Assembly: GCA_017483305.1 (NCBI GenBank)
Contig: JAFULC010000009.1
Location: 7,337 to 71,336, forward strand
Direction of reading: 5' to 3'
DNA from: Clostridia bacterium
GTDB lineage: Bacteria > Bacillota > Clostridia > Oscillospirales > CAG-272
DNA length: 64,000 nt
In this document: positions 1 to 64,000 of the stretch, one piece after another
Layout of the letters: each line of letters starts with the position of its first letter
How positions within the stretch are numbered: position 1 is the first letter of the stretch
Position numbers and translations under genes: made by a program
Notes under the pieces: generated by a model
The model's input: the letters and a program-made list of their open reading frames with translations, nothing else
Database searches by the model: none
Told to the model about the DNA's origin: nothing

Positions 1-675
1 TCCACCATTCTCGCACTTCTCATCGCGGTAGGACTTCACTCCATCAAGCCTCTGCAGAAGCTCCTGCAGACGATCTTCTTCCTGCCCTACGTTACCAACT
101 CTATCGCAATAGGAATGGTATTCGCGGCAATGTTCAATATAGTTGGTATCAACTCCACGCAGGAGTCTGTCGGTATCATCAATAATATATTGGGAGTATT
201 TGGAGTAGAAAGAATCAACTGGATCAACTACGGTGCAGAAACCTGGGCAAGCTTCACAGCCCTTATCGTGTACATCGTATGGAATGCTCTCCCCTTCAAG
301 ATACTCATTCTTCTCGGCGGTCTTCAGAGCATAAACAAGCAGTACTACGATGCGGCTAAGATCGATAGCACTCCCAAGTGGCGCGTTCTTACCAGAATCA
401 CAGTTCCGTTGCTTTCCCCCATGCTCACGTATACTGTCATCACCAGCTTTATCGGCGGATTCAAGGAATACTCCAGCGTCGTCGGTATCTTCGGTGAGGA
501 TAAAGCAGTTGCGGGCGGTGCGAATATGAATACCATAGTAGGACATATTCAGAATCACCTTACAATTACTCGCGACTACGGTCTTGCAGGCGCAGCGGCG
601 CTTATGCTGTTCGTAATCATATTTATCGTAACAATGATCAACTTGCGTATAAGCAAGAAGAGCACCCATTATTAA
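1..675 (+). CDS. ABC importer permease, CUT1 (MalF/UgpA-like); 5' end lies outside the window
   Basis: Frame 1 is open from nt 1 (STILALLIAVGLHS... precedes the listed Met at 115). Hydrophobic multi-TM protein with the binding-protein-dependent permease loop (DAAKIDSTPKWRVLTRITVPLLSP). A second permease gene starts 19 nt downstream. Confidence 0.85.
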   Translation, partial: STILALLIAVGLHSIKPLQKLLQTIFFLPYVTNSIAIGMVFAAMFNIVGINSTQESVGIINNILGVFGVERINWINYGAETWASFTALIVYIVWNALPFKILILLGGLQSINKQYYDAAKIDSTPKWRVLTRITVPLLSPMLTYTVITSFIGGFKEYSSVVGIFGEDKAVAGGANMNTIVGHIQNHLTITRDYGLAGAAALMLFVIIFIVTMINLRISKKSTHY

Positions 676-694
676 GAGAGGAGGCACGTCTAAT

Positions 695-1738
695 ATGGAA
701 AATAATTCTAACTCCTCGTTGAAGGTAATGAAGGAAAAGGATATCCGCAAGGTTGCCTCTACCCAGAAGGTTGCTAAGGTCTTTGGTCAGATCCTCGTTT
801 ATACCTTCCTCGGTATAATGGCTCTGATAGTGCTTTTCCCCTTCTACTTCATGATAATTTCTTCACTGAAGTCTCTTGAAGAATACAGATTGGCTGTTCC
901 CACTCTGATTCCTCAGTCCTGGAAATTCCAGAACTATACCGACATACTCATCCCGTTTGAAATGGCAGAGGCTAACGGTTGGGTAGGAACGCTCGTTTCT
1001 CCCGAAGCCGCAACCAACGATTTCGACCTTTTCACTCTTTTCAGAAACACCATGTTCGTAGGTATCGTTTCAACGATACTGTCATTGGTCATCACCGTGC
1101 TTTCCGCATTTGCCTTTGCAAGACTTAACTTCAAGGGTAAAAACGCGCTCTTTGCAGCGCTTCTCGGAACTATGATGATCCCCGGTGAGCTTTTCACCAT
1201 CACGAACTACGCAACGGTTATGACTAAGGGCGGTTGGTTCCCCACCTTCTTTAACGGTCTCGGAAATATGTTCGGTCTCTTTGGTCCTGATTTCCGTATC
1301 CCGTTCGTTGATTCGAGCTTTGCGGCTCTGATCGTTCCCTTCTTGGTAAGTGTGTTCTATATTTACCTTCTCAGACAAAACTTTTTGCAGATACCCAACG
1401 AGCTTTACCTCGCCGCTAAGGTAGACGGTACCAGCGACATCAAGTATCTCTGCAAGGTTATGATCCCCCTTGCGCTCCCCACCATTATTTCTATCACGAT
1501 ACTCAAGATGATGGGCGCTTGGAACTCTTACATGTGGCCCCGACTCGTTGCAAACGACGATGCTCACAGACTTATTACGAACGGTCTGAGAAACGCGTTT
1601 AACGACGTTTCAGGTAACACAGACTACCCCCGTCAGATGGCGGCGGTCGCACTCGTTTCGCTTCCTTTGTTCTTGGTGTTCATTTTCTTCAGAAAATACA
1701 TCATGAAGGGCGTAAGCCGAAGCGGTATCAAGGGTTAA
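695..1738 (+). CDS. ABC importer permease, CUT1 (MalG/UgpE-like)
   Basis: ATG at 695 preceded by GAGAGGAGG. 347 aa, multi-TM, with permease loop LAAKVDGTSDIKYLCKVMIPLALP. Confidence 0.85.
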   Translation: MENNSNSSLKVMKEKDIRKVASTQKVAKVFGQILVYTFLGIMALIVLFPFYFMIISSLKSLEEYRLAVPTLIPQSWKFQNYTDILIPFEMAEANGWVGTLVSPEAATNDFDLFTLFRNTMFVGIVSTILSLVITVLSAFAFARLNFKGKNALFAALLGTMMIPGELFTITNYATVMTKGGWFPTFFNGLGNMFGLFGPDFRIPFVDSSFAALIVPFLVSVFYIYLLRQNFLQIPNELYLAAKVDGTSDIKYLCKVMIPLALPTIISITILKMMGAWNSYMWPRLVANDDAHRLITNGLRNAFNDVSGNTDYPRQMAAVALVSLPLFLVFIFFRKYIMKGVSRSGIKG

Positions 1739-1804
1739 TCGCTTTTTCGACCAAAAGAAAGAGCTTAACACAAATATAATTTTATTATATGGAGGACAAA
1801 AACC

Positions 1805-3376
1805 ATGAAAATGAGAATTCTTGCGCTTTTGATGGCGGTATTCTGTTGTTTGGGCTGCTTTTCGTTCGTAGCGTGTGATAACGGTTCTTCCGAAGAAATC
1901 ACAACAGTTCCCGACAACGACGAAACTACAGTAGCCGACGGCGACGAAACCACCGTTACAAACGGTGACGAAACCACCGTTGCAGGCGGTGACGAAACCA
2001 CCGTTGGTGGCGATGAAACCACCGTTGACGGCGGCGACGAAACCACCGCAGGTGGAGTGGCAAATCAGGATGAAGGCTATGATGGAAGCGCAGTAACCAT
2101 TACCTTCTATCACACTATGGGTCAGAACCTTCGTGAAGTTCTCGATGCTTACATCGTAGAATTCAACGCACTCTACCCCAACATCACCATCGTGCATGAG
2201 CAGGTTGGTAGCTACGACGACGTTCGTGACCAGATCAGTACCGAGATCACCGTTGGTAACCAGCCCAACATCGCGTACTGCTATCCCGACCACGTTGCAG
2301 TCTACAACATCTCCAAGGCAGTTTATCCGCTTGACGCGCTCATCGACAATATGGCAGAGGTAACCCGTGCAGACGGCACCACCGAGCGTATGGGTCTTAC
2401 ACAGAAGCAGATCAACGACTTTATCCCCGGCTACTACGCTGAGGGTAAGCAGTTCGGTGACGGCAAGATGTATACACTTCCTATGTCCAAGTCTACCGAG
2501 GTTCTTTACTACAACGCTACCTTCTTTGCAGAGCACGGTCTCACTCCTCCTACCACTTGGGATGAGATGGAGGAGCTTTGCAAGAAGATCAAGGAGATCG
2601 ATCCCACTTGCATCCCCCTCGGATATGACAGCGAAGCTAACTGGTTCATCACTATGACCGAGCAGCTCGGTACTCCCTACACCAGCGCAACAGGCGAACA
2701 CTTCCTCTTCAACACTCCCGAAAACAGAGCGTTTGTTAAGGAATTCAGAAGCTGGTTCGAGGCTGGCTACGTAACCACTCAGGATATCTTCGGTGCATAC
2801 ACCTCTGGATTGTTTGTAGAACCCGATCCTTCCAAGCAGAGAAGCTATATGTCCATCGGATCCTCCGCAGGTGCTACCCACCAGCGTCCCGAAAAGGTTG
2901 ACAACGAGTATCCCTTTGAGGTTGGAATCACCAGCATTCCTCAGGCTAACCCCGATCAGCCCAAGGTTATTTCTCAGGGTCCCTCGCTCTGCATCTTCAA
3001 CAAGGCAAACATTCAGGAGGTTTATGCTTCTTGGCTCTTTGTGAAGTACCTCACCACCACCATTGAATTCCAGGCAGAATTCTCTATGGTATCGGGTTAC
3101 GTTCCTGTTCTTAAGTCCGTTGCAAAAAATGAAACCTATGCAGCTTGGCTCGATAAGGCTGACGGCGGTGCAAACATTGCAGCGCTCTCCGCAAAGGTTT
3201 GTCTTGATCAGGCAGACGCATACTACACCTCCCCTGCATTCAACGGCTCCTCCGTTGCTCGTGACGAGGTTGGTAAGCTTATCAAGGACTGCTTCTCCGC
3301 AGAAACCGACGACGTTGATGCTATGATCGCAAAGGCGTTTGAGGATGCGGTAGAAAAGTGCAAGTACCTCTCTTAA
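1805..3376 (+). CDS. ABC importer extracellular solute-binding lipoprotein (family 1)
   Basis: ATG preceded by GGAGGA. Signal peptide plus lipobox (CFSFVAC|DNG), an acidic DETT(V/A) x6 tether, then a ~430-aa solute-binding-protein-like body. Sits directly after the two permease genes. Confidence 0.8.
   Translation: MKMRILALLMAVFCCLGCFSFVACDNGSSEEITTVPDNDETTVADGDETTVTNGDETTVAGGDETTVGGDETTVDGGDETTAGGVANQDEGYDGSAVTITFYHTMGQNLREVLDAYIVEFNALYPNITIVHEQVGSYDDVRDQISTEITVGNQPNIAYCYPDHVAVYNISKAVYPLDALIDNMAEVTRADGTTERMGLTQKQINDFIPGYYAEGKQFGDGKMYTLPMSKSTEVLYYNATFFAEHGLTPPTTWDEMEELCKKIKEIDPTCIPLGYDSEANWFITMTEQLGTPYTSATGEHFLFNTPENRAFVKEFRSWFEAGYVTTQDIFGAYTSGLFVEPDPSKQRSYMSIGSSAGATHQRPEKVDNEYPFEVGITSIPQANPDQPKVISQGPSLCIFNKANIQEVYASWLFVKYLTTTIEFQAEFSMVSGYVPVLKSVAKNETYAAWLDKADGGANIAALSAKVCLDQADAYYTSPAFNGSSVARDEVGKLIKDCFSAETDDVDAMIAKAFEDAVEKCKYLS
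1919..2050 (+). repeat. In-frame degenerate tandem repeats encoding (x)GDETTV x6
   Basis: gacgaaac(c/t)ac(c/a)gt units recur six times. They translate as DETTVADGDETTVTNGDETTVAGGDETTVGGDETTVDGGDETTA. Confidence 0.75.
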
Positions 3377-3406
3377 TTTCGAATTATTACACAGGACAAA
3401 TTAATA

Positions 3407-4891
3407 ATGAAAAAAATCATTAGCAATTTGCTTGTAGTTGCATTGCTGATAGGCTCCCTTCTCGGTTGCCTGTCAGCCTGCAACTCCGCAGGCAACACAG
3501 ACGAAACAACCGTCACCGAGGAGCAGACCACCGAGTCTGTAATTCAAGACGGTGAAGACACCACGAGTAGCGAGCAAAGCACTACCGAGGGTGAAACAAC
3601 CGAGGGTGAGACAACCGAGGGTGAAACGGAAGATGAAACAACAGCTGCCGACGTTCACGTTGACTATGCCGCTGAGGTAAAGCTGGATATGAACTCCGAC
3701 ACTCTTAAGCAAGAGGTAACGGTAAAGGCGTTCATCGACGGTGACACCACTCACTTCAACGTGCCTACCTCGGTTATTGAGACAGGCGTTATCAAGGCGA
3801 GATATCTCGCCATCAATACTCCCGAGTCAACAGGTAAGATCGAGGAATGGGGCAAAACAGCAGCCGCATTCACCAAAGAAAAGCTTTCCACAGCTACTTC
3901 TATCATTATCGAATCGGACACTGAAACACTCAATGCAGACTCCACCGGAGACAGATATATGCTTTGGATCTGGTACAAGACCGCTGAAAGCGACGAGTAC
4001 CGTAACCTCAACATTGAAATTCTCCAGAACGGATTGGCAATCGCATCTAACTCCTCAAACAACCGCTACGGCGACACCTGCATGGCGGCTATCGCCCAGG
4101 CAAGAGCTGAAAAGCTGTGTGTTTATTCAGGAGTAAAGGATCCCAACTTCTACTATGGCGAGTCGGTAGAGCTCACACTCAAGGAGCTCCGTTGCAACAT
4201 TGAAAGCTACAACGGTATGAAGGTTGCCTTCAACGCGATCGTAACTCAGGACCATGATAACGCGGTCTACGTCGAAAGCTACGACGAGGAAACCGGCGTT
4301 TGGTACGGAATGTACATTTACTACGGCTTCAATATGAATGGTGATGCCCTTGAAATTCTTTCCGTAGGCAACGAGGTAAGAATCGTAGGTACCGTTTCCT
4401 ACTATGAAACGGGTAATACATATCAGGTGTCGGGACTTTCTTACCGTATGATGAAGCCCGACGATCCCTCTAATATCCAGAAAATAAGCGACGGTCACGA
4501 GCCCGTATATCTTCCCACCTCCCCCGAGCGTTATGCAAACGGAAAGGTTGACGTAACACTCACGGATAGCGAAGATAACGTAACAACCAACACCTATGAT
4601 TACGCTGCCCTTGCGATCTATTCCTCCATCTCCATGGAAGGACTTTACGTAAAGAGAGCGTATGCCACCACTAATCAGGCAAGCGACGACTTCGGAGCAA
4701 TGACTCTTATCTGCGAAGCCAACGGTGTAACCGTGCAGATTCGCACCACCGTATTCAGAGATGAAAACGGCGAGCTCGTCACCACCGATTACTACGTTGG
4801 CAAGACCATTGACGTAAAAGGAATCATTGAATATTTCAGTGGCGACTATCAGATCAAGGTCTTTAATCAGAATAATATTACTATCAAGTAA
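3407..4891 (+). CDS. Secreted lipoprotein thermonuclease (staphylococcal nuclease fold) with C-terminal OB-fold-like region
   Basis: Lipobox LGCLSAC|NSAG and a GETTE repeat tether. SNase motifs in the correct order: FIDGDTTHF, ARYLAINTPES, GKTAAAFTKEKL, GDRYMLWIWY, ILQNGLA, AQARAEKLCVYSG. Confidence 0.7.
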   Translation: MKKIISNLLVVALLIGSLLGCLSACNSAGNTDETTVTEEQTTESVIQDGEDTTSSEQSTTEGETTEGETTEGETEDETTAADVHVDYAAEVKLDMNSDTLKQEVTVKAFIDGDTTHFNVPTSVIETGVIKARYLAINTPESTGKIEEWGKTAAAFTKEKLSTATSIIIESDTETLNADSTGDRYMLWIWYKTAESDEYRNLNIEILQNGLAIASNSSNNRYGDTCMAAIAQARAEKLCVYSGVKDPNFYYGESVELTLKELRCNIESYNGMKVAFNAIVTQDHDNAVYVESYDEETGVWYGMYIYYGFNMNGDALEILSVGNEVRIVGTVSYYETGNTYQVSGLSYRMMKPDDPSNIQKISDGHEPVYLPTSPERYANGKVDVTLTDSEDNVTTNTYDYAALAIYSSISMEGLYVKRAYATTNQASDDFGAMTLICEANGVTVQIRTTVFRDENGELVTTDYYVGKTIDVKGIIEYFSGDYQIKVFNQNNITIK

Positions 4892-4927
4892 TATATAAGT
4901 AAAAAATCATAATTAAAAGGAGACGTT

Positions 4928-7255
4928 ATGAAAAAACTACTTGCACTTTGCTTAGCACTTCTCTTGTGCATGTCTGTTTTTGCAGCTTGTGGTACAGGTA
5001 ACTCCGGTGAAGATGGCACCACAGACGGCAACGAGCAGACCACCACAAAGGAGGATGAAACCACCGCAGGCGATTCCGAGGAAACCACTGTAGGTGATTC
5101 CGAGGAAACCACTGTAGGCGATTCCGAGGAAACCACTGTAGGTGACTCTGAAGAAACAACCGTAGGCGATTCCGAGGAAACTACTGCTTCCGAGTCCGCA
5201 TACGACGTTAACGCAGCGATTGAATTCCTTAACTCTCAGTACAAGGGTAAGGACCAGACTACCCCAGCTGACTATGAGCTTTACGGTCAGGTAATGGTCG
5301 GTCTCGACAAGTACATGGTTACTTGGACAGTCGACAGCGATAAGGTTAACGCAGTAGAGGGCAGCCCTAAGTGGACTATCGAGGTTAACGAGATGTCGCT
5401 TGAGACTGTTAACTACAAGATCACCGCTACCGTTACCGCACCCGACGGAACAACCGCTACCGTTTCCTACGATCGCGTAGTTCCTAAGTTTGAAGTTACC
5501 TCCTTCGAGGACTATATGGCAGCTACCGAGGGCAACGTTACCGTTGCAGGTATCGTTGTCGGTATCAACGCTAAGAGCGCAGGCAACACCAGAAACCACC
5601 TCTTCCTCGCTGACGTTGACGGCAAGGGCGGTTACTACTGCTACCAGCTCGACAGTGATCCCCTTGAGGCAGGTGTTGAACTTGGTATGACCGTAGCCGT
5701 TACCGCTCCCGTATCTCCCTACAGCGGAATGCAGGAGACCAAGGGTGGAGCCTTCGTAATCATTGACGAGACCATCAAGGATATTCCTGTTTTTGATATC
5801 ACCGAAAAGTTCGCAGCAGGCGAGAGCCTCAAGAACTACGTAGGTCTCGTAGTAACCATTAAGGGTGTTACTATCTCCAACCAGGAGCTTGGCGGAACCA
5901 GCGAGTACCTTAACTTCGAGCTTAACGGTCAGAAGGCATACGTAAGAACCTACGTAACCGACTTCCCCACCACTCTTAAGGCAGCAGACAAGGCTACCAT
6001 CGATGCAGCACATGCAGCTAACTTTGGTAACACTGCAGATGCTACCGGTATCCTCGTTCTTTACAGCGGCAAGCCCTACCTCATTCCTACCAGCACCGAT
6101 TGCTTCTCTAACTATACCGTAGTTACTAAGACCGATGCTGAAAAGGTTGAGGCTGAGCTTGAGGAGCTTGTTGTTTCCGGAGATATTACTGCTGATACCA
6201 CTCTTGCTCTTCCTCTCGTTGGTCAGTTCTACGACGACGTTAAGTTTGCTTGGACCGTTGACAATGCAGAGTATGCTATTGGCGAAGACGGCAAGGTTGA
6301 AATTGTACTTACTGCTAATGCAGTCGTTCTCAAGTTCACTGTTACTGCAACCTGCGGCAAAGTTACCGAAACCAAAGAATACACCGTAAACGTTGCTGCT
6401 AACTTTGTAATGTCCACAACTCGTCCCTACACACCCTATATTAACCAAGTAACCGCAGGCAAGGTTCTTTTCCTTGACGGTGGCGTTAGCGGCAGATACC
6501 TCACAACCACCACCGACGTGGCTAATGCTGTTGCAGTATATGCTGAGCAGGCTGAGGGCGGCTACAAGTTCTACATCCTCGTTGATGGCGCAAAGCAGTA
6601 CATCACCATTTATAACAATGCTGATGGAAAGACCTCCGTTAACTACGATGCAAACGGAACCACTGTATTCTCTTATAATCCCACTGTAAACGCCTTCACA
6701 ACCAACTTTGGCGGTAATGACGTTTACCTCGGCACATACAACAACTTTGAAACAATCAGCGTATCCAACCTTTCCTACATCAATGCAGAGAACACCGGCG
6801 TAAGCCAGTTCCCCCTTGAGCTCCTCGCAGCAGCTCCCGGCGCTTCCTACACCGGATCTCTTACTCAGGTTAATCTTGAGAACAAAGTTCTTTATCTCGA
6901 CGGTGGCGTAAGCGGCAGATACCTCACCACTACCGAGAATGTTGCAAATGCTGTAGCAGTATATGCTGAAAAGGTTGATGGCGGCTTCAAGTTCTACATT
7001 ATCGTTGAGGATGCAAAGCAGTACATCACCGTATACAACAATGACGAGGGCAAGCTTTCGGTTAAGTACGATGCTGCAGGCACCTCCGTATATGAGTACG
7101 ATGCAACTGTTAACGCTTGGGTCACCGTATTTGAGAATGCCGAGTACTACCTTGGAACCTACAACACCTTTAACACCATAAGCGCTTCCAAACTTTCTTA
7201 CATCAGTGCAGAGAATACCGGCGTAAGCCAGTTCCCCCTCGAATATAATAATTGA
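4928..7255 (+). CDS. Secreted lipoprotein of unknown function (OB-fold-like N-terminal half, tandemly duplicated ~120-aa C-terminal domain)
   Basis: AAAGGAG SD, lipobox SVFAAC|GTGN and a GDSEETTV x5 tether. No enzyme motif recognised. The antisense 785-aa ORF is a shadow. Confidence 0.7.
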   Translation: MKKLLALCLALLLCMSVFAACGTGNSGEDGTTDGNEQTTTKEDETTAGDSEETTVGDSEETTVGDSEETTVGDSEETTVGDSEETTASESAYDVNAAIEFLNSQYKGKDQTTPADYELYGQVMVGLDKYMVTWTVDSDKVNAVEGSPKWTIEVNEMSLETVNYKITATVTAPDGTTATVSYDRVVPKFEVTSFEDYMAATEGNVTVAGIVVGINAKSAGNTRNHLFLADVDGKGGYYCYQLDSDPLEAGVELGMTVAVTAPVSPYSGMQETKGGAFVIIDETIKDIPVFDITEKFAAGESLKNYVGLVVTIKGVTISNQELGGTSEYLNFELNGQKAYVRTYVTDFPTTLKAADKATIDAAHAANFGNTADATGILVLYSGKPYLIPTSTDCFSNYTVVTKTDAEKVEAELEELVVSGDITADTTLALPLVGQFYDDVKFAWTVDNAEYAIGEDGKVEIVLTANAVVLKFTVTATCGKVTETKEYTVNVAANFVMSTTRPYTPYINQVTAGKVLFLDGGVSGRYLTTTTDVANAVAVYAEQAEGGYKFYILVDGAKQYITIYNNADGKTSVNYDANGTTVFSYNPTVNAFTTNFGGNDVYLGTYNNFETISVSNLSYINAENTGVSQFPLELLAAAPGASYTGSLTQVNLENKVLYLDGGVSGRYLTTTENVANAVAVYAEKVDGGFKFYIIVEDAKQYITVYNNDEGKLSVKYDAAGTSVYEYDATVNAWVTVFENAEYYLGTYNTFNTISASKLSYISAENTGVSQFPLEYNN
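5069..5188 (+). repeat. Five tandem 24-bp in-frame repeats (GDSEETTV)
   Basis: The unit ggcgattccgaggaaaccactgta is repeated head-to-tail five times with a few substitutions. Confidence 0.9.
6458..7252 (+). repeat. Intragenic tandem duplication (two ~120-aa domain copies)
   Basis: VLFLDGGVSGRYLTTTTDVANAVAVYAEQAEGGYKFYILVDGAKQYITIYNN...NTGVSQFPLE (6458-6825) recurs as VLYLDGGVSGRYLTTTENVANAVAVYAEKVDGGFKFYIIVEDAKQYITVYNN...NTGVSQFPLE (6880-7252). Confidence 0.85.
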
Positions 7256-7338
7256 TTTGTAAACAAAAAAACACAAAATCCAAATTACAGCTATTGACTT
7301 TGTTAACAAATAAGTCTCTACTGTAAAATAAAAATTAT

Positions 7339-7367
7339 GGCACTCGCTTTGCGAGTGCCATTTTTTT
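7339..7367 (+). terminator. Rho-independent terminator
   Basis: ggcactcgc-tttg-gcgagtgcc followed by attttttt, 84 nt after the stop at 7255. Confidence 0.75.
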
Positions 7368-7387
7368 GATTTCTTTTCATAAAGATA

Positions 7388-7416
7388 TTGATAAAAGTCG
7401 AAAAATGTAGTATAAT
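7388..7416 (+). promoter_or_regulatory. SigA-type promoter for the RNase lipoprotein gene
   Basis: TTGATA - 17 nt - TATAAT. Confidence 0.5.
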
Positions 7417-7449
7417 TATTCCATCGATATTAATTTGAAAGGTCAAAAT

Positions 7450-8883
7450 ATGAATTCAGGCAAAAAACTACTATCGCTATTACTTGCATTAGTAATTTTC
7501 ATCACCGTCCTTACGGGTTGTGATCCTTTTTCGGATTTCAACGATTTGCCGAGTGAAACTACCGGTGAAAGCTCGAGCGAAACCTCTGATAATTTTCCCT
7601 CCGATGAGACGTCGGAAGAATCCACCGAGCAGGAATCGATGCAGGGAGACGAAACGACGACAGAGGTCGAAAATAACGGCAGTATTGCCATTCTCCAAGG
7701 CAGCGAATACACTTTAGAGGTTGGCGACAGTATAAGATTGACGGTTTACAAGTCGGCTTCTATCAAAGATACTGTAGGCTGGTTCGCCGAAGGTCAAACC
7801 GTATACGTTGATGAAAACGGACTTGTAACTGCCCTTTCCGTAGGTGATGCGACCGTTACCGCGTTTGTAGGCAGCATCTCCGACAGTATCGTAATTCACG
7901 TTGTTGAAAAGGAGATCGAGACCACCGAATCAGTCACGACAGAAGCAACCGAAGAAACTACTGAATCCGTCGAAACCGGAGAACGAGATGAGCTTGAAAA
8001 GCGTCCCGTTGACGAAATCTTTGAGGCGGTCAACTCTCCCTCGGACTACACTCCCGCAGGAAGCTACGAGGATGCGCTGGATCGTTCTCAAAACGGCGAG
8101 CTTTCGGGTTATCCCTTTGTCCCTGATCAAGCTCCGATCATCTCGGAATATCAACCGATGAAGGACGGAAAATTCATTAAAAACAACGATTCGTATTATA
8201 TTGATTATAATACGTACGTAGTCATCGACGCTTATGGGCGCGAGGTCTTCCGCATCTACCGCGGAGGCGCATACATAACGCTTGAGGAGGTTGCGGCGTA
8301 CGTCTATGCCTTTGGATCTGTGCCTGCAAATCATGCCTCAGGTAAGAGCACCAAGCCCACGTCAAGCATCTGGGAATCATATTTGCGAGTCAACCACACA
8401 AGATTCAGCGGAGACACCTCACGCTACCCTTATGAGCCCGAGCTTCCGCGCATAAGCGGATGCGGCGGAGATCTGCAATATTGGGAAATGGACATCGGAA
8501 CCACAGGTACCGACTGTGATCCCTCTTACCGTCCTGCACTGTATAATAACGGATCAAAGATAACTCGCGGCGCGGCAAGAATCGTTTATACCTGGAACGA
8601 CCTTAACAACAACGGCATAAACGACGGAAACGACGTAGTTTTCGTCTTCTACACCTACAACCACTACAATGATTTTCAGGAATATCTCAATTATTACGGT
8701 GGATGGGGAGAAATGTTTGGAAATATTACGGGTGGCGGAAAGCTTTCCAGCAAGACCAACTACAATCCCACCGAATACGTGCCCGTATATTCGGGATACC
8801 TTAAAGACGGAATATCCAAGGCTGAATACGTAGTATTGGCGTGGGTAGACCGCCGTGCATTCGAGCTTTTGTTGAATGCATAA
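7450..8883 (+). CDS. Secreted lipoprotein with Ig-like (Big_2-type) domain and C-terminal barnase/N1/T1-family ribonuclease domain
   Basis: The track start at 7435 is TTG, so I prefer ATG 7450 (MNSGKKLLSLLLAL...LTGC|DPF lipobox). Big_2-like stretch: TLEVGDSIRLTV...VTALSVGDATVTAF. C-terminal alignment to barnase landmarks: VAAYVYAFGSVPANH, YWEMDIG, RGAARIVY, TYNHYNDFQEY. Confidence 0.65.
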   Translation: MNSGKKLLSLLLALVIFITVLTGCDPFSDFNDLPSETTGESSSETSDNFPSDETSEESTEQESMQGDETTTEVENNGSIAILQGSEYTLEVGDSIRLTVYKSASIKDTVGWFAEGQTVYVDENGLVTALSVGDATVTAFVGSISDSIVIHVVEKEIETTESVTTEATEETTESVETGERDELEKRPVDEIFEAVNSPSDYTPAGSYEDALDRSQNGELSGYPFVPDQAPIISEYQPMKDGKFIKNNDSYYIDYNTYVVIDAYGREVFRIYRGGAYITLEEVAAYVYAFGSVPANHASGKSTKPTSSIWESYLRVNHTRFSGDTSRYPYEPELPRISGCGGDLQYWEMDIGTTGTDCDPSYRPALYNNGSKITRGAARIVYTWNDLNNNGINDGNDVVFVFYTYNHYNDFQEYLNYYGGWGEMFGNITGGGKLSSKTNYNPTEYVPVYSGYLKDGISKAEYVVLAWVDRRAFELLLNA

Positions 8884-8890
8884 ACGCAAA

Positions 8891-8924
8891 AACACCGACG
8901 AACATAGTTCGTCGGTGTTTTTTG
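8891..8924. terminator. Bidirectional intrinsic terminator between convergent genes
   Basis: aaaaacaccgacgaac-ata-gttcgtcggtgtttttt has a 12-bp stem with an A-tract 5' and a T-tract 3'. Confidence 0.75.
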
Positions 8925-9015
8925 ATTTATTTCCTGATTTTTTGGATTTCAAACTTCTTACAAGCCTTGTAACTTCCCGAATAATGAGGAAAAACATATT
9001 GAAAACCGTGCAGGT

Positions 9016-9726
9016 TTATTTATCAAGACTCCATCCGTGGTCACCGTGATAGATCATCTGACGCGTCATACCGCCGTCAACGCAAATGTTTTCTCCGCTG
9101 ATAAATCCCGCCATGTCCGAGCAAAGATAAAGCACGATATTGGCGATATCGGGGGGATTTCCCACTCTGCCAACGGGCTGCTGAGTAGCATCCGCGCCTG
9201 TGTAGACCGTGTAATCGTTGTCGATCCATCCGGGAGAGACCGAATTTACACGCACCTTCCCTGCAAGACTAACCGCAAGCGCGTGTGTCAGAGCGAAAAT
9301 TCCACCCTTTGCTGCGGTATAGCTCTCGGTCTCGGGCTGACTCATTCTGTCGCGCGACGAGGAGATGTTGACGATACTCGCGCCTTCGACAAAATACGGA
9401 GCAAAAAGCTTTGCAAGGTAAAACGGTGCGGTCACGCCAACCTTCAAGGCGTATTCAAAATCCTCATAGCTACAGCTTGTAATACCGCACATTTTAGGCG
9501 CGGCGTTGTTGATAAGACAGTCAACGCGTCCGTGCTCTTTTATTACCTTTTCGGCGAAGACCTCAAGCGTTTTCTTGTCGGCAAGATCGCCCACGAAGCA
9601 ATCGTTATCAAGCAGATCGATAACACAGACCGTTGCTCCCGCCTCCTCGAATTTTTCGCGTATGCACTTGCCAATTCCTCTTGCGCCACCCGTTACAACG
9701 ACAACCTTTCCTTTAAAATCAAACAT
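9016..9726 (-). CDS. SDR-family oxidoreductase
   Basis: VVVVTGGARGIGKCI glycine-rich loop, NNAA, and the YTAAKGG catalytic Y-x3-K. SD is AAAGAGG. Confidence 0.85.
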   Translation of the reverse strand: MFDFKGKVVVVTGGARGIGKCIREKFEEAGATVCVIDLLDNDCFVGDLADKKTLEVFAEKVIKEHGRVDCLINNAAPKMCGITSCSYEDFEYALKVGVTAPFYLAKLFAPYFVEGASIVNISSSRDRMSQPETESYTAAKGGIFALTHALAVSLAGKVRVNSVSPGWIDNDYTVYTGADATQQPVGRVGNPPDIANIVLYLCSDMAGFISGENICVDGGMTRQMIYHGDHGWSLDK

Positions 9727-9750
9727 TTTTAAACCTCTTTACGATATCTT

Positions 9751-10416
9751 TTACCAAATAAACGGCAACAATCTGTATTTAACGCGTTTTTTATACTCCG
9801 TATAGCCCTCAAGCCCTGCTTCAAGCACCTTTTCCTCGTTAAGTATACGAACAACGATCACAACAATGTACGGTGCGAAGCAAAGGAGCGCCCACCACGA
9901 TCCAAGCACAAGCGGGATCGAAAGAAAGAGCCAGATAGTCACCGCATACATTGGATGACGGACGATGCCGTAAAGTCCAGTATCGATCACCTTTTGGTTC
10001 TCCTGAACCTCGACTGTTCTTGAAAGATAGGCGTTTTCCCGCGTCACCTCGGCGTAAAGCGCGTAAGAGATCAGCAATATGACCGACGAGGCGATTACGA
10101 CCCATATCGGAACCTCAGACCATACGAAGCGAAAGTCAAGTCCCGCAACGACAAATCCTGCAACGAACAATAATCCCGAAACGGCGACAACTCCCTTTTG
10201 CGTGTTCTGCTTTTCCTTGACTGAAATTCGTTTTTCAAGCAATTCGGGAGCTTTTATCAGAAGAACAACGCCAAGAATGAGCATCGGCACAAATAAAAGT
10301 CCGATAAACAGCCACCCATTCAGATATTCTATGCTCCCTGCAGGCAGGAACAGTAACGCTCCCACTAAAATCAAACCGAAAATGAATTTTACCAAGGCCC
10401 TGAATGCAAGCTTCAT
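9751..10416 (-). CDS. Membrane methyltransferase, isoprenylcysteine carboxyl methyltransferase (ICMT)/phospholipid methyltransferase family
   Basis: Polytopic protein with the family motif GLYGIVRHPMY...LNEEKVLE...Y. Confidence 0.7.
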   Translation of the reverse strand: MKLAFRALVKFIFGLILVGALLFLPAGSIEYLNGWLFIGLLFVPMLILGVVLLIKAPELLEKRISVKEKQNTQKGVVAVSGLLFVAGFVVAGLDFRFVWSEVPIWVVIASSVILLISYALYAEVTRENAYLSRTVEVQENQKVIDTGLYGIVRHPMYAVTIWLFLSIPLVLGSWWALLCFAPYIVVIVVRILNEEKVLEAGLEGYTEYKKRVKYRLLPFIW

Positions 10417-10446
10417 TTGAGATATCCTTTCGCTAATATATCCATT

Positions 10447-11568
10447 TTATTTGTCTTGCGCTGCTCTGTATTTTTCGTCAGCGCAGGATTTGCCGAAATA
10501 CATCAGCTCCCACACCGCAGGATCACTGACTCTTTCAACAACCTCACCTTTTTCGAGCTTCTCTACGGTTGCAACGCCCTCGAATCGCAAATATCCACCG
10601 TCGAACCCGATCATTTTGGCAAGAAGACCGAGAGGCTTTGGCAAAACGTCAACGAAGCGAGTTTTATTGATATCTCCGCTACGCTCGTAAATAATTCGAT
10701 ATTCGTCGCCCGATTCGGTCGTATATTCGTAAATAACCTTATTGTACACAGGCTTTCCGGTATATTCGTCGATATATCTATCCTCGGGCATAAATTTCAA
10801 AGTGTGATTTGAGTTATCACCAAGTATCTCGCCATCCTTTGCGATCATAAATACGTCGTGATCCTTGTATCCGTATTTCTTTTCTGCGGTTATCCACGAG
10901 GAGATGACCTTATAATTTCCGATCTTTGCCCTACCCCAATACCAATGGTGCATAAGCTTGGGCATTGAGATATTTCCCCAATTGTGATCGTGATATCCGG
11001 AGCCCTCAAGGTGCAATTCCTTCCCACCGTCATAGACAACGTCAGCCACTGCAACGCCCTCGGGTATGGAAGGCAACCAAGCAAAATAATACTCCTCATT
11101 GTCGCCGAAAAAGATGCTTCCCGTCTGCGAACGCCAGGCTCTTATCGTGCCGTCAAGCGTGAGATGGGCGCTCATTGTCTTACCCTTAAAGACAACGTCA
11201 TAATGCTTGAGGTCGCCGCTGCATCGGCATTCGCCGATCCTTACGTCACACTTATCCTTCGCGTAGTGGCTTTCCTCAATCGTTGCATAGACCTCCTCGG
11301 AGAACTTTCTTCCGTCGGGGAGAGTCAGCTCCATCGTGGATATCGGCTTTATCGGACCGTCAACGTCGATCGGCATTTTCGAGAAGAAAAAGATAACAAG
11401 CACCGTTCCGTCGGGATAATGTGAATCGTAGTACCACCATTCATAGCAGCCCTTTGAGCCGTCAACGCGCGACCCGTCCTCCCATAGCTCGACCTCATTT
11501 TTCTTCAATCCCATTTTTTCATAATGGAAGGTGTCGTCGGGATGTATTGATTTCTTTATGTTTTTCAT
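10447..11568 (-). CDS. Hypothetical protein, possibly CrtC/AttH-like lipocalin-domain family
   Basis: Good SD (AGAGGAAAAGGA). YEWWYYDSHYPDGTVLVIFFF and HHWYWGRA are reminiscent of the CrtC N-terminal domain. The call is from memory only. Confidence 0.4.
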   Translation of the reverse strand: MKNIKKSIHPDDTFHYEKMGLKKNEVELWEDGSRVDGSKGCYEWWYYDSHYPDGTVLVIFFFSKMPIDVDGPIKPISTMELTLPDGRKFSEEVYATIEESHYAKDKCDVRIGECRCSGDLKHYDVVFKGKTMSAHLTLDGTIRAWRSQTGSIFFGDNEEYYFAWLPSIPEGVAVADVVYDGGKELHLEGSGYHDHNWGNISMPKLMHHWYWGRAKIGNYKVISSWITAEKKYGYKDHDVFMIAKDGEILGDNSNHTLKFMPEDRYIDEYTGKPVYNKVIYEYTTESGDEYRIIYERSGDINKTRFVDVLPKPLGLLAKMIGFDGGYLRFEGVATVEKLEKGEVVERVSDPAVWELMYFGKSCADEKYRAAQDK

Positions 11569-11608
11569 TCCTTTTCCTCTTTTTGAAATAAAAATGAAAT
11601 TGCTTGTT

Positions 11609-11863
11609 TTATTTCGTGAGCTTATCTATTCTCTCTAGGTACCGGCGGTACTCTGCCTCAGGCAATCTGCCGCCCGTTCTGTCGGAAACCTCATCAGAGT
11701 TCATCTCTCTGAATTCATAATCGTGTCTGAATTGCATAAAGGTTATGCCGCAATCGACCCACTTTTGTTCTTTCTCGTTGTAAATAACAAAGAAATCATA
11801 CGTCTTTTCGTGTGCAAGTAGAAATCCGTTGCGCAGATCCTCGTAGTAGTTTATAGTGCTCAT
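11609..11863 (-). CDS. Hypothetical small protein (84 aa)
   Basis: ATG with a GGAGGA SD. No recognisable motif. Confidence 0.5.
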   Translation of the reverse strand: MSTINYYEDLRNGFLLAHEKTYDFFVIYNEKEQKWVDCGITFMQFRHDYEFREMNSDEVSDRTGGRLPEAEYRRYLERIDKLTK

Positions 11864-11973
11864 ATTGTTCCTCCGTTCAAATCGATTACTTGTTCTTTTC
11901 TTGGGACATTCTCGTTATCAGCATCATCCTCACACCACTGGCGCAGAATGAGACGATTTGTTTCAACAATCAT
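11860..11973 (-). pseudogene. 37-codon remnant of a GNAT (RimJ/RimL-type) N-acetyltransferase N-terminus
   Basis: Not in the ORF track because it is under 60 aa. Reads ATG...MIVETNRLILRQWCEDDADNENVPRKEQVIDLNGGTI*. The first 19 aa match the typical GNAT N-terminus (ET-RLILR-W--DDA). Its stop overlaps the next ATG (ATATGA). Confidence 0.35.
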
Positions 11974-11985
11974 CGCAAGTCCTTC

Positions 11986-13080
11986 TCAATTGACTCCCAT
12001 TCTCTCTTTAATACGCTTTAATTCGTCCTCAAATTTCGGGTTTCTTAAATCCCCGTCCACCTTCCATTGCGGCATCATATCCCAATAAGGCACATTTGAC
12101 CCCTCTTCAATGCACTTAAGTAATATGGGAAGCTTAATATTTAAGCTCCATCCTATGCCATTATTGCTATAATCGGCTTTAATTGCTAATAAGCTCGCAA
12201 TTTGGGCAAAGACTTTGCCGTTTTGATAACAAAAAACATTAGGATGTTTAATATCAATGCTTCTTCCGTAGTGAACTGTGTAATTATCTTCGTCGGGTGC
12301 AATAGGTATGTTTCCAATTATTTCACATTCACCATAATAAAAAATATTATCCATAATCATTTGTGAAGGCAACATTTTATAGCCAACAAGCTGATCAGGT
12401 GTGAGGGTTTTATCCTCGGTTACAATATGATACACTGCTACACAAAGCGGTTTCCCCATAAATATATCCCAAAATGGAACTCCGTCTTTTCTCATCTTGG
12501 CATAGTCAACAAGAATACGGCCGTATCCGTACAGATGTCGACTTATTTTAAATCTAAAAAAATCTCCCTCCTGATATTTTTTGTGCGTCTTTTTACGCTG
12601 AGAAAACTCATTTATTTCTGACATCTCCTCAACCCCCGTATGACAACACCACATCTCTACCCAATCAGCAAAAGCTTGAAGATCTTTGATCTCATTGGAT
12701 TCGTAATCAGAACGATAATAATTTTGACTGGTATTATTGTTTACTACAACTATTTTGCCACGATTAAATGCAAGCGCCATTCCTACAGGCGTTTTACTTG
12801 TCAGACTTGAAACAGTTAAAATCTGTGGCTTGCCCTTGCTGGTTTTCGGCATTATTTTTGTACAGTCGTCGGATAGGAGCAGATCTACGCCATATTCATA
12901 ATACATTTCTTTTCCTGCAAAATCACATACTTGTATTACTTTAACTATTCTTTTACCATCCAAAAATGCATAGGTAATGAAATCATCGTTTCCCCCTGCT
13001 TTTATCTGAATTTTACGCCACGATTCAAGCACAGGTGTCAAGGCAAAACACTTTCTCTGTTCATTAGTAAGTTCAAACAT
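11986..13080 (-). CDS. Hypothetical protein (364 aa); middle region resembles immunity-protein-like families (weak)
   Basis: ATG with a GAAGGAG SD. The GDFFRFKISRHLYGYGRILV stretch is reminiscent of Imm26-type domains, but this is an unverified recollection. Confidence 0.55.
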   Translation of the reverse strand: MFELTNEQRKCFALTPVLESWRKIQIKAGGNDDFITYAFLDGKRIVKVIQVCDFAGKEMYYEYGVDLLLSDDCTKIMPKTSKGKPQILTVSSLTSKTPVGMALAFNRGKIVVVNNNTSQNYYRSDYESNEIKDLQAFADWVEMWCCHTGVEEMSEINEFSQRKKTHKKYQEGDFFRFKISRHLYGYGRILVDYAKMRKDGVPFWDIFMGKPLCVAVYHIVTEDKTLTPDQLVGYKMLPSQMIMDNIFYYGECEIIGNIPIAPDEDNYTVHYGRSIDIKHPNVFCYQNGKVFAQIASLLAIKADYSNNGIGWSLNIKLPILLKCIEEGSNVPYWDMMPQWKVDGDLRNPKFEDELKRIKERMGVN

Positions 13081-13571
13081 GATTGCAACTCCTTCAAAAA
13101 CTCATCTGCTTCTTCTCGGCTTTTAAAAACGACAATATCTCTGCCATCCCTGTATTTATCGATCAACGCATAGATCGACGGCAAATTTTTGCTTGAGAAT
13201 TCTTCAATTTCCGCCTTCAGCTTCGGATCGAGCTCGGTATCTATCCACGGCATGTCATAGCGATCCTTGCCAAGACGAGAAATAGCTCCGTCAAGACACA
13301 CCTCCGATGGCAGATCAAACAAAAACACAGTATCACACGCCGCGATCCGACTTTCTATTGTTCGACTGTAATTGCCGTCTATTATCCAAGCATCAAGCGC
13401 AAGGATTTCGGCAAGCCGTTTATCGTATTCTTCTCTCGAAATATGTGTTCTGTCGGGCTTGTGCCAAATGGCATCAAGATAAAACAGCGGCAGATTGCTC
13501 TTATCTCTCAGCTTTTCCGCAAAGGTTGTTTTTCCCGAACCCGGACACCCGATCACAATAACCCTTTTCAT
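13038..13571 (-). CDS. P-loop NTPase, adenylate-kinase-fold 'topology modulation protein'-like ATPase
   Basis: MKRVIVIGCPGSGKTTFAEKL Walker A sits at the chosen ATG (13571). The track start at 13625 would overlap the upstream gene. The 3' end overlaps the next gene by 43 nt. Confidence 0.7.
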   Translation of the reverse strand: MKRVIVIGCPGSGKTTFAEKLRDKSNLPLFYLDAIWHKPDRTHISREEYDKRLAEILALDAWIIDGNYSRTIESRIAACDTVFLFDLPSEVCLDGAISRLGKDRYDMPWIDTELDPKLKAEIEEFSSKNLPSIYALIDKYRDGRDIVVFKSREEADEFLKELQSCLNLLMNRESVLP

Positions 13572-13575
13572 TCTA

Positions 13576-14133
13576 TTATTTGATCTTCTTTCCATCCGAG
13601 AACGCCTGACCGACCTTCTCTCCAAAGCTCCAATAAGCGTGCGTTACGCTGTCATAAATTATGGGATCGACCTTTTTCGCATCAATTCTGCCGGTTTCAT
13701 CAAGAACACTCTCGTCGGCAGACACGTTGACTATCTCGCCGATGCAAATACCGTCCTCGTTGAACTTTATAAGCTTACATTCGACAGTCATTGGCAGCTC
13801 GTCGATGATAGGCGCGTTTACAAACTCGCTCCTCGTAGCGTGAAATCCCGCTTTAGCAAATTTATCGGGCACATCGTTTGCCGAAACGATCCCAACGTAG
13901 TCGCAAGGCACGACCTTGCCTGCCGTCGCAAAGCTCAGAGTAAACGCCCCTGTTTTTTTGATGTTTTCCGTGGTTTTATGATCGTGAGCAAGGCAGACCA
14001 TGACCTGATTAGTGTCGTAAATGCCGCCCCAAGCCGCATTCATCGCGTTGGGAGCATTGTTTTCGTCGTAAGTGCCAATAATCAGCACGGGCATAGGATA
14101 AAGCCATGTTTTTGCGCCGAAATTCTTTCTCAT
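13576..14133 (-). CDS. Flavin reductase-like (FMN-binding split-barrel) protein
   Basis: YPMPVLIIGTYDENNAPNAMNAAWGG is typical of the family. ATG 14133 has better spacing to AAGGAGAG than ATG 14139. Confidence 0.7.
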   Translation of the reverse strand: MRKNFGAKTWLYPMPVLIIGTYDENNAPNAMNAAWGGIYDTNQVMVCLAHDHKTTENIKKTGAFTLSFATAGKVVPCDYVGIVSANDVPDKFAKAGFHATRSEFVNAPIIDELPMTVECKLIKFNEDGICIGEIVNVSADESVLDETGRIDAKKVDPIIYDSVTHAYWSFGEKVGQAFSDGKKIK

Positions 14134-14204
14134 ATCCATCTCTCCTTCGTTTCCATAAAATCTTCCAACTTAATTATAACAAAATACTCTGGAAAAGTCA
14201 ATCC

Positions 14205-14249
14205 TAAAAAAGAATACGCCGATGAGGTTTCTCGCGATTCCCCATCGGC
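14205..14249 (-). terminator. Intrinsic terminator after the ABC ATPase gene
   Basis: On the minus strand, gccgatgggg-aatcgcgagaaa-cctcatcggc is followed by gtattctttttt. Confidence 0.55.
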
Positions 14250-14269
14250 TGTTTCGTTATTCAATTAGA

Positions 14270-15394
14270 TTATACGAGAAGGTTAGCCTGCGTTTCGGGA
14301 TCAAAGAAATGCATTACCTTTCCTTCAAAGGTTACGTAAATGGTGCTGCCGTAAACGAGCGAGGCTCTCTGCTCATCGCTGAGCGAAACGGTAGGAATAC
14401 GAACGATGAGCTTATCACCGTTGTCCTCTACCACGTGGAGATGAAGCTCGCTTCCCATCATTTCGTTTACCACGATCTTGCAAGGAATAGCCTCAGGGTT
14501 GTCGGAGCTTGAAAGAACGAAGTGCTCGGGACGAACACCGAGAATGACCTCGCGAGATCCGATTCTCTTACCCTTGAGCATTTCTGCCTTCTTGCCGGTC
14601 ACCTCTATTTTTGCGCCGTAGGGATTGACGTAATACTTATCGCCCTCACAAACAAGCTTGGTCTTAAAGGTGTTCATCTTGGGAGCGCCGATAAATTCCG
14701 CAACGAAAAGGTTGAGCGGCATATCAAACACCTCTGTGGGAGTGCCTACCTGCTGAATGAATCCGTCCTTCATGATAACGATTCTGTCTCCGAGTGTCAT
14801 AGCCTCGGTCTGATCGTGAGTTACGTAAATAAATGTAGTGTCAATCTTCTGACGGAGCAAAATGATCTCTGCTCTCATCTGGTTACGGAGCTTAGCGTCG
14901 AGGTTGGAGAGCGGCTCATCCATAAGGAATACCTTACTGTCTCTTACCATTGCGCGTCCGATCGCAACTCTCTGTCTCTGATCGCCCGAGAGAGCTCTGG
15001 GCTTTCTCGTCAGATACTCGGTGATGCCCAGTATCTCGGCTGCCTTGGTTACCTTTTCGTAAACGATCTCGTTGGGAACGTTCTTGAGACGGAGGCTGAA
15101 CGCCATATTCTCAAATACCGTCAGGTGAGGATAGAGCGCGTAGTTCTGGAATACCATCGCGATATTACGGTCACGGGGCTGAAGATCGTTAACGACTACA
15201 CCGTCGATCTCAACAGTACCCTCCGAAATATCCTCAAGACCCGCGATCATTCTAAGCGTGGTGGACTTACCGCATCCCGAAGGACCTACGAAAACGATAA
15301 ATTCCTTGTCGGCAATATCAAGGTTGAATTCCTGAACCGCAACCGTGTCCTTGCCGTATATCTTCTTTACGTTAGTTAATTTAACACTTGCCAT
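14270..15394 (-). CDS. Sugar ABC transporter ATP-binding protein (MsmK/MsmX/UgpC/MalK type)
   Basis: GPSGCGKST Walker A, LSGDQRQRVAIGRA signature and FLMDEPLSNLD Walker B, plus a MalK-type C-terminal regulatory domain. ATG 15394 with GGAGGAAAAT is preferred over the TTG at 15406. Confidence 0.9.
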   Translation of the reverse strand: MASVKLTNVKKIYGKDTVAVQEFNLDIADKEFIVFVGPSGCGKSTTLRMIAGLEDISEGTVEIDGVVVNDLQPRDRNIAMVFQNYALYPHLTVFENMAFSLRLKNVPNEIVYEKVTKAAEILGITEYLTRKPRALSGDQRQRVAIGRAMVRDSKVFLMDEPLSNLDAKLRNQMRAEIILLRQKIDTTFIYVTHDQTEAMTLGDRIVIMKDGFIQQVGTPTEVFDMPLNLFVAEFIGAPKMNTFKTKLVCEGDKYYVNPYGAKIEVTGKKAEMLKGKRIGSREVILGVRPEHFVLSSSDNPEAIPCKIVVNEMMGSELHLHVVEDNGDKLIVRIPTVSLSDEQRASLVYGSTIYVTFEGKVMHFFDPETQANLLV

Positions 15395-15406
15395 ATTTTC
15401 CTCCAA

Positions 15407-16291
15407 TTATCCTTTTACTGCTCCGCCGGTTACGCCCTCAACGTAGTACTTCTGTAATGCGAGGAAGACCGCAACTACGGGAATCGCCACGATAACGCCC
15501 GCGGCACAGAACATAGTGTAATGCGTGTTCATATTAGTTCGCGAGAGCCATTCGTACATACCGACCGCAACGTTCATACCCTGACTGTTCTCATGAATGA
15601 GATAGCTGGCAAGAACAAAGTCTCCCCAAGGAGCCATAAAGCCCATAAGGATAGTGTAAATAACGATCGGCTTGGAAAGCGGCATAATAACCTTGTAGAA
15701 CACCTGGAAGCGCGTTGCGCCGTCCACTCTTGCCGCCTCGTCAAGGCTCTTCGGGATCGTATCGAAAAATCCCTTCGATACGTAGTATCCCATAGCACTG
15801 CTCGCACAGTAAACGATTATAAGTCCCAAGGGAGCCATTTCCTCGATCAAATGTGCATCCGCAAACACCTTGTAGATAAGGATCATAGTAAGGAATCCGG
15901 GAAACATTCCGAGAATGAGCATCATATTCATCAGCGCCTTTCTTCCCTTGAAGCGAAGTCTGGAAAGAACGTAGCTCATAGACAGAATAAATATCGTCTG
16001 AAGCACTGCGGTAGCAACGCCCATGATCGCGGTGTTGCCGAACCACTTAAGGAAGTCGGTCTTTGTAAAGAGCTTGACGTAATGGTCAAAACCAAATTCC
16101 TTTGGGAAAAGGTAAGGAGTCTGCATATTTGTTTCGGTCTTAAAGGATTCAAGAAGGATACCGACAAACGGAAAAAGCCAAACTATCGTGATAATAATGA
16201 GCACAATATAAATTATCGTGTTGCTTATTCTTCTGCTTGCACGCGCACCCAGCCCGGTTTTTCTGATTTTGTTATCGTTTTGTTTTTTCAT
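15407..16291 (-). CDS. Sugar ABC permease (MalG-like)
   Basis: DEAARVDGATRFQVFYKVIMPLSKP permease loop. ATG 16291 overlaps the upstream TGA by 1 nt, with GAGGAGGA upstream. Confidence 0.85.
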   Translation of the reverse strand: MKKQNDNKIRKTGLGARASRRISNTIIYIVLIIITIVWLFPFVGILLESFKTETNMQTPYLFPKEFGFDHYVKLFTKTDFLKWFGNTAIMGVATAVLQTIFILSMSYVLSRLRFKGRKALMNMMLILGMFPGFLTMILIYKVFADAHLIEEMAPLGLIIVYCASSAMGYYVSKGFFDTIPKSLDEAARVDGATRFQVFYKVIMPLSKPIVIYTILMGFMAPWGDFVLASYLIHENSQGMNVAVGMYEWLSRTNMNTHYTMFCAAGVIVAIPVVAVFLALQKYYVEGVTGGAVKG

Positions 16292-17850
16292 CACTTGTAA
16301 TCCTCCTCATTTCTGGTTGACGGAATTACGTTATAGACGATCAAGGACAGTACCGCGACCACAAGGAAGACAAGAATACCGATAATTGATGCCATATAAT
16401 ACTTACTCTCCGTGCTTCCAAGTGTCATCTTGAAGAGCCAGGTGATAAGCAAGTCAGTGTGACCTACCGACGCTCCTCCCGCCGTTCCCTTGATCGGGTT
16501 ACCGCCCGAGAGAAGATAAATAACGTTAAAGTTGTTAAGGTTACCTACGAAGCTCGTAAGCAGATAGGGACCCGTAACAAAGAGCATATAAGGAAGCGTG
16601 ATCTTCGTTAACTGCTGAACCGAGCTCGCGCCGTCTATCTTTGCGGACTCGTAAAGGTCCTGAGGAATATTCATCAATATTCCCGTTGCCATCAGCATGA
16701 TATAAGGAATACCTATCCAGATATTGATAACGATAAGCAAGATCCTCGCAACTGTCGGCGAATCCCAGAGGGATACGAAATTATTTGCAACTCGCCAGTT
16801 GTGAATGAAGGGTATCTGCTCGAGAACTCGGCCTATAAGTCCTGAGGTCGTAAAGAGCTTCGAAACGTAAAGCAGAGATACGAACTGCGGGATCGCGATA
16901 GTCATAACGAGAACCGTTCTCCAGAATTTTTTGATCTTGATTCCCTTCTTGTTGATCATGATCGCAACGAACATACCAAGGAAATAGTTAGTAAAGGTTG
17001 CGAAGAACGCCCACATAAGAGTCCAGGAAAGGATCTCACCAAAGGTAAGACCAAGACCACCCTGGCTGAAGTTAAAGAGCTCGTTAAAATGATCGAGACC
17101 TACCCAGCTGAAGAGGTTGGAATAACCGTCGTGTGCTGCATCGTAGCTTGTGAAGGCAACGAGCACCATGTAGATAATGGGAAGCACGGTAAACGCCAGA
17201 ATTCCCGCCAATGGAAGAGCCAGAAGCGTCTTGTGGAACTGATCGTCGAGCAACGATTTCACATCGTCCTTGCCGCTTCTTATCTTTTTGCCCTTTGCAG
17301 TGATATCCATACAGATACGGCACTGCTTTACCTGAAGTCTCCATGTGTAGATAAAGGCAAAGATAAATATGAAGGTAAGAAGTCCGTAGAGCATTACCTT
17401 TACAGAGTCATCTCCCGGTACCCAAACGTCAGTGTCGAAAACCTCATTGTACTGGAATCCGCCCTGAACGGTACCAATAGTTGCACCCTTTTGAAACCAA
17501 TTTCCCTTCGAGAGCCAATATATACCGCCCGTAGGAACGACCATATACGCGATAAACACAAGCTCGAACAAAAGGAATAGGATTCCACGCATTACCTGTC
17601 CGTAGAACAGGTTTCCAAATCCAAAAATAAAGAAGGATAGCTTTACCGCCCAGTTTCCGCGCTTGAAGGTTGATCCGATGTCAACGAATTCGTCTTTGAC
17701 CGCGATGCCGCAGTTTTTGAAGAATCCACCTATCTTCTTTATTCCCTTCCATAAAGCCGACGGAATAGCGCAAAAGAATAACGCAAACTTATACCAGAAA
17801 GCCTGCCATTTATTCAGTTTTAAATAATCCAGATCGCTTAGTCTTTTCAT
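16291..17850 (-). CDS. Sugar ABC permease (MalF-like, long N-terminal extension)
   Basis: 519 aa, multi-TM, with loop ESAKIDGASSVQQLTKITLPYML. Confidence 0.85.
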   Translation of the reverse strand: MKRLSDLDYLKLNKWQAFWYKFALFFCAIPSALWKGIKKIGGFFKNCGIAVKDEFVDIGSTFKRGNWAVKLSFFIFGFGNLFYGQVMRGILFLLFELVFIAYMVVPTGGIYWLSKGNWFQKGATIGTVQGGFQYNEVFDTDVWVPGDDSVKVMLYGLLTFIFIFAFIYTWRLQVKQCRICMDITAKGKKIRSGKDDVKSLLDDQFHKTLLALPLAGILAFTVLPIIYMVLVAFTSYDAAHDGYSNLFSWVGLDHFNELFNFSQGGLGLTFGEILSWTLMWAFFATFTNYFLGMFVAIMINKKGIKIKKFWRTVLVMTIAIPQFVSLLYVSKLFTTSGLIGRVLEQIPFIHNWRVANNFVSLWDSPTVARILLIVINIWIGIPYIMLMATGILMNIPQDLYESAKIDGASSVQQLTKITLPYMLFVTGPYLLTSFVGNLNNFNVIYLLSGGNPIKGTAGGASVGHTDLLITWLFKMTLGSTESKYYMASIIGILVFLVVAVLSLIVYNVIPSTRNEEDYK

Positions 17851-17912
17851 AATACAAATATAAACCGAGTTTATATAACTCCTTTCCGATCAGAGTGCTC
17901 ATAACGAGAAGA

Positions 17913-18005
17913 CATTGTTAGCCGACACACAAGACAAGTGTCCGTCCTATGCATCGGCTAACAATGCCTTTGTCGAGGATAGCGGATCGCAAGGATCCGC
18001 TATCC
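17913..18005 (-). other. Two strong hairpins in the binding-protein/permease intergenic spacer
   Basis: A 13-bp stem, cattgttagccga (17913-17925) / tcggctaacaatg (17954-17966). A 12-bp stem, ggatagcggatc (17977-17988) / gatccgctatcc (17994-18005). Neither has a U-tract. Confidence 0.6.
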
Positions 18006-18033
18006 CTTAGATAAATATCAACTTAAACCGATA

Positions 18034-19575
18034 TCAGCTTACCTTTGTGATTTCAACATTAACGTCACCGTAGTTGCCGCCATCCCAAGAGAATACGATC
18101 TTGTAAGTTCCAGCCTCTTCAACCTTAAAGTTTGCACCCTGGTTATCTGTAAGATCCACACCAAAGTTGTGTGTCCATGCATAACCCTGACGAACCTTAA
18201 ATTCACCACCCTCAGGAAGCTCAACTGTAGCCGTCCAGGTGTTTTCGGGGCTTTCAACCATCGCTACGTCAACGTCCCAGTTGGAACCGTTAACCTGACC
18301 GATAACTGTCCAAGCTCTTCTCTGCTCGGGAGTGAGATCGAGCCATGCACCGATAGCAGTATCATAGTTGTTAAGAGCGTTCTGGATATCTTCATCGGAT
18401 TTAGCATTCTTAGCCTCTGCGCCAAGAACCTTTGCGATATCCCACCAAGAACCGCCTATCTGACACTGAGGGATCGCATGCTCGTTCTGCATTGCAAGTG
18501 CTGCAAGGGACTCGTTAGACTGAACTGCTTCAGATGCCTGAGCATTCTTGTTGGAGGGACCCCACTCGAAGCTCTCGAATCTCTGCTTCTGGCACTCTTC
18601 ACCGGTGAGGTACTGAGCGAGGAGCGAAAGAACTGCTGCCTTCTTAGCATCGGTCTGAGGCTTAACACCCATAAGCTTGTTACCGGAGTAAGAGCCGAGG
18701 TGATAGGAAGTACCGTCAACAGTGAAAGAAGGAAGATCGGTAGCACCGAGGTTTTCGCCAAAGTGCTCTGCTGCTGCGCCTGCATTCCAGATACCGGTAA
18801 CGATAGCGCCTGCGTCTGCAAATGTATCAGCATCGGAGTCGTAGCAAGAAGACTTAGCAAGCTTCTGCATACCCTTCATAGCAATGATACCCTCAGCGGA
18901 ATTGAAGGTGTCGTCAATAGAAACGAATTCGCCACCCTCATCCATAGTCCAGTTGGAGTGACAACCGGTTGCGAAGAAGAAGGAAGCGGTGTACCAAGCG
19001 TTCTCAAGAGCGAAGCGGAACTTCTTGCCGTTTGCTTCACATGCAGCGATAATAGCCTCGAGACTATCAGCATCCTCTTCAGAGATGATGCTCTTATCGT
19101 AGTAGAGGTAGTAACCGTTATCACTGGTCATAGGATAAGCATAGATAGTACCTGCAACGGTTGCTGCTGCAACGGAGCCTGCATCGTTGTTAGCCTTGAT
19201 AGCGTCTGCTGCTGCCTTACCGGGAGCTGCAAGAGCTGCTGCCTGAACAAGACGAGCGAGCTGGTCCTGTGCGAAGCAGTAAATGTCGGGAGCAGTTGCA
19301 ACGTCTGCAACTACCTTGGAGCCTGCATCAGCCTCGGTTACGCCCTCGATAGAAGCGTTGATGATGATGCCGGGGTTAGCTTCCATAAAAGCTGCGATCT
19401 GCTGCTTGAACTGGTCTGCAACGCCTTCTTTTTCAGAAACCCACATGGTAATATCGTAAGTACCAGCAAGCTCAGAATTGTCGTTTGTTTGGCCACCGTT
19501 GTTATTACATCCAACGAAGCATGCAACAAGCATCATAGCCGCCAGAACAAGAGCTAAGATTTTACTCATTTTCAT
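18034..19575 (-). CDS. Maltodextrin/oligosaccharide-binding lipoprotein (MalE/CycB-like) with extra C-terminal beta-sandwich (starch-binding-CBM-like) domain
   Basis: ATG 19575 with an AAGGAGG SD and lipobox ACFVGC|NNNG. MalE-like body. The last ~95 aa (WTVIGQVNGSNWDVDVAMVESPENTWTATVELPEGGEFKVRQGYAWTHNFG...) show the aromatic pattern of starch-binding modules. Confidence 0.8.
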   Translation of the reverse strand: MKMSKILALVLAAMMLVACFVGCNNNGGQTNDNSELAGTYDITMWVSEKEGVADQFKQQIAAFMEANPGIIINASIEGVTEADAGSKVVADVATAPDIYCFAQDQLARLVQAAALAAPGKAAADAIKANNDAGSVAAATVAGTIYAYPMTSDNGYYLYYDKSIISEEDADSLEAIIAACEANGKKFRFALENAWYTASFFFATGCHSNWTMDEGGEFVSIDDTFNSAEGIIAMKGMQKLAKSSCYDSDADTFADAGAIVTGIWNAGAAAEHFGENLGATDLPSFTVDGTSYHLGSYSGNKLMGVKPQTDAKKAAVLSLLAQYLTGEECQKQRFESFEWGPSNKNAQASEAVQSNESLAALAMQNEHAIPQCQIGGSWWDIAKVLGAEAKNAKSDEDIQNALNNYDTAIGAWLDLTPEQRRAWTVIGQVNGSNWDVDVAMVESPENTWTATVELPEGGEFKVRQGYAWTHNFGVDLTDNQGANFKVEEAGTYKIVFSWDGGNYGDVNVEITKVS

Positions 19576-19608
19576 AAGTAAACCTCCTTGAAATAAATAA
19601 TTGTTATT

Positions 19609-19623
19609 TGCGTGTCTCACGCA
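19609..19623. promoter_or_regulatory. Perfect palindrome TGCGTG-aga-CACGCA at the predicted transcription start (candidate operator)
   Basis: A 6-3-6 inverted repeat lying 7-21 nt downstream of the -10 box at 19630-19635. Confidence 0.3.
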
Positions 19624-19629
19624 CATATT

Positions 19630-19658
19630 ATTGTATCATTTTTTATACGATTTGTCAA
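19630..19658 (-). promoter_or_regulatory. SigA-type promoter of the binding-protein/permease operon
   Basis: Minus strand: TTGACA - 17 nt - TACAAT, with a TGa extended -10. Confidence 0.6.
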
Positions 19659-19738
19659 CTACAATATAAACTTTTAGTTGATTTTTGGCACATTTAACAA
19701 AAAACAGTGCCAATTTTTAACAAATTGCCGAAATTACT

Positions 19739-21334
19739 TTACTTGATTAAAACACTGGTCTGCGGACCTAAAGTCAAAACAGTACCGTTCAATTTAGCCT
19801 TTCCCTGCCCAATATAATCGCAGATCTTCGAGAAATCCACGTCCTCAAGCTCGGGACATTGGCTCAGATCGTATGACAGCTCCTCCATAGAGGTATTGTG
19901 TATCAGAATAAGGCTCTCTCCCTCGTAATCGATCACAAAGCCACCAAGATTTTTGTGTCCGCAATCGATCGCCGTGTATACACCACGCGCGATAGCGGGA
20001 TACCTGTGGCGTATCGAAAGCAGCTTGCAGTAATATCTGTAAAGACTGTTCTCATCCTCCATCTGATCCTCAACCGTAGAGCTGATCTGCTTGTCGGAGG
20101 CATAACTCGATCCAACGGGATTCTTGACCGTGTCTCCATCGCCCCAAAGCATCGCAAGACGGCGGTTCGCATCTGTATTTGCACTTCCTCGCGAGCCCCT
20201 CATACCGAGCTCCTCGCCATAATAGATCACAGGCGAGCCACTGCACAGAATATAGAGATTTGCCGCCATTCGCATGTTGTTTTCGGTAACGAAGGTTCCC
20301 GCAATTCTGTCCATATCGTGATTTGACAGGAACGGCATCACCATTCCGTCGGGATTTCTCGCAAGCACCTTGCTCTGATAAGACTCAACGTAGCCTGTAA
20401 ACTTGGAAATGGCTGAATTGCCCTTTGCGGCAGTCGAAACCACGCCCTCCGCCTGCGCCATTGCGAAGTTAAAGCAATTCATAGCGCTATAATAATCAAG
20501 TATTTCCGTCTCACCCGACCAACATTCGCCGACGCAGTAAATATCGGGATTAATTTTATAAAGCTCATCCATATACCATTCCCAGAACTCAACCGACTTG
20601 GCGGTGTCTCCGTAGTATATGTACTTGACCGCATCAAAGCGGAAGCCGTCGACTCCAAGCTCAAGATAATATTTTGCCACGTCAAGCATAACTTCCCTGA
20701 CCTTCGGATTGTCGTAATTAAGCTCGGGCATAGCGCCGTCGAAATTACATTCGTACCAAAATTCGCCCGTCAGCTGTCTGTAGCTGATACCACCCACCTT
20801 TTCGTCGGCGGTCACACAGGAATAAAAATCGTAGTATTCGTTTTCAACGTCACCGCTCAGGCGCGCCTCCTTGAATTTAAGGAACCACTCGTGCTGATCG
20901 GACGTGTGATTGATCGCAAGGTCAAGTATAATCTTAACGTTGCGTGAGTGACAAAGCTCGATCAGCTCCTTAAGATCCTTCTCCTCTCCGAATCGCCGAT
21001 CTATCTTATAATAGTCCTTTGCATCGTACTTGTGATAGGTAGGCGACGAGAAGATGGGAGACAGCCAGATCCCCTGCACTCCAAGGCTTGTTTCGGAGTT
21101 GACGTTTCCGTCGTTGAGATAGTCGAAGCGGTTGATGATGCCGCGGATATCTCCGAATCCGTCACCGTTTGAATCCGAGAACGAGCCAACGAATATCTGA
21201 TAAAACGATCTGTAATTATCGTCCACCGTATCGGGAGCCGCCTCGGGCGTTTTATTGCATCCAACGGTAAAAATCGAAAGCATCATAGCACACACCAAAA
21301 CCAATACTGTCAAAAATATTCTCTTTTTAGTCAT
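19739..21334 (-). CDS. GH13 alpha-amylase-family glycosidase, lipoprotein
   Basis: ATG 21334 (MTKKRIFL) with a GGTGGAG SD and lipobox FTVGC|NKT. GH13 regions present: DLAINHTS, GVDGFRFDAVKY, VGECW, FLSNHDMDR. Confidence 0.85.
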   Translation of the reverse strand: MTKKRIFLTVLVLVCAMMLSIFTVGCNKTPEAAPDTVDDNYRSFYQIFVGSFSDSNGDGFGDIRGIINRFDYLNDGNVNSETSLGVQGIWLSPIFSSPTYHKYDAKDYYKIDRRFGEEKDLKELIELCHSRNVKIILDLAINHTSDQHEWFLKFKEARLSGDVENEYYDFYSCVTADEKVGGISYRQLTGEFWYECNFDGAMPELNYDNPKVREVMLDVAKYYLELGVDGFRFDAVKYIYYGDTAKSVEFWEWYMDELYKINPDIYCVGECWSGETEILDYYSAMNCFNFAMAQAEGVVSTAAKGNSAISKFTGYVESYQSKVLARNPDGMVMPFLSNHDMDRIAGTFVTENNMRMAANLYILCSGSPVIYYGEELGMRGSRGSANTDANRRLAMLWGDGDTVKNPVGSSYASDKQISSTVEDQMEDENSLYRYYCKLLSIRHRYPAIARGVYTAIDCGHKNLGGFVIDYEGESLILIHNTSMEELSYDLSQCPELEDVDFSKICDYIGQGKAKLNGTVLTLGPQTSVLIK

Positions 21335-21344
21335 TACTCCACCT

Positions 21345-23360
<2,016 letters not shown>

Positions 23361-23369
23361 CTATCGGGA

Positions 23370-26030
23370 TTATTGAGCAAGCTCGTCGTTCACGTATACC
23401 CTCACGCTTATCCTATCCACAGTGATATCACCGCTCTCACGTGCGATTACCGCAGAGCCGGCACTCTGACCGTCCGCAACGAGATTCCACTCGCCCTCGA
23501 TCGTGCAAGGCAGATTCGTGTTATGGGGATTGACAACTACCATAGCCTTGCCGCCGTTTCCGTCGTCATAGGTAATGACAAGAATTCCGCTTCCAAGCTC
23601 CTCGTGAGTGATCACAGTGGAGTTATCCGTGAAGATACCGTATACCTTGCGCATCTCGATAAGTCCCTTGTAGTAGAGCATGGTTTCGTATTCTCTGCTT
23701 CCGCTCTTGAGAACCGACCAATCAATATTATTGACCGCATCGCTCGATTTATAACTGTTCTCATCGCCGCCCTTGGTGCGAAGCATTTCCTCGCCCGCCT
23801 GCCAGAAGGGCGTTCCCTTGGATATCATAAGGATCGCCGCACCAAGATTATTCATCCTATTGCGATCGCCGTCGGAATTGTCGGGATTTGATAGCAGAAG
23901 CTTATCCCAAAGGGTGTTGTTGTCGTGTGCACTCATATAGTTTATTACCATAGAGTCGGTAACTCTCCAGGTAGTACCCGATACCGCACCGCCGTTGACA
24001 CCGAACATAACCTTTATAAGATTAGCCTTCGCAGCGCCGCTTATAAAGCCCTTCGACTTTGCATCAAACACGCTTCCCTTCAAGCCATCGCGAATAGCAT
24101 CGTTGAATACCGCGATAGAGCCGATCGCATCGCCCGTAGGTGTGATCTGACTGATATTCGACTGATTTGCCTGTTTGCTTCCGTCAATGGTAGAGCCCAT
24201 AGTCCAACCCTCGCCGTACAGAATGGCGTTGGTATTGACGGTATGAACCGCGCTCTCAACCTCCTGCATAGTCTGAAGATCGTGGAGACCCATAAGGTCG
24301 AAGCGAAGTCCGTCAAGCTTGTATTCCTCGACCCAGTAAGCCGTGGAGTCGACCATAAACTTACCGTACATATATCTTTCAGATGCAGTATCGTTTCCGC
24401 ATCCGCTCGCAGAGGAATTCGCGCCCGACGAGGTGTATCTTTAATAGTAGTAAGGAACTATCTTGTTAAACGAGCTGTTAGCATCGTAGGTATGGTTGTA
24501 AACCATATCCATAATGACACCGATGCCTGCCTCGTGCAGAGCCTTCACCATCTCCTTGTATTCGCGGATTCTAACCTCGCCGTTATAAGGATCGGTGGAG
24601 TAGCTTCCCTCGGGAACGTTATAGTTTTCGGGGTCGTATCCCCAGTTGAACTGATCGTCGGGATGAGTCTCGTCAACCGACGCGTAGTCGTATACGGGAA
24701 GCAGATGCACGTGAGTGATACCGAGATTTACAAGGTAATCAACACCGACCGCCTCTCCGTGTTCGTTAACGAGTCCTCTCTCGGTGAACGCGAGATATTT
24801 GCCCTTGTACTGCGAGGATGCGATCTTATTGGAGAAGTCTCTTACGTGAACCTCCCAGATGATAGCATCGGAGTATTTTTCGATGGGAGAAGCAAGGATA
24901 GCATCATCCCAACCCTCAGGATCGGTAAGCGAAAGATCAACGACCATTCCGCGCTTACCGTTAACGCCTGCCGCCTTTGCGTAGGGGTCGACCGCCTCCT
25001 GAGTACCGACCGCGGTAGTAACCGTATAGGTGTAGTATGTGCCGTGACCGCACGCCTCTGTGTGCGACCAAACTCCCTTTTCACCCCTGACCATCTCAAC
25101 GGTCTTATAAGCATCAACGCCGTTGCCCTTCTCAAAGAGATTGAGCACCACCTTGGACGCCGTGGGAGCCCATACCTTGAACGTGGTGTTGTCGCCGTCT
25201 ATGATAGCTCCGAGATCGTTGCCGTCGTAGTGATAATTTTCAGCGAAATACTCGCTATCAAAAATGCCGGTAGGAACAACCGCCTTCTCGCCGTAGCCCT
25301 CGATAACTACGCGATAATTCTTCGACAGATCAAGAGTCTCGCCGACTACGATATATCCCATAGCCGCTTCCTTGCCGAGAGTGGAAATGCTTTCAACTGC
25401 TATCTCTCTGTCGCCCTCGTAGACCTTGACCCTGCTAAGCTCAGATATGGTATCCTTGGGTGTGATCCTGTACTGGATCTTATTTTCCTCGACCATACCT
25501 GCCATTGAAAATTTCTTTATCATTGTAAGAGTTTTTCCTCCATCGTTGCTACTGTACTGCTCAGGATCGCCGGGCTTGAGATAAATAAACGTCTCCTTGC
25601 CCTCGATGATCGCAAATCTGTCCTGCTCAAAATCCTTGGTTGCGCTGCCCCATGAGCTTCCTCCGGGCTCGGAGCAATCTCTGCGGACGATAAATCCGAC
25701 CTCCTCTACGCCCTCGGGCACGTTAATTACCACCTTCGCGCCGTAAGAGCACTCGTGGAAGGTATATCCCTGACCCGCCTTATCGCCCCACCAGATCCAA
25801 ATATCGCAGTTTTCATAAGTGCCGTTATAGGTCCAGTAAAGCGTCAGCTGATTATATCCGTCCTCAAGAGGAAGCTTATACTCATCCTCGGGATTCCAGG
25901 TCTGTCCGGTGGTCGTTTCCTCGGTTGTCTCCTCACCGTTTCCGACGTGATTGTCACACGCGGTCAATATCAGGGAGAATATCATCAGAAACACCAGGGT
26001 CATCGAAACGAAACGAAGTGTCTTTTTCAT
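23370..26030 (-). pseudogene. pulA: Type I pullulanase (GH13) interrupted by a single in-frame TAA at 24441-24443
   Basis: Track ORFs 24441..26081 and 23370..24371 are in the same frame. Read-through gives ...DMVYNHTYDANSSFNKIVPYYY*RYTSSGANSSASGCGNDTASERYMYGKFMVDSTAYWVEEYKLDGLRFDLMGLHD.... Lipobox LTAC|DNH follows ATG 26030. Confidence 0.8.
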
Positions 26031-26052
26031 AGTATGCCTCTCTTTTTCAATT

Positions 26053-27546
26053 TTATTTGTTTCTCTTGGTGCGTGTTGCAAGTGTGAGCATCTTTTCTCT
26101 CAGCTTCCCTGTGTTGTAGCGAGGATTGATCCTCCAGGTCCAGTTGCCTGCCGCGGTTGCGGGCGTATTCATTCTGCCCTCCTCGTTCGAGAGCTCAAGA
26201 TAGTCCTGCATAGGAACTACCGCAAGGTTGGCAATGCTGTTGAACGCGAATTCGATAAGATCGCAGGTGCGACTCTGCGCCTTGTTTCTCGGGCACTCAC
26301 GCTCAAATCTCTCCTTGGCATCTCCCTCAAGATTTTTGATCCAGCTATACGTACAGTCGGAATCGTGGGAGGATGCGTATACTACGCAATTCTTGGTCTC
26401 AAACATCCTCGGCAGATACTCACTGTCCTCGTCATAGAAAGCGAAATGCAGCATCTTCATTCCGGGGAATCCGGCATCCGACAGAAGCTCGCGAACGTCA
26501 TCGGTGATAAATCCGAGATCCTCTGCAATGATCTTTGCCTTCGGGAAGACCTTTGCAATAGTACGGAAAAGCTCTATGCCGGGTGCACTGTCCCACTTGC
26601 CGTTTTTCGCAGTAGACTCGCCGTAAGGCACGTTGTAATATCCCGCAAAGCCGCGGAAATGGTCTATTCTCAAAATATCGTAGAGCTTGAATGCCGCGCC
26701 TACTCGGTCAACCCACCAACCGAATTTCTGCTCCTTCATAAGCTCCCAGTTGTATATGGGATTTCCCCAAAGCTGACCGTCGGGCGAGAATCCGTCGGGA
26801 GGACAGCCCGCAACAACAGTGGGATTGTAGTTTTCATCAAGCAGGAACTGCTCGGGAGCCGCCCAAACGTCCATACTGTCGTGAGCCACGTAGATCGGCA
26901 TATCTCCAATGATCATAATTCCCTTTTTATGAGCGTGATCCACTATCAGCTGCCACTCGCGTGCGAATTCATACTGTACCCAACGCCAGAATGCCATCTC
27001 GCCCTCGAACTCCTCCTTGTGAAGCAAGGCCTTCTTGTAATCGCGGTGCTCCTCGCTCCAAAGCGTCCACTGGCAGTAGTTATAGTTGACCTTGAGCGCC
27101 ATAAATAGCGCGTATTTTTCAAGCCACTCCGAGTTTTCCCTCACAAAGCTCTCATATTTTGCGTTGGGAGTAAAACGTGAGAAAGCGAGTCTAAGCGCCT
27201 TGTATCTCGCGTTAAAGAGCCAACCGTAGTCGATCTTTTTAGAGTCGTTTTTCTGCTCCTCAAGCTCCTCCTTTGTCAAAAGTCCCTGCTTTGCGAGAGT
27301 GTCAAGATCTATAAAATATGGATTGCCCGCAACCGACGAGGGTGACTGATACGGGCTATCTCCGTAAGACGTAGGGTTGAGCGGCAACACCTGCCAGCAC
27401 TTCTGAGCGGTAGCATCGAGAAAATCAATAAAAGCGTGCGCCTGTCTGCCAAAGCTTCCGATACCGTACTTGGACGGAAGACTGCTTACGGGCATGATCA
27501 CGCCCGCCTTGTGTTCAAAGCCAAAATTCTTGGTGTAACTCTTCAT
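26053..27546 (-). CDS. malQ: 4-alpha-glucanotransferase (amylomaltase, GH77)
   Basis: GVIMPVSSLPSKYGIGSFG, WQVLPLNPTSYGDSPYQS, LRIDHFRGF, IIAEDLG and SHDS are typical MalQ blocks. ATG 27546 is preferred over TTG 27564. Confidence 0.9.
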   Translation of the reverse strand: MKSYTKNFGFEHKAGVIMPVSSLPSKYGIGSFGRQAHAFIDFLDATAQKCWQVLPLNPTSYGDSPYQSPSSVAGNPYFIDLDTLAKQGLLTKEELEEQKNDSKKIDYGWLFNARYKALRLAFSRFTPNAKYESFVRENSEWLEKYALFMALKVNYNYCQWTLWSEEHRDYKKALLHKEEFEGEMAFWRWVQYEFAREWQLIVDHAHKKGIMIIGDMPIYVAHDSMDVWAAPEQFLLDENYNPTVVAGCPPDGFSPDGQLWGNPIYNWELMKEQKFGWWVDRVGAAFKLYDILRIDHFRGFAGYYNVPYGESTAKNGKWDSAPGIELFRTIAKVFPKAKIIAEDLGFITDDVRELLSDAGFPGMKMLHFAFYDEDSEYLPRMFETKNCVVYASSHDSDCTYSWIKNLEGDAKERFERECPRNKAQSRTCDLIEFAFNSIANLAVVPMQDYLELSNEEGRMNTPATAAGNWTWRINPRYNTGKLREKMLTLATRTKRNK

Positions 27547-27604
27547 AATGAAAATCCTTTCCAAATTTATATAAATGCAACAAGAAATTTATTCTGCACA
27601 TAAT

Positions 27605-27633
27605 ATTATACCATCATATTAACCAAAGAGCAA
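27605..27633 (-). promoter_or_regulatory. Candidate promoter upstream of malQ
   Basis: Minus strand: TTGCTC - 17 nt - TATAAT, with a TGg extended -10. Confidence 0.4.
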
Positions 27634-27711
27634 GGTGTTTGAGCTAAATTTTTCAAAAAAATTATGGCAAAAACACAAAATGACACTATTCGACACCGCT
27701 CATTTACAATT

Positions 27712-27747
27712 AAAAATCCGACAGATTCTCAAATCTGTCGGGTTTTA
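27712..27747 (-). terminator. Intrinsic terminator after the PNPOx-like gene
   Basis: The ccgacagat-tctcaa-atctgtcgg stem is flanked by an A-tract and a T-tract. Confidence 0.65.
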
Positions 27748-27755
27748 TCATTCAA

Positions 27756-28181
27756 TTACGTAAAATCGATCTCATAACGAGCACCGTTTGAAAACAAAAT
27801 TCCCTCGGTTAGCCTTATACGGAGAATGCAGGTGTTTATATCGTCAAAATTGTTGTGGCCGTTATCGATCCACGAAGAAAATATATCTCTCATTTTGCTC
27901 GCAATACGCAAATTCTCCGATTTGCCGAAATACCCTAAATTCTCGCCTATGCCCTGCGCGGTGAACCATTGACCCGAGATCGCAACCGTCGGGTTTTGCT
28001 CTATCTGCTTCATTTTTCCCGACAAGGCGTGAGTAAGCACGTAAAAAGCTCCGTTTTCGTAAAAAGCGTCAACCTGGCGAACAAACGGCTTATTATCAAT
28101 GGCGGTCGCCAGCGCAATTATACTGTCCTTACCAAACCTCTCAAGCAATACTGCGTTGGTTTTATCAGATAGCTTTTCCAT
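27756..28181 (-). CDS. Pyridoxamine 5'-phosphate oxidase-family (split-barrel FMN-binding) protein
   Basis: 141 aa with an AAGGAGAG SD. Pattern PFVRQVDAFYENGAFYVLTH...NPTVAISG is typical of the general-stress-26/PNPOx-like family. Confidence 0.65.
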   Translation of the reverse strand: MEKLSDKTNAVLLERFGKDSIIALATAIDNKPFVRQVDAFYENGAFYVLTHALSGKMKQIEQNPTVAISGQWFTAQGIGENLGYFGKSENLRIASKMRDIFSSWIDNGHNNFDDINTCILRIRLTEGILFSNGARYEIDFT

Positions 28182-28194
28182 AACGCTCTCCTTT

Positions 28195-28722
28195 TTACTC
28201 CAGCACCTTTACAAGCTCGTCAGTGTCCTTTCGCTTTTTCGAGCGAAGCTTATCGTCCTTGGCATATCCGACCGTGATAACGAGTCGGACCGCTCCGTCA
28301 AGACCACAGATCTCTCGGATTTCGGCATCGTCAAGCCAACCGAGAATACAGCTTCCGAGACCCAAGGCGGTTGCCTCCGCGGTAATGTATGCCGCCAAAA
28401 TTCCGATATCGATCGAGCGGTAGTCGTTTCCCTTCACCTTTGCGCCGAGCGCCGCAGACGGCACGTACGGCTTTTCCGACAAAACGAGAAGAACGGGAGC
28501 GTCAGATGCAAATTTGTTCATTCCCATTCCCTGAACTGCCTTAGCTACCCTCCCCGCATACTCACCCTTACAAACTGTGATATGGTAAGGCTGACCGTTG
28601 CACGCCGACGGCGAAAGTCGGGCGGATTCAAGTATGCGGTCAAGCTTTTCCTGCTCAACCTCTCGGCTTGGGTCGTAGCTGCGGCAGGACTGCCGCGACT
28701 CTGCAATTTCGGTAAAATTCAT
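28195..28722 (-). CDS. Nitroreductase-family protein
   Basis: RQSCRSYDP...LDRILESARLSPSACNGQPYH is the canonical N-terminal nitroreductase motif. Confidence 0.8.
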   Translation of the reverse strand: MNFTEIAESRQSCRSYDPSREVEQEKLDRILESARLSPSACNGQPYHITVCKGEYAGRVAKAVQGMGMNKFASDAPVLLVLSEKPYVPSAALGAKVKGNDYRSIDIGILAAYITAEATALGLGSCILGWLDDAEIREICGLDGAVRLVITVGYAKDDKLRSKKRKDTDELVKVLE

Positions 28723-28747
28723 AACTATCTCCTCAATCGTCTGACAC

Positions 28748-29674
28748 TTATTTTTTATTCTTTTCCTTTGCTCTTTTATCCTGAATGATCTGCATATGCT
28801 CTGCCGTGATCAGCTCAACTCCGTTTTCCTTTGCCCAATCAACGCATCCCTTGAGCACGAGAGGCAAAAATACTCTCGGCACTGCAAGAACGGTCTTGAG
28901 CGCATCGTCGGTGAACTTGACCTTATCGTCTGCTCTGTCTGCGGCATAGCGAACCGATTCAAGAGATGCCTGGCGCATCTGAAGAAGCTCCGCTCTCATC
29001 TTGGTCTTTCTGTGGAACCAGAAATTCTTGGAATCGCGGTATCCGTAGTCAACGGGCAGAGGCGGAAAATCCTTTGCACGCACGCCGTTGATGATAGCGT
29101 CGCGGTACTTCTTTTTCATCAATATCTTGTCAACTCGGAGAATGAAATGGGCTCCGAATTTACTTGTAATACCGTTAAAATCGTGATACGGTCCCTCATA
29201 TCCGTTAAGCTCTCCTGCAACGTCCTTGTCCGCGCCGTCAAGCTCGCGCATCCACGTGCATTCGATCGCCTCGATCGCGTCGGTCAGTATCATAGGTCTT
29301 GCCTCTCCGCTCTCTTCCTCGATCAAGCTCTTTTCAAGCTTGAAATTGCATCGGGGCATCTTTTCCGAGGGCTTGTCGCCGGGCCAGGAAAGCTTTACCG
29401 CTTCCTTAAAGGTAGACGGCTTATCGTCTATGAAATTGAGGGAGCATTTGCCGTTGCGAAGAATATTCTTCGCCGTGTTGGACGAGTTTCTGCAGCACAG
29501 AAGCATAGCGTAGTAATCCTTGCCTGCCACGTAATAGGGCTGAACGAGAGAATACGGACCGAGATTGGTCGTACCGTCCTCGCAAAGCGTGCTGATGATG
29601 ACCGTGGGCATCGGGAAATAAAGTGACGTCTGATAAAAATTGTCAACGATTCTAAGATTTTCAAAGCTACTCAT
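28748..29674 (-). CDS. Flavin-reductase-like domain protein with C-terminal extension (function unknown)
   Basis: ATG 29674 with an AAGAGG SD. FPMPTVIISTLCEDGTTNLGPYS resembles FMN-binding split-barrel reductases. Confidence 0.5.
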   Translation of the reverse strand: MSSFENLRIVDNFYQTSLYFPMPTVIISTLCEDGTTNLGPYSLVQPYYVAGKDYYAMLLCCRNSSNTAKNILRNGKCSLNFIDDKPSTFKEAVKLSWPGDKPSEKMPRCNFKLEKSLIEEESGEARPMILTDAIEAIECTWMRELDGADKDVAGELNGYEGPYHDFNGITSKFGAHFILRVDKILMKKKYRDAIINGVRAKDFPPLPVDYGYRDSKNFWFHRKTKMRAELLQMRQASLESVRYAADRADDKVKFTDDALKTVLAVPRVFLPLVLKGCVDWAKENGVELITAEHMQIIQDKRAKEKNKK

Positions 29675-29760
29675 AATCAAACCTCTTTCAAAAATATTTT
29701 TACTACACCTTATTGTAGCACATTTATCGCAAAATGTAAATATAAATTTCAACCAAATTG

Positions 29761-29792
29761 AGAAAAAGCCGAAGGGAAAGGCTCCCGTCGGC
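29761..29792 (-). terminator. Intrinsic terminator after the ADP-ribosylglycohydrolase gene
   Basis: Minus strand: GCCGACGGG-agccttt-CCCTTCGGC (one mismatch) followed by TTTTTCTC. Confidence 0.5.
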
Positions 29793-29800
29793 GACCAAAA

Positions 29801-30583
29801 TTATCTGCTTTTGAATTTCAGCACGACCTCACGCATGGGCTCGTCGAGATATGAAAGAGCCTTTTTCCTTTCGCCCTCGCTAATGCCGTAATAAGCCTCG
29901 GCAACCGCCCCGCAGATAGCACAAAGCGTATCACTGTCTCCGCCGATCGAAATTCCGTTGCGGATAGCATCCTCAAACGACACAGACTCAAAAAATGCCT
30001 GCATAGCCTGCGGCACCGTGCCCTGACAGGTCTCGTTGAATCGGTAGTTCGGACGTATTTCGTCAAGCGTGAAGTCCATTTCGTAATAGTCGCTTACAAA
30101 ATTCTTTATCTCCTCCACGACTGCACCCGTACGCGCAAGATAGGTTGCCCCCGCGGTTACGACCGCGCCCTTGATGCCCTCGGGGTGATTGTGAGTAACC
30201 TCAGCAGACGCCTTAGCCAAAGCCAGAGCCTCATCGAGAGATCTCGCATACCACGCCACAGGCGAAACTCGCATAGCCGAGCCGTTTCCGTAGCTGCCAT
30301 AAGGCTCTGTCTCCTCAGTCGTCAACCACAAGCCAAAATGACCGCCATAGCTCGCGTAAGGATACTTCTTTCCGTATCTGTGAAAGGTCTTCACCAAGGC
30401 CCTCTTGAATTCTTCCACGTCATTTATCTCATCAAACTGCATAAGTGTATCCGCAAGCGCAACCGTCATCACGGTGTCGTCAGTATATTCGCACAAAGGC
30501 GAAAAAAGCGGAAAATCTTTTGTCTTTATGTTGTCAAATTCGTAAACCGATCCTACGATATCTCCAAAAATTGCACCTATCAT
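29801..30583 (-). CDS. ADP-ribosylglycohydrolase (ARH/DraG family)
   Basis: MIGAIFGDIVGSVYEF...YTDDTVMTVA...GNGSAMRVSP...GGDSDTLCAICG are the family's metal-binding blocks. The start overlaps the upstream stop (ATGA). Confidence 0.85.
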   Translation of the reverse strand: MIGAIFGDIVGSVYEFDNIKTKDFPLFSPLCEYTDDTVMTVALADTLMQFDEINDVEEFKRALVKTFHRYGKKYPYASYGGHFGLWLTTEETEPYGSYGNGSAMRVSPVAWYARSLDEALALAKASAEVTHNHPEGIKGAVVTAGATYLARTGAVVEEIKNFVSDYYEMDFTLDEIRPNYRFNETCQGTVPQAMQAFFESVSFEDAIRNGISIGGDSDTLCAICGAVAEAYYGISEGERKKALSYLDEPMREVVLKFKSR

Positions 30584-31233
30584 TTTTTCTTTCCTCCCTT
30601 GTTAGCCTTATCGATCTTTTTTCTCCAACACGCGTTATCAAGATCACCTCCGTCTCTGAGGGTTACGATCGCATCGCTCATCGTCTCATAGGTAAGCTTA
30701 ACTCCCTTTGAATCCTGACGGTAATTTGCCGCGCGTTCCCTTCTGATTCCAATGCTCTCCGCAGTCTCTACCGCGTCGATATTTGCGGCGAGAAATATAA
30801 ACTCCCAGCCAAGCTCCTCGCGCTGACGCTCGATCTGAGCCTTTACCGTGCGGCTGTCATATCGGTGACTTGCATTCTCCATACCGTCGGTCGTGATAAT
30901 AAAGATCGTATGCTCGGGAACGTCCTCGGGACGCGCGTACTTATGAATGTTTCCGATGTGATGTATCGCGCCGCCGATAGCGTCGAGAAGCGCGGTGCAG
31001 CCCCTGACCTCATAATCCTTACGTGTCATAGGCTCGATCTCACCGATATCCACGCGGTCGTGCAACACCTCGCTGTAATTGTCGAAAAGGACTGTCGAAA
31101 CATAAACCTTACCCTCCTTTTCCTTCTGCTTTTCAATCATAGAATTGAAGCCGCCGATTGTGTCCGCCTCAAAGCCCGACATAGAGCCGCTGCGGTCAAG
31201 AATAAATACGATTTCTGTAATATTGTTTTTCAT
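30580..31233 (-). CDS. Cytoplasmic von Willebrand factor A (vWA) domain protein
   Basis: MIDAS motif FILDRSGSMSG ... GCTAL ... TTDGMEN. 217 aa with no signal peptide. Confidence 0.8.
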   Translation of the reverse strand: MKNNITEIVFILDRSGSMSGFEADTIGGFNSMIEKQKEKEGKVYVSTVLFDNYSEVLHDRVDIGEIEPMTRKDYEVRGCTALLDAIGGAIHHIGNIHKYARPEDVPEHTIFIITTDGMENASHRYDSRTVKAQIERQREELGWEFIFLAANIDAVETAESIGIRRERAANYRQDSKGVKLTYETMSDAIVTLRDGGDLDNACWRKKIDKANKGGKKK

Positions 31234-31240
31234 AATAAAA

Positions 31241-31288
31241 ACCTCCCTTTGCTTTTGTGCTTTAATTATAGCACAAGCAAAAGGAGGT
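31241..31288 (-). promoter_or_regulatory. Long imperfect hairpin whose downstream arm contains the vWA gene SD and whose loop contains TATAAT
   Basis: acctccctttgcttttgtgct (31241-31261) pairs with agcacaagcaaaaggaggt (31270-31288). On the minus strand the hairpin is followed by TTTTTATT-ATG. Confidence 0.5.
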
Positions 31289-31310
31289 GTGGTCGCTCGT
31301 CGGGAGACTT

Positions 31311-32351
31311 TTAAACCCCCAGCGTTACCTGATCAAATTGATACAAGGTCTCGTTAACGTCGAAAATATCCTTATAATTACCCGTCATAATGAAATATTC
31401 AATTATCACGTCGAATTTATTGCTTCTCGAGAGAGACATCCCCACGGTGTTCAGCAGGTGATTGGTCTGTTCAAGGTTCAACCGCAGCGCGATCGCAAAG
31501 GATATCGCTGTGACCTTGCTGGGCTTGTAATTCTTGTTACATTTGATCTTTGAAAAGGTCTTTTTGTCGACGTTGGCACGCTTGTAGCACTCCACGTCCG
31601 AGATCCCCTTTTCATCTATATACCCAAACAGAGTCTCGGCAAAGCCCTTGTCCATTTCTTTTAGCATCTCGTCAAGACTTTTCGCGCTCTCAAAATCACA
31701 TTCGCTCGCAAGCGCGCGGGAGACCGAAAGCGATTCACTTCTGCAAATTTTCGACCGCGTTGACTTACTGTATTCCTCAAAATTGTAACTTTCCCTGAGC
31801 GAATCGTAAAATGGCGCGCGGCACTCCGAATAAGCATCGTCAATAAATGCAGAAACGTCGGAAAACAACCTCTCACTTATCGAATACGCGGTCTTGTCGA
31901 AGACCACGAGATAAATCAGCATCTCATTTTCAAAAAGAAAGTCGCCGATCACGTCCACCGCGATCTTAAGCACCCTGTCCTTTGGAAACCCGAATGTTCC
32001 CGAAGCGATCAGAGGAAATGCCACGCTTTTGCATTTGTTTTTCACGGCAAGCTCAAGGCAAGACGAGTAGCAGGAGCGCAAGATTGCCTCCTCGCCGTAA
32101 TCTCCGCCTTCCCACACGGGTCCTACGGTGTGTATCACGTATTTGCACGGGAGTGAAAACGCGGGAGTTACTACCGCTTGACCCTCCAGAAGATCTCTCT
32201 GCTTCAAGCAGGCGCGGTAAAGCTCCTCACCCGCCGCCTCGTGTATCATCGCATCGACTCCTCCGCCGTGTGAATAATACGTATCGGTAGGATCGACTAT
32301 CGCATCGCATTTTATTTTGGTTATATCCTGTCTGATTATCTTAAGCGGCAC
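31311..32351 (-). CDS. Macro-domain (ADP-ribose-binding/hydrolase) protein with C-terminal HTH-like domain
   Basis: GTG start with a GGAGGTGA SD. DAIVDPTDTYYSHGGGVDAMIHEAAG...VIHTVGPVW...SVAFPLIASGTFGFP are macro-domain blocks. The C-terminal KRANVDKKTFSKIKCNKNYKPSKVTAISFAIALRL looks XRE-HTH-like. Confidence 0.8.
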   Translation of the reverse strand: MPLKIIRQDITKIKCDAIVDPTDTYYSHGGGVDAMIHEAAGEELYRACLKQRDLLEGQAVVTPAFSLPCKYVIHTVGPVWEGGDYGEEAILRSCYSSCLELAVKNKCKSVAFPLIASGTFGFPKDRVLKIAVDVIGDFLFENEMLIYLVVFDKTAYSISERLFSDVSAFIDDAYSECRAPFYDSLRESYNFEEYSKSTRSKICRSESLSVSRALASECDFESAKSLDEMLKEMDKGFAETLFGYIDEKGISDVECYKRANVDKKTFSKIKCNKNYKPSKVTAISFAIALRLNLEQTNHLLNTVGMSLSRSNKFDVIIEYFIMTGNYKDIFDVNETLYQFDQVTLGV

Positions 32352-32490
32352 AGTCTCACCTCCATTCGAAATATACGTGTGCTATCAGATATCCTCGATC
32401 TTGATCAGATTCGTCTTGCCCAACTGACCCACAAATGATCTTGTCTCCGCTTCTATTATACCACGATATTGCAATTAGTTCAATAGAGTT

Positions 32491-32538
32491 TTGCAAAATA
32501 AGCGACCGTCTTTCTCCAAAGGAGAGAGACGGTCGCTT
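32491..32538 (-). terminator. Intrinsic terminator ending the tubulin-like operon
   Basis: Minus strand: AAGCGACCGTCT-ctctcctttggagaa-AGACGGTCGCTT followed by ATTTTG, 17 nt after the cvpA-like stop. Confidence 0.65.
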
Positions 32539-32554
32539 TGTCCGCGCTTATTTA

Positions 32555-33289
32555 TTAACGCAGTGATTTAAGTACGTGACCTATTGCACCAAGCGTATCA
32601 AATTCATTTAGGAACTTGAATACGTAGGATTTTTCATAGATCGTCATTACGCCTGTGCTTGTATCAAACGCAAGCGACACCTGGAATCCCGTGTACAGCA
32701 GGAGTGCAACGCCAAGCGCCGCCATATATCCCACCACAGCACCCGAAACGAATCCGGTAACATGATCGAAGAAGGTCAGAATGACGTGATCGTCACTGCG
32801 GTCAACCTTGCGCTCGATCCACCAGAAGAATACTCTCGGGATCACGAAACAGACGATGTAACCGATGATAGTAGAAACCATCGCGATACAGGGGGTTGCG
32901 ATCTGAATTGCCATACCGTTTAATATCTCGGTGCTGGCCTCGGAATAGCTACCGTACTGTGCCTCAAGCTCCGCAAGACTGATTCCCTGATGATTGAGGA
33001 AGTTTACGAAGTTTTCGGGCAGATTTTCAAACAGCTGCACAAGATCGTAGCCGTTCGCATTTTTCTCAACGATGCTGGTAAGTGTCTTAAGCACTCCGCC
33101 AACGATCCAATCGTGAAGGAACAGGTCTGTAAGCAGGCCCGCAAGCCAAGGACCGAGAATAACCGAGCAGAAAACTGCAAGCCAGGTCTTTCCGATCTTT
33201 CTAACCGTTTTTGCAAATCCGAATTTTGTAAAAATGATTACGAATATCAAAAACAGTACTACGAGTATAGCATCAATTACAATTGACAT
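32555..33289 (-). CDS. cvpA: CvpA-family (colicin V production-like) membrane protein
   Basis: 244 aa, 4-5 TM. The N-terminus MSIVIDAILVVLFLIFVIIFTKFGFAKTVRK is typical of CvpA proteins. SD is GAGAGGAAA. Confidence 0.6.
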   Translation of the reverse strand: MSIVIDAILVVLFLIFVIIFTKFGFAKTVRKIGKTWLAVFCSVILGPWLAGLLTDLFLHDWIVGGVLKTLTSIVEKNANGYDLVQLFENLPENFVNFLNHQGISLAELEAQYGSYSEASTEILNGMAIQIATPCIAMVSTIIGYIVCFVIPRVFFWWIERKVDRSDDHVILTFFDHVTGFVSGAVVGYMAALGVALLLYTGFQVSLAFDTSTGVMTIYEKSYVFKFLNEFDTLGAIGHVLKSLR

Positions 33290-33324
33290 TTCTTTTTCCT
33301 CTCTATCAAATAATAATGCTAAAA

Positions 33325-36300
33325 TTACTTCTTGCTTCTCTTGTCGTTCTTTTTAGGCGACTCGAAAGCAATATAAAGCACACCTGCATCGGTAACGTAG
33401 AATCCGTATCCTCTTTCAAGAAGCTTCTGGGCGTTCTTGCCCTTCTTGCCAAGCTGATTGCGAGCAAGCGCAACCAAACGGGACGCGTTTCCGTTCTTGC
33501 ACAGAGTTTCCATAGCATACTTGGCCTGAGCCTTGGTGCTGAATCTGATTCCGACAACGAAATCACCCATTTCACCAGCGTTATATCTGAGTGCGGATTC
33601 GGAGAGGATACGAACGATCTCCTCTTCCTTGTAGGACTGCAAATATGCGTTGTGGTATCTGAAATACTCGTGGTTGGTATTATGGAACTTCTCAAGAGTC
33701 GGATACAAGGACTCTCTGGGATAGTGGAGAGGCTCCTGACCCTCGGGCGTGCGGATAAATTCCTCGAAAGGAGTACAGCAGTAGTCGTACCAAACCATAT
33801 CCTTCATTCTGTCGCCGCTCTTGGTGTTGGAGGAATCTCCCCAGGTAGCGTCGATATAGTAGCAATACTTGCCTATCTTCAGAATGTTGAATGCGTGGCA
33901 GCTGCCGCCGTCGTTGCTTACACGGCTTATCGTGTAACCGCAAACGATACCTACGGACTGCAACAGATACTGAAGCGCCGCAGCGTATCCCGCACAAACG
34001 ACCTTGTGCTCAACGAGTGCGCTATGCAACGATCTGAGCTTGTCATCCTGCTTTGTATCGCGATCCAATCCCGCGTCAAGACCAATGCCGTCATAATCAA
34101 GCGTCAGAATAAGTCTGCGGTAGATCGTCAGCAATGCCTTGTAAGGATCGGTCTTCTTGGTTATGCCTCTTGTAAAGGTCTTAGCTCCCTTGCGAAGCTC
34201 TGCCCTCTTCTTGTTGATCTGCTTGACGTCAAGCACTCCGTTTGCATTCTTGCAACGGAAATTATGTCTGACGGTCTCGCTGGTGTACATATAGGAGTTC
34301 AGCCAGAAGAGCTCGGGATAGTCACCCTTTATGTAGATAAAGACCTGCTCAAGCTCGGAGTCGGTAATTCCCTTACGGGATATAGGCTCCTCGCTATAGT
34401 TATAAGCGGCTCTCACGAGATCGTTATAAACACGGATCTTAGGATTGGTCTTCTCGTCCTCCTCGTAAGGAACGATGCGCTCACCGGGAGTGCCCTTCTT
34501 CTTAAGCAACGAGGAGAGCTTCTTGCTGCTCTTCTTTTTCTTGTCCTTCTTTTGAGACTTCTTCTTTGCGCTGTCGTCGTCCTCATCGGAGGTCTGATCG
34601 TCGTCAAGAGCGGGATCTCCGTCAACTACGTCATTATCAGTATTCTTATCGTCTTCAACGACCTTGTTGTCATCATCGACAACCTGATCATCGTCAACAA
34701 CAGGCTCTTCATCCACGACAGTATCGTCCTTTTTCTTCTTTTTAAAGAGATCGCGCAGAGAGAACTTCTTCTTTTCCTTCTTTTTCTTGGTGTCCTTATC
34801 GTCCTCCTCGGGAGTCTGATCGCCATCAACCACGTCATCAGTGACGGTGTTATCCTCATCGGAGATTTCGTCCTCGGCATCGCCAAGAAGCTCGTCAAAG
34901 TCTGTCTCGTTAGGCGCATTGATGTTATCGGTCATGAGATCGTTCGAGAATTCGCCGTCTCCGACATCATCCTCTTCCTCATCTCCGTCCTCGTCCTCGG
35001 GAAGCTCCTCCTCCCTGCCGTCCTCTGCCTTCTGATTGCGCAAATAACGCTTCCAGAATCTCGGAACCTTGTTGGGATCGTAGAGTCCGTCGGAGTAGTC
35101 CTCGTCGGTCTCATCCTCACCGTCATCCGACTGACCTCCGCCAAGCTCCTCGTACTTCATACGCAGGAAGCTGAAGCTGGTTCTTCTCGGACGGTCGGCA
35201 TCATTTACGGTGTCCTTCTTATCTTCGCTCTTTTCTTCGTCCTTATCCTTGGGAGTTTCGTTGGTATCCTCCTCGGTATTTTCATCCGACTCAGGAGTCT
35301 CGTCCGTGGATTCGTCCCCCGAATCCTTCTTCTCGTCAAGATCGTTGCAAGCTATATACTCCGCGATCTCGTCGAGCTTGGATTTAATAGTGACGTCGAG
35401 AGCCTCGAGTATCCAGTCTGCCGACTCGTCTTTTCCGATCGAGCGCAGATACAGAAGCTCCTCGTAATAGAGCTGAGCCGCCGCATAGTCGATCATAAGC
35501 TGATTATCCGACTGCCACATTCCGATAAGACCTCTGAGCAAGGACACACGGACGTTGGTAATAGGATCGTCGCGCTCGACGAATACGGTACGCTCGGTTG
35601 TATCCAAGCGATAATAATATTCACTGAGCGACTGCTCCTCCTTAAGATCGCCAACGGGATCAAACGCGGATTTAAGCACACCGATAGAGATCTCAGGATA
35701 AGTCTTCTTGAGATATTCTCTCATTTCGGCAAGCATATCGTCGAGCTTGTCGGGATCGTCAACTGTCTCGAAGCAATCAGCACAAATATAACGATTGTTA
35801 TCAAAGAGCGAATATCTGCCGCTCTCCATAACCTTGTGACAGAATGCACAACGCTTGGGCTTTTCGTCCTCAATATCGTCTCCCGCGGTCTCAACGTCGT
35901 GCTCTCCGAGGTCGGAAAGAAGGAGGTTGTATCCCTCGAGGAGCTTACAGCAGCCCTCAAGATCATAGCACTCGGGCAACTGATCGCCGCCGAAATAGAT
36001 GTAATGCTCAAGCTTAGGTCTTATCTTCAGCCAGTGGAGGTAGGAGTAGATATTTGCAAGGAATTCCTGCATATATCTTCCCGAAGGGTCATAAAGCCAA
36101 TCGAAAACGCCAACGTCCTCAAAGCAATCGTTAATAACGAAGAAGGTGATGCGGTTGGGATCGGTCTCGATGAACTCCTCACCGGGATGCTTCAGATAAG
36201 GATAAAGTGCCTTGATATGCTCTATCTCGGTCTCAGGCTCGACCGTTTCATCAAACGGCAGAGGCTCTGCAAGCACGGGACAGAAGGATATACAATGGTA

Positions 36301-39300
36301 AGATTTCGGGAAGATCGTTTTTGCGAACTCGTTGAATGCAGCAGCAAGGAGCAATCTCATGCCGTCCGTACACTCCATACGGGTCTCAAACTCGACCTTG
36401 AGAATACGTCCGTCGCCGATCTGTCTGGTGTGAGGATGCGGCACGTGGGGATTACCGTCGATACCGTCCTTGTGATAGAAGTCAAGAGTCTGCTTGTCGC
36501 TCGTAAGACCGTAGAAGCCGTACGTCTCGCCGATAAACTTGGCCTGACACTTGGTAACACGGATCTCCTCAAGCATAAGCTTTGTGTTGTGAAGAATACC
36601 GACCTTCTCGAAAGGAACGACCGAATCAACGCTGTATCTACGGAGATGAACGGTATCAAGACAGTTGCGGAGCTTGACGTTTTCGTGTCTGAGACAGATA
36701 ACGCGTCCGTCTGCCGAAATATGCTCGATCTCATACTCAGCGTTGTTATAAAGTATGCTCTGTCCAACGATATATTCAAGATGAACGCGACTCGGGAAGG
36801 AATCGAGCACACCGATGGTCTTATCGTTAAGACGAAGCTCAACGCGATCGTTGCAGTGAAGCAGACGGTCGAGAATCTCATGCATTCTGTTGAATACGAT
36901 GGTCTTCTCCTTCGTCAGCGTGTAGGAATCGACCTTTGCGGGATCGATAACGAGGTAAAAGTCCTTCGCACGATGTCCGATACTCTCTGCGAAGCATCTG
37001 TTCTCCTCCTGCTCGCTGTAATAAATGTCGGTGTCGCAGAGACCTGCAACAAGATATGCGGCAAGCTCACCGAGCTTAAGCTCATTTACAGGCTTACTTG
37101 CAACCAGACGCTTACAGAATACGGAGGAAATAATATCTCCTCTTTCAAGGCTGAAGGTGATGACCTCTCGCATCTTCTTCTCAAAATCCTTGACAAGAAT
37201 ACCGCCGTCGAGATCGAAGCTACAGAAAACGCGCATCAAGGAGAGCTTGTGGCGCTCAATATGCTCGGTAACTCTGGGCTGGATGAACGAAGAACGGTTG
37301 ATAAAGTCCTCCGTAGCCATCTTGGAGATATAGTATTCACGGAGCAAGTAGGGCTTGCTCAGAATGTGAACTATCGACTTTTTCTTTCCACGGAAACGTG
37401 TGCAGGCATAGATCGATGCAGAAAGGTTGCATCTGTGGTCCGAGTAGACCATGTAGTTTACGTCGGCAACGTCGCGGTGGAATTTATTGATCTCAACGTT
37501 GTGGCTTGCGAGTATCTTCTTCTCTGCGTGGTCGAGAGGAGATTCCGTGATAACTCTTACACCGTCAACGTTGTATTTGAAAGCAAGATTTGCGATGATA
37601 AACTCAAGGCTGGTCAGCTTCTGACCGTACTTGCTATAAATTCTGTGGCTCTTACTCTCCTTGTTCCACAGAACGTAGGATACCGACTCGTTTTCCTTTG
37701 CGCTACTGAAGGATAGCACGTGCTCAACGCCAAAGAATTTGGGCAGGCTGCTCGCCGCAAAGCCCTGATAGTAGTCGAGAGTAAGGAATGCGAATCTGAT
37801 ACGTCCCTCGGTAGCCTTAATAAGACTGTTGGAGATAAGCGAGCAGAGGTAGCTGTCGAACGAAATAACGCGGTCAGCATCAACGAATATTGCATCGGAT
37901 ACCTCTTCAAAGAACGCAGGATATCTCGAAACCATAGCTCCGTCGCGGAAATCCTGAGGCGACGCTATAAGTATGTCTGCCTGATCAAGTCTCTCCTCGG
38001 AGGTGTAAACTCGCCAGTTATGCGCCGCGGAGCTACCCGTGAGTCTCATAAGACGCTCGCAGATAAATCTGCGAAGGGTTATTCTCTCCTCGGGGTCCTC
38101 GACTACGAAGATCAAACGCTCGCCCGAAAGCAGACGTATGTACGTATATGCAACCAGATATTCACCCAGCTCGGAATAGAAGGACGCCGCAAAATAGACG
38201 TGCTCGTCGTTAAACATAGCGTCGATGCACTCCATATAGCTCTCTACGGTGTGTCCCGCATAAGAATCCATCTGCTTACGGATGTATTCGAGAGCACTTG
38301 CGTAGGTGCTGCTGGTAGGCTTATACTTGGTTACCTTGTCACGCTTTGCCTCGGGATAGTAGCGCAAAGAGTGCTCGCCGTCAAAGCGTTTTTTGAGCTC
38401 GGAGAGGACCTTGCGAAGACGCGCCTCAAGCTTATTGTCGGCAACGGCCTTCTTTTCCTCCTCCTTCTTCTCTTCCTCCTCTTCCTCAGGCTTCGCGGTA
38501 TTGAAAATATTGCAAAGCTCCTGAAGGAAAATTACCGAGAATACGGGATACAGATACCAATCGCCTATCTTAAATACGTTTATAAGCATATCGTAGAGCA
38601 TCTTCGGCAACGGGAAGAAGACCGAAAGAAGAACTACGCCTATAAAGAACAGATACAGGATCTCAACAAGCACAATAAAGCACTGGAGAACCATTCTCGT
38701 GCGAACTACCCAGCTGCGCGCGTACTGGAACTGGTCTCCCTCAAAGAAGAGACCCAAGAAGAACGAGGATACGGGACCGTAAAGCTTTTCCTCAGGCTCG
38801 TTTTTGTCCTCACCGTCGCCCTCGGTGCCCTCGGGCTTCTCCTCATCCGTCTCCTCCTCGTCATCATCGTCCTCAAGAGTATGAAGGAACATGGCGATTC
38901 GGTTGTTCTTGCGCTTCTTTTTGCTGTCCTCCTCGGAGGGTGTTTCCTCCTCGGTGACCTCGGCTGCCTCTTGATCCTTTTTCTTGTCAAGATGCTTTTT
39001 GGTAAGCTTGAACAAGGGATCGACAACAAGCTTCTTAAGCAATATCTTAAGGAATACGAATGCATAAAGAGCAAGAAGATTTACGATCACAAGCTTGATC
39101 GCGAAAATGATGAAATCCACCTGCGAATTCAAGGAATTGACCGCATTCGTGATCAGCTTACCGACAAACGGTATTCCGCCGATAAACGCCGAAAGCTTAT
39201 TGAAAAGCGAGAAGATTATTGCAAATACAATAAACTCAACGGCAATAAGAATAAGGAAAAATACGTTTTTTCTGTTATGCGGCGTGTGATACTTTACCGA

Positions 39301-39405
39301 CGACGCAAACGAAAGCTTCTTGAGCTTTCCGGGAAGCGGAATGAACGGATATGATAAGATGAGCAGTATGCCGATAGTTAAAATGACCTTTATCGCTGTT
39401 ATCAC
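33325..39405 (-). CDS. Giant (2026 aa) polytopic membrane protein: N-terminal TM region, degenerate SF2-helicase-like core, Cys4 ribbon, acidic/basic disordered region, C-terminal transglutaminase-like Cys-His-Asp domain
   Basis: GTG start is the first possible start after an in-frame stop and overlaps the upstream TGA (GTGA). TM helices in aa 1-330. ILIASPQDF / AIFVDADRV resemble helicase motifs Ib/II, but no Walker A is present. CAFCHKV...YICADCF lies at 35770-35860. VCAGYAAALQYLLQSVGIVCGY...SCHAFNIL...YYIDATWGD gives C1804/H1837/D1852. Confidence 0.85.
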   Translation of the reverse strand: MITAIKVILTIGILLILSYPFIPLPGKLKKLSFASSVKYHTPHNRKNVFFLILIAVEFIVFAIIFSLFNKLSAFIGGIPFVGKLITNAVNSLNSQVDFIIFAIKLVIVNLLALYAFVFLKILLKKLVVDPLFKLTKKHLDKKKDQEAAEVTEEETPSEEDSKKKRKNNRIAMFLHTLEDDDDEEETDEEKPEGTEGDGEDKNEPEEKLYGPVSSFFLGLFFEGDQFQYARSWVVRTRMVLQCFIVLVEILYLFFIGVVLLSVFFPLPKMLYDMLINVFKIGDWYLYPVFSVIFLQELCNIFNTAKPEEEEEEKKEEEKKAVADNKLEARLRKVLSELKKRFDGEHSLRYYPEAKRDKVTKYKPTSSTYASALEYIRKQMDSYAGHTVESYMECIDAMFNDEHVYFAASFYSELGEYLVAYTYIRLLSGERLIFVVEDPEERITLRRFICERLMRLTGSSAAHNWRVYTSEERLDQADILIASPQDFRDGAMVSRYPAFFEEVSDAIFVDADRVISFDSYLCSLISNSLIKATEGRIRFAFLTLDYYQGFAASSLPKFFGVEHVLSFSSAKENESVSYVLWNKESKSHRIYSKYGQKLTSLEFIIANLAFKYNVDGVRVITESPLDHAEKKILASHNVEINKFHRDVADVNYMVYSDHRCNLSASIYACTRFRGKKKSIVHILSKPYLLREYYISKMATEDFINRSSFIQPRVTEHIERHKLSLMRVFCSFDLDGGILVKDFEKKMREVITFSLERGDIISSVFCKRLVASKPVNELKLGELAAYLVAGLCDTDIYYSEQEENRCFAESIGHRAKDFYLVIDPAKVDSYTLTKEKTIVFNRMHEILDRLLHCNDRVELRLNDKTIGVLDSFPSRVHLEYIVGQSILYNNAEYEIEHISADGRVICLRHENVKLRNCLDTVHLRRYSVDSVVPFEKVGILHNTKLMLEEIRVTKCQAKFIGETYGFYGLTSDKQTLDFYHKDGIDGNPHVPHPHTRQIGDGRILKVEFETRMECTDGMRLLLAAAFNEFAKTIFPKSYHCISFCPVLAEPLPFDETVEPETEIEHIKALYPYLKHPGEEFIETDPNRITFFVINDCFEDVGVFDWLYDPSGRYMQEFLANIYSYLHWLKIRPKLEHYIYFGGDQLPECYDLEGCCKLLEGYNLLLSDLGEHDVETAGDDIEDEKPKRCAFCHKVMESGRYSLFDNNRYICADCFETVDDPDKLDDMLAEMREYLKKTYPEISIGVLKSAFDPVGDLKEEQSLSEYYYRLDTTERTVFVERDDPITNVRVSLLRGLIGMWQSDNQLMIDYAAAQLYYEELLYLRSIGKDESADWILEALDVTIKSKLDEIAEYIACNDLDEKKDSGDESTDETPESDENTEEDTNETPKDKDEEKSEDKKDTVNDADRPRRTSFSFLRMKYEELGGGQSDDGEDETDEDYSDGLYDPNKVPRFWKRYLRNQKAEDGREEELPEDEDGDEEEDDVGDGEFSNDLMTDNINAPNETDFDELLGDAEDEISDEDNTVTDDVVDGDQTPEEDDKDTKKKKEKKKFSLRDLFKKKKKDDTVVDEEPVVDDDQVVDDDNKVVEDDKNTDNDVVDGDPALDDDQTSDEDDDSAKKKSQKKDKKKKSSKKLSSLLKKKGTPGERIVPYEEDEKTNPKIRVYNDLVRAAYNYSEEPISRKGITDSELEQVFIYIKGDYPELFWLNSYMYTSETVRHNFRCKNANGVLDVKQINKKRAELRKGAKTFTRGITKKTDPYKALLTIYRRLILTLDYDGIGLDAGLDRDTKQDDKLRSLHSALVEHKVVCAGYAAALQYLLQSVGIVCGYTISRVSNDGGSCHAFNILKIGKYCYYIDATWGDSSNTKSGDRMKDMVWYDYCCTPFEEFIRTPEGQEPLHYPRESLYPTLEKFHNTNHEYFRYHNAYLQSYKEEEIVRILSESALRYNAGEMGDFVVGIRFSTKAQAKYAMETLCKNGNASRLVALARNQLGKKGKNAQKLLERGYGFYVTDAGVLYIAFESPKKNDKRSKK

Positions 39406-41471
39406 CGATCATCACTTCCTTTCTTCGGGAACATAGCCTCGATCGTCTCGATCGAGAATACCCTGTAAACTTTGTTATCCTTGGATCTGATAGGCTTGTT
39501 GACGTCGAACTCGCCCTCAACAGACTCATAAGGATCGAATATAGGCTCAACGTCGAGGTTATTAAGGATACCTGCAATGCGGTCCTTGACCTCGCGAAGC
39601 ATATCTCTGTGTCTCTGTATGTTGCGGTCTATAGCAACGTTAGCATCGTAAAAACGCTTCAACTGACGGATAGCGTATCTCTGACGCTCTATGTTAATAA
39701 GATCGATCTCGTAGCGGTGACGGATCTTGGACATCGAATAGGATTCCTTGCGTCTGCACTTTGCATAGCAAAGATTCATAGCCTCCTTGCACTTTCTCAG
39801 CTTACCGAGTATCGGAGCAAGGCGAATGATCGCCGCCAGAACGTAAAGACCTGCAAAAAGCATCAGCATATTGATCGCCAACAGCCAAACATTGATTCCC
39901 GAGCCGTAGTGAGCAAGCTGAAGCACGGTATAGGGCACGAATACGGCAATCATCGCGAGCAGCATTATGATAAGGTCGCCAAGCATCTTTTTGGGCAGGC
40001 AAGCCTTCGCGTTTACGTATTCGCGGTATATCTTGGTCGCGTTCTTCTTCTCTTCCTCAAAGTCAACGCTGATATAGTCGGCATCAAGAGCATCGGCAAA
40101 CAGATCCGATATCTTCTTCTGCTTGTCAGCAACAAGAGCGTCAAATTCTGCCTTGGAGGGACAGTAGGAGGTCTTTTTCAAAGCACCCTCGTGAATTCTC
40201 TCCTCAAATTCGATCTCCATGTTTCTCTCACGGGTCTCGTCTCTGCTGACAAGATATTTTTCCATTATATCGTCAAAGTCCTTGCGGTGATCCTCTGCAA
40301 CCTGCTCGGGAGTTCTCTCTGCCAGATAGCAGATCTTTTCATAGGTCTGCTCGACCGTGAGATTTTCCTTACCCAAGGAAAGAGGAATAGTATCCTGAGC
40401 GACTGCAGTGCCAAGCACCTCGTCGTAATCAGCTCCGAGATTGTCAGACAGTGCAATATATTTGGAATCGTTCGATTTAGCCACCTCAGATGCGATGCAG
40501 ACCTTGATCCACGCGGTCTCAAGCACTTCTTTAAGACGGTTGGCGTCAAGTCTGGATATCTTGATCTCGCCGTCTCGATCGAAGGACTCTTCTCTTTCAT
40601 ACATACGTATCAGATACAGCGACAAGGACAGAGTATCAAAGGCAAGTCTTGCCTTTCCTCCGCCGTAGCTCGTAACGTAATAGTAGCGTCTGATAGTAGA
40701 GCGAACGCCCATACGGTCGCGCAGCGCCTCAAAAAACTGACCGAGAGTCATCTTTGTCGAGCCGTAGGGATAGTCCTTCAGATAGAAGTTAAGTGACACC
40801 GTCGGGGTGCAATAGAGCGAGAAGGAGCTATACTGTACAAGGTCCTGCACCTCGGGGACAACGAATTCCTCGTCAACCTCATCGTCATAGCGCACGACGG
40901 GAAGATCCTCCGCGCCGTCCTTGGACTTATCCTTCTTTTTGGATTTTTTGTCACCCTCAAGCTCTTCCTTCTGCTTGTTCAGCTCCTCGACCTTAAGGCG
41001 CGCCTCCTCCTCAGAGCCCTCTACAACGTCAAGTCCTCCGAGCACCTGCTTAAGCTGCTCCTCAGCACCCTGAACGAACTCGTAGCGCTCGAGCTTGGAG
41101 TTCTGAACGTAGTAGATCTCAAAATCCTCGGCATAAAGCTCACGAAGCTCGAGATATGCGATCAGATTGTCCATCAGATACGCCTCGATATAGGGCATAT
41201 AAAGGCTGATGTCAACACCGGACTCACCGCCAAATCCAAGTCTGCCGTAAGGAACTCTTACACGGTCAAAGCCGTAAAAGTCGATAAGCACGGCAATTCT
41301 GAATCTGTCTGCGCCAAGAATATTCTGCTTTTCGAATATTTCCTGAGCGCACTGCTTTATCTCAGAAAGCAAACAGTTATGCCAACGGATCTTGTTGTAT
41401 CCGGCAAGGTCGAACAGTCTGTCACTGTCAAACGTTTTGTTCTCGGACGTATTTATTACATACGTTAACAT
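39402..41471 (-). CDS. Hypothetical 689-aa protein with central acidic coiled-coil-like segment and a TM hairpin near residue 500-560
   Basis: ATG with a GGGGA SD. Two hydrophobic helices (LIIMLLAMIAVFVPYTVLQL / VWLLAINMLMLFAGLYVLAAIIRL, nt ~39807-39985). No known motif recognised. Confidence 0.8.
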   Translation of the reverse strand: MLTYVINTSENKTFDSDRLFDLAGYNKIRWHNCLLSEIKQCAQEIFEKQNILGADRFRIAVLIDFYGFDRVRVPYGRLGFGGESGVDISLYMPYIEAYLMDNLIAYLELRELYAEDFEIYYVQNSKLERYEFVQGAEEQLKQVLGGLDVVEGSEEEARLKVEELNKQKEELEGDKKSKKKDKSKDGAEDLPVVRYDDEVDEEFVVPEVQDLVQYSSFSLYCTPTVSLNFYLKDYPYGSTKMTLGQFFEALRDRMGVRSTIRRYYYVTSYGGGKARLAFDTLSLSLYLIRMYEREESFDRDGEIKISRLDANRLKEVLETAWIKVCIASEVAKSNDSKYIALSDNLGADYDEVLGTAVAQDTIPLSLGKENLTVEQTYEKICYLAERTPEQVAEDHRKDFDDIMEKYLVSRDETRERNMEIEFEERIHEGALKKTSYCPSKAEFDALVADKQKKISDLFADALDADYISVDFEEEKKNATKIYREYVNAKACLPKKMLGDLIIMLLAMIAVFVPYTVLQLAHYGSGINVWLLAINMLMLFAGLYVLAAIIRLAPILGKLRKCKEAMNLCYAKCRRKESYSMSKIRHRYEIDLINIERQRYAIRQLKRFYDANVAIDRNIQRHRDMLREVKDRIAGILNNLDVEPIFDPYESVEGEFDVNKPIRSKDNKVYRVFSIETIEAMFPKKGSDDR

Positions 41472-41569
41472 TTATGTTTTTCCCCTTTCCAAAGCGGCAC
41501 GGAGCATCCGTAGCCGTTTTGAAGTACTCATTCCGCTTTCGCGGATAAAATAATTTCGATTGATTTTAT

Positions 41570-44386
41570 TCAAACTGCGGAGGGATCGATGTGCGGAAGC
41601 ATACCTTCCTTCGAAAAGCCTCTCTGCAGATGAGGATCCCACATATCCGTGGATTGCTCCTCCTTAATAACGAGCGTTTTCTTATAAGCCCTGTAATACG
41701 AAGGATCTGCCGAGCATTCGCAGAACGCCTCGAGATAGCAAAGCTTAAGCTGAGTAATATCCCTGAAAACGTAGATCGTATCCTTGGATACCGTACTGCT
41801 GAACGCCGCCTGTCCGTCAGACTCTCCCGCAAGAGCAAGAAGCGATACGATCGCAGCCTCTCCGACTCGTCCGCGGAAAAGCTCGGAATTTTGCTCGATA
41901 TACTCACGTATCTCCTCGGAAACGAGCGATACCGTGCGATGCTTGATAGCTCTTATCGCCTTGTAGGAATCATAAGCATCTGGAACCTGATACAGAAGCG
42001 CGGGGGTCTTCGCCAAGAACGCCTTGTTGAGAGCGCACGAGCTATCCTTCTGAGTCAGAATGACCTCAAGAACGTTTCTGTCAAGCTCCTTTGCATAAAA
42101 TCCGCTATCGTGACACTCAAACGCAATTCTGTCCGCCAAAGCGTTGGTCAGACAGACTGCGACACCGTCGCTACCCAGATTTCTGAGCGTAAGCTCGCCG
42201 AGCAGAGCATCTTGCTGTCGAATATAGTCGACCTTTTTGTCGCTATCCTTTATAAATTCAGCAAATTTATCGAAGAAAGCGAGCTTCTCTTCCTCGGAGG
42301 TCCCCACGTAATAGGTCAAGCCTCTGTCCCCGATACATCTGCGAAGCGCCGTGGTAACGTCCGACTCAAGCTCTCCAAAGCCAACTGAAAGCGATGCAAA
42401 TACCTTGTGATACGCCATAATAACGTCGCCAAGCACATCAAGGAATGCTTCTCCGCGCAGAAGTCTGAAGATATCGCGAAGATGCTCGTAAGAGCTTCCG
42501 AGATCGTATATAAACATACGTCTATCGTTGATCGAGCCCTTAACCATTCCGCCCTGACCGCCTGTCAGAGCCAAAAATCTTCCCGAACCGTATTTTTTCG
42601 AAGCATATTTGCAATCGAGCGCGACGTTCTGGTTTGCTTTCATTATCCACTGTGGGAACTCGTTTTCCGTGATCGGATCGCTCTGATTTATAAGTCTCAG
42701 CGGAGCGATCTCGCCATCGATCTCCCGATAAAGTGTGCAGAGACGGACAAGCGCGAAAACGGGATTGATAAACGCTCCGTCATCCTTCAAAAGCTTATCG
42801 ACAAGTGAGATTCCGCACTCCTCCGAGCCGTCCGCGTCAAGCTTTGCACGTATTCTGTCTCGGAATTTAGCCTCTCCCTCGATAACGCGCTTAAATCCGA
42901 CTGCATAAACGTCCTGAAGCCACTCGGCGCAGTTTATTGCGGTCTCCTCGAGTCTTACTCGCTCCTCGGCATTCGCCTTGACCAGCCTTCTCTTCTTCTC
43001 GTCCGCCAATTGCTCAAGCTCCTCGGATTCCTCAAGCACAGCCTGAATATTCATCGCGCTTTCACTGTAAAATTCTCTGTCGATCTCGTCAAGAAGCTCG
43101 CCGACAAGCTTTTTGGGCAGGCGATCTATCGGAGCGGTATCATCTTCGGCGTTCTCAAAGACACGACCAAGCAACGCGCTATCGCTTTCGCCGTCCTCAA
43201 CCACCGTCGATGCGGCGGTAAGAATAGCATCGACGTAAGCGTCCGCCTTTCTGTCAAATTCCTTGCCCTCGTCAAAGCAATTCTGACGTTTTCTTGCCAA
43301 TTCCTTAAGCACCTTTTCGTGAAGATACGAAAGCTCACCGCTCTCCTTCTCAAAGGCGTTTCGGATGGCGATATATGATACGATGCTGTCTGTGGCATAT
43401 ATAGTCCTACATAGAGTCATACCGCCGTAGATCGCATCGGTCGTATTCAAATTTTGGTTATTTTGGTTGGAGGTCTCGGTGCTCTGAAGCTTACCCGTAG
43501 CGCAAAGCGTGATAATTGAATCTGCAAGCATCTCGGTATAGAGCGCAAGCTGTCTGACACCGGGCATACGGCGCACAAGATAGACCCTTCCAAACGGTTT
43601 CTTTTCATTTTTATTATACTCGGGAACAGAAGAATCGAAAAGCAAGCCAAGATACGGGTCGTCGTTTGATCCGATCCTGATAGGCTCATCCGAAGCCTTA
43701 TCTCCCGAAAGATTGATTGCCTGAAGCTCGCGAAGTGAAGCATACGCATTAGCTTTCGCCTTGACGCGTTGCTCGGGAGTCATAAGATCCTCGCAAACCT
43801 CGGGGAGAGTCAGTATAGCGGTCGACGTATCAACGACAGCACCCTTCTCCTCCAGATATTTTTTTACGTACATTACGACGGGCATAAACAATCCCGATCC
43901 GGTGCCTCCCGCCAAGGAAGCAACCGTGTATATTTCGACGTGAGTCGGCTCAACCTCAACGTTTTCGTCGGACTCCTCTCCGTCGCTCTCTTTGGCAACC
44001 AGAGCATCAAGGTTAGAGTGCAGCATCTCTGCGTTCTTCTCTTTTGAAAGGAAAGAGGTAAACGATAAAAGCGCCTTCATTCTCCACTGATTCGAGCCCT
44101 CGTTCATCGCGAGACCTTCAAAATACTCTACGCCGTCACTGTTACGGTCACAAGGAAACCACTCCTTCAAAATCTCGGGATCGAGAGTGTCGAGCACACG
44201 TCCGAGATTGGAGGCTTCAACCATAGGAATGATCACCGCATCGGAAATCTCTTCTAAGGTTCTTTCATCAGTATCAATAGCCAAAGCGTGTACAGCTTGC
44301 CCCTCTTTGCCCATTTTGCGCGCAAAAAGATCTGCAACCGCACATCCCATCTGACCTAATCCAAGCAAAAGAATTTGCTTTCCCAT
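41570..44386 (-). CDS. Tubulin/FtsZ-superfamily protein, 938 aa (tubulin/TubZ-type T1 loop)
   Basis: N-terminus ILLLGLGQMGCAVADLF (G-Q-x-G as in tubulin/TubZ/BtubAB). Exact tubulin signature AGGTGSG at aa 159-165 (nt ~43892-43912). Paralogous to the upstream gene (EWFPCD, QWRxK, DMWxPHL). Confidence 0.8.
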   Translation of the reverse strand: MGKQILLLGLGQMGCAVADLFARKMGKEGQAVHALAIDTDERTLEEISDAVIIPMVEASNLGRVLDTLDPEILKEWFPCDRNSDGVEYFEGLAMNEGSNQWRMKALLSFTSFLSKEKNAEMLHSNLDALVAKESDGEESDENVEVEPTHVEIYTVASLAGGTGSGLFMPVVMYVKKYLEEKGAVVDTSTAILTLPEVCEDLMTPEQRVKAKANAYASLRELQAINLSGDKASDEPIRIGSNDDPYLGLLFDSSVPEYNKNEKKPFGRVYLVRRMPGVRQLALYTEMLADSIITLCATGKLQSTETSNQNNQNLNTTDAIYGGMTLCRTIYATDSIVSYIAIRNAFEKESGELSYLHEKVLKELARKRQNCFDEGKEFDRKADAYVDAILTAASTVVEDGESDSALLGRVFENAEDDTAPIDRLPKKLVGELLDEIDREFYSESAMNIQAVLEESEELEQLADEKKRRLVKANAEERVRLEETAINCAEWLQDVYAVGFKRVIEGEAKFRDRIRAKLDADGSEECGISLVDKLLKDDGAFINPVFALVRLCTLYREIDGEIAPLRLINQSDPITENEFPQWIMKANQNVALDCKYASKKYGSGRFLALTGGQGGMVKGSINDRRMFIYDLGSSYEHLRDIFRLLRGEAFLDVLGDVIMAYHKVFASLSVGFGELESDVTTALRRCIGDRGLTYYVGTSEEEKLAFFDKFAEFIKDSDKKVDYIRQQDALLGELTLRNLGSDGVAVCLTNALADRIAFECHDSGFYAKELDRNVLEVILTQKDSSCALNKAFLAKTPALLYQVPDAYDSYKAIRAIKHRTVSLVSEEIREYIEQNSELFRGRVGEAAIVSLLALAGESDGQAAFSSTVSKDTIYVFRDITQLKLCYLEAFCECSADPSYYRAYKKTLVIKEEQSTDMWDPHLQRGFSKEGMLPHIDPSAV

Positions 44387-44509
44387 GAAGATTTCTCCCT
44401 TCGTTTCCCTGTTTTTTCCCCGCCTCGCCCCCGAGAATAAGGATCCTCGGGAAGCGAAGCGTTTTTGCTATGAGGCGAAAGCCTCACGGCTTATGTAGTG
44501 TTGTGGCAA

Positions 44510-47500
44510 TTATGCCTTAGCATCCTCAGCGGGTGCGGATGCTATCTTCTTGGAGCGATTCTTTATAGCATTAAGAACGCTCTTGACCTTAGAGGAAGGT
44601 CTGTTGTAATCGAATACGGAATTGATAAGCACCTTACCGGTTTCATCCATGGGCATATCATCCGAAATAGTATAGAATACGTCTGCTGCCTGGAGCCAGT
44701 TAACAAGCTGAGTAAAGTGAGCTGCACACTCGTTGCCTGCTCTGCAAACGATCTCTGCGCCTGCGAAGGACTCGTATACCTTGCTGAGCTGCTGCTTGTA
44801 AACCTGAATGAAGCGCTCGGGTGTAGTCTCGGGGCTGGTGCGGTGAGAGATCATCTCCTTGAAGGTCTTGTAAAGAACTCTAAGGATTCTCTCTGCATCG
44901 TCACAGTCTCTGCCAAGCTCTTCGCTTGTCTTGATCATGTAAGCAAACTCAAGTGCGGTAGGACCTACGCGATCGTTCCACTCACCGTCAGCGGTGGGTC
45001 TCTGCTCTGTCTTTCTCGAGGAATCAGCGTAGAGGCTCTCGGTCAGGATTCTGATGATAGGCGAGTTGGTAAGAGTCGCCTCAAGATTTCTGACCTCACC
45101 CTCGTTGTCGCTTGCAAGGCTGGGAAGCGCATTCTTCTGACGGAGGACGTCAGCATCAAAGCGTGCACTCCACTTTTCAACCAGCTCATCCTCGTTACGC
45201 ATCCAAGCGAGAAGCTGAGCGATGTTCTTGTTGTTGATCCACTTTCCTTCAGGATCGGTGATCTTAGTACCGTTGCAGGAGAAGTAGTAGCGTCCGCGAG
45301 CCTCACCCATACCGTCGGTATAACGGATAGTGCCGCTCTGGAAGCCGTAGATAAGAGCCTTAACCATCTTTTCATCGCAAGCCTGCTCCATCTTTGCGTT
45401 CATGTAAGGCAGGCAGCCACGCTTGTTGAGGTTGTTGCCGAGGTGGGGGTTCCACATATCGGTCTCATATCTCTTATATCTTGCAAGAGCCTCGGTGTAG
45501 TTCTTGAAGTATACACAGTCCTCGCCAAGCTCGTTGAACTTCGCAATGCGGAGAGGAGTAATATCCATAACCTCACCGGTGCAATAGAGAACCTGATCGG
45601 GGATAGAATCAACGATAGCAACTCTTGCAGAGCTGTTACCCGAGAAGTCGCGGATGAACGCCTCTGCGCAAGCCTTGAGCATAGCGCCCTCGCTGTTCTG
45701 ATCGTTAGGAATGCTCAGACCGAACTTTTCAGCATTTCTCTTAATGTATCTTGCAGTGTTCTTGGACATCATGAATACCATAATGTGAGAAGGAACTACG
45801 AGATCGTCCTCAACAGATGCAACGTCGAGTCTGAGAGAAGGAATAGCAAGATCCTGAGCTACGGAGAAGGATACGCGAAGCGCGTCGTCGATCTCCTTGG
45901 AGGAAGCGCCGTCACCGCAAGAGGTAACGATAGCTTCAACTACGTTGTAGGAAGCAATATTGCCAAAGAGCTCACTCTTAGCGATAGAGGTGCGGTAAGC
46001 CGCGATCATGCTGGAGAAGAGCGAACGGTAAGCGCTGGAGTCCTTATCGTTGAAGCCTGTATCCTCAGAGCGCTCTGCAACTGCGGATGCGAATACGGAA
46101 GCGAATACGCCTCTACCAACGATATCGTCGGTATCAGCAACAGCCTCGCTGGTAACAGGTCCGTTACCCTCTTCAAGAGTAAGTCTGATGCTTTCCTTGT
46201 TCTTCTGCGAGCAATATACGTTGATGATACTGTCGATAGCATCCTCGTCCTTACGGAGAGCATCCTTCGTAAGATCCTCAAGCATTTCCTTTTCCTTCTC
46301 AAAGCGATTGAAGAAGTTACGGTACTTAGCGATAAGAAGGTCGACGTCAGCTGCAATGCGGGAGTATACCTGGAAGGAAACGAGCTCATAAGCCTCGTTA
46401 GCAACGTTGTTCGCGATCTGCTGAACGTCGTTGTGAAGCGCTTCCATATCTGCCGTTGCATTGGTTCTCTTGGAGTTGTACTCCTCAGGCTCTACGTCAG
46501 CATCGGAGATCTCTGCGAAACGGGTCTTTCCAAGTCCGAGATATGCGCTCTTGGTGCGTCCGCCCTTGTCATCAAGAGTAAGGAAGCCCTCAGGAAGCGC
46601 GGGAGCCTTGCGGAGCTTGAGCTCAGGCCAATCGTTAGGCTCTACGGAAAGCTTTTCGCTAAGAGCGATTCTGAACTGGCACAAACGGATCATAGCCGCA
46701 ACGGGATGTACCATCTTGCCGTTCTTGGTCTCGAGAAGGTTCTTAACAACCGAATACTTATCGCCGATAACGCCGATCTTCTTCTTTTCAAGAGTGATGA
46801 TAGCGTCTGCGGTGCTGGTAGGAATGCTCTTAACAGTATCGAAGCATCTGCGGTAGAACTTGTCGAGAATAGGACGGGAGTCTACAGCCGCGCTGATTAC
46901 GTTGGACTTGTCGAAAGTACCGCCGGAAAGATCTCTGGGGAATATGCCCTCAAGCTCTGCATCGATAGATGCCGCAACGGGAACCTTGCTGGAAATATAG
47001 CCTTCAATTGTCTCAAGGAAGAGCTCGCCGATAGTTTCGGAGCGGCGCTCGCCCTTTTCGTTGTACTGGTCAACACCGCGCTCAACGAGAGAGATGACCT
47101 CGTCGCAGTTTTCATCCTGCTTCTCCTCAACCTTCTCGATAAGCATTCTTGCATAAGCGTCGTTCTCCATAATGAAGGTACGCTTCATTGCCTTTGCTTC
47201 TCTGCCCTTTTCGGCGATAGCATTTTCAACTGCCTGGTGAATGATCAGCCATTCGCCGTTGCAGGAATCGTATGTCTTCTTGCATGCGAGATACTCAAGA
47301 ACCGAATCCTTGGGGAAGCGGATCTGCGAGGTAGAAATACCGGCGTAGATAGCGTTGCTACCGTTGTTCTGCGAACGAACGAGCTCGTGGTTGGAGAATT
47401 CGCTGTCGAAGGCAGCGCCGATCTCGGTACAAATAATGGTATAAAGCGAGTTAGCAAGCACCATGTCGTGTGCTGCAACAGAGTTCAGACCGGGGATACG

Positions 47501-48301
47501 GTCAAGCAGGAATACCTGCGAGAAGGGTGCAGCCTCAGGAGTCCAGAAGCGCTTGTCGGAAGCATCAAAGAGTACGCCTACGTTAGGCTCATCGGGGCTA
47601 CCGATACGGAAGCGGATGGGAGCCTTCTTCTTAGCCGCGAGACCTGCGTTGTAGTTGCGGGAAACGAGGTTGATAGCGTTAAGCTCACGAAGGATTGCAT
47701 ACGCGTTGGAATAAACCTTGATACGGTTTTCGGGAGTCTGGGAGTCTGCATAGATGTCAGGAAGAGCGATCATAGCGTTAACTATGGGGTCCTTACCGAG
47801 AGCCTTGCGGATGTAGCGCTTAGCATAGAGCGCGATCGGGATAAACGAGCCCGAGCCTGTACCGCCCGCAACGGATGCGATAACGTAAACCTCGCAGGAA
47901 GCACCGGGATCCTGAACCATATCCTCAAGCGCGCTGATGAATACGGAACGCTCAGCGGACTTGTTCATCAGGTTGAGGAATGCGAGATAGGACTTCTTAC
48001 GCCACTGGGATGCACCGCGGACCATCTCCTGAGAACGAACTGCCTGTACGTCGCAGGGGAACCACTCTCTGAGATGCTCTTTGCCAAGTCGGTCACAAAT
48101 GGTACCAACGCTTGCGGTATCGGACATCGCAACCGTCTTTGCAGCGGTGATTCTCTTCAAATCGCCGGCATCGGTATCGAATACAAGTGCCGTAACCTTG
48201 TTGTCGGTCTGATTTCCAAGCTCGTGATACTTTTTAAAGAAAGTATCAACCGCGTTACTACCGGTTCCGCCAACACCGATCAAAAGAATGTTCTTTTTCA
48301 T
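44510..48301 (-). CDS. Tubulin/FtsZ-superfamily protein, 1263 aa (FtsZ-type T1 loop)
   Basis: AAGGAGA SD. N-terminus ILLIGVGGTGSNAVD (compare FtsZ GVGGGGxNAV). Exact tubulin signature AGGTGSG at aa 145-151 (nt ~47849-47869). The antisense 1272-aa ORF is a shadow. Confidence 0.85.
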   Translation of the reverse strand: MKKNILLIGVGGTGSNAVDTFFKKYHELGNQTDNKVTALVFDTDAGDLKRITAAKTVAMSDTASVGTICDRLGKEHLREWFPCDVQAVRSQEMVRGASQWRKKSYLAFLNLMNKSAERSVFISALEDMVQDPGASCEVYVIASVAGGTGSGSFIPIALYAKRYIRKALGKDPIVNAMIALPDIYADSQTPENRIKVYSNAYAILRELNAINLVSRNYNAGLAAKKKAPIRFRIGSPDEPNVGVLFDASDKRFWTPEAAPFSQVFLLDRIPGLNSVAAHDMVLANSLYTIICTEIGAAFDSEFSNHELVRSQNNGSNAIYAGISTSQIRFPKDSVLEYLACKKTYDSCNGEWLIIHQAVENAIAEKGREAKAMKRTFIMENDAYARMLIEKVEEKQDENCDEVISLVERGVDQYNEKGERRSETIGELFLETIEGYISSKVPVAASIDAELEGIFPRDLSGGTFDKSNVISAAVDSRPILDKFYRRCFDTVKSIPTSTADAIITLEKKKIGVIGDKYSVVKNLLETKNGKMVHPVAAMIRLCQFRIALSEKLSVEPNDWPELKLRKAPALPEGFLTLDDKGGRTKSAYLGLGKTRFAEISDADVEPEEYNSKRTNATADMEALHNDVQQIANNVANEAYELVSFQVYSRIAADVDLLIAKYRNFFNRFEKEKEMLEDLTKDALRKDEDAIDSIINVYCSQKNKESIRLTLEEGNGPVTSEAVADTDDIVGRGVFASVFASAVAERSEDTGFNDKDSSAYRSLFSSMIAAYRTSIAKSELFGNIASYNVVEAIVTSCGDGASSKEIDDALRVSFSVAQDLAIPSLRLDVASVEDDLVVPSHIMVFMMSKNTARYIKRNAEKFGLSIPNDQNSEGAMLKACAEAFIRDFSGNSSARVAIVDSIPDQVLYCTGEVMDITPLRIAKFNELGEDCVYFKNYTEALARYKRYETDMWNPHLGNNLNKRGCLPYMNAKMEQACDEKMVKALIYGFQSGTIRYTDGMGEARGRYYFSCNGTKITDPEGKWINNKNIAQLLAWMRNEDELVEKWSARFDADVLRQKNALPSLASDNEGEVRNLEATLTNSPIIRILTESLYADSSRKTEQRPTADGEWNDRVGPTALEFAYMIKTSEELGRDCDDAERILRVLYKTFKEMISHRTSPETTPERFIQVYKQQLSKVYESFAGAEIVCRAGNECAAHFTQLVNWLQAADVFYTISDDMPMDETGKVLINSVFDYNRPSSKVKSVLNAIKNRSKKIASAPAEDAKA

Positions 48302-48381
48302 AATTTTTCTCCTTAAAAATTATATCAAAAATTTTAATTTCATTAATTTATATAGACCTTGAATGTATTTTCACATTCCGA

Positions 48382-51300
48382 TCAACGAAAACGTCTCTTG
48401 CGACGTACAAATGTTATCGCATATTGCAATACTACGCGATCGTCGAGATTCTTTGCAAATCCGCCGTACCAATCGCCTATGCAATTACAGTTGGAATCCT
48501 TGTTGATTACGTTGTTCTTCTTCATAAAGACCTTCTTTATTTCGGGAAGCTTGGTCGTGCTCTTGGTGAGTCGGATTCCCTTTGAAACGTCATTTATGAT
48601 AGAATCAATGCTCTTCTTCTGAGCAGCGTTGAGATTGAGTGCCCAGCAAGCGTTGACCTTAGTAACTCTGAGACCGAAATCAATGTTGCCGTTCTGAGAC
48701 TTGCAATGCTGGATCTTGTGAGCCGAGAAGGATCTCGCCTCATTTCCCCTCTTTCTCTTGAGAGGCTGAACGCTCCAGATCTTCCAGATAAGAAGTCTGG
48801 TCAAATGCCAGCCGATAACTCTGAGCCAGGAGTTGTTGATCTCAACCGTATTCACACGGCAGGAGCCCATTCCGTCATCCTTAATAATAACGAACGTACC
48901 GTTGGGCAGAAGCGCCGTTTTTCTGAAGCCGATAATATAAATAATAATGTAGATAATGAATCCGATTATCAGAAGTATTACGAGAATACGGATCAGATAC
49001 TCAAACAGCGAGCTGTTTGTGATCACGAAATCCGCAGTGGTGTCCACATCCGAATAGGATACCGTAACTCCCTTCTCGCTTCCAAAGAGAAGCATCGATG
49101 TGAACCACGCGGGCAGATCCTTCATATCCTTGACTGCTCGTATCGCGATTACCGCCTCTCCGTTGAGCTCCTCAACCGAGATCTCAACTCCTACGGGGAT
49201 CAGTCCAAAGGTGAATGCTCCGGGGAGGTTTATTCCGATCATTCCCTTGTCGTAGGAGTCCTGCAGCTCTTCAAGGGTAAACACCCTTCCGTCTCTGAGG
49301 ACCTTGAAGTAGAGCGCCGCCTGCGTTTTGCCAATATTGAATCGGTCAATACTGCGGCTTCCGTAAGTGACTGCCTCAACCGTGTAAGCGGTCTTAATTA
49401 TAGTCAGCTTTGCGGTAGTTGAGGTGTTGAGCGAGGTCATCTCGGGATATTCAACCGTAAGCACCACGTCGTGATCGCCTACCGAATTGATTATACTGAG
49501 CAGACTGTCCTCGGTCGGTATGTATGTAAGAGCCCCCTCGTTCACCGTCGTATACTCGGTGACGTCAACTCCTCCAACGGTCAGCTTATATGTAACCAAA
49601 CCGCTATCAAACGGGAAAGGCTTTCCCTCTGCCGAAAGATCGAAGATGAATGGCTCGGTGTTGTGCTTCAGATCGTACTGCGTGATCGACAGGTGATCCG
49701 ATCCGCTCACGCCGACCGTCATAGATGCAGGAGCAACCGTGACAGTATATTCAGCGCTACGCGTCGTTCTGTACTCTGACGTGATCGAGAAGCTTATGTT
49801 GTATTTACCGAAAGCTCCGCTGTTCTCGCTGATCGAGGCAACGATCTTACCGTCGCTTTGGACCGTAACGGGAATATTTATCTCACGTCCGTCGGGCGTG
49901 AACATCGTTGCGGAGTAGGTGTAGGTAGCAAGATCGGCAACGGTTGCGGGGTGGTTATCAATAAATACCGTGTAGGTCACGTCTCCGGAGAAGCCCGACG
50001 AGGTAACCGTCTCGTTATGGTCACACTCAACTCGGTAGTAGCTCGGATTCTGCTCAACCGTGCAAAATTCACTTGATACCAGGCTGTAAGCGCCGTCCAT
50101 AACACTGACAGCGATCCTTATTTCGTGCGTACCGGCAACCAAGGGGATCTTGTCTCCGATTTTATATACGTTACCGCCGTACGTAACACTCTCCTCTGCT
50201 TTTCCGAATATCGAGGTAAGATCAATGGGGTCGCCGCTTGCTTGCTCATACACCTCGTATCCCACACGGATCTGATCGCCGGGAGTGAGATTTTCATTGA
50301 TATACTGTATATCAACTCTTATCCAATCAGAGCCATCCTGGTACTCCATATAAGGAACTATTCTCAAAGCAGGCTCTGCAAAAATTGAAAGCATATTCGC
50401 ATCAACATTTCCTGAATACGTCAGTTCAATAGTGCCCTCGTAGAAATAGTCGTTTCCGTCAAGCAACGCCGAGTGCGCACTCTTAAGTCCATCAATGCCT
50501 TTGGGCTCAATTACGCATCCGTTCGTTATAGTAACGGACTGGTCCTGATAGATTGCCGACGTCATCGTCGCTCCGCAGTTCTGAGCTATGACCGAAACAG
50601 ACGACAGCGCAAATCCGAGGTTATCAAGATTTATCGTAACCCTGTTTCCGTTTACCGTATAATCGGCATCCTTCTTCAGTGTGTAGCGTCCTGACATCTT
50701 GTTGGAAATCTCCTGCATTACACTGACAAGAGTATCCTGATCGGCGTTATATGCGTCAAAGTGTAAGCCGCTATTATCAAGATCACTGCCCTTAAGATTT
50801 ACCGTAGGATTGTCAAGTGAAAGAAATATGGTATTGAGCGAGGGGTAGTCACTCACCGCAGCGCTGATAGAGGGCTCTGCTCCTCCATCGATATCACCGT
50901 CGGTCATTACGATCAGCCAATATTCCTTGTTATCCTCGGCCTCGTACAGATGATCTGCATCCTTAAGTCCGCGGTTGATCAATTCACTGACCGCCAGACC
51001 TATCGGCTCAGACGGAGTTCCTCCGTTTTCGGTAAAAATACCCGAAGTGTTAACGACTCTGTTGATCTCTGCCTCACGGTCGGGGGCGGCAAGGTTGACC
51101 TCAACTCCGTACCCCGGCACCGTAATTACGTTACCGTTCAGGTCGTTCATAGGTGTTATCACCAAAGTATCTCTCTCGTCGAACATCGCCATCAGCATTC
51201 TCATTGAGTAGGTGGCAAGCTCTCCTCGATTTCCGTAGGACATCGATCCCGAGTTGTCATACACAACAGAAACGATCTTCTGCGTGTACCTGACCTCGCT

Positions 51301-51399
51301 CGAATCAGTGTCCACAGCAAACGAGGTAAACACCGTCATGGTGGATAACAAGATGACGAACGCGCATAACAACGCCGTCATCCTCACGGTTCGTTTCAT
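48382..51399 (-). CDS. Surface vWA/MIDAS protein with Ig-like repeats, single C-terminal TM anchor and ~180-aa cytoplasmic tail
   Basis: Strong SD (AAGGAGG). Signal peptide MKRTVRMTALLCAFVILLSTMTVFTSFA. MIDAS motif VVYDNSGSMS (nt ~51241-51267) ... NGGTPS ... VMTDGD. TM helix LIRILVILLIIGFIIYIIIYIIG (nt ~48928-48999). Confidence 0.8.
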   Translation of the reverse strand: MKRTVRMTALLCAFVILLSTMTVFTSFAVDTDSSEVRYTQKIVSVVYDNSGSMSYGNRGELATYSMRMLMAMFDERDTLVITPMNDLNGNVITVPGYGVEVNLAAPDREAEINRVVNTSGIFTENGGTPSEPIGLAVSELINRGLKDADHLYEAEDNKEYWLIVMTDGDIDGGAEPSISAAVSDYPSLNTIFLSLDNPTVNLKGSDLDNSGLHFDAYNADQDTLVSVMQEISNKMSGRYTLKKDADYTVNGNRVTINLDNLGFALSSVSVIAQNCGATMTSAIYQDQSVTITNGCVIEPKGIDGLKSAHSALLDGNDYFYEGTIELTYSGNVDANMLSIFAEPALRIVPYMEYQDGSDWIRVDIQYINENLTPGDQIRVGYEVYEQASGDPIDLTSIFGKAEESVTYGGNVYKIGDKIPLVAGTHEIRIAVSVMDGAYSLVSSEFCTVEQNPSYYRVECDHNETVTSSGFSGDVTYTVFIDNHPATVADLATYTYSATMFTPDGREINIPVTVQSDGKIVASISENSGAFGKYNISFSITSEYRTTRSAEYTVTVAPASMTVGVSGSDHLSITQYDLKHNTEPFIFDLSAEGKPFPFDSGLVTYKLTVGGVDVTEYTTVNEGALTYIPTEDSLLSIINSVGDHDVVLTVEYPEMTSLNTSTTAKLTIIKTAYTVEAVTYGSRSIDRFNIGKTQAALYFKVLRDGRVFTLEELQDSYDKGMIGINLPGAFTFGLIPVGVEISVEELNGEAVIAIRAVKDMKDLPAWFTSMLLFGSEKGVTVSYSDVDTTADFVITNSSLFEYLIRILVILLIIGFIIYIIIYIIGFRKTALLPNGTFVIIKDDGMGSCRVNTVEINNSWLRVIGWHLTRLLIWKIWSVQPLKRKRGNEARSFSAHKIQHCKSQNGNIDFGLRVTKVNACWALNLNAAQKKSIDSIINDVSKGIRLTKSTTKLPEIKKVFMKKNNVINKDSNCNCIGDWYGGFAKNLDDRVVLQYAITFVRRKRRFR

Positions 51400-51453
51400 C
51401 GTAACCTCCTTAAAAAAGTGAATAATTCGACATTATAGATTATAATTATATAA

Positions 51454-51482
51454 ATTATATACCCTTTTTTTTCACAAGTCAA
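51454..51482 (-). promoter_or_regulatory. Consensus SigA-type promoter of the vWA/tubulin-like operon
   Basis: Minus strand: TTGACT (51482-51477) - 17 nt - TATAAT (51459-51454), about 55 nt upstream of ATG 51399. Confidence 0.6.
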
Positions 51483-51624
51483 CATAAAATTCACATATTC
51501 TTCAATTTTGTGTAATATGCCAAAGTTATTCGTCATATTTTACCTAAAAACGCCCTCAAAAGCCGGGTTTGTCCCTCAGATAAATAATATGATCGATATA
51601 TCTCCCATATTTCTCAAGTCAAAA

Positions 51625-51664
51625 ATAATAAAAAAACTCGGCACTGCAAAGGCGCAGCACCGAG
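51625..51664 (-). terminator. Intrinsic terminator after the SDR gene (insulates the operon promoter)
   Basis: Minus strand: CTCGGTGCTGC-gcctttg-GCAGTGCCGAG (two G-U pairs) followed by TTTTTTTATTATTTTT. Confidence 0.55.
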
Positions 51665-51673
51665 CCACAATAT

Positions 51674-52327
51674 TTAGTTCTTCCAAACGAAATTATAGTT
51701 GATCGACTCGCCGCCGTCGACAAGTATGCTCTGCCCCGTGCAAAAGCCGTTAACTACCGTCAGGAAATACGCCCACTCGGCGATCTCCTCGGGTGTCGCC
51801 CATCTTTTCAGCGGAGTTTCATCCATTATCTCTGCCCAAAGCTCGGGATCACTCATAACGCACTCGTTAAGAGGCGTAAGCACACCGCCCGGGTCAAGAC
51901 TGTTGCAGGTCGCTCCGAATTTTGCGACCCTCATAGCCACGTTTTTGGTGTAAGCAAGAACGCCTCCCTTGCTCGCGCAGTATTCGGGAAATTCCGCGCC
52001 CGTGTGCGCGCTCGCCGAACCAATGTTGAGAATTGACCTTATCCCCTCTCTCACGCCGTATTTTTCGGTAATATGGATCAACGCCTTGAGATTTATGTCA
52101 ATATCCGCCTCGTTTTGCGTACCCGCATTGTTTATAAGTATCTCAACGCCGTCCACGTCGGGTAATTTTTCATAATCTCGAACGTCACAAACGTAATGAA
52201 CGTATCCCTCGTGAGTAATTGTCGCAGGCTGTCTGTCTATGCCGACCACGACGTGTCCTTTATTCAAAAAGGCCTCTGCTATCGCCTTTCCGATTCCCTG
52301 CGAGGTGCCTGTAATCAAAACCTTCAT
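51674..52327 (-). CDS. SDR-family oxidoreductase
   Basis: ATG 52327 gives MKVLITGTSQGIGKAIA, with NNAG and YCASKGG. This start removes the overlap with the upstream gene. Confidence 0.85.
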   Translation of the reverse strand: MKVLITGTSQGIGKAIAEAFLNKGHVVVGIDRQPATITHEGYVHYVCDVRDYEKLPDVDGVEILINNAGTQNEADIDINLKALIHITEKYGVREGIRSILNIGSASAHTGAEFPEYCASKGGVLAYTKNVAMRVAKFGATCNSLDPGGVLTPLNECVMSDPELWAEIMDETPLKRWATPEEIAEWAYFLTVVNGFCTGQSILVDGGESINYNFVWKN

Positions 52328-52328
52328 T

Positions 52329-53075
52329 TCAGCTTTTTCTCCCTTCAACATACTCAAGATATTCGTGTCCGACACGGTTCGTCTTCCACTTTTTGACCAA
52401 GCGATATCCAATGGGCGAGAAGGCTATCTCCATTATCAGCTCTGCTACAGCGCCCGTCAATGCGCACATCGCGCACTGTAGAACCGTCCAGTGAAAGCCG
52501 TCCCAGAAGATCGGGGCGAAACCAACGAAAACGATGATTGAAAAAATAAAATTATCCAAAAACTGACCGATAAAGGTCGATATGTAAGACTGCATAGCAT
52601 ATGCAAGCTTGCCGTCAGGATTTTTTCTGAACGCCCTGCCGATCGCAAAATTCAGCATATTGTTGATTATCGCGGAGGACAAAAACGCGATCGTACTTCC
52701 AAGCAGAATGAACCACGTGCCGCCGAAAATAGAGTTGAACGCGCTGTAATCGTCGGCGGTCGACGGAATGATGCTCGCCACAAAAAATATAAGACAAGTC
52801 AACAGATTTATCATCGCCGCGAGTATCGAGATCTTGTTTGACGCCTTAGGACCAAAATGCTTGGTGATTATGTCCATACACATAAACGACAGCCACGAGA
52901 TCAGAATACCGCCGTCAAGCGCGATCCAATCGAGCTGTAAAAGAGTTTTGTTCGCAAGCAGATTCATGCAAACAACGCTCACAACGAACAGAGTCACGAC
53001 AGTCGCGGGAATGCACCGCAGCAAAATCGCCGTCTCCTCTTTTTCCTTCCGTAACCAGTTTTTTATCTTAATCAT
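52329..53075 (-). CDS. VUT/YhhQ-family membrane protein (queuosine-precursor transporter family)
   Basis: Polytopic protein. FMCMDIITKHFG and STFIGQFLDNFIFSIIVF match the YhhQ pattern. ATG 53075 with a GGAGA SD lies downstream of the predicted promoter. Confidence 0.7.
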   Translation of the reverse strand: MIKIKNWLRKEKEETAILLRCIPATVVTLFVVSVVCMNLLANKTLLQLDWIALDGGILISWLSFMCMDIITKHFGPKASNKISILAAMINLLTCLIFFVASIIPSTADDYSAFNSIFGGTWFILLGSTIAFLSSAIINNMLNFAIGRAFRKNPDGKLAYAMQSYISTFIGQFLDNFIFSIIVFVGFAPIFWDGFHWTVLQCAMCALTGAVAELIMEIAFSPIGYRLVKKWKTNRVGHEYLEYVEGRKS

Positions 53076-53121
53076 TAAAATTCTCCGTAAAAAGTCTCTT
53101 GCTTTTTCATTCACACTAACA

Positions 53122-53150
53122 AGTATACCATAGCTTTCACTTTTTTTCAA
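53122..53150 (-). promoter_or_regulatory. Candidate promoter of the YhhQ-like/SDR unit
   Basis: Minus strand: TTGAAA - 17 nt - TATACT, with a TGg extended -10. Confidence 0.45.
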
Positions 53151-53210
53151 CCCAAATTTATTCAAACACCGCATTTTTCAAACAAAATTTGATTTTTTAG
53201 TCTTTTTCTC

Positions 53211-53239
53211 TTGCCCGCCGAACGCTTGTGTGGTATAAT
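53211..53239 (+). promoter_or_regulatory. Candidate promoter of pepT
   Basis: TTGCCC - 17 nt - TATAAT, with a TGg extended -10. Confidence 0.45.
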
Positions 53240-53272
53240 TAACTTTATAAACACTCTATACGGAGGCATAAT

Positions 53273-54487
53273 ATGACGATCAGTGAAAGATTTTTAAAAT
53301 ACGTATCCTTCCCGACCATGTCGGATGAAAATTCCGAAACCGTGCCCAGCACGGATAAGCAGCTTGTACTCAGCCGTTATCTTGCCGAGGAATTGAAAGC
53401 CCTCGGGCTTACAGACGTCGAGCTCGACGATAAGGGCTACCTCTACGCCACTCTCCCCGCAAATGCCGAAAGTAGCGTTACCGTCGGTCTTATAGCGCAC
53501 GTCGACACCTCGGATGCCGTCAGCGACGGACCTATCAACACGAAAATTGTAAAATACGAGGGCGAGAGTATCTGCCTCAACGAAGAAAAGAATATCTGGC
53601 TTTCTCCCGAGGAATACCCCTCTCTTAACAGATACGTCGGTAATAATCTTATAGTCACCGACGGAACTACCCTGCTCGGCGCAGACGATAAGGCAGGCGT
53701 ATGTGCAATAGTATCCGCCGTTGAGAAGGTCATAAAGAGCAACCTCCCTCACGGATGTATAAAGATCTGCTTTACTCCCGACGAGGAGATCGGCAGAGGC
53801 GCAGACCACTTCGACGTTAAGAAATTCGACGCGGATTATGCCTACACCGTCGACGGTGGCGGACTTGGTGAGCTTGAATACGAAAACTTCAACGCCGCAT
53901 CGGCAAAGGTCGAGCTCAGAGGTGTCTCTATACACCCGGGCAGCGCAAAGGACAAGATGAAAAACGCACAGCTTATGGCAATGGAGTTCAATTCTCTGCT
54001 CCCCGCAGATCAGACTCCCGCCGCGACCGAGGGCTACGAGGGATTTTTCCACCTCATCGAATCCCACGGCGACTGCGAATACGCCGAGCTGATCTATATC
54101 ATCCGCGACCACGACAGAGCGAAATTTGAAGAAAAGAAAGCACTCCTTTCTGAAATCTCCAAAAAGATAGAAGAAAAATACGGCGCAGGCTCCTGCACCG
54201 TTGCGATCAAGGACTCCTATTACAACATGAAGGAGATCATCGACCAAAATATGTACACCGTCGAGCGTGCAATTGCCGCAATGAAGGCGGTCGGAGTCGA
54301 GCCCGAGATCGTGCCGATAAGAGGAGGCACAGACGGAGCGCGCCTCTCCTTTATGGGCTTGCCCTGCCCCAATATCTGCACGGGTGGCGAGAATTTCCAC
54401 TCAAGATTCGAGTATATCCCGATAGAATCTCTTGAGAAGGTCGTAGATATCGTCGAAAGACTTATTCTCGACACCGCCTCGTTCTGA
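53273..54487 (+). CDS. pepT: Peptidase T (tripeptide aminopeptidase, M20B)
   Basis: ERFLKYVSFPTMSDE...GLIAHVDTS...TTLLGADDKAG...FTPDEEIG...IRGGTDGA are canonical PepT blocks. 404 aa. Confidence 0.9.
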   Translation: MTISERFLKYVSFPTMSDENSETVPSTDKQLVLSRYLAEELKALGLTDVELDDKGYLYATLPANAESSVTVGLIAHVDTSDAVSDGPINTKIVKYEGESICLNEEKNIWLSPEEYPSLNRYVGNNLIVTDGTTLLGADDKAGVCAIVSAVEKVIKSNLPHGCIKICFTPDEEIGRGADHFDVKKFDADYAYTVDGGGLGELEYENFNAASAKVELRGVSIHPGSAKDKMKNAQLMAMEFNSLLPADQTPAATEGYEGFFHLIESHGDCEYAELIYIIRDHDRAKFEEKKALLSEISKKIEEKYGAGSCTVAIKDSYYNMKEIIDQNMYTVERAIAAMKAVGVEPEIVPIRGGTDGARLSFMGLPCPNICTGGENFHSRFEYIPIESLEKVVDIVERLILDTASF

Positions 54488-54562
54488 CCGCTATGGCTAC
54501 TTGACAAAAAGCCACCCAAGGATGTATAATAAAATCAATAATAACAGAAAAGAGGTCAAAAA

Positions 54563-55678
54563 ATGGCTTTTGAAAACGTAAAGAAGAATTTTGGATTCGG
54601 CTGTATGCGCCTGCCCATGAACGGCGATGAGGTCGATTACGCCGAGTTTACCCGTATGGTAGACACCTTTATTGAAAACGGATTTAACTATTTCGACACC
54701 GCGCACGGCTATCTCCGCGGAGCAAGTGAGATCGCGCTCGAAAAATGCCTCACCTCCCGCTATCCCAGAGATAGCTATATCCTCACCAATAAGCTCTCGG
54801 TCAACTATTTCGACTCGAATGAGGAAATAAGACCCCTCTTCGAAGAGCAGCTCAAAATATGCGGCGTCGACTATTTTGACTTCTATCTTATGCACGCGCA
54901 GAACCGCGGCTCTTATGAAAAATACAAGAGATGCCGCGCGTATGAGACCGCATTTGAGCTTAAGGCAGAGGGCAAGGTCAAGCACGTAGGACTTTCCTTC
55001 CACGATACCGCCGACGTTCTCGATCAGATCCTCACCGAATACCCTGAGCTCGAGGTCGTGCAGATACAGTTCAATTACCTCGACTACGACGATGCCGCAG
55101 TGCAGTCTCGCCTCTGCCTCGAGGTCTGTCGCAAGCACGGCAAGCCCGTCATAGTTATGGAGCCCGTAAAGGGCGGTAGCCTCGTCAATCTCCCCGACGA
55201 TGCAAAGGCAGTGCTCGATGCACTCGAGGGTGGCAGCTATGCAAGCTACGCGATCAGATTTGCCGCAAGCTTCGACGGAATTAAAATGGTTCTTTCGGGC
55301 ATGGGCGATATGAATATGATGAACGACAACCTCAGCTACATGAAGGATTTCAAGCCCCTCGACGAGCGTGAGCGCAAAGCCATCGACAAGGTCTGCGCAA
55401 TCCTCCGCGGCAAAGGACTTATCGCCTGCACAGGATGTAGCTACTGCACCGAGGGTTGCCCCAAGCAGATCCCGATACCCAACCTTTTCGCGTGTATGAA
55501 CGACAAAAAGATCTGGCAGAACTGGAACTCCGATTATTATTACGGCATACATACCAAAGACAAGGGCAAGGCAAGTGACTGCATCGGCTGCGGTAAGTGC
55601 GAAAGGATCTGCCCCCAGGGTCTCCCCATTAGAGAACTTCTGAAGCAGGTCGCCGAGGAGTTTGAGAAGAAAGAATAA
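54563..55678 (+). CDS. Aldo/keto reductase with C-terminal 4Fe-4S ferredoxin-type cluster motifs
   Basis: FGFGCMRLP...FDTAHGY AKR N-terminus. The C-terminus has CTGCSYCTEGCP and CIGCGKCERICP. Confidence 0.85.
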   Translation: MAFENVKKNFGFGCMRLPMNGDEVDYAEFTRMVDTFIENGFNYFDTAHGYLRGASEIALEKCLTSRYPRDSYILTNKLSVNYFDSNEEIRPLFEEQLKICGVDYFDFYLMHAQNRGSYEKYKRCRAYETAFELKAEGKVKHVGLSFHDTADVLDQILTEYPELEVVQIQFNYLDYDDAAVQSRLCLEVCRKHGKPVIVMEPVKGGSLVNLPDDAKAVLDALEGGSYASYAIRFAASFDGIKMVLSGMGDMNMMNDNLSYMKDFKPLDERERKAIDKVCAILRGKGLIACTGCSYCTEGCPKQIPIPNLFACMNDKKIWQNWNSDYYYGIHTKDKGKASDCIGCGKCERICPQGLPIRELLKQVAEEFEKKE

Positions 55679-55730
55679 ACCGCTTGACATTATGTCTGAA
55701 AATCAACGGTAAAACGCAATCAAATAACGA

Positions 55731-55775
55731 AAGGCGGGATCCATTTTGCTTGTAAATGAAATCCCGCCTTTTTTA
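55731..55775 (+). terminator. Rho-independent terminator
   Basis: ggcgggat...atcccgcc stem followed by tttttt. Confidence 0.65.
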
Positions 55776-55804
55776 AAATTTTTTTATTATCTTTTGTTTT
55801 TATC

Positions 55805-55835
55805 TTGACATTGACGCCGCGTCAAGTGATATGAT
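55805..55835 (+). promoter_or_regulatory. MerR-type promoter: TTGACA - 19 nt spacer containing dyad TTGACG-ccg-CGTCAA - TATGAT
   Basis: -35 at 55805-55810, dyad at 55811-55825, -10 at 55830-55835. Lies directly upstream of a MerR-family gene. Confidence 0.5.
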
Positions 55836-55852
55836 ATAGAGGGGGTGAGTAA

Positions 55853-56554
55853 ATGAACCAAAACCGTCTTTACGATATAACAGAGGTGTGCACTATGCTT
55901 GGAACAACCTCAAGAACGCTTCGTTTTTACGAGGAAAAAGGCCTTATACAAAGCACGACGGAGGGAATTTCTTCTCGCCGTAAGTACACAGACGATCAAT
56001 TATTTCATATTAAAAATGTTTTGATACTCCGAGCTCTTGGATTATCTATCAGGTCAATTGTGGAATTGCAAAACCAAGAAACAGATCTAAAAAATGCAGT
56101 TTTATCAAAGCGCGCAGAAATATATGCACACATTGATTCCCGCATCCAAGAAATTAATCTTATCAATGAAGCTCTTTCCGCAATAGAGTCCGGCAAAGAT
56201 ATATTCAATCACGATTGGCAGCACTCGCCTGAAGTTAAATCTAATGAGAAAGAAATTGCAAGGATCTGCACTGATGCAATTCTTCTCAATGATAGCGATA
56301 CACTTTACCGTTATTTGAGTCCGAGGTTAGCGGAATATATGCCTAAAGACGTTTTTACCACTGTCAGAAAAGACACCATGTTCCCTCTTGGTTCATTCGT
56401 TGAGATCGATAAAACAGTAATTGATGAAAAATATAAAAATCAAATATTTTATTTCATTAAATTCTCAAAATTGGGGCTAAAAATAACCTTTGTCTTTCAC
56501 GGTGGACAAATTGACGGCCTTTGGCTCGGCTATTATGATATTAAAACGAGGTGA
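55853..56554 (+). CDS. MerR-family transcriptional regulator with uncharacterised C-terminal domain
   Basis: YDITEVCTMLGTTSRTLRFYEEKGLI HTH, followed by a coiled-coil and a ~110-aa C-terminal domain. Confidence 0.85.
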   Translation: MNQNRLYDITEVCTMLGTTSRTLRFYEEKGLIQSTTEGISSRRKYTDDQLFHIKNVLILRALGLSIRSIVELQNQETDLKNAVLSKRAEIYAHIDSRIQEINLINEALSAIESGKDIFNHDWQHSPEVKSNEKEIARICTDAILLNDSDTLYRYLSPRLAEYMPKDVFTTVRKDTMFPLGSFVEIDKTVIDEKYKNQIFYFIKFSKLGLKITFVFHGGQIDGLWLGYYDIKTR

Positions 56555-56559
56555 TCAAA

Positions 56560-56889
56560 ATGAAAAAGAAAATTTTTCTCATAGCTGTTCTGATATGCAT
56601 AATGATTCTTTCGTTAACCTCGTGCCAGGTGAATTGGTTTGATCGCCATTACGACGTTCCTTGGTGGATGATCGCCATTCCCGTAGTTATATTTTCTTTA
56701 ATCGTCTGGATCGTTGCAGGCAAATGTATCGCGTCCAAAAAATATATCTGCCCTAAATGTAATAAAACATTCTATCCAGAGTGGTGGTCGGCGGCAGTGT
56801 CTATTCACATCAATAATAACCGCGTTTTCAAATGCCCTAATTGCAAAACAAAAAGTTTTTGTCGCATTTCAAAAGAAACGGAGGAGTAA
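56560..56889 (+). CDS. Small lipoprotein/membrane protein with CxxC...CxxC zinc-ribbon
   Basis: ATG 56560 (GAGGTGA SD) is preferred over GTG 56551. MKKKIFLIAVLICIMILSLTSC lipobox, one further TM, then CPKC...CPNC. Confidence 0.55.
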   Translation: MKKKIFLIAVLICIMILSLTSCQVNWFDRHYDVPWWMIAIPVVIFSLIVWIVAGKCIASKKYICPKCNKTFYPEWWSAAVSIHINNNRVFKCPNCKTKSFCRISKETEE

Positions 56890-56891
56890 CT

Positions 56892-57338
56892 ATGCTTATA
56901 TACTATTGCATAGCAATTATTGCAAACATTGTTGCCGCATTTGTTTTCCATAAAAGTATAAATATTACCGTGTTATCAATTATACCCCTGTTCTTGATTG
57001 CATTGATGATTTTTCAAGCAAAATATTTCAAAAGCGAGAAGGTAGAAAATAGCTCCAGAACAGCATACGGCTCGAATCTGACCTCTGACGAGGAAAACGA
57101 TCTGCTTGACAGCGGTTCAAAATTTCTCTTTGCAACAATTCCGTGGATGATTCCATTCGTTATTTTCTTTCCGTCATTTGTGAAAGCACTTTCGATTTTG
57201 GTTTACATTGTTGGTTTGGTCGTTGGACTTCTCATATATCGAATCAAACATAAAGGAAAAATAAACGGTCGTATGTGTTCTGAAGACCAAGAGCGTAAAG
57301 ATCAAGAGAAAAAAGAAGAACTTGGCAAATGGAAATAA
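56892..57338 (+). CDS. Small multi-TM membrane protein, unknown function
   Basis: ATG 56892 with a GGAGGAG SD, 3 nt after the previous stop. About 4 TM helices and a charged C-terminal tail. Confidence 0.55.
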   Translation: MLIYYCIAIIANIVAAFVFHKSINITVLSIIPLFLIALMIFQAKYFKSEKVENSSRTAYGSNLTSDEENDLLDSGSKFLFATIPWMIPFVIFFPSFVKALSILVYIVGLVVGLLIYRIKHKGKINGRMCSEDQERKDQEKKEELGKWK

Positions 57339-57363
57339 AGATAAAAAAACGCATCAACAAAAC

Positions 57364-57486
57364 AAAAGCCTTCCCCAGTGGGGGAAGGTGGCACGCGAAG
57401 CGTGACGGATGAGGTGTTTTTACACTTAAACTTACTCCTCATCCACCACTATCGTGGTCCCCCTTCTCCCACAGGAGAAGGCTTTT
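57364..57486. repeat. Inverted pair of ~50-bp GC-rich repeat units between convergent genes
   Basis: The left unit (57364-57413) and the reverse complement of the right unit (57437-57486) align at roughly 75%. Each unit contains its own hairpin (ccttcccc-agtg-ggggaagg; ccttctcc-caca-ggagaagg). Confidence 0.65.
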
Positions 57487-57544
57487 ATATCTCTCTTTGG
57501 TTTAAAATTTAATGTTCATTTTTCTCTCAACATTAAATCCAAAA

Positions 57545-58834
57545 TCAAACAGTTTCCTTCCTCACCGACCGCTTCTCTGCCCTTACGATCTTATAAAGCT
57601 CCTCTGCGGCAAGACGCGTCTTCGCAACCACGTCACCGCAATCCTTCGGGAAGCAGTAATAAAGCATCTTCTTGTCGCCAATGCAGATTATATCGCCAAG
57701 CTTGTACCAATAATAATCGGCATATAAGCTGTACGACGAAAGCGGCGACTGAACATAATCAAGCTCACCGTCACATCCGACCAGGTGGAATCCCTCGCGG
57801 TTGTGCGTAAGTCTGCCCTCTCCAACCGAATAAATGCAATCGGTATCCACCATAGCGTAAATATCCACCGCTACGTCAAGCGAATAAGTGCCGTCCTCGA
57901 GCTCGCGTCTTACGTTCTCGCGCTCCCAGGCGTACCAATCGGGAATGTGATCGAATTCAGTCTCGCCCTCAATAGCGCGCATAAATCCGTCCTCGGTAAG
58001 CTCGTATTGCTTGCCGCAGGCGTGGCAGGTCAAGGTAGTTCCCTTGCCCTCGGTCTGACCCTCGGCAAGGCAGTGAGGACACTTGTAAAGCACACGGTTG
58101 AGATGATCCGCGCGGAAATCCTCGTCTATCTTAACACCCTTTTGCTGCTGCGAGCGGAAGTTGTCAAACAAGAACTTTTCGCGCAACAGCTCGTTGATCT
58201 GACATGGCGTCATTTCCTTTATCTGCTCGGGAGACAAAAGATACTCGACCTGTGCCGTCACCTGAGTTTTGCGAAGCTGAAGATTATTGTAAAGCGGATC
58301 GCGCAAAAAAGCGCCGTCTGTCCTGATAGTCACCACGGGAAGACCAAACATCTTCACGCACCGTCCAAGACTCTCGGGCAGAGGCGTAGCAGTGCCGTCA
58401 AAGCTGTAGCTCGCCTCGGGGTACATAAGTATTGACGAATTGTATCGCTTCACGGCATAGAGCATATCGTGAAGCAGAGACACCTCGCTGACAAATTTCT
58501 TCGTAGGTATACAGCCGATCTGTCTCATAAGCCAATTCTTGCCTATAAAGCCGTCGGAGGTGCAAACGATATTATATTTTCTCGGGTAAAGTATCCTCGA
58601 GGCTATCTTCAGATCGATAAAGCTCGAGTGATTCATCAGAATAAAGCAGGGCTCCTTTTTTGAGAGCTTCTCCATTCCGACAGAGGTATATTTGAATTTT
58701 GTCGCAACAAGATCGGGGATCGAGAGCGTGCGAATAAGCGTGCGGAAGAAAAAGCTCGGTCTGCTCGGCTTTTTTTGCTTCTTTTCGGGCTTTTCCAAAA
58801 GCTCCTTGTAACTGACACCGTATTTTATCTTCAT
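57545..58834 (-). CDS. Lysophospholipid/1-acyl-sn-glycerol-3-phosphate acyltransferase-family protein with C-terminal extension
   Basis: The NHSSFIDL (H-x4-D) acyltransferase motif sits near the N-terminus, and a CPHC...CHAC ribbon sits mid-protein. SD is GGGAGAG. Confidence 0.7.
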   Translation of the reverse strand: MKIKYGVSYKELLEKPEKKQKKPSRPSFFFRTLIRTLSIPDLVATKFKYTSVGMEKLSKKEPCFILMNHSSFIDLKIASRILYPRKYNIVCTSDGFIGKNWLMRQIGCIPTKKFVSEVSLLHDMLYAVKRYNSSILMYPEASYSFDGTATPLPESLGRCVKMFGLPVVTIRTDGAFLRDPLYNNLQLRKTQVTAQVEYLLSPEQIKEMTPCQINELLREKFLFDNFRSQQQKGVKIDEDFRADHLNRVLYKCPHCLAEGQTEGKGTTLTCHACGKQYELTEDGFMRAIEGETEFDHIPDWYAWERENVRRELEDGTYSLDVAVDIYAMVDTDCIYSVGEGRLTHNREGFHLVGCDGELDYVQSPLSSYSLYADYYWYKLGDIICIGDKKMLYYCFPKDCGDVVAKTRLAAEELYKIVRAEKRSVRKETV

Positions 58835-58954
58835 AAGATACTCTCCCGTAAAAAAACTTCACAATATTAACTGAATTTTAACTTTATATATATTTTACCA
58901 CCGTGCAGGGCAAATGTCAATATACAAAAAATCGAAAAATCCCCCGATTGACTA

Positions 58955-58983
58955 TTGACTAACAAAAAATATTATGTTACAAT
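58955..58983 (+). promoter_or_regulatory. Near-consensus promoter of the ThyX-like gene
   Basis: TTGACT - 17 nt - TACAAT, with a TGt extended -10. Confidence 0.55.
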
Positions 58984-58989
58984 TAATCA

Positions 58990-59183
58990 GATGATATCAA
59001 ATCTTGTCAAAAAGGAGCCCAGCGTGAAAATTGCTTTCATTTAAACGTGGGGCGAACTGTTTCACGCATGAATTTCGCCGATGGCAAAATTCATCGACTA
59101 TTATTTATGCCGCCACGGGGTTCCCCGAAGCGAATTAAGTGAGCTTTGGGGGTTTCCGTCTGCGGCGGAATGGAGATTAATAT
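58990..59183 (+). promoter_or_regulatory. ~190-nt structured 5' leader with 6-codon uORF (candidate attenuator/riboswitch, class unknown)
   Basis: uORF: AAAGGAG - 6 nt - GTG AAA ATT GCT TTC ATT TAA (59024-59044). Stems: gcgtgaaa/tttcacgc (59022-29/59060-67), atgaattt/aaattcat (59068-75/59087-94), and ccgcc..acgg/ccgt..ggcgg (59110-18/59156-68). Confidence 0.3.
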
Positions 59184-59729
59184 ATGGATTTCACCGTTGA
59201 ACTTTTAAAATACCCCACCGAAGAGGATTGGATGCTGTGTAAGCTCTGCACTCTCAACACCGTTGGCAAGACCAGCACGAAGCTTCCCACAGAGGAATGG
59301 AGAAAAAAGCTCCTTCTGAGTGAGCATAGCCCGATAAGAACTCTCAATTTCTGCATCAAAATGGTAATTCCCTACTACGTTTCGGTCCATTTTTGCCGCC
59401 ATTTCATCGGAGTAACCCACTTCGTGCAGAGCCAGAGAAACGACCGTCAGGAAAACTACGACCGCACCAAAGCGCCGCAGGATTCCCCCGTTTCTCACAT
59501 GATGTACATAAACGCGCAGGAGCTTATGTTTATGGCTCGCCGCCGTCTGTGCATGCAGGCAGACCCCGCGACCCGTAAGGTAATGAATGAGATAAAGAGA
59601 ATAGTTGAAGAACAGTGCCCCGAATTTATCGGCACTCTCGAGCCTATGTGCTCGTATCGCGGAGGCAGATGCACCGAATTCACCTCTTGCGGACTTAACA
59701 AGCAGTTTCTGACAGGCAAGGAAGACTAA
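59184..59729 (+). CDS. Divergent ThyX (Thy1)-fold protein, 181 aa
   Basis: Aligns to ThyX landmarks (EHSPIRTLNFCIKMVIPYYVSVHFCRHFIGVTHFVQSQR; INAQELMFMARRRL...CPEF). However, the RHR motif reads RHF and the protein is shorter than canonical ThyX. Confidence 0.55.
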   Translation: MDFTVELLKYPTEEDWMLCKLCTLNTVGKTSTKLPTEEWRKKLLLSEHSPIRTLNFCIKMVIPYYVSVHFCRHFIGVTHFVQSQRNDRQENYDRTKAPQDSPVSHMMYINAQELMFMARRRLCMQADPATRKVMNEIKRIVEEQCPEFIGTLEPMCSYRGGRCTEFTSCGLNKQFLTGKED

Positions 59730-59744
59730 AATAAGATAAAGAAA

Positions 59745-59766
59745 CGGCAACGCACTCGCGTTGCCG
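59745..59766. terminator. Shared hairpin terminator between convergent genes
   Basis: cggcaacgc-actc-gcgttgccg is a perfect 9-bp stem with T-rich runs on both strands. Confidence 0.6.
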
Positions 59767-59771
59767 CTTCT

Positions 59772-61073
59772 TTATCTCCGCTTCAGATCCTTATTCGCAG
59801 GATTATTGATCACCCTGCCATTCTCATCAAATCGCGAGCCGTGACAAGCACAATCCCAACTCTTTTCGGCACTGTTCCACTTAAGCGCACACCCAAGATG
59901 AGAGCACCGTGGCGCCGTCGGGCGAAGAATATTAGTCAATGTCTCAAAAGCATTTACAAAAAGCTGACCGTGCAAAATACTTCTCGAAGGATTCAGCACT
60001 TCACAAAGCTCGTTTTTCTCACCGCATATCATGTCGCAAAGCAGCGTTGCCGCCATCATAGAACCAACCATTCCCCACTTGTTAAAGCCAGTAGCCACGT
60101 AAAGATGGGGCGCGCTTTCCGAATACCGCCCAACGTAAGGGATCCCGTCAAGCGTCATGCAGTCCTGCGTTGCCCACGCGAATTTTTCTCTCGCATCGGG
60201 ATAATTATCTCTCGCAAAATCTCGCAAGCAGGCGTATCCTCCGCCGCGCTTTCCCGTTCTATGACCTCCTCCCCCCAACAGCAAAAGATTCTCATAGCCT
60301 CTAAATGACAACCCATCTCCGCTTTCGTCAACGTACATTCCGTCGAGCTTCCCTGCTCCCTCTAGTGCAGTCACGTAAGAGCGATGCTGATACATTTTTA
60401 GAAAAAAGCCACCGTATCGGTCAATAAACGGAAAGTGCGACGCCATAATGATTATCTCTGCATCAATGTAATATTTGTCGGTAAAAGCGCGCGATCCTTC
60501 CACGTCTATAACCTGCGTATGCTCGTAAATATTAAGATCCTTTGCGATCTCCGAGATAAACTTCAAGGGATGAAACTGCGCCTGATCATGACATCTCACC
60601 GCACCGACAGTATCTATAGGCAAAGGTAATTTTTCGCAAAGATCGGCATCAAATCCAAGCCTTTCAAGCGCCAACACCTCATTCTCAAGCTTTTGCCGAT
60701 CGTCAAGAGAATAAACGTAATTATCCCTTGCCTCGTAATCGCAATCTATATTCTGACAAAGCTCCTCGTATTTGTTCAACGCCGTCACGCATCCGCGCAG
60801 ATATGAAGCCGCAACATCGACCCCGTATTTCTTAATTATTTTACTGTAAATCAATCCGTGCGACAGGGTCAGCTTTGCCGTGGTATATCCCGTCACACCG
60901 CTGCAAATGCGATCCTTTTCAACCAGAATGTAAGGAATATTTCTCTCTTTCAAAAAATATGCCGTCAATATACCCGACATACCGCCGCCGACGATCAGAA
61001 CGTCGGTCTTTTTATTTTCATTAAGCGACGAAAAAACGGGCAGCTCTGATCCGTCATACCAAAGTGAACTCAT
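59772..61073 (-). CDS. FAD-dependent oxidoreductase fused to a C-terminal Rieske [2Fe-2S] domain
   Basis: DVLIVGGGMSGILTAYFL dinucleotide-binding motif. C-terminal CSHLGCAL...CACHGSRF Rieske motif. ATG 61073 (GAGAGG SD) is preferred over TTG 61088. Confidence 0.8.
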   Translation of the reverse strand: MSSLWYDGSELPVFSSLNENKKTDVLIVGGGMSGILTAYFLKERNIPYILVEKDRICSGVTGYTTAKLTLSHGLIYSKIIKKYGVDVAASYLRGCVTALNKYEELCQNIDCDYEARDNYVYSLDDRQKLENEVLALERLGFDADLCEKLPLPIDTVGAVRCHDQAQFHPLKFISEIAKDLNIYEHTQVIDVEGSRAFTDKYYIDAEIIIMASHFPFIDRYGGFFLKMYQHRSYVTALEGAGKLDGMYVDESGDGLSFRGYENLLLLGGGGHRTGKRGGGYACLRDFARDNYPDAREKFAWATQDCMTLDGIPYVGRYSESAPHLYVATGFNKWGMVGSMMAATLLCDMICGEKNELCEVLNPSRSILHGQLFVNAFETLTNILRPTAPRCSHLGCALKWNSAEKSWDCACHGSRFDENGRVINNPANKDLKRR

Positions 61074-61183
61074 AAAATAACCTCTCAAAATCTATTTTAA
61101 GAATTATTTTCTCACAAATTCAACTTTTAATACAAAATCAAAGCTGCCCTGCATTTTTTATTAACAAAAAGAGAAACCAATCG

Positions 61184-62458
61184 TCAGCATCCCGTCATGA
61201 TCTCAATGATCTTTCGGTCTGTTTCCTTCATTCCGTCGTGACCGAGAATCGAAATATTTCGGATCGTATTTTCAACGCCCTTGCTCACAAGACCGTCGCC
61301 ACCGTAGAATTGACAGCCCTCCGAGAACATCTCAAAGCCCATAATACCGGCATCGACCGCCATAGCGATCTTTGCCGCACAGCTCGCCTTCGCGCCGTCG
61401 CAAACGATACCGCTCGAGATAGCCAAAGCATTGACGAGAGTATGATTTATCGCGCGAAGATCACGCGTAAGCAAATATGCAATTCCCGCCCCTGCTCCTG
61501 CTCCCGCGCTGACCGCGCCGCAGTATGCAGACAATCTGCCTATTCCGCTCTTGAGATGCAGCGTGACAAGATTCGATAAGGTCAAAGCGCGCAACAGCTC
61601 CTCGCGGCTCTTTTCGTGATATTCCGCATAAGCGATAACGGGCAAGCTCGCCGTCATTCCCTGATTACCGCTTCCCGAGTTAATAACGACGGGCATATCG
61701 CAGCCGCTCATTCTCGCATCCGAGCCTGCCGCCGCGTAAGCCTTTGCTCGAGTGCGGATACTGTCGTCGCGCTTCATAAGAAGCTGACCGATCCGCGCCC
61801 CGTAATTATTCGTCAAGCCCTCGCGGGATATAGCGGTATTGTAATCTATCTGCCGCTGCAGAATAGCCTCCACGTCGGCGATATCAACAGTCTCGGCAAA
61901 ATCGAAAATATCTGACACACTAAGCAGACTGTGATCGGGCTTCGCCTCATCCTCACAAGCCTTTTCTCTTTCGAAGAACACACACTTGCCATTGTCAATT
62001 ATCTGTGTGATATTGGTGTGCTCGTCCTCAATGTGCACAGACACCGAGCACTCTCCCTTAGTGACCGTTATGACAAGATCGAGCAGGTGTGTAGTATCAA
62101 GCGGCGAGACCTTGATTTCAAAGTCCTTCATTCTCTCGGCAAGAGAGAGCTCCTGCTCTGCCGTCACCGAGGAGATCACCTCAAGCTGCTTGTCCGCGTC
62201 ACCGAACAAAATGCCTACCGCCGCCGCGGCTTCAAGACCGCGCAAGCCGTTTGTGTGCGGCACGATAACGCTTTTCACGTTTTTGATAATGTTGCCGCTC
62301 GCCTGAATATGCACGTGCTCGGGCAAACCTCCCAAGACCTCCCGCGCTTTAGCCGCACAAAAAGCGACCGCGATCGGCTCAGTGCAGCCCATAGCTGGCA
62401 CAAGCTCACATCTCATTATTTCAACGTAGGTTTTATATATTTTTGACTCTTTTTTCAT
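61184..62458 (-). CDS. UPF0597/YhaM-type L-cysteine desulfidase (serine dehydratase alpha-like) family protein
   Basis: The MGCTEPIAVAFCAAKA N-terminal motif and glycine-rich GSGNQG / AGAGAGAG segments are typical of the family. Confidence 0.75.
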   Translation of the reverse strand: MKKESKIYKTYVEIMRCELVPAMGCTEPIAVAFCAAKAREVLGGLPEHVHIQASGNIIKNVKSVIVPHTNGLRGLEAAAAVGILFGDADKQLEVISSVTAEQELSLAERMKDFEIKVSPLDTTHLLDLVITVTKGECSVSVHIEDEHTNITQIIDNGKCVFFEREKACEDEAKPDHSLLSVSDIFDFAETVDIADVEAILQRQIDYNTAISREGLTNNYGARIGQLLMKRDDSIRTRAKAYAAAGSDARMSGCDMPVVINSGSGNQGMTASLPVIAYAEYHEKSREELLRALTLSNLVTLHLKSGIGRLSAYCGAVSAGAGAGAGIAYLLTRDLRAINHTLVNALAISSGIVCDGAKASCAAKIAMAVDAGIMGFEMFSEGCQFYGGDGLVSKGVENTIRNISILGHDGMKETDRKIIEIMTGC

Positions 62459-62490
62459 ACAAACCGTCTGCCTTTACGTATTATGACATC

Positions 62491-62519
62491 ATTATACTAA
62501 AATTTTCAGAAATTGTCAA
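62491..62519 (-). promoter_or_regulatory. Consensus promoter of the YhaM-like gene
   Basis: Minus strand: TTGACA - 17 nt - TATAAT. Confidence 0.6.
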
Positions 62520-62549
62520 GAAAAAGAGCCTCCTTAAATCATAAAAAGA

Positions 62550-62584
62550 CAAAAAATCGGCGCATATCGCGCCGATTTTTTTTA
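62550..62584. terminator. Intrinsic (bidirectional-looking) terminator after guaB
   Basis: aaaaaatcggcgc-atatc-gcgccgatttttttt. Confidence 0.75.
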
Positions 62585-62586
62585 TA

Positions 62587-64000
62587 TCACTTCAGAGCCG
62601 TTTTATCCTTCTGAATAACGTCATGTGCGCCGCCCTCAACGATACTCGTTGCCGAAACGAGAGTGAGAGTTGCCTTTTCCTGAAGCTCAGGAATAGTCAA
62701 AGCGCCGCAGTTGCACATCGTCGACTTGACCTTCGCCAAGGACATAGCAACATTATCCTTGAGGCTTCCCGCATAAGGAACGTAGGAGTCAACGCCCTCC
62801 TCAAAGGAAAGCTTCTTATCTCCGCCGAGATCGTATCTCTGCCAGTTGCGCGCTCTTGCCGAGCCCTCGCCCCAGTATTCCTTATAGTAAGTGCCGCCAA
62901 TGCTTACCTTGTTTGTGGGCGACTCATCAAAGCGTGCAAAATATCTGCCCAGCATAACGAAGTCAGCACCCATAGCAAGCGCAAGAGTGATGTGATGATC
63001 GTAAACGATACCGCCGTCCGAGCAAACGGGAATATAAACGCCGGTCTCCTCAAAATATCTGTCTCTCTCCGCGCAGACCTCGATGAGCGCAGTTGCTTGA
63101 CCGCGACCGATACCCTTGGTCTCACGGGTAATGCAGATTGATCCGCCGCCGATACCGACCTTGATAAAGTCCGCACCGCAATCGGCAAGGAATCTGAAGC
63201 CTGCCGCGTCAACGACGTTTCCTGCGCCAACCTTTACACTGTCGCCGTATCTCTCACGTATCCACGCGATAGTTCTCTGCTGCCACTCGGAAAAGCCCTC
63301 GGAGGAGTCAATGCAAACTACGTCAACGCCTGCCTCAATAAGCGCAGGAACGCGCTCCGCGTAGTCACGGGTGTTGATGCCCGCGCCAACCACGTATCTC
63401 TTCTTGGAATCAAGAAGCTCGTTGGGATTTTGCTTGTGAGAATCGTAGTCCTTGCGGAAGACGAAATAGCAGAGCTTCTGCTCGTCGTTAATAATGGGAA
63501 GGCTGTTAAGCTTGTTATCCCAGATAATATCGTTTGCTTCCTTAAGCGTAGTTCCCTCGGGAGCAGTAATGAGCTTTTCAAAGGGAGTCATAAAATCAGC
63601 AACCTTGGTATCGATAGACATACGGCTTACACGGTAGTCACGTCCGGTAACGATACCGACGAGCTTACCGTCGGGAGTTCCGTCCTCGGTAACCGCAACG
63701 GTCGAATGACCGGTCTTTTCCTTGAGCGCGATAACGTCCGCAAGAGTAGACTCGGGGCTCACGTTGGAATCACTGCGAACAAATCCTGCCTTGTGAGTTT
63801 TTGCGCGCTTGACCATAGCCGCCTGATCCTCGATCGACTGCGAGCCGTAAATAAAGGACACGCCACCCTCGGTCGCAAGCGCGACTGCGAGTCTGTCGCC
63901 CGATACCGACTGCATGATAGCCGATACCATAGGAATATTCATAGTAATTGCAGGAGCTTCACCCTTCTTGTATTTGACCAAAGGCGTTTTAAGGCTTACG
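62587..64000 (-). CDS. guaB: IMP dehydrogenase (5' end outside the window)
   Basis: The frame stays open to nt 64000, and the listed 'M' at 63981 is a TTG inside the gene. CBS-pair region, catalytic loop [12 protein letters not shown], and GAD...MLG. Confidence 0.85.

Follow-up and report, generated by a model that had tools for sequence, protein, structure and literature searches.

Why should a sugar-type ABC importer be encoded next to a set of secreted nucleases? This question is raised by the first 8883 nucleotides of a 64,000-nucleotide stretch of DNA from a Clostridia bacterium (GCA_017483305.1 JAFULC010000009.1:7337-71336, hereafter the window), which a first-pass annotation had read as a possible locus for the scavenging of extracellular nucleic acids. 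On one strand (+) they carry genes for two CUT1-type permeases, a substrate-binding lipoprotein (SBP), a staphylococcal-nuclease (SNase) lipoprotein and a 775-aa OB-fold lipoprotein, followed behind a terminator and a promoter by a gene for a barnase-like RNase lipoprotein (Table 1). Pfam matches, coordinates and the intergenic gaps (30 nt from the SBP to the SNase gene, 36 nt from there to the gene of the 775-aa protein) confirmed this set of transporter and nuclease-lipoprotein genes.

Organisation of the locus

The upstream part of the locus lies beyond the window edge. A second contig (L001), which overlaps the window by 2635 nt with one mismatch, shows there an ATPase gene of this locus and the missing N-terminal portion of permease 1; a gene for an RDD membrane protein also belongs to this part. 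The genes in the window make up the 3' two-thirds of a predicted seven-gene operon encoding, in this order, the RDD protein, the ATPase, two permeases, the SBP, an SNase-OB-OB lipoprotein and the OB-fold lipoprotein, and the RNase gene is predicted to be transcribed separately. Gaps inside the seven-gene core measure 19–66 nt and there is one strong terminator, located at its end. As read from their sequences, all four secreted proteins show a lipobox cysteine followed by an acidic, T/E/D-rich linker, a repeat at residues ~25–95 in the SBP. Downstream of the RNase gene the window holds ~42.6 kb of unrelated genes.

Table 1: Features of the locus, numbered from the first nucleotide of the window.
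Feature	Position	Strand	Evidence or remark
Permease 1, C-terminal 224 aa, MalF/UgpA-like	1..675	+	PF00528 E 1.9e-17
Permease 2, 347 aa, UgpE/MalG-like	695..1738	+	PF00528 E 4e-14
Substrate-binding lipoprotein (SBP), 523 aa, UgpB/U3G-binding branch of CUT1	1805..3376	+	SBP_bac_8, SBP_bac_1
SNase lipoprotein, 494 aa, SNase domain and two OB folds	3407..4891	+	PF00565 E 1.3e-8, AF2, Foldseek
OB-fold lipoprotein, 775 aa	4928..7255	+	homologues with PF01336 and PF20578, AF2
Intrinsic terminator, end of the ABC-nuclease operon	7337..7361	+	11-bp stem with 7 G-C pairs, then T run
Sigma-70-type promoter of the RNase gene	7388..7416	+	TTGATA, 17-nt spacer, TATAAT; 11/12 consensus matches
Accessory RNase lipoprotein, Big_2 and barnase-like domain	7435..8883	+	482 aa (TTG 7435) or 477 aa (ATG 7450)
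Intrinsic terminator 3' of the RNase gene	8888..8922	+	16-bp stem, then T run

Both permeases carry the BPD_transp_1 domain (PF00528) and are CUT1 (TC 3.A.1.1) permeases of the MalFG/UgpAE type, the best NCBIfam matches being MalF/UgpA for permease 1 and UgpE and MalG, both under their equivalog cut-offs, for permease 2. At its full length of 620 aa (L001 8119–9981) permease 1 has hydrophobic segments at 8–39 and from 378, and between TM1 and TM2, outside the window, lies an extracytoplasmic insert of ~340 aa with homology (BLASTP E 3e-14) to the repeats at the C-terminus of the 775-aa lipoprotein. It had been noted that no ATPase gene is visible, which is true within the window edge, but the locus does encode its own MalK/UgpC-type ATPase just upstream (L001 6992/7016–8119), with an ABC_tran domain and faint OB_MalK and CysA_C matches; for the ATPase of a close relative (L004) the best NCBIfam match is UgpC (E 7e-104, under the cut-off). 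The MsmK-type ATPase at 14270–15406, described before as orphan-style, turned out not to be an orphan: its gene closes a neighbouring operon of the amylase/maltodextrin type, in which it adjoins the genes for two permeases, an SBP and an alpha-amylase.

Conservation of the gene cluster

Whether the linkage is kept in relatives was analysed in 80 species-level genomes, the best 80 of 455 with a related binding protein, all from related Clostridia and with SBP identities of 61–88%. As far as the contigs extend, the order RDD-ATPase-permease-permease-SBP-nuclease-OB lipoprotein is kept in these loci: the RDD gene was found in 66/66, the ATPase in 69/69, permease 1 in 70/70, permease 2 in 73/76, an SNase gene directly 3' of the SBP gene in 74/74 and the OB-lipoprotein gene after the nuclease in 60/61. 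Five further metagenome/MAG contigs reached via the OB lipoprotein also keep the core, at identities down to 43% (L002/L003, L004 and L005 at 43–67%; P0105 and P0116 weaker, with about half of the query covered). The outer flanks differ between loci and contain NAD synthase/MarR, Dus/HAD, PFOR or integrase/NUDIX genes. We conclude that the locus is a conserved cassette of uncultured gut and rumen Clostridia, in which a sugar-type ABC importer goes together with lipoproteins predicted to act at the surface as nucleases and DNA binders.

Of 45 loci, 29 have a pair of NrnA-like nanoRNases within 10 kb of the cassette, 24 have SurE and 14 have a dGTPase-like HD protein (family assignments from NCBIfam), and no signal peptide was found in these three kinds of neighbours. 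All of them are absent from this window. In 11 of the best 80 of the 455 genomes the RNase gene is flanked by the genes of the OB lipoprotein and of SurE.

The substrate-binding lipoprotein

The SBP (SBP_bac_8, PF13416, E 5.9e-35; SBP_bac_1, PF01547, E 1e-21) is of the CUT1 cluster-B/D type and all its relatives in the PDB are CUT1 SBPs. According to PMC12718374 such systems mostly carry sugars or glycerol-phosphate compounds. The earlier view of CUT1 as a non-nucleotide family is softened by 7C0F from Thermus thermophilus, a CUT1 protein that binds the dinucleotide U3G (UpG, uridylyl-3'-5'-phosphoguanosine; Chandravanshi et al. 2021, as cited there). Among solved structures, 7C0F and its mutants come closest to the SBP, with an only remote match (E 4e-18 over ~355 residues), followed by UgpB (E 5e-13).

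In the UgpB or phosphodiester-binding branch of CUT1, the phosphate is coordinated by two Tyr and two Ser residues, as described in PMC12718374. The SBP shares this branch and these four positions with 7C0F: Y137, S230, S353 and Y432 are, like G392, invariant in 81/81 sequences and align with Y42, S121, S247, Y323 and G284 of UgpB, the numbering having been verified on the E. coli sequence. In contrast, the residues that hold the glycerol in UgpB are replaced in all 81 (E66 by N, W169 by A/S/G, W172 by F, R374 by G/A). An assignment as UgpB proper, the sn-glycerol-3-phosphate binder, was rejected, with the Trp169/Trp172 clamp, Glu66 and Arg374 all lost and an NCBIfam UgpB score of 65.6 against a cut-off of 411.

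From these residues the SBP looks built for phosphate-ester ligands, and its putative ligand may be larger than glycerol-3-phosphate: the phosphate ligands are kept, the glycerol clamp is replaced by small residues and the protein falls into the phosphodiester-binding branch. Nor does it have to be a dinucleotide, as the sites exchanged in the 7C0F mutants are not conserved. Three positions, assumed from the point-mutant entries only to mark Thermus ligand contacts, vary among the deposited variants, and there the SBP carries S in place of T, and L and H each in place of Y.

The nucleases and the OB-fold lipoprotein

The SNase domain (residues ~95–245) scores above the gathering threshold of PF00565, and the AF2 model of the lipoprotein (pLDDT 83.4) has the SNase fold, with a TM score of ~0.8, an rmsd of ~3.2 Å and 25–29% identity to SNase structures in Foldseek; the two C-terminal OB folds match the tandem-OB proteins Teb1 AB and p204 HINab. 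In 34 sequences the motifs IDGDT, R, N-T-P-E and GDR are invariant. Compared with the reference residues of SNase (catalytic R35, E43 and R87; Ca2+ ligands D21, D40 and T41) most are kept, D21, R35, T41 and E43 being invariant and D40 being N throughout. The counterpart of R87, the invariant Arg of GDR, is found by manual realignment only, which was needed because HMMER placed this Arg two residues off. SNase chemistry yields 3'-phosphorylated mono-, di- and oligonucleotides.

The 775-aa lipoprotein consists of a lipobox, an acidic repeat linker, an N-terminal beta domain, two OB folds, an aBig_2-like domain and two copies (residues ~495–635 and 636–775) of an unclassified domain of ~140 aa, the R domain, and no catalytic domain could be recognised in it. 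The OB-fold-like segments seen before were borne out: many of its 344 homologues carry PF01336 and PF20578, and its AF2 model (pLDDT 89.3) matches the HIN-200 tandem-OB binders of dsDNA. The R domain, for which no sequence match was found in Pfam or the PDB, is common to this protein and permease 1. Among the homologues, one has a PLD-type domain (PF13091) and one bears the JGI name 'DNA/RNA endonuclease YhcR'.

The RNase lipoprotein, with a Big_2 domain (E 1.3e-8) and a C-terminal barnase-like domain of ~250 aa, had been assigned to the barnase/N1/T1 type. In favour of this, barnase E73, R83, R87 and H102 fall in order on the invariant residues E351, R378, R382 and H410, albeit in a weak, purely sequence-based hhalign alignment (barnase residues 6–107, pairwise E 0.009, probability only 4.5%). 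Membership in PF00545 did not reach the Pfam threshold (E 0.0027, 18.6–20 bits against a cut-off of 24), and a search of the PDB with the domain profile found no RNase. The domain family comprises 174 representatives at E ≤ 1e-30, and 19 of 35 members show a weak PF00545 match.

Proposed function and alternatives

Feeding on extracellular nucleic acids is the most likely function, because nuclease and DNA-binding lipoproteins are paired with an importer whose SBP suits phosphate esters. Judged from the sequences, the cassette is probably, although by no means surely, a nucleic-acid utilisation locus in which surface digestion would be followed by the import of phosphorylated products. The scavenging function suggested in the first-pass annotation is also supported by the conserved linkage, by the place of the SBP in the phosphodiester-binding UgpB/U3G branch with four phosphate ligands kept, by the cytoplasmic NrnA-like, SurE and dGTPase-like genes that often adjoin, and by the tandem OB folds on both lipoproteins.

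As their folds suggest, the OB-fold lipoprotein and the nuclease's OB domains would bind extracellular DNA or RNA and keep it at the surface of the cell. There the polymer would be cut into short products by the SNase domain and, in loci that have one, by the RNase. The SBP would bind a product that is a phosphate ester and exceeds glycerol-3-phosphate in size, a nucleotide, dinucleotide or short oligonucleotide being the most likely candidates, and pass it to the permeases and the ATPase for import. Cytoplasmic NrnA-type nanoRNases and the 5'/3'-nucleotidase SurE, encoded beside many relatives' cassettes, could then complete the breakdown.

More tentatively, with the odds slightly against it, we suggest a dedicated locus in hundreds of gut and rumen Clostridia species, in which the OB capture lipoprotein and the SNase-OB nuclease form a surface complex that supplies 3'-phosphorylated di- or oligonucleotides to a CUT1 importer derived from UgpB. 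The fragments would be taken up with their phosphate, NrnA and SurE would finish the degradation in the cytoplasm, and the R domain would dock the capture protein onto the transporter. If true, Firmicutes would have their first oligonucleotide ABC importer with an assigned physiological role, and there would be a tractable model for the mycoplasma system, which has been long assumed but is unproven.

Several observations speak against nucleic-acid use by way of phosphorylated import: the positions mutated in 7C0F are not conserved, D40 of SNase is N and R87 aligns only by hand, NrnA and SurE are absent from the window, and no riboswitch or regulator pointing to nucleotides was found. NrnA and SurE are, moreover, housekeeping genes, and Gram-positive bacteria are generally thought to import nucleosides and not phosphorylated products.

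It is conceivable, but in our opinion unlikely, that the cassette is a functional unit that imports a non-nucleotide phosphate ester or a sugar (glycerophosphodiesters, teichoic-acid fragments or a matrix sugar), while the nucleases and OB lipoproteins merely clear or remodel extracellular DNA. The SBP does resemble UgpB and GPC-type binders too, and both the usual substrates of CUT1 systems (PMC12718374) and the positions differing from 7C0F would fit; the UgpB glycerol contacts E66, W169 and R374, however, are lost throughout, the recurring neighbours are nucleotide-processing enzymes, and the strict adjacency of SBP and nuclease genes is hard to explain without a relation of substrate and product. 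Moreover, the called genes of eight fully gene-called contigs included no glycerophosphodiesterase, glycoside hydrolase or teichoic-acid enzyme, the flanks of the other 80 loci having been screened for the query families only.

Even less probable is a scavenging of nucleic acids in which extracellular nucleotidases first remove the phosphate and nucleosides or deoxyribose are imported. Nucleoside uptake is the usual route in Firmicutes, and some loci do encode a secreted-type Metallophos/5'-nucleotidase-family protein within 10 kb, but this gene stands outside the conserved core, with 3/80 loci (L031, L037 and L073; best 80 of 455 genomes) and 2/6 metagenome/MAG loci reached via the OB lipoprotein (L002/L003 and L005). 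All four phosphate ligands of the clade are kept in the SBP, and the adjoining cytoplasmic SurE and two NrnA paralogues fit phosphorylated imports better. Nucleoside SBPs also belong to a different family, the BMP/PnrA type, e.g. mycoplasma P48 (PMC12892991).

A coincidental clustering of lipoprotein genes, as considered initially, is excluded because the seven-gene core is kept, to the limits of the contigs, in every examined locus (80 species-level loci) while the outer genes differ, and although part of the synteny is inherited, since all examined loci are from related uncultured Clostridia, coincidence or inheritance only is strongly disfavoured and highly improbable given identities down to 61% (SBP) and 43% (OB lipoprotein), the tight spacing with a single strong terminator, and the domain common to permease 1 and the OB lipoprotein.

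Relation to known systems

If the cassette serves nucleic-acid utilisation, its nearest counterpart in gene content is the P80-SNase-ABC operon of Mycoplasma (M. agalactiae MAG_5030 (P80)-MAG_5040 (SNase)-MAG_5050/5060/5070 (ABC); mhp379 in M. hyopneumoniae), which PMC3585158 reports to be co-transcribed and proposes as an importer of nucleic-acid precursors. Both comprise an SBP-like lipoprotein, an SNase lipoprotein, one ATPase and two sugar-type permeases in one transcription unit (predicted in our case), with a linkage conserved across the clade and a putative ligand. A possible orthology is hinted at only by lipo_P68 of NCBIfam, which the SBP matches weakly (E 2.9e-6). The operons differ in gene order, SBP and nuclease coming first in Mycoplasma and RDD-ATPase-permeases-SBP-nuclease being the order here, and in their hosts, minimal parasites versus walled gut and rumen Clostridia; the latter add two OB folds on the nuclease, the OB-fold lipoprotein, the conserved RDD gene and, in this lineage, the permease ectodomain.

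Loci of the Hujiaoplasma type likewise place extracellular nucleases beside nucleotide-processing enzymes (NrnA, nucleotidases) and ABC transporters, and they are interpreted as DNA/RNA-feeding loci. Growth and induction data exist for Hujiaoplasma, where DNA/RNA induces a locus that holds an RNase, NrnA and ABC transporters (PMC10470597). They differ in gene content and in their transporters, which include a phosphate ABC system, and the available part of the description mentions no UgpB-type SBP coupled directly to an SNase lipoprotein.

The importer itself resembles UgpBAEC of E. coli, which takes up sn-glycerol-3-phosphate, in its ATPase (best match UgpC), its permeases (UgpA/UgpE) and the phosphate ligands of its SBP. 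It is distinguished by the exchanged glycerol contacts, by Ugp matches that all stay under the equivalog cut-offs and by the absence of a UgpQ-type phosphodiesterase from the locus. OB folds and a thermonuclease domain on a surface-anchored protein are also known from the YhcR type of Bacillus subtilis (OB fold, SNase and 5'-nucleotidase). In YhcR one wall-anchored polypeptide also carries the nucleotidase domain, and no linked ABC importer is known for it, whereas in the Clostridia cassette the functions are divided over several lipoproteins inside a transporter operon.

Gene organization of the cassette

The first 8883 nt of the window carry six head-to-tail genes on the + strand, and the layout described in the first-pass annotation was confirmed in its coordinates, Pfam domains, terminators and promoter, with gaps of exactly 30 nt between the genes for the binding lipoprotein (SBP) and the staphylococcal-nuclease-type (SNase) lipoprotein and 36 nt between the latter and the gene for the 775-aa lipoprotein (OB lipoprotein). 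In 4/4 exported proteins the lipobox cysteine closes the signal peptide and is followed by an acidic Thr/Glu/Asp-rich linker, the coding DNA of which consists of short tandem repeats. For the SBP, the nuclease and the 775-aa lipoprotein these repeats lie at 1918-2048, 3584-3627 and 5057-5186, with units of 24 nt (45/48 nt) and 15 nt, and the linker length differs among relatives.

Features of the cassette (window coordinates unless L001, an overlapping ENA metagenome contig, is named)
Feature	Position	Strand	Remarks
RDD-family membrane protein gene	L001 6168-6929	same as ATPase gene	directly before ATPase gene; likewise in 66/66 related loci
Permease 1, C-terminal 224 codons	1-675	+	BPD_transp_1 (Pfam)
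Permease 2, 347 aa	695-1738	+	BPD_transp_1 (Pfam)
SBP, 523 aa	1805-3376	+	SBP_bac_8/SBP_bac_1 (Pfam)
Nuclease, 494 aa	3407-4891	+	staphylococcal-nuclease domain above gathering score (Pfam)
775-aa lipoprotein	4928-7255	+	
R domain	~6410-7252 (two copies, 775-aa lipoprotein); L001 ~8240-9000 (permease 1 ectodomain)		~140 residues, all-beta
Terminators	7337-7361 and 8888-8922	+	sole convincing ones on the + strand
Promoter	7388-7416		near-consensus TTGATA, 17 nt, TATAAT; between the two terminators
RNase lipoprotein, 482 aa	7435-8883	+	Big_2 and sub-threshold match to microbial ribonuclease family (Pfam)

The part upstream of the window edge is seen on L001, whose 2635-nt overlap with the start of the window contains a single mismatch. 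Here permease 1 has its full length of 620 aa, genes for a MalK/UgpC-type ATPase and the RDD protein lie 5' of it on the same strand, and the RDD gene is preceded by 480 nt of AT-rich intergenic sequence that contains a good promoter. Since the ATPase gene stands beside permease 1, the locus has an ATPase of its own, which supplies the gene found missing from the visible part in the first-pass annotation. The ATPase at 14270-15406, previously called orphan-style, is contiguous with the other genes of a separate CUT1 operon on the minus strand (14270-23348), of which it is a member. Besides this MalK-type ATPase the operon encodes a GH13 alpha-amylase, an SBP that has an extra domain at its C terminus, a MalF-like permease of 519 aa and a MalG-like permease, and a GH53 galactanase lipoprotein adjoins it. 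No riboswitch or leader came up when seven cassette loci, upstream region included, were scanned against Rfam, which thus gave no clue to regulation.

Conservation of the cassette in related genomes

Using an alignment of the SBP and three relatives as query, we scanned GTDB with one genome per species and found an SBP relative encoded in 455 genomes. The best 80 of these (61-88% identity) were taken with 10-kb flanks, and their genes were assigned by tblastn, the queries being cassette proteins from three reference loci. All 80 come from uncultured gut, rumen or faecal Clostridia, labelled Oscillospiraceae, Christensenellaceae, Faecousia, Pelethomonas, Eubacterium sp. CAG:841 and others. Counting only loci whose contig reaches far enough, the SBP gene is followed by the nuclease gene in 74/74 and then by the OB lipoprotein gene in 60 of 61 loci; ahead of it stand permease 2 (73/76), permease 1 (70/70), the ATPase (69/69) and the RDD gene (66/66). 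The core order is thus kept among the best 80 of the 455 relatives, and the same seven-gene core is present on contigs found independently via homologues of the 775-aa protein. Three such homologues (P0054, P0006 and P0087) share 43-67% identity with it over most of its length, and for two (P0105 and P0116) the match covers no more than about half of the protein. What flanks the core varies by locus (NAD synthase/MarR, Dus/HAD, pyruvate:ferredoxin oxidoreductase or integrase/NUDIX), and therefore the core travels as a unit and is not merely an inherited neighbourhood.

Several further, mostly convergent genes follow the cassette in many relatives. Among the 45 loci whose contig continues for 9 kb or more downstream we found two tandem DHH/DHHA1 genes in 29, SurE in 24 and an HD-domain gene in 14. 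In NCBIfam the DHH/DHHA1 genes match NrnA, a bifunctional oligoribonuclease/pAp phosphatase, at E 1e-71 to 1e-74 without reaching the equivalog cut-off, SurE is a 5'/3'-nucleotidase above the TIGR00087 cut-off and the HD-domain genes are dGTP triphosphohydrolase-like; no signal peptide was found in the NrnA-like, SurE and HD proteins. In one relative (L087, 13366-13908) a PTS_2-RNA gene (KptA/Tpt1-type RNA 2'-phosphotransferase) is located between the OB lipoprotein and SurE and is, to judge from its family, another RNA-end-processing enzyme drawn to the locus.

The binding protein

Among solved structures, 7C0F and a set of its point mutants are closest to the SBP (E ~4e-18 over 355 residues), followed by UgpB, the sn-glycerol-3-phosphate (G3P) binder of E. 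coli (E ~5e-13), with ordinary sugar binders far lower. 7C0F is given in SI Table S5 of PMC12718374 as the uridylyl-3'-5'-phosphoguanosine (UpG) binder of Thermus thermophilus. We aligned the window SBP and the 80 relatives with UgpB, the numbering of which was checked on the E. coli K-12 sequence. The positions of UgpB Y42, S121, S247, Y323 and G284 are occupied by Y, S, S, Y and G in 81/81 sequences, and the residues holding the glycerol are replaced in all 81 (E66 by N, W169 by A/S/G, W172 by F, R374 by G/A). Judged from these residues, the SBP therefore keeps the phosphate site of its clade and has lost the G3P-specific clamp, where the small residues would enlarge the pocket. Where the deposited point-mutant entries of 7C0F differ from one another, presumably in its binding site, the window SBP has Ser, Leu and His; by this comparison, its resemblance to the Thermus protein is not a close one. 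We conclude that the predicted ligand is a phosphate ester larger than G3P, a conclusion that does not extend to UpG itself.

The nuclease and the OB lipoprotein

The nuclease belongs to a very large family with more than 7000 90%-identity clusters at E <= 0.001 among the candidates. Its motifs IDGDT, R-Y/F-L, N-T-P-E-S-T-G-K and G-D/G-R are invariant in 34 diverse members, and compared to the S. aureus nuclease D21, R35, T41 and E43 are kept and D40 is an invariant Asn; the 'GDR' arginine falls on R87 only after the next beta-strand (LVWVW against LAYIY) has been matched by eye, the HMMER alignment being two residues off. The AF2 model (pLDDT 83.4) superposes on staphylococcal nuclease with a TM of ~0.8, and its C-terminal 240 residues match the tandem OB-fold DNA binders Teb1 AB and p204 HINab.

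In the 775-aa protein no catalytic signature was found. Its homologues contain PF01336 and PF20578, and a PLD-type domain is present in one of them. The model (pLDDT 89.3) shows an N-terminal beta domain, two OB folds, an Ig-like domain and the two R copies in this order, and the two OB folds match HIN-200 dsDNA-binding domains. A whole-chain Foldseek search returned mostly generic multi-beta-domain proteins, the only informative matches being HIN-200 (PDB) and LEF-3 (viral).

Searching Pfam and PDB sequences with an R-domain profile gave nothing significant. Permease 1 carries a 340-residue insert between TM1 and TM2 that is homologous to the R repeats of the lipoprotein (BLASTP E 3e-14 over 231 residues), with a clear copy at ~163-294 and a weaker one at ~44-160. 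Permeases of this type usually have an N-in topology, which would place the insert on the outside. A long permease 1 is restricted to the nearest relatives of the window (L008-L011), and permease 1 has ~315 aa elsewhere; the lipoprotein is thus the original carrier of R, and the copy in the permease was acquired within this lineage. On the basis of this homology, the shared R domain is a further tie between transporter and lipoprotein; as a guess, it might act in docking or substrate hand-over. In the related locus L005 (5383-6903) it is permease 2, not permease 1, that is enlarged, to 506 aa, with an N-terminal extension of ~200 residues that looks hydrophobic; an R domain was considered here and rejected, as the extension has no R match.

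The RNase lipoprotein

The RNase gene is present in 11/80 loci, where it always stands on the cassette strand with the OB lipoprotein gene on one side and SurE on the other; it is thus an accessory that recurs and does not belong to the core. Its C-terminal ~250 residues define a family of 174 representatives at E <= 1e-30, of which PF00545 matches 19 of 35 members, weakly each time. A profile-sequence comparison spans barnase residues 6-107 and is weak (pairwise E 0.009, hhalign probability 4.5%); in it barnase E73, R83, R87 and H102 align on the invariant E351, R378, R382 and H410, and the barnase-like motifs Y-x-E-x-D-I, R-x-x-x-R-I-x-Y and N-H-Y-x-x-F are broken by two insertions. We accept the earlier barnase-type assignment as probable. 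A search of PDB sequences with the RNase-domain profile gave only Ig-domain matches, from the N-terminal parts of some members. No barstar-like gene was found beside the RNase gene, where the terminators and a convergent SDR gene leave no room for one.

A possible route for nucleic acid fragments

All these pieces fit a scheme of digestion at the surface followed by import, which goes beyond gene content, folds, residues and synteny and which we favour with moderate confidence. The OB domains would hold a polynucleotide at the surface and the SNase domain would cut it; the products of S. aureus nuclease are 3'-phosphorylated mono- and dinucleotides. The RNase might contribute RNA fragments with 3'-phosphate or cyclic phosphate, the UgpB-clade SBP would bring a phosphate-bearing product to the permeases, and in the cytoplasm NrnA, which acts on short oligonucleotides and removes 3'-phosphates, and SurE, which acts on 5'- and 3'-nucleotides, would complete the breakdown. 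The main alternative, that a non-nucleotide phosphate ester or a sugar is imported and the nucleases only clear extracellular DNA, appears unlikely to us given the loss of UgpB's glycerol ligands in the SBP, the strict adjacency of SBP and nuclease and the fully gene-called loci, in which no glycan or glycerophosphodiester enzymes were seen. Coincidental clustering of nuclease genes and transporter, the other option of the first-pass annotation, can be dismissed as highly improbable, since the core is kept as a unit across loci with varying outer flanks.

Gut and rumen contents are rich in extracellular DNA and RNA, the use of which by anaerobic Firmicutes is to our knowledge poorly described. 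The closest described system is a mycoplasma operon encoding the SBP-like lipoprotein P80, the SNase lipoprotein MAG_5040/mhp379 and a sugar-type ABC transporter (PMC3585158), which is conserved in the M. hominis group, was reported to be co-transcribed and was proposed to import nucleic-acid precursors (PMC3585158; reviewed in PMC12115388). The Clostridia cassette shares the concept of a nuclease and a sugar-type ABC transporter but differs by the added OB lipoprotein, RDD protein, R domain and OB-tailed nuclease and by a new and large host range. As far as we know, the teamwork of both is an idea from the mycoplasma work that was never settled biochemically. Mycoplasma P48 was set aside as a parallel, being described as a nucleoside binder; its SBP family is another one (BMP/PnrA type). 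For Izemoplasma and Hujiaoplasma (the latter in PMC10470597), loci for the degradation of nucleic acids have been described in which nucleases occur with NrnA, nucleotidases and ABC transporters.

No description of the cassette in walled Clostridia was found in the searchable open-access literature. The same pairing, with a richer set of parts, is now seen in no fewer than 80 species of these bacteria, and probably occurs in several hundred, and the SBP pocket residues, pointing to a phosphate-ester ligand, are the clearest residue-level hint so far that the ligand of such a transporter carries a phosphate. Should the ligand prove to be an oligonucleotide, CUT1 importers would have a wider range of substrates, the uptake of phosphorylated nucleic-acid fragments would be a real route in Gram-positive bacteria and thousands of gut-metagenome entries named 'extracellular solute-binding protein' or 'hypothetical lipoprotein' would gain a functional annotation.

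The downstream region of the window

A search of the window for SurE, NrnA and HD genes found none at E <= 1e-5. Here ~42.6 kb of unrelated genes (9016-51674) separate the RNase gene from adh/Vut1/M20/AKR genes (51680-55672), which in the related locus L004 (87-98% protein identity) directly follow the HD gene, with SurE-NrnA-NrnA-HD filling the position of the ~42.6 kb. The segment 9016-51674 was apparently inserted here or replaced other sequence; it may also reflect a join made in assembly. Five very large genes stand together at 33325-51399 (- strand). Three of them encode proteins of 2026, 689 and 1005 aa that gave no Pfam match, and the products of the other two, 41570-44386 (938 aa) and 44510-48301 (1263 aa), begin with a GTPase domain of the Tubulin_2 family (PF13809; E 1.7e-26 and 3.6e-35). 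The gene at 11986-13080 (- strand) encodes 364 aa and includes the Imm26 domain of immunity proteins (E 1.3e-18).

Follow-up and report, generated by a model that had tools for sequence, protein, structure and literature searches.

ADP-ribosylation and ADP-ribose signals are central in the conflict between phages and bacteria, and how bacteria detect them and answer at the level of transcription is poorly understood. The closest described systems are the ARG-centred host systems, whose proposed role is to counter viral ADP-ribosylation and which are computational predictions only (Iyer, Burroughs, Anantharaman, Aravind 2022, Viruses 14:1977, section 3.8; PMC9503650). We analysed a module within a 64,000-nucleotide stretch of DNA from a Clostridia bacterium (hereafter, the window), and its best reading is that it would be a Bacillota and phage variant of these systems. 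Both lack a linked transferase, both have a one-component regulator that appears to fuse an ADP-ribose-type sensor to a helix-turn-helix (HTH), and both include ARG (ARH) and Macro domains. Both also have a vWA protein, called a ‘chaperone’ in PMC9503650 and the most constant partner here, and in both a conserved core is accompanied by changing phosphatase or Nudix accessories (here sporadic HD_4, His_Phos_1 and NUDIX). The core itself differs, being ARG in the published systems and a Macro-XRE-like HTH protein plus vWA here, with ARG optional (about 18-20% of genome loci). The sensor of the regulator is Nudix or WYL there and Macro here, whereas Macro is only an occasional accessory enzyme in the published systems. 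Hosts are actinobacteria, planctomycetes and proteobacteria in PMC9503650, as opposed to Bacillota and their phages. Unlike for the ARG-centred systems, a defined operator-promoter can be named for the window module.

Other described proteins resemble parts of the locus. NrtR (Rodionov et al. 2008, PMC2330246) also joins an enzyme-derived ADP-ribose-binding domain to a DNA-binding domain at its C-terminus, and regulates genes close by from a palindromic operator. However, it has a Nudix rather than a Macro sensor and a winged rather than an XRE-like HTH, its regulon is NAD biosynthesis and salvage instead of vWA/ARH, and the two proteins are not homologous. The MacroD/YmdB hydrolases (E. coli YmdB, D. 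radiodurans DR_2288, human MacroD1/2) have the same fold as the window macro domain at about 40% identity and share its glycine-rich loop, G-x-F/Y-G loop and Asp-His pair. These hydrolases are stand-alone enzymes, while the window macro domain is fused to a predicted DNA-binding domain. DarT-DarG and DraT-DraG are similar in that a macro domain or ARH reverses ADP-ribosylation, but their cognate transferase lies next door and none was seen at the window module.

Gene content and conservation of the module

The first-pass annotation of this DNA described three same-strand genes for a macro-HTH protein, a vWA protein and an ARH-family hydrolase. All three are present, and their families were checked by Pfam or structure:

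31311-32351, minus strand: macro-HTH gene (346 aa; stop codon 31311-31313)
30580-31233, minus strand: vWA gene (217 aa; a small cytoplasmic protein with the JGI name YegL)
29801-30583, minus strand: ARH3-like ADP-ribosylhydrolase gene (260 aa)

The reported ATGA overlap joining the last two genes (30580-30583) is real, and through it the ARH gene is translationally coupled to the vWA gene. The annotation had also recognized no ADP-ribosyltransferase, in agreement with the absence of ART, PARP, DarT, SIR2 and TIR among the Pfam families listed for the window (one of the underlying scans lists 25 of 36 families). No ART or sirtuin family was among those listed for inserts and direct neighbours of the module at related loci, and no DarT transferase adjoined the macro gene in the window or at related loci. 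No linked writer is thus found among the Pfam families listed for the window and the module neighbours. A regulated ADP-ribosylation cycle with a dedicated writer, as had been proposed, is unsupported. Extrinsic ADP-ribosylation or ADP-ribose signals fit better as the trigger.

Neighbourhood analysis placed the macro-HTH gene upstream of the vWA gene on the same strand in 61 of the 66 vWA-anchored genome loci with enough upstream flank. The idea that the genes are functionally linked and concern ADP-ribose is supported. The vWA-anchored loci span Oscillospiraceae, Acutalibacteraceae and Lachnospiraceae, and macro-HTH also occurs in Selenomonas, Peptoclostridium, Niallia and the complete Heliusvirales phage genome PV036457. 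Reverse anchoring gave a vWA gene downstream at 25 of 30 HTH-anchored viral loci, though a good many of the ‘viral contigs’ may be integrative elements or the flanks of prophages. Since the arrangement turns up in different classes of Bacillota as well as in a complete phage genome, it is far beyond chance. The conserved unit is the macro-HTH gene, a specific operator-promoter (described below) and the vWA gene, widespread in Bacillota and their phages, and we found no description of it in the searchable literature.

The trio as first proposed is not this unit, and neither is the vWA-ARH pair, as ARH of this type adjoins the module at only 14/80 related genome loci, in either order relative to vWA. 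A second ARH family was next to vWA at 2 further loci among the 80, and one ARH-vWA fusion was also seen. Given that ARH is missing at most loci, the core activity cannot be removal of ADP-ribose by this enzyme. The juxtaposition with the tubulin/vWA system, whose relevance the annotation had left undecided, is not functional on this evidence, with a tubulin operon near none of the 80 related loci (0/80). A relative whose vWA is 80% identical has the trio right next to Vut_1/SDR genes; in the window, these are found on the far side of the tubulin island. Among 51 ORFs scanned as inserts or neighbours were HD_4 (three times), His_Phos_1 (once), NUDIX and Nuc_deoxyrib_tr, and phage PV036457 carries an HD phosphohydrolase. 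The window contains no coupled phosphatase of the rhodanese-phosphatase, HD, calcineurin-like or HAD types.

Two alternatives bear on these neighbourhoods. It is exceedingly improbable that the locus reflects ordinary metabolism, chance having placed an unrelated vWA protein and a housekeeping ARH beside a YmdB-like O-acetyl-ADP-ribose deacetylase. The surrounding genes are metabolic and the best partial NCBIfam matches are O-acetyl-ADP-ribose deacetylase models, but all fall below curated cut-offs (146 vs 200 bits), and chance adjacency is excluded: the linkage is conserved, a cis-element is shared and the module is also found in phages. Alternatively, the module could be counter-defence cargo of phages or integrative elements against ADP-ribosylating or ADP-ribose-signalling immunity (DarT-, CmdT- or TIR/Thoeris-like), with the window copy leftover or domesticated. 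Such an origin would account for its presence in PV036457 and many IMG/VR contigs. All three proteins match PHROG families (2.7e-57 for vWA to PHROG 7371 and 1.7e-56 for ARH to PHROG 6572), flanking genes vary between loci, and ICE-like loci have relaxase or MobC, and a Y-family polymerase and YolD between macro-HTH and vWA. Nevertheless, we consider cargo quite unlikely: the window and its close relatives have housekeeping surroundings without adjoining phage genes, and sensor-inducible control better suits a resident response than an early-expressed anti-defence gene. It is also compatible with the regulatory explanation developed below rather than exclusive of it.

The macro-HTH protein

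The product of the first gene divides into three parts:

31857..32351, minus strand: macro domain, residues 1-165 (MacroD/YmdB type by Pfam at 4.1e-36, PDB matches and alignment)
31677..31856, minus strand: linker, residues 166-225 (helical then disordered; variable in length and sequence)
31314..31676, minus strand: C-terminal domain, residues 226-346 (putative XRE-like HTH of five helices, with two others)

Pfam Macro (PF01661) covers residues 19-131 with 123.9 bits against a cut-off of 22. The closest solved structures to the domain are YmdB, DR_2288 and MacroD1/2, and Foldseek aligned it to YmdB with an E-value of 5e-16, a TM(target) of 0.86 and an rmsd of 1.5 A. Elements for binding ADP-ribose are in place, namely the GGGVD and SGTFGFP loops and the adenine-contacting D16, and D16, G30-G31, D33 and H37 are invariant. 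The position of the catalytic Asn in the N-x-x-N motif is Asp in the window protein (VDPTD), as in 66/115 close homologues (57%), the remaining 49/115 having Asn. This equivalence was taken from alignment to DR_2288 and PARP14 and from background on viral macrodomains. The proposal that the locus encodes two erasers is therefore doubtful, given the Asp substitution and a macro protein that appears to act like a transcription factor. Still, most catalytic features are retained, so the macro domain may act mainly as an enzyme.

Beyond the linker, which coincides with alignment gaps and block-mean AF2 pLDDT down to 37-39 around residues 201-220, the C-terminal domain is better conserved than the macro domain. 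AF2 modelled it as 5+2 helices with pLDDT of about 80-93, five of them spanning 237-301 and the predicted recognition helix starting at NVDKKTFSKIK. Profile alignment with hhalign placed it in register with SinR at an E-value of 0.003 and a probability of only 11%, and against an XRE mini-profile it gave a P-value of 4e-4 and a probability of only 34%. No Pfam HTH family matched the C-terminal domain alone (E up to 10) or any of 45 homologues (E up to 1). The domain occurs in 5894 representative clusters at 50% identity, with a C-terminal position among the 150 matches listed, and both whole-protein family searches returned at least 8000 candidates each.

Putative operator, promoters and terminators

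The signals around the three genes are as follows, read in the direction of transcription:

32500..32538, minus strand: terminator hairpin of the upstream CvpA/giant-protein operon, with a T-run to about 32491
32455..32483, minus strand: macro-HTH promoter of sigma-A type (TTGAAC, 17 nt, TG-n-TATAAT)
31291..31308, minus strand: inverted repeat, putative operator (GTCTC-CCGACGA-GCGACC)
31242..31288, minus strand: long hairpin, then UUUUUAUU (-30.4 kcal/mol, z -5.20)
31265..31270, minus strand: vWA-ARH -10 box TATAAT, with TG at -15/-14 and no -35 consensus
29768..29792, minus strand: terminator-like hairpin plus U-run ending the vWA-ARH unit, from the MFE fold of 29745-29805

The terminator previously claimed at 32491-32538 corresponds to a strong hairpin at 32500-32538 (-34.2 kcal/mol, z -7.05), with 0/200 shuffles folding as well in RNA. 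The macro-HTH promoter is the best promoter match in the region (10/12 plus TG), and its predicted 5' UTR of ~100 nt has no significant structure (z -0.30). No conserved motif was found upstream of macro-HTH genes in 60 loci. At the other end, the hairpin at 29768..29792 has unexceptional energy (z -1.52). What the first-pass annotation missed is that the macro-HTH gene and the vWA-ARH pair look like separate transcription units, parted by a terminator that overlaps a regulated promoter. The hairpin at 31242..31288 is the likely terminator for macro-HTH transcripts, and it encloses the -10 box in its loop, the vWA Shine-Dalgarno being part of its 3' arm. Transcripts begun at this internal promoter would accordingly have no 5' arm. 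At related loci, equivalent hairpins are found with other sequences.

The repeat follows the consensus GTC[G/T]C-N7-G[C/A]GACC upstream of the vWA or ARH gene (107 distinct leaders). In its strict form it was a single gene-strand site directly before the vWA/ARH unit in 71/81 sources, with one other match elsewhere on the gene strand in 861 kb. About a quarter of repeats are imperfect (GTCTC/GCGAC), and this is the commonest variant (16/71 sources). The first ORF after the repeat was vWA in 103 cases, ARH in 8, an ARH-vWA fusion in 1 and another gene in 1, and 15 sites had no called ORF. When ARH and vWA stand apart, as at Selenomonas locus L084 and at viral loci L112 and L117, there is a separate repeat for each. 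Scanning all IMG/VR contigs by DNA pattern alone recovered vWA or ARH directly after the repeat in 29 of 39 evaluable matches. A TAnnnT box lies 19-21 nt past GCGACC in 101/107 distinct leaders, compared with a background of about 6%. In the window, the vWA-ARH transcript probably starts near 31258, putting the operator centre some 41 bp before that site. The XRE activators of the RNPP/Rgg/ComR type, which combine an XRE HTH with a sensor, likewise have a palindromic box standing in for the -35 element, with constant spacing to a good -10 box, but unlike macro-HTH they have an N-terminal HTH, a TPR sensor and a peptide ligand.

Repeat and regulator go together across loci (28/7/6/30; odds ratio 20, p 8e-8), and those loci that were inspected among the 7 apparent exceptions have degenerate repeats. 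Residues of the predicted recognition helix also track the inner operator bases: D-x-K/R pairs with GC in 18 distinct combinations, S-x-Q with TT in 4/4, and S-x-G with GA once. This co-variation may represent one or a few evolutionary events only, but it offers a candidate specificity code (D-x-K with GC, S-x-Q with TT). We infer from these sequence associations that the HTH of the macro-HTH protein would target the promoter of the vWA-ARH genes.

The same region could instead be a cis-acting RNA, such as an attenuator or riboswitch-like leader, with macro-HTH a mere upstream neighbour. A small stem followed by a Shine-Dalgarno-sequestering terminator hairpin is attenuator-like, the variants GTCGT/GCGAC and GTCGT/GTGAC would form G-U pairs in RNA, and the fold of the long hairpin persists from locus to locus although the sequence changes. 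Yet the commonest variant, GTCTC/GCGAC, gives a U-C mismatch (16/71 sources), and the repeat-to-TAnnnT distance stays 20 nt whether a hairpin lies before or after. Moreover, the inner bases co-vary with protein residues, the vWA homologues of Fusobacterium and actinophages lack the repeat as well as macro-HTH, and Rfam gives no matching family. An RNA element is accordingly very unlikely.

The proposed regulon and its products

The reading we favour, with a probability of roughly 55%, is a two-unit regulon in which a one-component ADP-ribose-sensing regulator switches on vWA with or without ARH. Unit 1 would be a one-component transcription factor consisting of a MacroD-type sensor and a C-terminal XRE-like HTH. 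The macro domain would bind, and maybe slowly process, ADP-ribose or an ADP-ribosyl adduct, while the HTH, presumably as a dimer, would recognise GTC[G/T]C-N7-G[C/A]GACC. Unit 2 would have a promoter with no -35 element and a -10 box 20 bp past the repeat, shielded from upstream transcription by the terminator lying over it, from which the MIDAS vWA protein and, in this genome, the coupled ARH3-like hydrolase would be expressed. Rising ADP-ribose species, which could stem from NAD-cleaving immunity or from an ADP-ribosyltransferase of a phage, a toxin or another mobile element, would lead to ligand binding by the macro domain, altered promoter occupancy and production of vWA-ARH. From a site centred near -41, activation is favoured. 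ARH would then remove ADP-ribose from targets and vWA would bind a modified or affected partner via its metal site. Gene content, folds and motifs are observed, as are the conservation of macro-HTH, repeat, -10 box and vWA and the ties of the repeat to vWA/ARH genes and, by co-variation, to the HTH. DNA binding, ligand, activation as opposed to repression, the role of vWA and the biological trigger are all parts that we infer.

The vWA protein falls below the Pfam PF00092 (VWA) threshold (15.4 bits vs a 23.8 cut-off) and has no NCBIfam match and no PDB match by sequence, although NCBI and JGI name its homologues VWA and YegL. An AF2 model (pLDDT 90.6, pTM 0.90) matched TRAP and integrin I-domains/vWA in Foldseek with an E-value of 3e-9 and a probability of 1.0. 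The MIDAS is complete, with D13-x-S15-x-S17, T80 and D116 invariant in 36 vWA homologues; a HHIGNIHKYARPEDVPEHT loop is invariant too, and the C-terminal tail is basic. By inspection it has no signal peptide, strand 1 beginning at residue 5. Identity is 62-77% across genome loci, with a mean column identity of 79% (36 homologues). Because members of the family are also seen without macro-HTH, as secreted forms and within replication modules of phages, the function of vWA need not involve ADP-ribose.

We considered whether macro-HTH might instead be a repressor guarding an abortive-infection or toxin-like effector. Here, macro-HTH would block the -35 region until ADP-ribose from infection or NAD cleavage derepressed a harmful or growth-arresting vWA, with ARH as an accessory. 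XRE-family proteins are mostly repressors, and some neighbours are of defence type (e.g., GmrSD, AAA_21). The vWA gene is doubly insulated by the terminator over its promoter, suggesting that leaky expression is costly, and the extended -10 box of the window (TGnTATAAT) could function without a -35 element. Negative one-component regulators were proposed in analogous systems by Iyer et al. (PMC9503650). On the other hand, most promoters have neither a -35 element nor an extended -10 box, which is more typical of activator dependence. Toxic activity is not known for a 217-aa vWA domain, its very strong conservation is unlike that of fast-evolving effectors, and PADLOC gives no match. A guarded effector is thus unlikely, and activation remains our preferred reading.

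Under that reading, the locus is a compact hypothesis with a named regulator, an 18-bp operator, a fixed-geometry promoter and one or two output genes. A bolder version, which we regard as tentative and probably too strong, is that it encodes the first bacterial transcription factor with a macro-domain sensor, controlling a small, widespread ADP-ribose regulon in Bacillota and phages, with vWA as a new ADP-ribose-linked effector or reader. If so, the MIDAS metal might, for example, engage the diphosphate of ADP-ribose or an ADP-ribosylated acidic residue, with the result that vWA would sequester modified targets or the modifying enzyme. Since the regulator and vWA families are large and common in gut Clostridia, a functional assignment would annotate thousands of hypothetical proteins, namely those called ‘macro domain-containing’ and ‘VWA domain-containing’, and would open the ARG/vWA systems, so far only predicted, to experiment.

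The ARH protein matches Pfam ADP_ribosyl_GH (PF03747) at 9.6e-36, with 124.3 bits against a cut-off of 26.2. Scores ruled it out as a DraG or Tri1 equivalog (60 vs 337 and 49 vs 490 bits). Conserved catalytic residues had been anticipated for both the macro and ARH proteins; this failed for the catalytic Asn of the macro domain, which reads Asp, but held for the metal-ligand motifs of ARH. The latter protein is closest to ARH3 (1.9e-17), with which its GDxxGxxxE (GDIVGSVYE), YTDDT and GGDSDT motifs align, and we take these to be binuclear-metal ligands as established for ARH3.

Genes and cis-element of the locus

The three open reading frames proposed in the first-pass annotation, all on the minus strand, stand at the positions listed here, and the ATGA overlap of the vWA and ARH (ADP-ribosylglycohydrolase) genes is real. 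RNA folding also bears out the terminator placed upstream of macro-HTH, the gene for a macro domain joined to a helical C-terminal domain. Absent from that reading was a cis-element between macro-HTH and vWA, which are separated by 77 nt in the window.

Features of the locus (window positions)
31311-32351, minus strand: macro-HTH gene, 346 aa, GTG start behind GGAGG; Pfam Macro match, 4.1e-36
32283-32294: codons V19-D20-P21-T22-D23 of macro-HTH
31291-31308, minus strand: inverted repeat GTCTC-N7-GCGACC, beginning 3 nt past the macro-HTH stop codon
31265-31270, minus strand: TATAAT box in the 77-nt gap
31242-31288, minus strand: hairpin, -30.4 kcal/mol, z -5.2, followed by a U-run
30580-31233, minus strand: vWA gene, 217 aa; vWA fold by AF2 model and Foldseek
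29801-30583, minus strand: ARH gene, 260 aa; ADP-ribosylglycohydrolase match, 9.6e-36

By sequence, the macro domain is closest to E. coli YmdB, D. radiodurans DR_2288, Oceanobacillus MacroD and human MacroD1/2, and its predicted structure gives the same YmdB/DR_2288/MacroD kinship (Foldseek 5e-16, rmsd 1.5 Å). The vWA protein stayed under threshold in every sequence-profile search. Its AF2 model (pLDDT 90.6, pTM 0.90) matches vWA/I-domains, and the MIDAS residues D13, S15, S17, T80 and D116 are all invariant in the alignment of homologues; despite the failed profiles, the modelled fold thus identifies the 217-aa protein as a vWA domain. The ARH, nearest to ARH3, retains intact metal-ligand motifs. 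Searching PDB sequences with the vWA protein, with its profile or with a profile of the C-terminal domain returned nothing useful. PADLOC matched none of macro-HTH, vWA and a nearby CvpA-like protein; its match for ARH was weak and at chance level.

The repeat, generalized as GTC[G/T]C-N7-G[C/A]GACC, was present in 71 of 81 sources. Each locus has a single gene-strand site, immediately ahead of vWA or ARH-vWA, and 861 kb yielded one further gene-strand match (in the ICE-like locus L016). The consensus of 107 non-identical leaders is aAAaTGTCGCtTgcCA.GCGACCAaa, 20 nt, TATAAT, and TAnnnT stands at offset 19-21 in 101 of these leaders, against a background of ~6%. The first ORF behind every strict repeat was vWA (103), ARH (8), a fusion (1) or another gene (1), with none called at 15 sites. 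Where other genes split ARH from vWA, each has a repeat of its own (Selenomonas locus L084; viral loci L112 and L117). A protein-blind scan of IMG/VR for TGTCGC-N7-GCGACCA-N19-TAnnnT yielded 42 matches, where a rough estimate puts the chance expectation at ~20; among the 39 evaluable matches, 29 have a vWA (27) or ARH (2) starting within 31-58 nt. A stricter pattern ending in TATAAT was found in one viral contig only.

In the window, the hairpin holds the -10 box in its loop and the vWA Shine-Dalgarno sequence in its 3' arm, so that a repeat acting as an RNA element instead of a DNA operator has to be considered. The spacing from repeat to -10 box is the same whether the hairpin lies between them, as in the window layout, or starts at the -10 box. 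Repeat and -10 box therefore behave as one DNA-level unit from which the hairpin is separate, and we rank the RNA reading low. Rfam returned only noise, both for the whole window at the gathering threshold and for the leader at E up to 10. The hairpins were taken from folding, and a rule-based terminator scan (loop and stem rules) overlooked all three. As a DNA operator, the repeat would be centred near -41 if transcription starts ~7 nt past the -10 box, and it would there replace a -35 element. A transcript from this internal promoter would not include the hairpin's 5' arm, leaving the Shine-Dalgarno sequence free, and one arriving from upstream would terminate at the hairpin.

Conservation and variable neighbors

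A vWA-anchored search covered 80 loci, on contigs taken at one genome per species, from Oscillospiraceae, Acutalibacteraceae, Lachnospiraceae and others. Among the 66 loci whose upstream flank spans at least 2.5 kb, 61 have macro-HTH upstream of vWA and on the vWA strand. Identity of vWA across genome loci is 62-77%. ARH of the window type adjoined vWA in only 14 of the 80 loci, where it was found behind vWA (3), directly ahead of it (9) or in the gap between macro-HTH and the cis-element (2); a second, longer ARH family stood behind vWA in 2 further loci. The conserved unit is macro-HTH, cis-element and vWA, with ARH optional. Of the linked trio described in the first-pass annotation, the pairing of macro-HTH with vWA was upheld, but ARH as a fixed member was not.

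The pairing extends to Negativicutes (Selenomonas pSRC2), Peptostreptococcales (Peptoclostridium), Bacilli (Niallia taxi) and, in human faeces, to a Heliusvirales phage whose genome is complete. When IMG/VR was searched with the C-terminal domain as anchor, an N-terminal macro domain was present in 45 of 45 loci, and vWA in 25 of the 30 having at least 3.5 kb downstream. Beyond vWA and ARH nothing was conserved: downstream genes were nearly all singletons and flanking genes were otherwise unrelated between loci. Where both occur, vWA and ARH are tightly coupled by overlap, by gaps of 1-13 nt and in one case by fusion, which argues that they act jointly. The fusion, in the metagenome-assembled genome locus L031 (5197-6657), is a single in-frame ARH-vWA ORF from which the ARH stop codon is gone; the fusion point reads ATTAAAAAGGAG where relatives have GAAATAAGGAG, and it could be genuine or a sequencing error.

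Several loci carry inserts. An ArsC/Spx/glutaredoxin-like gene (116-130 aa; e.g., L012 5546-5908 and L049 5543-5896) lies past the macro-HTH stop codon and ahead of the operator in 11 genome loci. ICE-like loci with MobC or a relaxase (L006, L009, L016, L017, L022, L024 and L044) have at the same place a three-gene insert encoding a 510-aa protein, a Y-family DNA polymerase (IMS) and a YolD-like protein (e.g., L009 2417-5899), along with a SIMPL/DUF541 gene behind vWA. The polymerase/YolD insert hints at a module linked to DNA-damage tolerance. Three HD_4 phosphohydrolases were found among 51 scanned ORFs, inserted in or adjoining the module. Other inserts or neighbors included histidine phosphatase, NUDIX, MBL-fold hydrolase, nucleoside 2-deoxyribosyltransferase-like, methyladenine glycosylase, GmrSD and AAA_21. 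No ADP-ribosyltransferase appeared among the matches listed for module-adjacent genes or for the window, where its absence had already been remarked.

Conservation of vWA is very strong and includes an invariant HHIGNIHKYARPEDVPEHT loop; most members also have a basic tail. More distant homologs (35-55% identity) occur without macro-HTH or operator in phage replication and recombination modules (L082, L083, L127-L173), beside an annotated SSB and, as named from sequence reading, a possible P-loop-like ATPase, an HD-like protein and a possible thymidylate synthase. Some Microbacterium phage records label the homolog 'DNA ligase'. Signal-peptide-like N-terminal extensions characterize the secreted forms of Fusobacterium and the vWA of L120; L120 and L086 likewise have neither macro-HTH nor operator.

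The macro-HTH protein as candidate regulator

Repeat and macro-HTH co-occur. Among vWA-anchored viral loci, 28 had both, 30 neither, 7 macro-HTH only and 6 the repeat only (Fisher OR 20, p 8e-8), the last group having at most 5 kb of flank where ICE-like inserts between macro-HTH and repeat reach ~5 kb. Those of the macro-HTH-only loci that were inspected have degenerate repeats, such as GTCAA...TTGAC, GTCGT...GCGAC and GTCCA...TTGAC. The vWA homologs of Fusobacterium and actinophages had neither macro-HTH nor repeat. The two inner bases in the 3' half-site change together with the residues that open the predicted recognition helix: N-[VIL]-D-[KR]-[KR] accompanies GC (18 distinct combinations), N-x-S-[KR]-Q accompanies TT (4/4) and N-x-S-K-G accompanies GA (one case), while in three D-x-K proteins the half-site is off by one base. 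Such co-variation is the signature expected of a regulator and its operator, though it may reflect few independent events. Upstream of macro-HTH genes there was no operator or shared motif, with GCGACC/GGTCGC in 2 of 60, and hence no sign of autoregulation through the repeat.

In the alignment, macro-HTH is most conserved in its C-terminal domain. AF2 predicts five helices plus two with high confidence, and weak alignments place the domain in register with SinR and an XRE mini-profile; no Pfam HTH model matched it. The domain is present in 5894 representative clusters at 50% identity. In the 150 of these that were listed, it sits at the C-terminal end, preceded by a clear macro domain in 73; several others have a macro-like start (MPL..I..) that is short and degenerate, and some of these proteins may be fragments. 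Viral loci L108 and L109 contain a divergent second copy downstream of operator-vWA-ARH (~5697-6020 and ~7712-8035), with 35% identity and no detectable macro domain, which may be an alternative regulator.

The macro domain had been described as a second eraser, and here the residues are divided: the adenine-contacting Asp, both phosphate/ribose loops and the Asp-His pair are kept, but the catalytic Asn is replaced by Asp. We take this to be the position of the catalytic Asn in MacroD and viral macrodomains. Asp is read there in the window; of 115 close homologs, 66 likewise have Asp and 49 have Asn. This toggle and the degenerate N-termini of relatives would fit selection mainly for binding, as in NrtR, with residual hydrolysis possible.

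The first-pass annotation was thus sound in its observations and only partly so in its interpretation. The locus is better described as a regulon responding to ADP-ribose, made up of a Macro-XRE regulator, an operator-promoter, vWA and, in some loci, ARH, of which we infer the ligand, the trigger and the sense of control (activation or repression). Iyer et al. 2022 (PMC9503650) described ARG-centred systems, ARG being ARH, that are predicted to counter viral ADP-ribosylation and combine a regulator of the sensor-HTH type with ARG, a vWA chaperone, phosphatases and Macro/NADAR accessories. The present locus follows the same logic, with a predicted sensor-HTH regulator, vWA and ARH, and phosphatase-type genes adjoin some related loci. 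Unlike in those systems, Macro is here the regulator's sensor, vWA the constant output and ARG an optional part, and the module belongs to Bacillota and their phages. Neither the macro-HTH regulator nor its pairing with vWA was described in the searchable literature, a search mostly without subscription journals. The proposed regulon is notable as widespread, apparently undescribed and immediately testable.

Relation to the tubulin operon

Two features adjoin the locus.
33325-51399, minus strand: tubulin operon, ~18 kb
32555-33289: CvpA-like gene, beside the tubulin operon

A functional tie to the tubulin operon, left open in the first-pass annotation, is rejected: tubulin genes were near vWA in 0 of 80 loci. 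Ties to CvpA or flavin reductase were also rejected, neither being near vWA in the 80 loci; the lone flavin-reductase match was ~6 kb off, in L023. In a relative with an 80%-identical vWA protein, the trio has Vut_1 and an SDR gene as immediate neighbors. The window has these two genes at 51674-53174, beyond the tubulin genes. The 33.3-51.4 kb region therefore looks like an insertion, and the operon like an inserted island. Its products are proteins of 2026 aa (weak transglutaminase-core match), 689 aa, 938 and 1263 aa (both Tubulin_2) and 1005 aa. Its tubulin content is reminiscent of the firmicute tubulin-containing GTPase-centred conflict systems of Kaur et al. 2020.

Very long plus-strand ORFs lie antisense to real genes at 23925-25508, 33283-37716, 37720-39354 and 44498-48316, the longest (1477 aa) opposite the 2026-aa gene; these mirror frames are of low complexity and do not represent genes. 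Ordinary chromosome makes up the remainder of the window (1-27564 and 53273-63981), with sugar ABC transporters, alpha-amylase, GH77, GH53, IMP dehydrogenase, serine dehydratase and a MerR regulator. Also in these two stretches is an ORF that matches Imm26 (immunity protein 26; 1.3e-18).

What the first reader, a model, noticed from the sequence alone, without database searches (positions are those of the whole stretch)
33700..34450. A transglutaminase-like cysteine-protease domain encoded alongside tubulin homologues, a possible bacterial parallel to tubulin-modifying enzymes
Seen directly: the C-terminal ~250 aa of the giant protein carry the Cys-His-Asp transglutaminase-core arrangement. 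By topology they are predicted to be cytoplasmic, the same compartment as the two tubulin-like proteins. Established knowledge: in eukaryotes the tubulin detyrosinases (vasohibins) are transglutaminase-like cysteine proteases, and tubulin is also a transglutaminase substrate. Inference, speculative: this domain may process or cross-link the tubulin-like proteins, for example the extra C-terminal tail of the 1263-aa paralogue, or it may be released or activated by their polymerisation.
Basis: inference. Interest (0 to 1): 0.55.

Follow-up and report, generated by a model that had tools for sequence, protein, structure and literature searches.

The report
Cysteine-protease module of a tubulin-like operon
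The end of a 2026-residue membrane protein really is a transglutaminase-like cysteine-protease domain locked into a conserved gut-Clostridia operon with two tubulin-like genes, and it appears to have taken over from an older zinc protease in the same protein; whether it acts on the tubulin-like proteins is untested.

Summary
Residues about 1653-2015 of the giant ORF (window 33325-39405, minus strand) form a transglutaminase-like papain-fold domain. Its triad is Cys1804, His1837 and Asp1852. The triad is invariant in 41 close orthologues and in all 47 transglutaminase-like (TG)-bearing relatives found.

The domain belongs to an operon: vWA membrane protein, two Tubulin_2 (FtsZl1) paralogues, a 689-aa membrane protein, the giant protein with the TG domain. 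This order held in 43 of 43 related loci with room to show it. The TG part is fused to the giant protein in 24 loci and is a separate adjacent gene in 19.

The giant protein matches the "B12" component of the vWA-FtsZl1 operons described in 2010. It has N-terminal membrane helices, a helicase-like core without a P-loop, a 4-Cys zinc ribbon and a zincin domain. Across 154 family representatives, an intact HExxH motif and a TG domain almost exclude each other. The window has RGLIGMWQ where relatives have HELTHFWQ.

I read the TG domain as a cytoplasmic peptidase that replaced the ancestral zinc peptidase. Action on the tubulin-like proteins stays plausible but unshown. The domain is not vasohibin-like.

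The parts
33361..34449 (-). Transglutaminase-like (TglA-like) papain-fold module, aa 1653-2015 of the giant protein
   Evidence: An HMM built from 41 orthologues matches aa 1653-2015 at E 1e-167. PDB 9crn matches by sequence at E 6e-12. The AF2 model has pLDDT 94.2. Foldseek to 9crn gives E 4.4e-15, TM 0.66/0.70.
33994..33996 (-). Catalytic Cys1804 codon (VVCAGYA)
   Evidence: Invariant in 41/41 and 47/47. It sits at the N-terminus of a helix in the model.
33895..33897 (-). Catalytic His1837 codon (CHAFN)
   Evidence: Invariant. It aligns with the His of 9crn.
33850..33852 (-). Catalytic Asp1852 codon (YIDATWGD)
   Evidence: Invariant. It aligns with the Asp of 9crn.
34450..35349 (-). About 300-aa highly charged, low-complexity linker (aa 1353-1652) joining the B12 core to the transglutaminase-like module
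   Evidence: Seen directly in the translation. This is where the gene is split in 19 of 43 related loci.
35512..35535 (-). Degenerate zincin motif RGLIGMWQ (aa 1291-1298), at the position where relatives have HELTHxWQ
   Evidence: Motif survey of 154 family representatives. No HExxH anywhere in the giant protein.
35773..35850 (-). 4-Cys zinc ribbon (C1186, C1189, C1208, C1211)
   Evidence: All four Cys are invariant in 31 sequences. Similarity to ClpX-type and double zinc ribbons is weak and not significant.
35866..38415 (-). MrfA-like SF2 helicase-fold core plus beta-rich domains (aa 331-1180), without a Walker A P-loop
   Evidence: The AF2 model has pLDDT 83.9 and pTM 0.81. Foldseek finds the DUF1998 helicase MrfA (6znp) at E 6e-18, then Brr2, Hel308 and RecQ. 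The invariant FYSE.GEYL occupies the place of GxGK[ST].
38506..39405 (-). N-terminal membrane region of the giant protein (aa 1-300), about five hydrophobic helices
   Evidence: Hydropathy scan. The topology was assigned by hand with the positive-inside rule, so it is an inference.
33325..39405 (-). Whole giant ORF (2026 aa): the B12-type protein fused to the transglutaminase-like module
   Evidence: The identical ORF is found in three assemblies.
39402..41471 (-). 689-aa protein with two C-terminal membrane helices, in the position of 'B5'. Its stop overlaps the giant protein's start by 4 nt.
   Evidence: Conserved in all 46 loci at 28-49% identity. No Pfam or PDB match.
41570..44386 (-). Tubulin-like paralogue B (938 aa)
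   Evidence: PF13809 at E 1.7e-26. The T1 and T4 motifs are present but variable among orthologues.
44510..48301 (-). Tubulin-like paralogue A (1263 aa)
   Evidence: PF13809 at E 3.6e-35. GVGGTGS and AGGTGSG are strictly conserved among orthologues. It is closer than paralogue B to the single tubulin-like gene of other operon classes.
48382..51399 (-). 1005-aa vWA-type membrane protein: N-terminal signal or membrane helix, DNSGS MIDAS-like motif, membrane helix near aa 800-825
   Evidence: Homologue P0180 carries Pfam VWA and VWA_2. Homologues lie directly upstream of the tubulin-like genes. Pfam does not detect vWA in the window copy itself.
32555..33289 (-). CvpA-like small membrane protein (244 aa), an accessory last gene of the unit
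   Evidence: Weak Colicin_V match at E 6.5e-6. Present in only 2 of 46 related loci.
51454..51482 (-). Promoter-like site TTGACT-17-TATAAT upstream of the vWA gene, preceded by a terminator-like hairpin at 51635-51666
   Evidence: Consensus scan only.

Best explanation
The flagged region encodes a catalytically competent, cytoplasmic, transglutaminase-like (TG) Cys-His-Asp domain. It is the enzymatic output module of the B12 subunit of a membrane-associated operon.

The operon is: vWA protein, FtsZl1 tubulin-like protein(s), B5, then B12. B12 has membrane helices, a helicase-like scaffold with no P-loop, a zinc ribbon, and ancestrally a gluzincin peptidase (HExxH...EGHA).

In the lineage of this window, a TG-like domain was added to the C-terminus on a long flexible linker. 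The zinc peptidase motif then decayed to RGLIGMWQ. The TG domain therefore most likely works as a thiol peptidase or amidase doing the job the zincin did. That job would be cutting a protein at the membrane-bound assembly built by the vWA, tubulin-like and B5 proteins.

Shown here: the fold, the invariant triad, the conserved gene order, repeated fusion and splitting, and the near-exclusive pattern of zincin versus TG.

Inferred: peptidase chemistry rather than cross-linking, the cytoplasmic location, and action within the complex.

Unknown: the substrate. The tubulin-like proteins are one candidate among several.
For: - Fold and triad.
- Gene order vWA, TubA, TubB, 689-aa protein, giant protein, TG holds in 43/43 loci with room. 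TG is fused in 24 and adjacent in 19.
- The family search found 457 relatives of the giant core.
- Among 154 representatives that show the motif region, HExxH is intact in 65; 63 of these lack TG and 2 have it.
- The motif is degenerate in 89. Of these, 42 have fused TG and 44 are split forms of the window's clade, whose loci carry an adjacent TG gene.
- The other 3 were checked one by one.
- Class I loci L052 and L055 (HExxH) have no TG gene downstream.
- Loci L053 and L057, with fused TG, keep the same vWA, Tubulin_2, B5, B12 order.
- In a neighbour-joining tree, the degenerate-motif TG forms make one large clade. Two HExxH+TG forms nest among the intact-zincin forms.
- The TG triad stays invariant while the zincin motif decays.
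- Stand-alone TG orthologues have no signal peptide.
Against: - No biochemical evidence exists. Peptidase chemistry, as opposed to transamidase or deamidase chemistry, cannot be read from sequence.
- The counts are of 50%-identity clusters, not independent events. The pattern may rest on only two or three events.
- Two representatives (P0209, P0215) keep both an intact HExxH and a TG domain, so the two are not strictly alternatives.
- One representative (P0273) has a decayed motif and no TG domain, so a peptidase is not always needed.
- In one locus (L061) the adjacent TG-like protein is a lipoprotein, so it is outside the cell.
- The window's own Pfam score is below the curated cut-off.
- The membrane topology was assigned by hand, not by a dedicated predictor.
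Confidence: 0.55

Rival explanations
1. One reading: the domain directly modifies the two tubulin-like proteins. It would trim a tail, for example in the extra C-terminal part of the 1263-aa paralogue, or cross-link protofilaments. That would make it a bacterial counterpart of tubulin-modifying enzymes.
For: - Strict co-occurrence with Tubulin_2 genes in every locus seen.
- The same predicted compartment.
- Tethering to a membrane scaffold encoded in the same operon.
- Eukaryotic tubulin carboxypeptidases also come in two kinds: transglutaminase-like vasohibins (PMC4866520) and zinc metallopeptidases KIAA0895L/MATCAP (PMC10499314). This mirrors the two kinds of B12 module found here. The parallel is an analogy only.
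Against: - No vasohibin appears among the top 50 structural matches, and the triad type differs.
- The class I zincin region matches DUF6782, BSP and M1-type zincins, all below threshold. No DUF1704 (the MATCAP family, from my own knowledge) appeared.
- No C-terminal motif is shared by the tubulin-like proteins of the different classes.
- The domain's fusion partner is B12, not a tubulin-like protein.
Confidence: 0.18
2. The operon is a biological-conflict (anti-phage or anti-invader) system. The extracellular vWA protein senses a trigger and the tubulin-like proteins assemble using GTP. The B12 peptidase, zincin or transglutaminase-like, is then the effector that cuts host or invader proteins.
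For: - Kaur et al. 2020 (PMC7159879, section 29) describe Firmicute systems with two tubulin-plus-coiled-coil genes and vWA genes as conflict systems.
- The same paper notes transglutaminase-like thiol peptidases as rare effector domains of vWA-MoxR systems.
- Swapping of unrelated peptidase domains is typical of effector modules.
- Some loci lie next to mobile or immunity-type genes: TIR-LRR, transposase and relaxase, D5 primase.
Against: - No PADLOC model matches any of the seven proteins.
- The GAP1-N2 GTPase that defines the systems of Kaur et al. is not seen in this operon.
- The window's surroundings are ordinary chromosomal carbohydrate-metabolism genes.
- Gene order is stable across many species, which also fits a housekeeping role.
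Confidence: 0.2
3. The domain is a non-catalytic protein-binding module, as in yeast Cyk3, and only helps assemble the complex.
For: One source names an orthologue 'transglutaminase/protease-like cytokinesis protein 3', the COG5279 label. Transglutaminase-like pseudoenzymes are known (own knowledge).
Against: Cys, His and Asp, and the flanking G-Y and W, are invariant down to about 27% identity. A scaffold would not need this.
Confidence: 0.04
4. The domain acts outside the cell on the wall or on surface proteins, like many secreted bacterial transglutaminase-like proteins.
For: - Its nearest named relatives include a Mycoplasma lipoprotein family and the Streptococcus suis surface TGase 4xz7 (the identity of 4xz7 is from my own knowledge).
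- In L061 the adjacent transglutaminase-like protein has a lipoprotein signal.
Against: - There is no membrane helix after aa ~300 in a 2026-aa chain that also holds a helicase-like fold and a zinc ribbon.
- Thirty-nine of the 40 aligned stand-alone orthologues show no hydrophobic N-terminus. The remaining one, P0034, is a chimeric gene call.
Confidence: 0.03

Closest known systems
vWA - FtsZl1 - B5 - B12 operons (Makarova and Koonin 2010, Biol Direct 5:33; for example Ruminococcus lactaris RUMLAC_01526-01529)
   Same: - Same gene order and sizes.
- FtsZl1 corresponds to Pfam Tubulin_2.
- B12 is membrane-associated and has a zinc finger and a zincin region.
- Class I relatives found here have this exact layout.
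   Different: - The window has two tubulin-like paralogues instead of one.
- Its zincin motif is degenerate.
- It adds a transglutaminase-like module, which that paper and its supplements never mention.
- I could not align RUMLAC_01526 directly. The match to 'B12' rests on architecture and gene order.
Streptococcus pyogenes TglA (PDB 9CRN), a transglutaminase-like domain protein
   Same: Whole-length fold match at TM 0.66-0.70, and sequence match at E 6e-12. The Cys-His-Asp triad aligns, and the N- and C-terminal subdomains are shared.
   Different: Only about 17% identity in the structural alignment. TglA is a free-standing 379-aa protein. I found no paper on its function.
Vasohibin-SVBP tubulin detyrosinases
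   Same: Both belong to the transglutaminase-like, papain-fold cysteine peptidase superfamily, and both are linked to a tubulin-family protein.
   Different: Vasohibins use Cys-His-Ser (PMC4866520). They are absent from the top 50 structural matches. No SVBP-like partner was looked for.
KIAA0895L/MATCAP tubulin metallocarboxypeptidases (PMC10499314)
   Same: They are zinc peptidases acting on tubulin. Like the vasohibin/MATCAP pair in eukaryotes, the B12 family has a zincin form and a transglutaminase-like form.
   Different: The class I zincin region gives only sub-threshold matches to DUF6782, BSP and M1. No homology to MATCAP was found. The parallel is by analogy.
GTPase/tubulin/vWA conflict systems and vWA-MoxR peptidase effectors (Kaur et al. 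2020, eLife 9:e52696)
   Same: The Firmicute versions have two tubulin genes plus vWA proteins with membrane helices. Transglutaminase-like thiol peptidases occur as effectors in related systems.
   Different: The defining GAP1-N2 GTPase, the FNIII-repeat protein and the YtkA-vWA protein are not seen here. B5 and B12 are not part of that description.
DUF1998 helicase MrfA (PDB 6ZNP)
   Same: It is the best structural match for the giant protein's core, at E 6e-18. Both have tandem RecA-like domains followed by a 4-Cys zinc module.
   Different: There is no Walker A motif; the invariant FYSE.GEYL takes its place. Identity is about 9%. The giant protein is membrane-anchored, and nothing suggests a role on DNA.

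Membership tests
Transglutaminase-like / papain-fold thiol peptidase superfamily (Pfam PF01841 clan) | Cys-His-Asp triad in canonical order, with the Cys at the N-terminus of a helix | tested here: met
   C1804, H1837 and D1852 are invariant in 41/41 and 47/47 sequences. In the model, helix 167-180 starts at the Cys.
Transglutaminase-like / papain-fold thiol peptidase superfamily (Pfam PF01841 clan) | Score above the Pfam gathering threshold | tested here: inconclusive
   The window copy scores 20.4 bits against a cut-off of 23. Relatives P0209 (34.4 bits) and P0240 (30.3 bits) pass. Many orthologues carry a precomputed PF01841 hit.
Transglutaminase-like / papain-fold thiol peptidase superfamily (Pfam PF01841 clan) | Fold similarity to a solved member | tested here: met
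   Foldseek finds 9crn at E 4.4e-15 and TM 0.66/0.70, followed by 4xz7, 3isr, LapG and TgpA.
Transglutaminase-like / papain-fold thiol peptidase superfamily (Pfam PF01841 clan) | Thiol-dependent catalysis | not testable with these tools
   This needs an enzyme assay comparing wild type with C1804A.
Vasohibin tubulin detyrosinases | Non-canonical Cys-His-Ser triad | tested here: not met
   The third residue is an invariant Asp. The definition is from PMC4866520.
Vasohibin tubulin detyrosinases | Closest structural neighbours are vasohibins | tested here: not met
   None appears in the top 50 PDB matches.
Vasohibin tubulin detyrosinases | Removes C-terminal residues of a tubulin | not testable with these tools
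   This needs biochemistry.
FtsZl1 (Tubulin_2) - vWA operon of Makarova and Koonin | FtsZl1 / PF13809 gene | tested here: met
   Two copies, at E 3.6e-35 and 1.7e-26.
FtsZl1 (Tubulin_2) - vWA operon of Makarova and Koonin | Adjacent vWA-domain gene | tested here: met
   The 1005-aa protein has homologues with Pfam VWA and VWA_2 (P0180, P0186) and a DxSxS-type motif. The window copy itself gets no Pfam vWA hit.
FtsZl1 (Tubulin_2) - vWA operon of Makarova and Koonin | B5 protein (about 660-760 aa) between FtsZl1 and B12 | tested here: inconclusive
   Position, size and two membrane helices fit. BLAST and phmmer find no similarity to the B5-position proteins of L053, L055 and L057.
FtsZl1 (Tubulin_2) - vWA operon of Makarova and Koonin | B12: membrane protein with a zinc finger and a zincin HExxH | tested here: inconclusive
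   The membrane helices and the 4-Cys ribbon are present. The core is homologous to HExxH-bearing relatives (phmmer E 3.9e-57). The HExxH motif itself is lost, replaced by RGLIGMWQ.
DUF1998 / MrfA-type SF2 helicases | Tandem RecA-like fold plus a Cys4 zinc module | tested here: met
   Foldseek finds 6znp at E 6e-18. The four Cys are invariant.
DUF1998 / MrfA-type SF2 helicases | Walker A GxGK[ST] and DExH motifs for ATP hydrolysis | tested here: not met
   The invariant FYSE.GEYL replaces the P-loop. Only a D-A-D remnant of motif II remains.
Known anti-phage defence systems (PADLOC-DB 2.0) | Match to any defence-protein model | tested here: not met
   No hits for the seven proteins of the region.

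The most novel reading that the evidence does not exclude
The peptidase module of B12, zincin in most lineages and transglutaminase-like in this one, could be a dedicated processing enzyme for the FtsZl1 tubulin-like proteins. Bacteria would then have a post-translational 'tubulin code' written by the same two enzyme folds (transglutaminase-like and zinc metallopeptidase) that eukaryotes use for tubulin detyrosination, reached by convergence.
Probability: 0.12. Interest if true: 0.85.

Novelty: new variant of a known kind. Interest (0 to 1): 0.52.

Why it matters
FtsZl1 (Tubulin_2) operons were described in 2010, and I found no later paper that characterises them experimentally. Two rival readings exist: membrane remodelling and biological conflict.

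Their largest subunit carries an exchangeable peptidase. The cysteine-peptidase form has an invariant triad, while the older zinc site decays. This gives the system a defined catalytic output and a single-residue handle, C1804, for experiments.

It also turns the question "what does this tubulin-like machine do?" into a substrate hunt. Finally, it supplies a natural comparison set: zincin-only, both, and transglutaminase-like-only operons.

Tried and rejected
- PADLOC found nothing for any protein of the region.
- Pfam and PDB sequence searches gave nothing usable for the 689-aa protein, the 1005-aa protein, the tubulin-like C-terminal parts and the giant protein's pieces.
- Literature searches for 9CRN and TglA found no paper, so the function of the closest solved structure is unknown.
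- I looked for a conserved C-terminal tail motif in the tubulin-like proteins that could mark a cleavage site. Only the window's clade shares a DMW[DN]PH motif, and nothing is common to all operon classes.
- The 10-kb flanks of the genome loci did not reach the gene upstream of TubA. I settled that gene's identity with a separate homologue search and one context look-up.
- I considered that the 2026-aa fusion might be a frameshift artefact. I rejected this because the identical ORF occurs in three assemblies and 24 other species have fused genes.
- I considered the 1477-aa antisense ORF (33283-37716, plus strand) as a real gene. I rejected it because TTA, CTA and TCA codons are rare across the whole window, which produces such shadow ORFs.
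- I considered the Macro, vWA-like and ADP-ribosylglycohydrolase genes downstream as part of the system. I rejected this because they are absent from the 46 related loci and have their own promoter-like site.
- I tested the prediction that every decayed-zincin B12 has a transglutaminase-like domain. Of the three exceptions, one is cut by a contig end, one has an adjacent transglutaminase-like lipoprotein, and one has none.
Full report
**1. What is at the coordinates**

The finding lies in the last part of a 2026-codon ORF on the minus strand (33325-39405).
- Pfam's Transglut_core match is weak and below its cut-off (E 6.7e-4, 20.4 against 23 bits, aa 1743-1844).
- Three independent lines are strong.
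  - NCBIfam's 'MAG6410 transglutaminase-related lipoprotein' matches at E 3.3e-14.
  - The solved 'Transglutaminase-like domain-containing protein' 9crn_A matches by sequence at E 6e-12 over about 240 residues. Its Cys, His and Asp line up with VVC(1804)AGYA, CH(1837)AFN and YID(1852)ATWGD.
  - The AlphaFold2 model of aa 1638-2026 has pLDDT 94.2 and pTM 0.92. Its best PDB match is again 9crn, Streptococcus pyogenes TglA, at E 4.4e-15 and TM 0.66/0.70 over the whole length.
- In the model, Cys1804 opens a helix, and His1837 and Asp1852 lie on or next to neighbouring strands. This is the papain/transglutaminase arrangement.
- The homologous module is about 360 residues (aa 1653-2015, nt 33361-34449).

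**2. Is the triad conserved?**

- A search with the transglutaminase-like (TG) module found 70 strong relatives at 38-64% identity. All are from uncultured gut Clostridia.
- In an alignment of 41 of them, C, H and D are invariant.
- In a wider set of 47 TG-bearing relatives of the giant protein, all three are again invariant. Some of these share only about 27% identity in this module. The flanking Gly-Tyr is also invariant, and the following Trp is kept in 46 of 47.

**3. Context in the window**

Upstream on the same strand lie four genes:
- a 689-aa protein with two membrane helices and no family match (39402-41471);
- a 938-aa Tubulin_2 protein (41570-44386);
- a 1263-aa Tubulin_2 protein (44510-48301);
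- a 1005-aa protein with a signal or membrane helix, a DNSGS motif and a late membrane helix (48382-51399).

Homologues of the 1005-aa protein include some with Pfam VWA and VWA_2. They sit directly upstream of the tubulin-like genes elsewhere.

A terminator-like hairpin and a strong promoter-like site precede the vWA gene. Another promoter-like site precedes the Macro gene downstream. The unit is therefore about 32555-51399. The rest of the window holds ordinary chromosomal genes for carbohydrate and central metabolism.

**4. Related loci**

- A scan of one genome per species found 44 loci. All are from metagenome-assembled gut Clostridia, such as Christensenellaceae, Candidatus Scatosoma and 'Eubacteriales'.
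- The order TubA, TubB, 689-aa protein, giant protein, TG held in 43 of 43 loci where the contig reaches far enough. This count includes two loci fetched earlier.
- The giant protein and the TG module form one reading frame in 24 loci. In 19 they are two adjacent genes, with spacing from -86 to +87 nt.
- The window's fused 2026-aa product is found identically in three independent assemblies.
- Repeated fusion and splitting is strong evidence that the two parts work together.

**5. What the giant protein is**

- It starts with about five hydrophobic helices.
- Its core (aa 331-1352) has no significant Pfam or PDB sequence match. It folds with confidence, at pLDDT 83.9.
- The core most resembles the DUF1998 helicase MrfA (E 6e-18), followed by other SF2 helicases.
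- The place of the Walker A loop is taken by an invariant FYSE.GEYL with no Gly-Lys-Ser/Thr. I therefore read it as a helicase-shaped scaffold, not an ATPase.
- A 4-Cys zinc ribbon follows (C1186, C1189, C1208, C1211), then a helical domain.
- A charged linker of about 300 residues then joins the core to the TG module.

**6. Link to published work**

- Makarova and Koonin (2010, PMC2875224) defined FtsZl1, which is Pfam Tubulin_2 according to PMC9871819. They listed operons such as Ruminococcus lactaris RUMLAC_01526-01529.
- This is the layout seen here, minus the second tubulin-like gene and the TG module.
- 'Transglutaminase' appears nowhere in that paper or its supplements.
- Kaur et al. 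(2020, PMC7159879) read Firmicute operons with two tubulin genes and vWA genes as conflict systems. They note transglutaminase-like thiol peptidases as rare effectors in related vWA systems.

**7. The main new result**

A profile of the giant protein's core, run against 1.84 billion representative proteins, found 457 relatives at E below 1e-3 and 317 below 1e-10. In 154 of those I examined, the zinc ribbon is followed by an eight-residue motif ending in WQ.

| Motif | Representatives | TG status |
|---|---|---|
| HExxH intact (typically HELTHFWQ, then EGHA, a gluzincin signature) | 65 | 63 without TG (about 1260-1400 aa); 2 with fused TG (P0209, P0215) |
| Degenerate (RELTH, RMITE, RGLIG and others) | 89 | 42 with fused TG; 44 split forms of the window's clade; 3 exceptions |

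- The loci of the window's clade carry an adjacent TG gene, but not every one of the 44 split representatives was checked individually.
- The window reads RGLIGMWQ (aa 1291-1298).
- Context look-ups agree with the table.
  - Two intact-zincin loci have the vWA, Tubulin_2, B5, B12 order and no TG gene.
  - Two TG-fused loci keep the same four-gene order with a single tubulin-like gene.
- Sub-threshold Pfam matches of the intact region are all to zincin families: DUF6782, BSP and M1.
- A neighbour-joining tree puts all degenerate-motif TG forms in one large clade with three branches. The two 'both' forms fall among the intact-zincin forms. This suggests at least two gains of the TG module, with decay of the zinc site after one of them.
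- The three exceptions, checked one by one:
  - one is cut by a contig end;
  - one has a Transglut_core gene 23 nt downstream, but that protein carries a lipoprotein signal and so is probably outside the cell;
  - one has no TG gene at all.

**8. Reading**

The simplest account is that B12 ancestrally carried a zinc peptidase. A transglutaminase-like thiol peptidase was then added to its C-terminus, and selection on the zinc site relaxed. While the zincin motif decays, the TG triad stays invariant.

This argues that the TG module is catalytic. It also argues that it does peptidase-type work, as the zincin did, rather than cross-linking. It does not say what is cut.

The counts are of sequence clusters, not independent events. 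The two 'both' forms, and the one form with neither active site, show that the rule is not absolute.

**9. Compartment**

- By hand, the five helices fit an N-out, C-in topology. The lysine- and arginine-rich loops (aa 22-46 and 122-235) fall inside.
- No hydrophobic segment follows aa ~300.
- The downstream domains, a helicase fold and a zinc ribbon, are of cytoplasmic type.
- The stand-alone TG orthologues begin with charged, often long, low-complexity N-termini and no signal peptide.

**10. The tubulin question**

- Both paralogues keep the T1 (GGxG) and T4 (GGTGSG) nucleotide-binding motifs. Paralogue A keeps them strictly, paralogue B loosely.
- Paralogue A is closer than B to the single gene of other operon classes, so B is the derived copy.
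- I found no tail motif shared across classes that could mark a cleavage site.
- The domain is not specifically vasohibin-like (triad type from PMC4866520).
- One parallel is worth noting as analogy only. Eukaryotic tubulin carboxypeptidases are either transglutaminase-like (vasohibins) or zinc metallopeptidases (KIAA0895L/MATCAP, PMC10499314). The B12 family shows the same two folds in one position.
- I give direct action on the tubulin-like proteins a probability of about 0.15-0.2.

**11. Verdict**

The feature is a new variant of a known kind. It is a known, uncharacterised tubulin-like operon in which the peptidase module has been exchanged.

Noticed in passing
window 33283-37716 (+), 37720-39354 (+), 44498-48316 (+) and others: Very long antisense 'shadow' ORFs mirror the real genes codon for codon. 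One of 1272 aa lies opposite the 1263-aa tubulin-like gene. The cause is codon bias: TTA, CTA and TCA occur at only 2.7, 1.1 and 4.7 per thousand codons across 36 genes, and not at all in the 1263-aa gene.
   Followed up: yes
window 29801-32351 (-): Just downstream of the operon lie a Macro-domain protein (346 aa), a small protein with a DRSGS motif and a weak VWA match (217 aa, E 0.023), and an ADP-ribosylglycohydrolase (260 aa). They have their own promoter-like site at 32455-32483 and are not conserved in the 46 related loci. A 44%-identical Macro protein does lie 5.7 kb downstream of the B12 gene in the unrelated class I locus L055 (19592-20659).
   Followed up: partly
window 35866-38415 (-); also all B12 relatives: The helicase-like core of the giant protein lacks a Walker A loop (invariant FYSE.GEYL). 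It keeps a D-A-D remnant of motif II and an RFRG that resembles motif VI. Distant zincin-type relatives show the same replacement (for example FSDFGEYL in P0205), so the loss looks ancestral to the family.
   Followed up: partly
loci L003-L046, first 7 kb: The second tubulin-like paralogue has drifting nucleotide-binding motifs in some species (for example T-DYGSG in L007, DGTGSG in L023, GGTSSA in L021). The first paralogue is strictly conserved. In L029, L035, L037, L038, L041, L044 and L046 the conserved type is the second gene, so the order of the two paralogues is swapped.
   Followed up: partly
L061 9827-10819: A 330-aa Transglut_core protein with a lipoprotein signal (…LMLGGCSQ…) lies 23 nt downstream of a B12 gene. 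That B12's zincin motif has decayed independently (YELVRMWQ) inside the otherwise intact-zincin clade.
   Followed up: partly
L059 / L060 9843-11186: A B12 with a decayed motif (YKITRIWQ) and no transglutaminase-like partner is followed by a secreted 447-aa protein. I noticed an OmpA-like 'GYTDHKPIR' stretch in it by eye; no search was run on it. The locus has two Tubulin_2 genes, and the B5 position is split into 440- and 280-aa genes.
   Followed up: no
protein P0226 (1461 aa), C-terminal ~260 aa: In this B12 relative the zinc ribbon and peptidase region are replaced. An EEEE/KRKLEE repeat and an unrelated C-terminal domain (…GKYMWRVLDVEGETALLLAD…WWWLRSPG…) take their place. This would be a third kind of C-terminal module in the family.
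   Followed up: no
L050 / L051 2590-4372 (-); L001 15789-20393: A TIR_2 plus leucine-rich-repeat protein lies about 2.5 kb upstream of the operon on the opposite strand, with a 686-aa gene of unknown family in between. A cluster of three serpin genes lies a few kb downstream of another copy of the operon.
   Followed up: no
window 23370-26081 (-): The pullulanase-like ORF (24441-26081; PUD, CBM_48) ends about 100 positions into the 446-position alpha-amylase catalytic profile. The next ORF (23370-24371, 333 aa) has no Pfam match at E 0.001. This may be a disrupted or frameshifted glycoside hydrolase gene.
   Followed up: no
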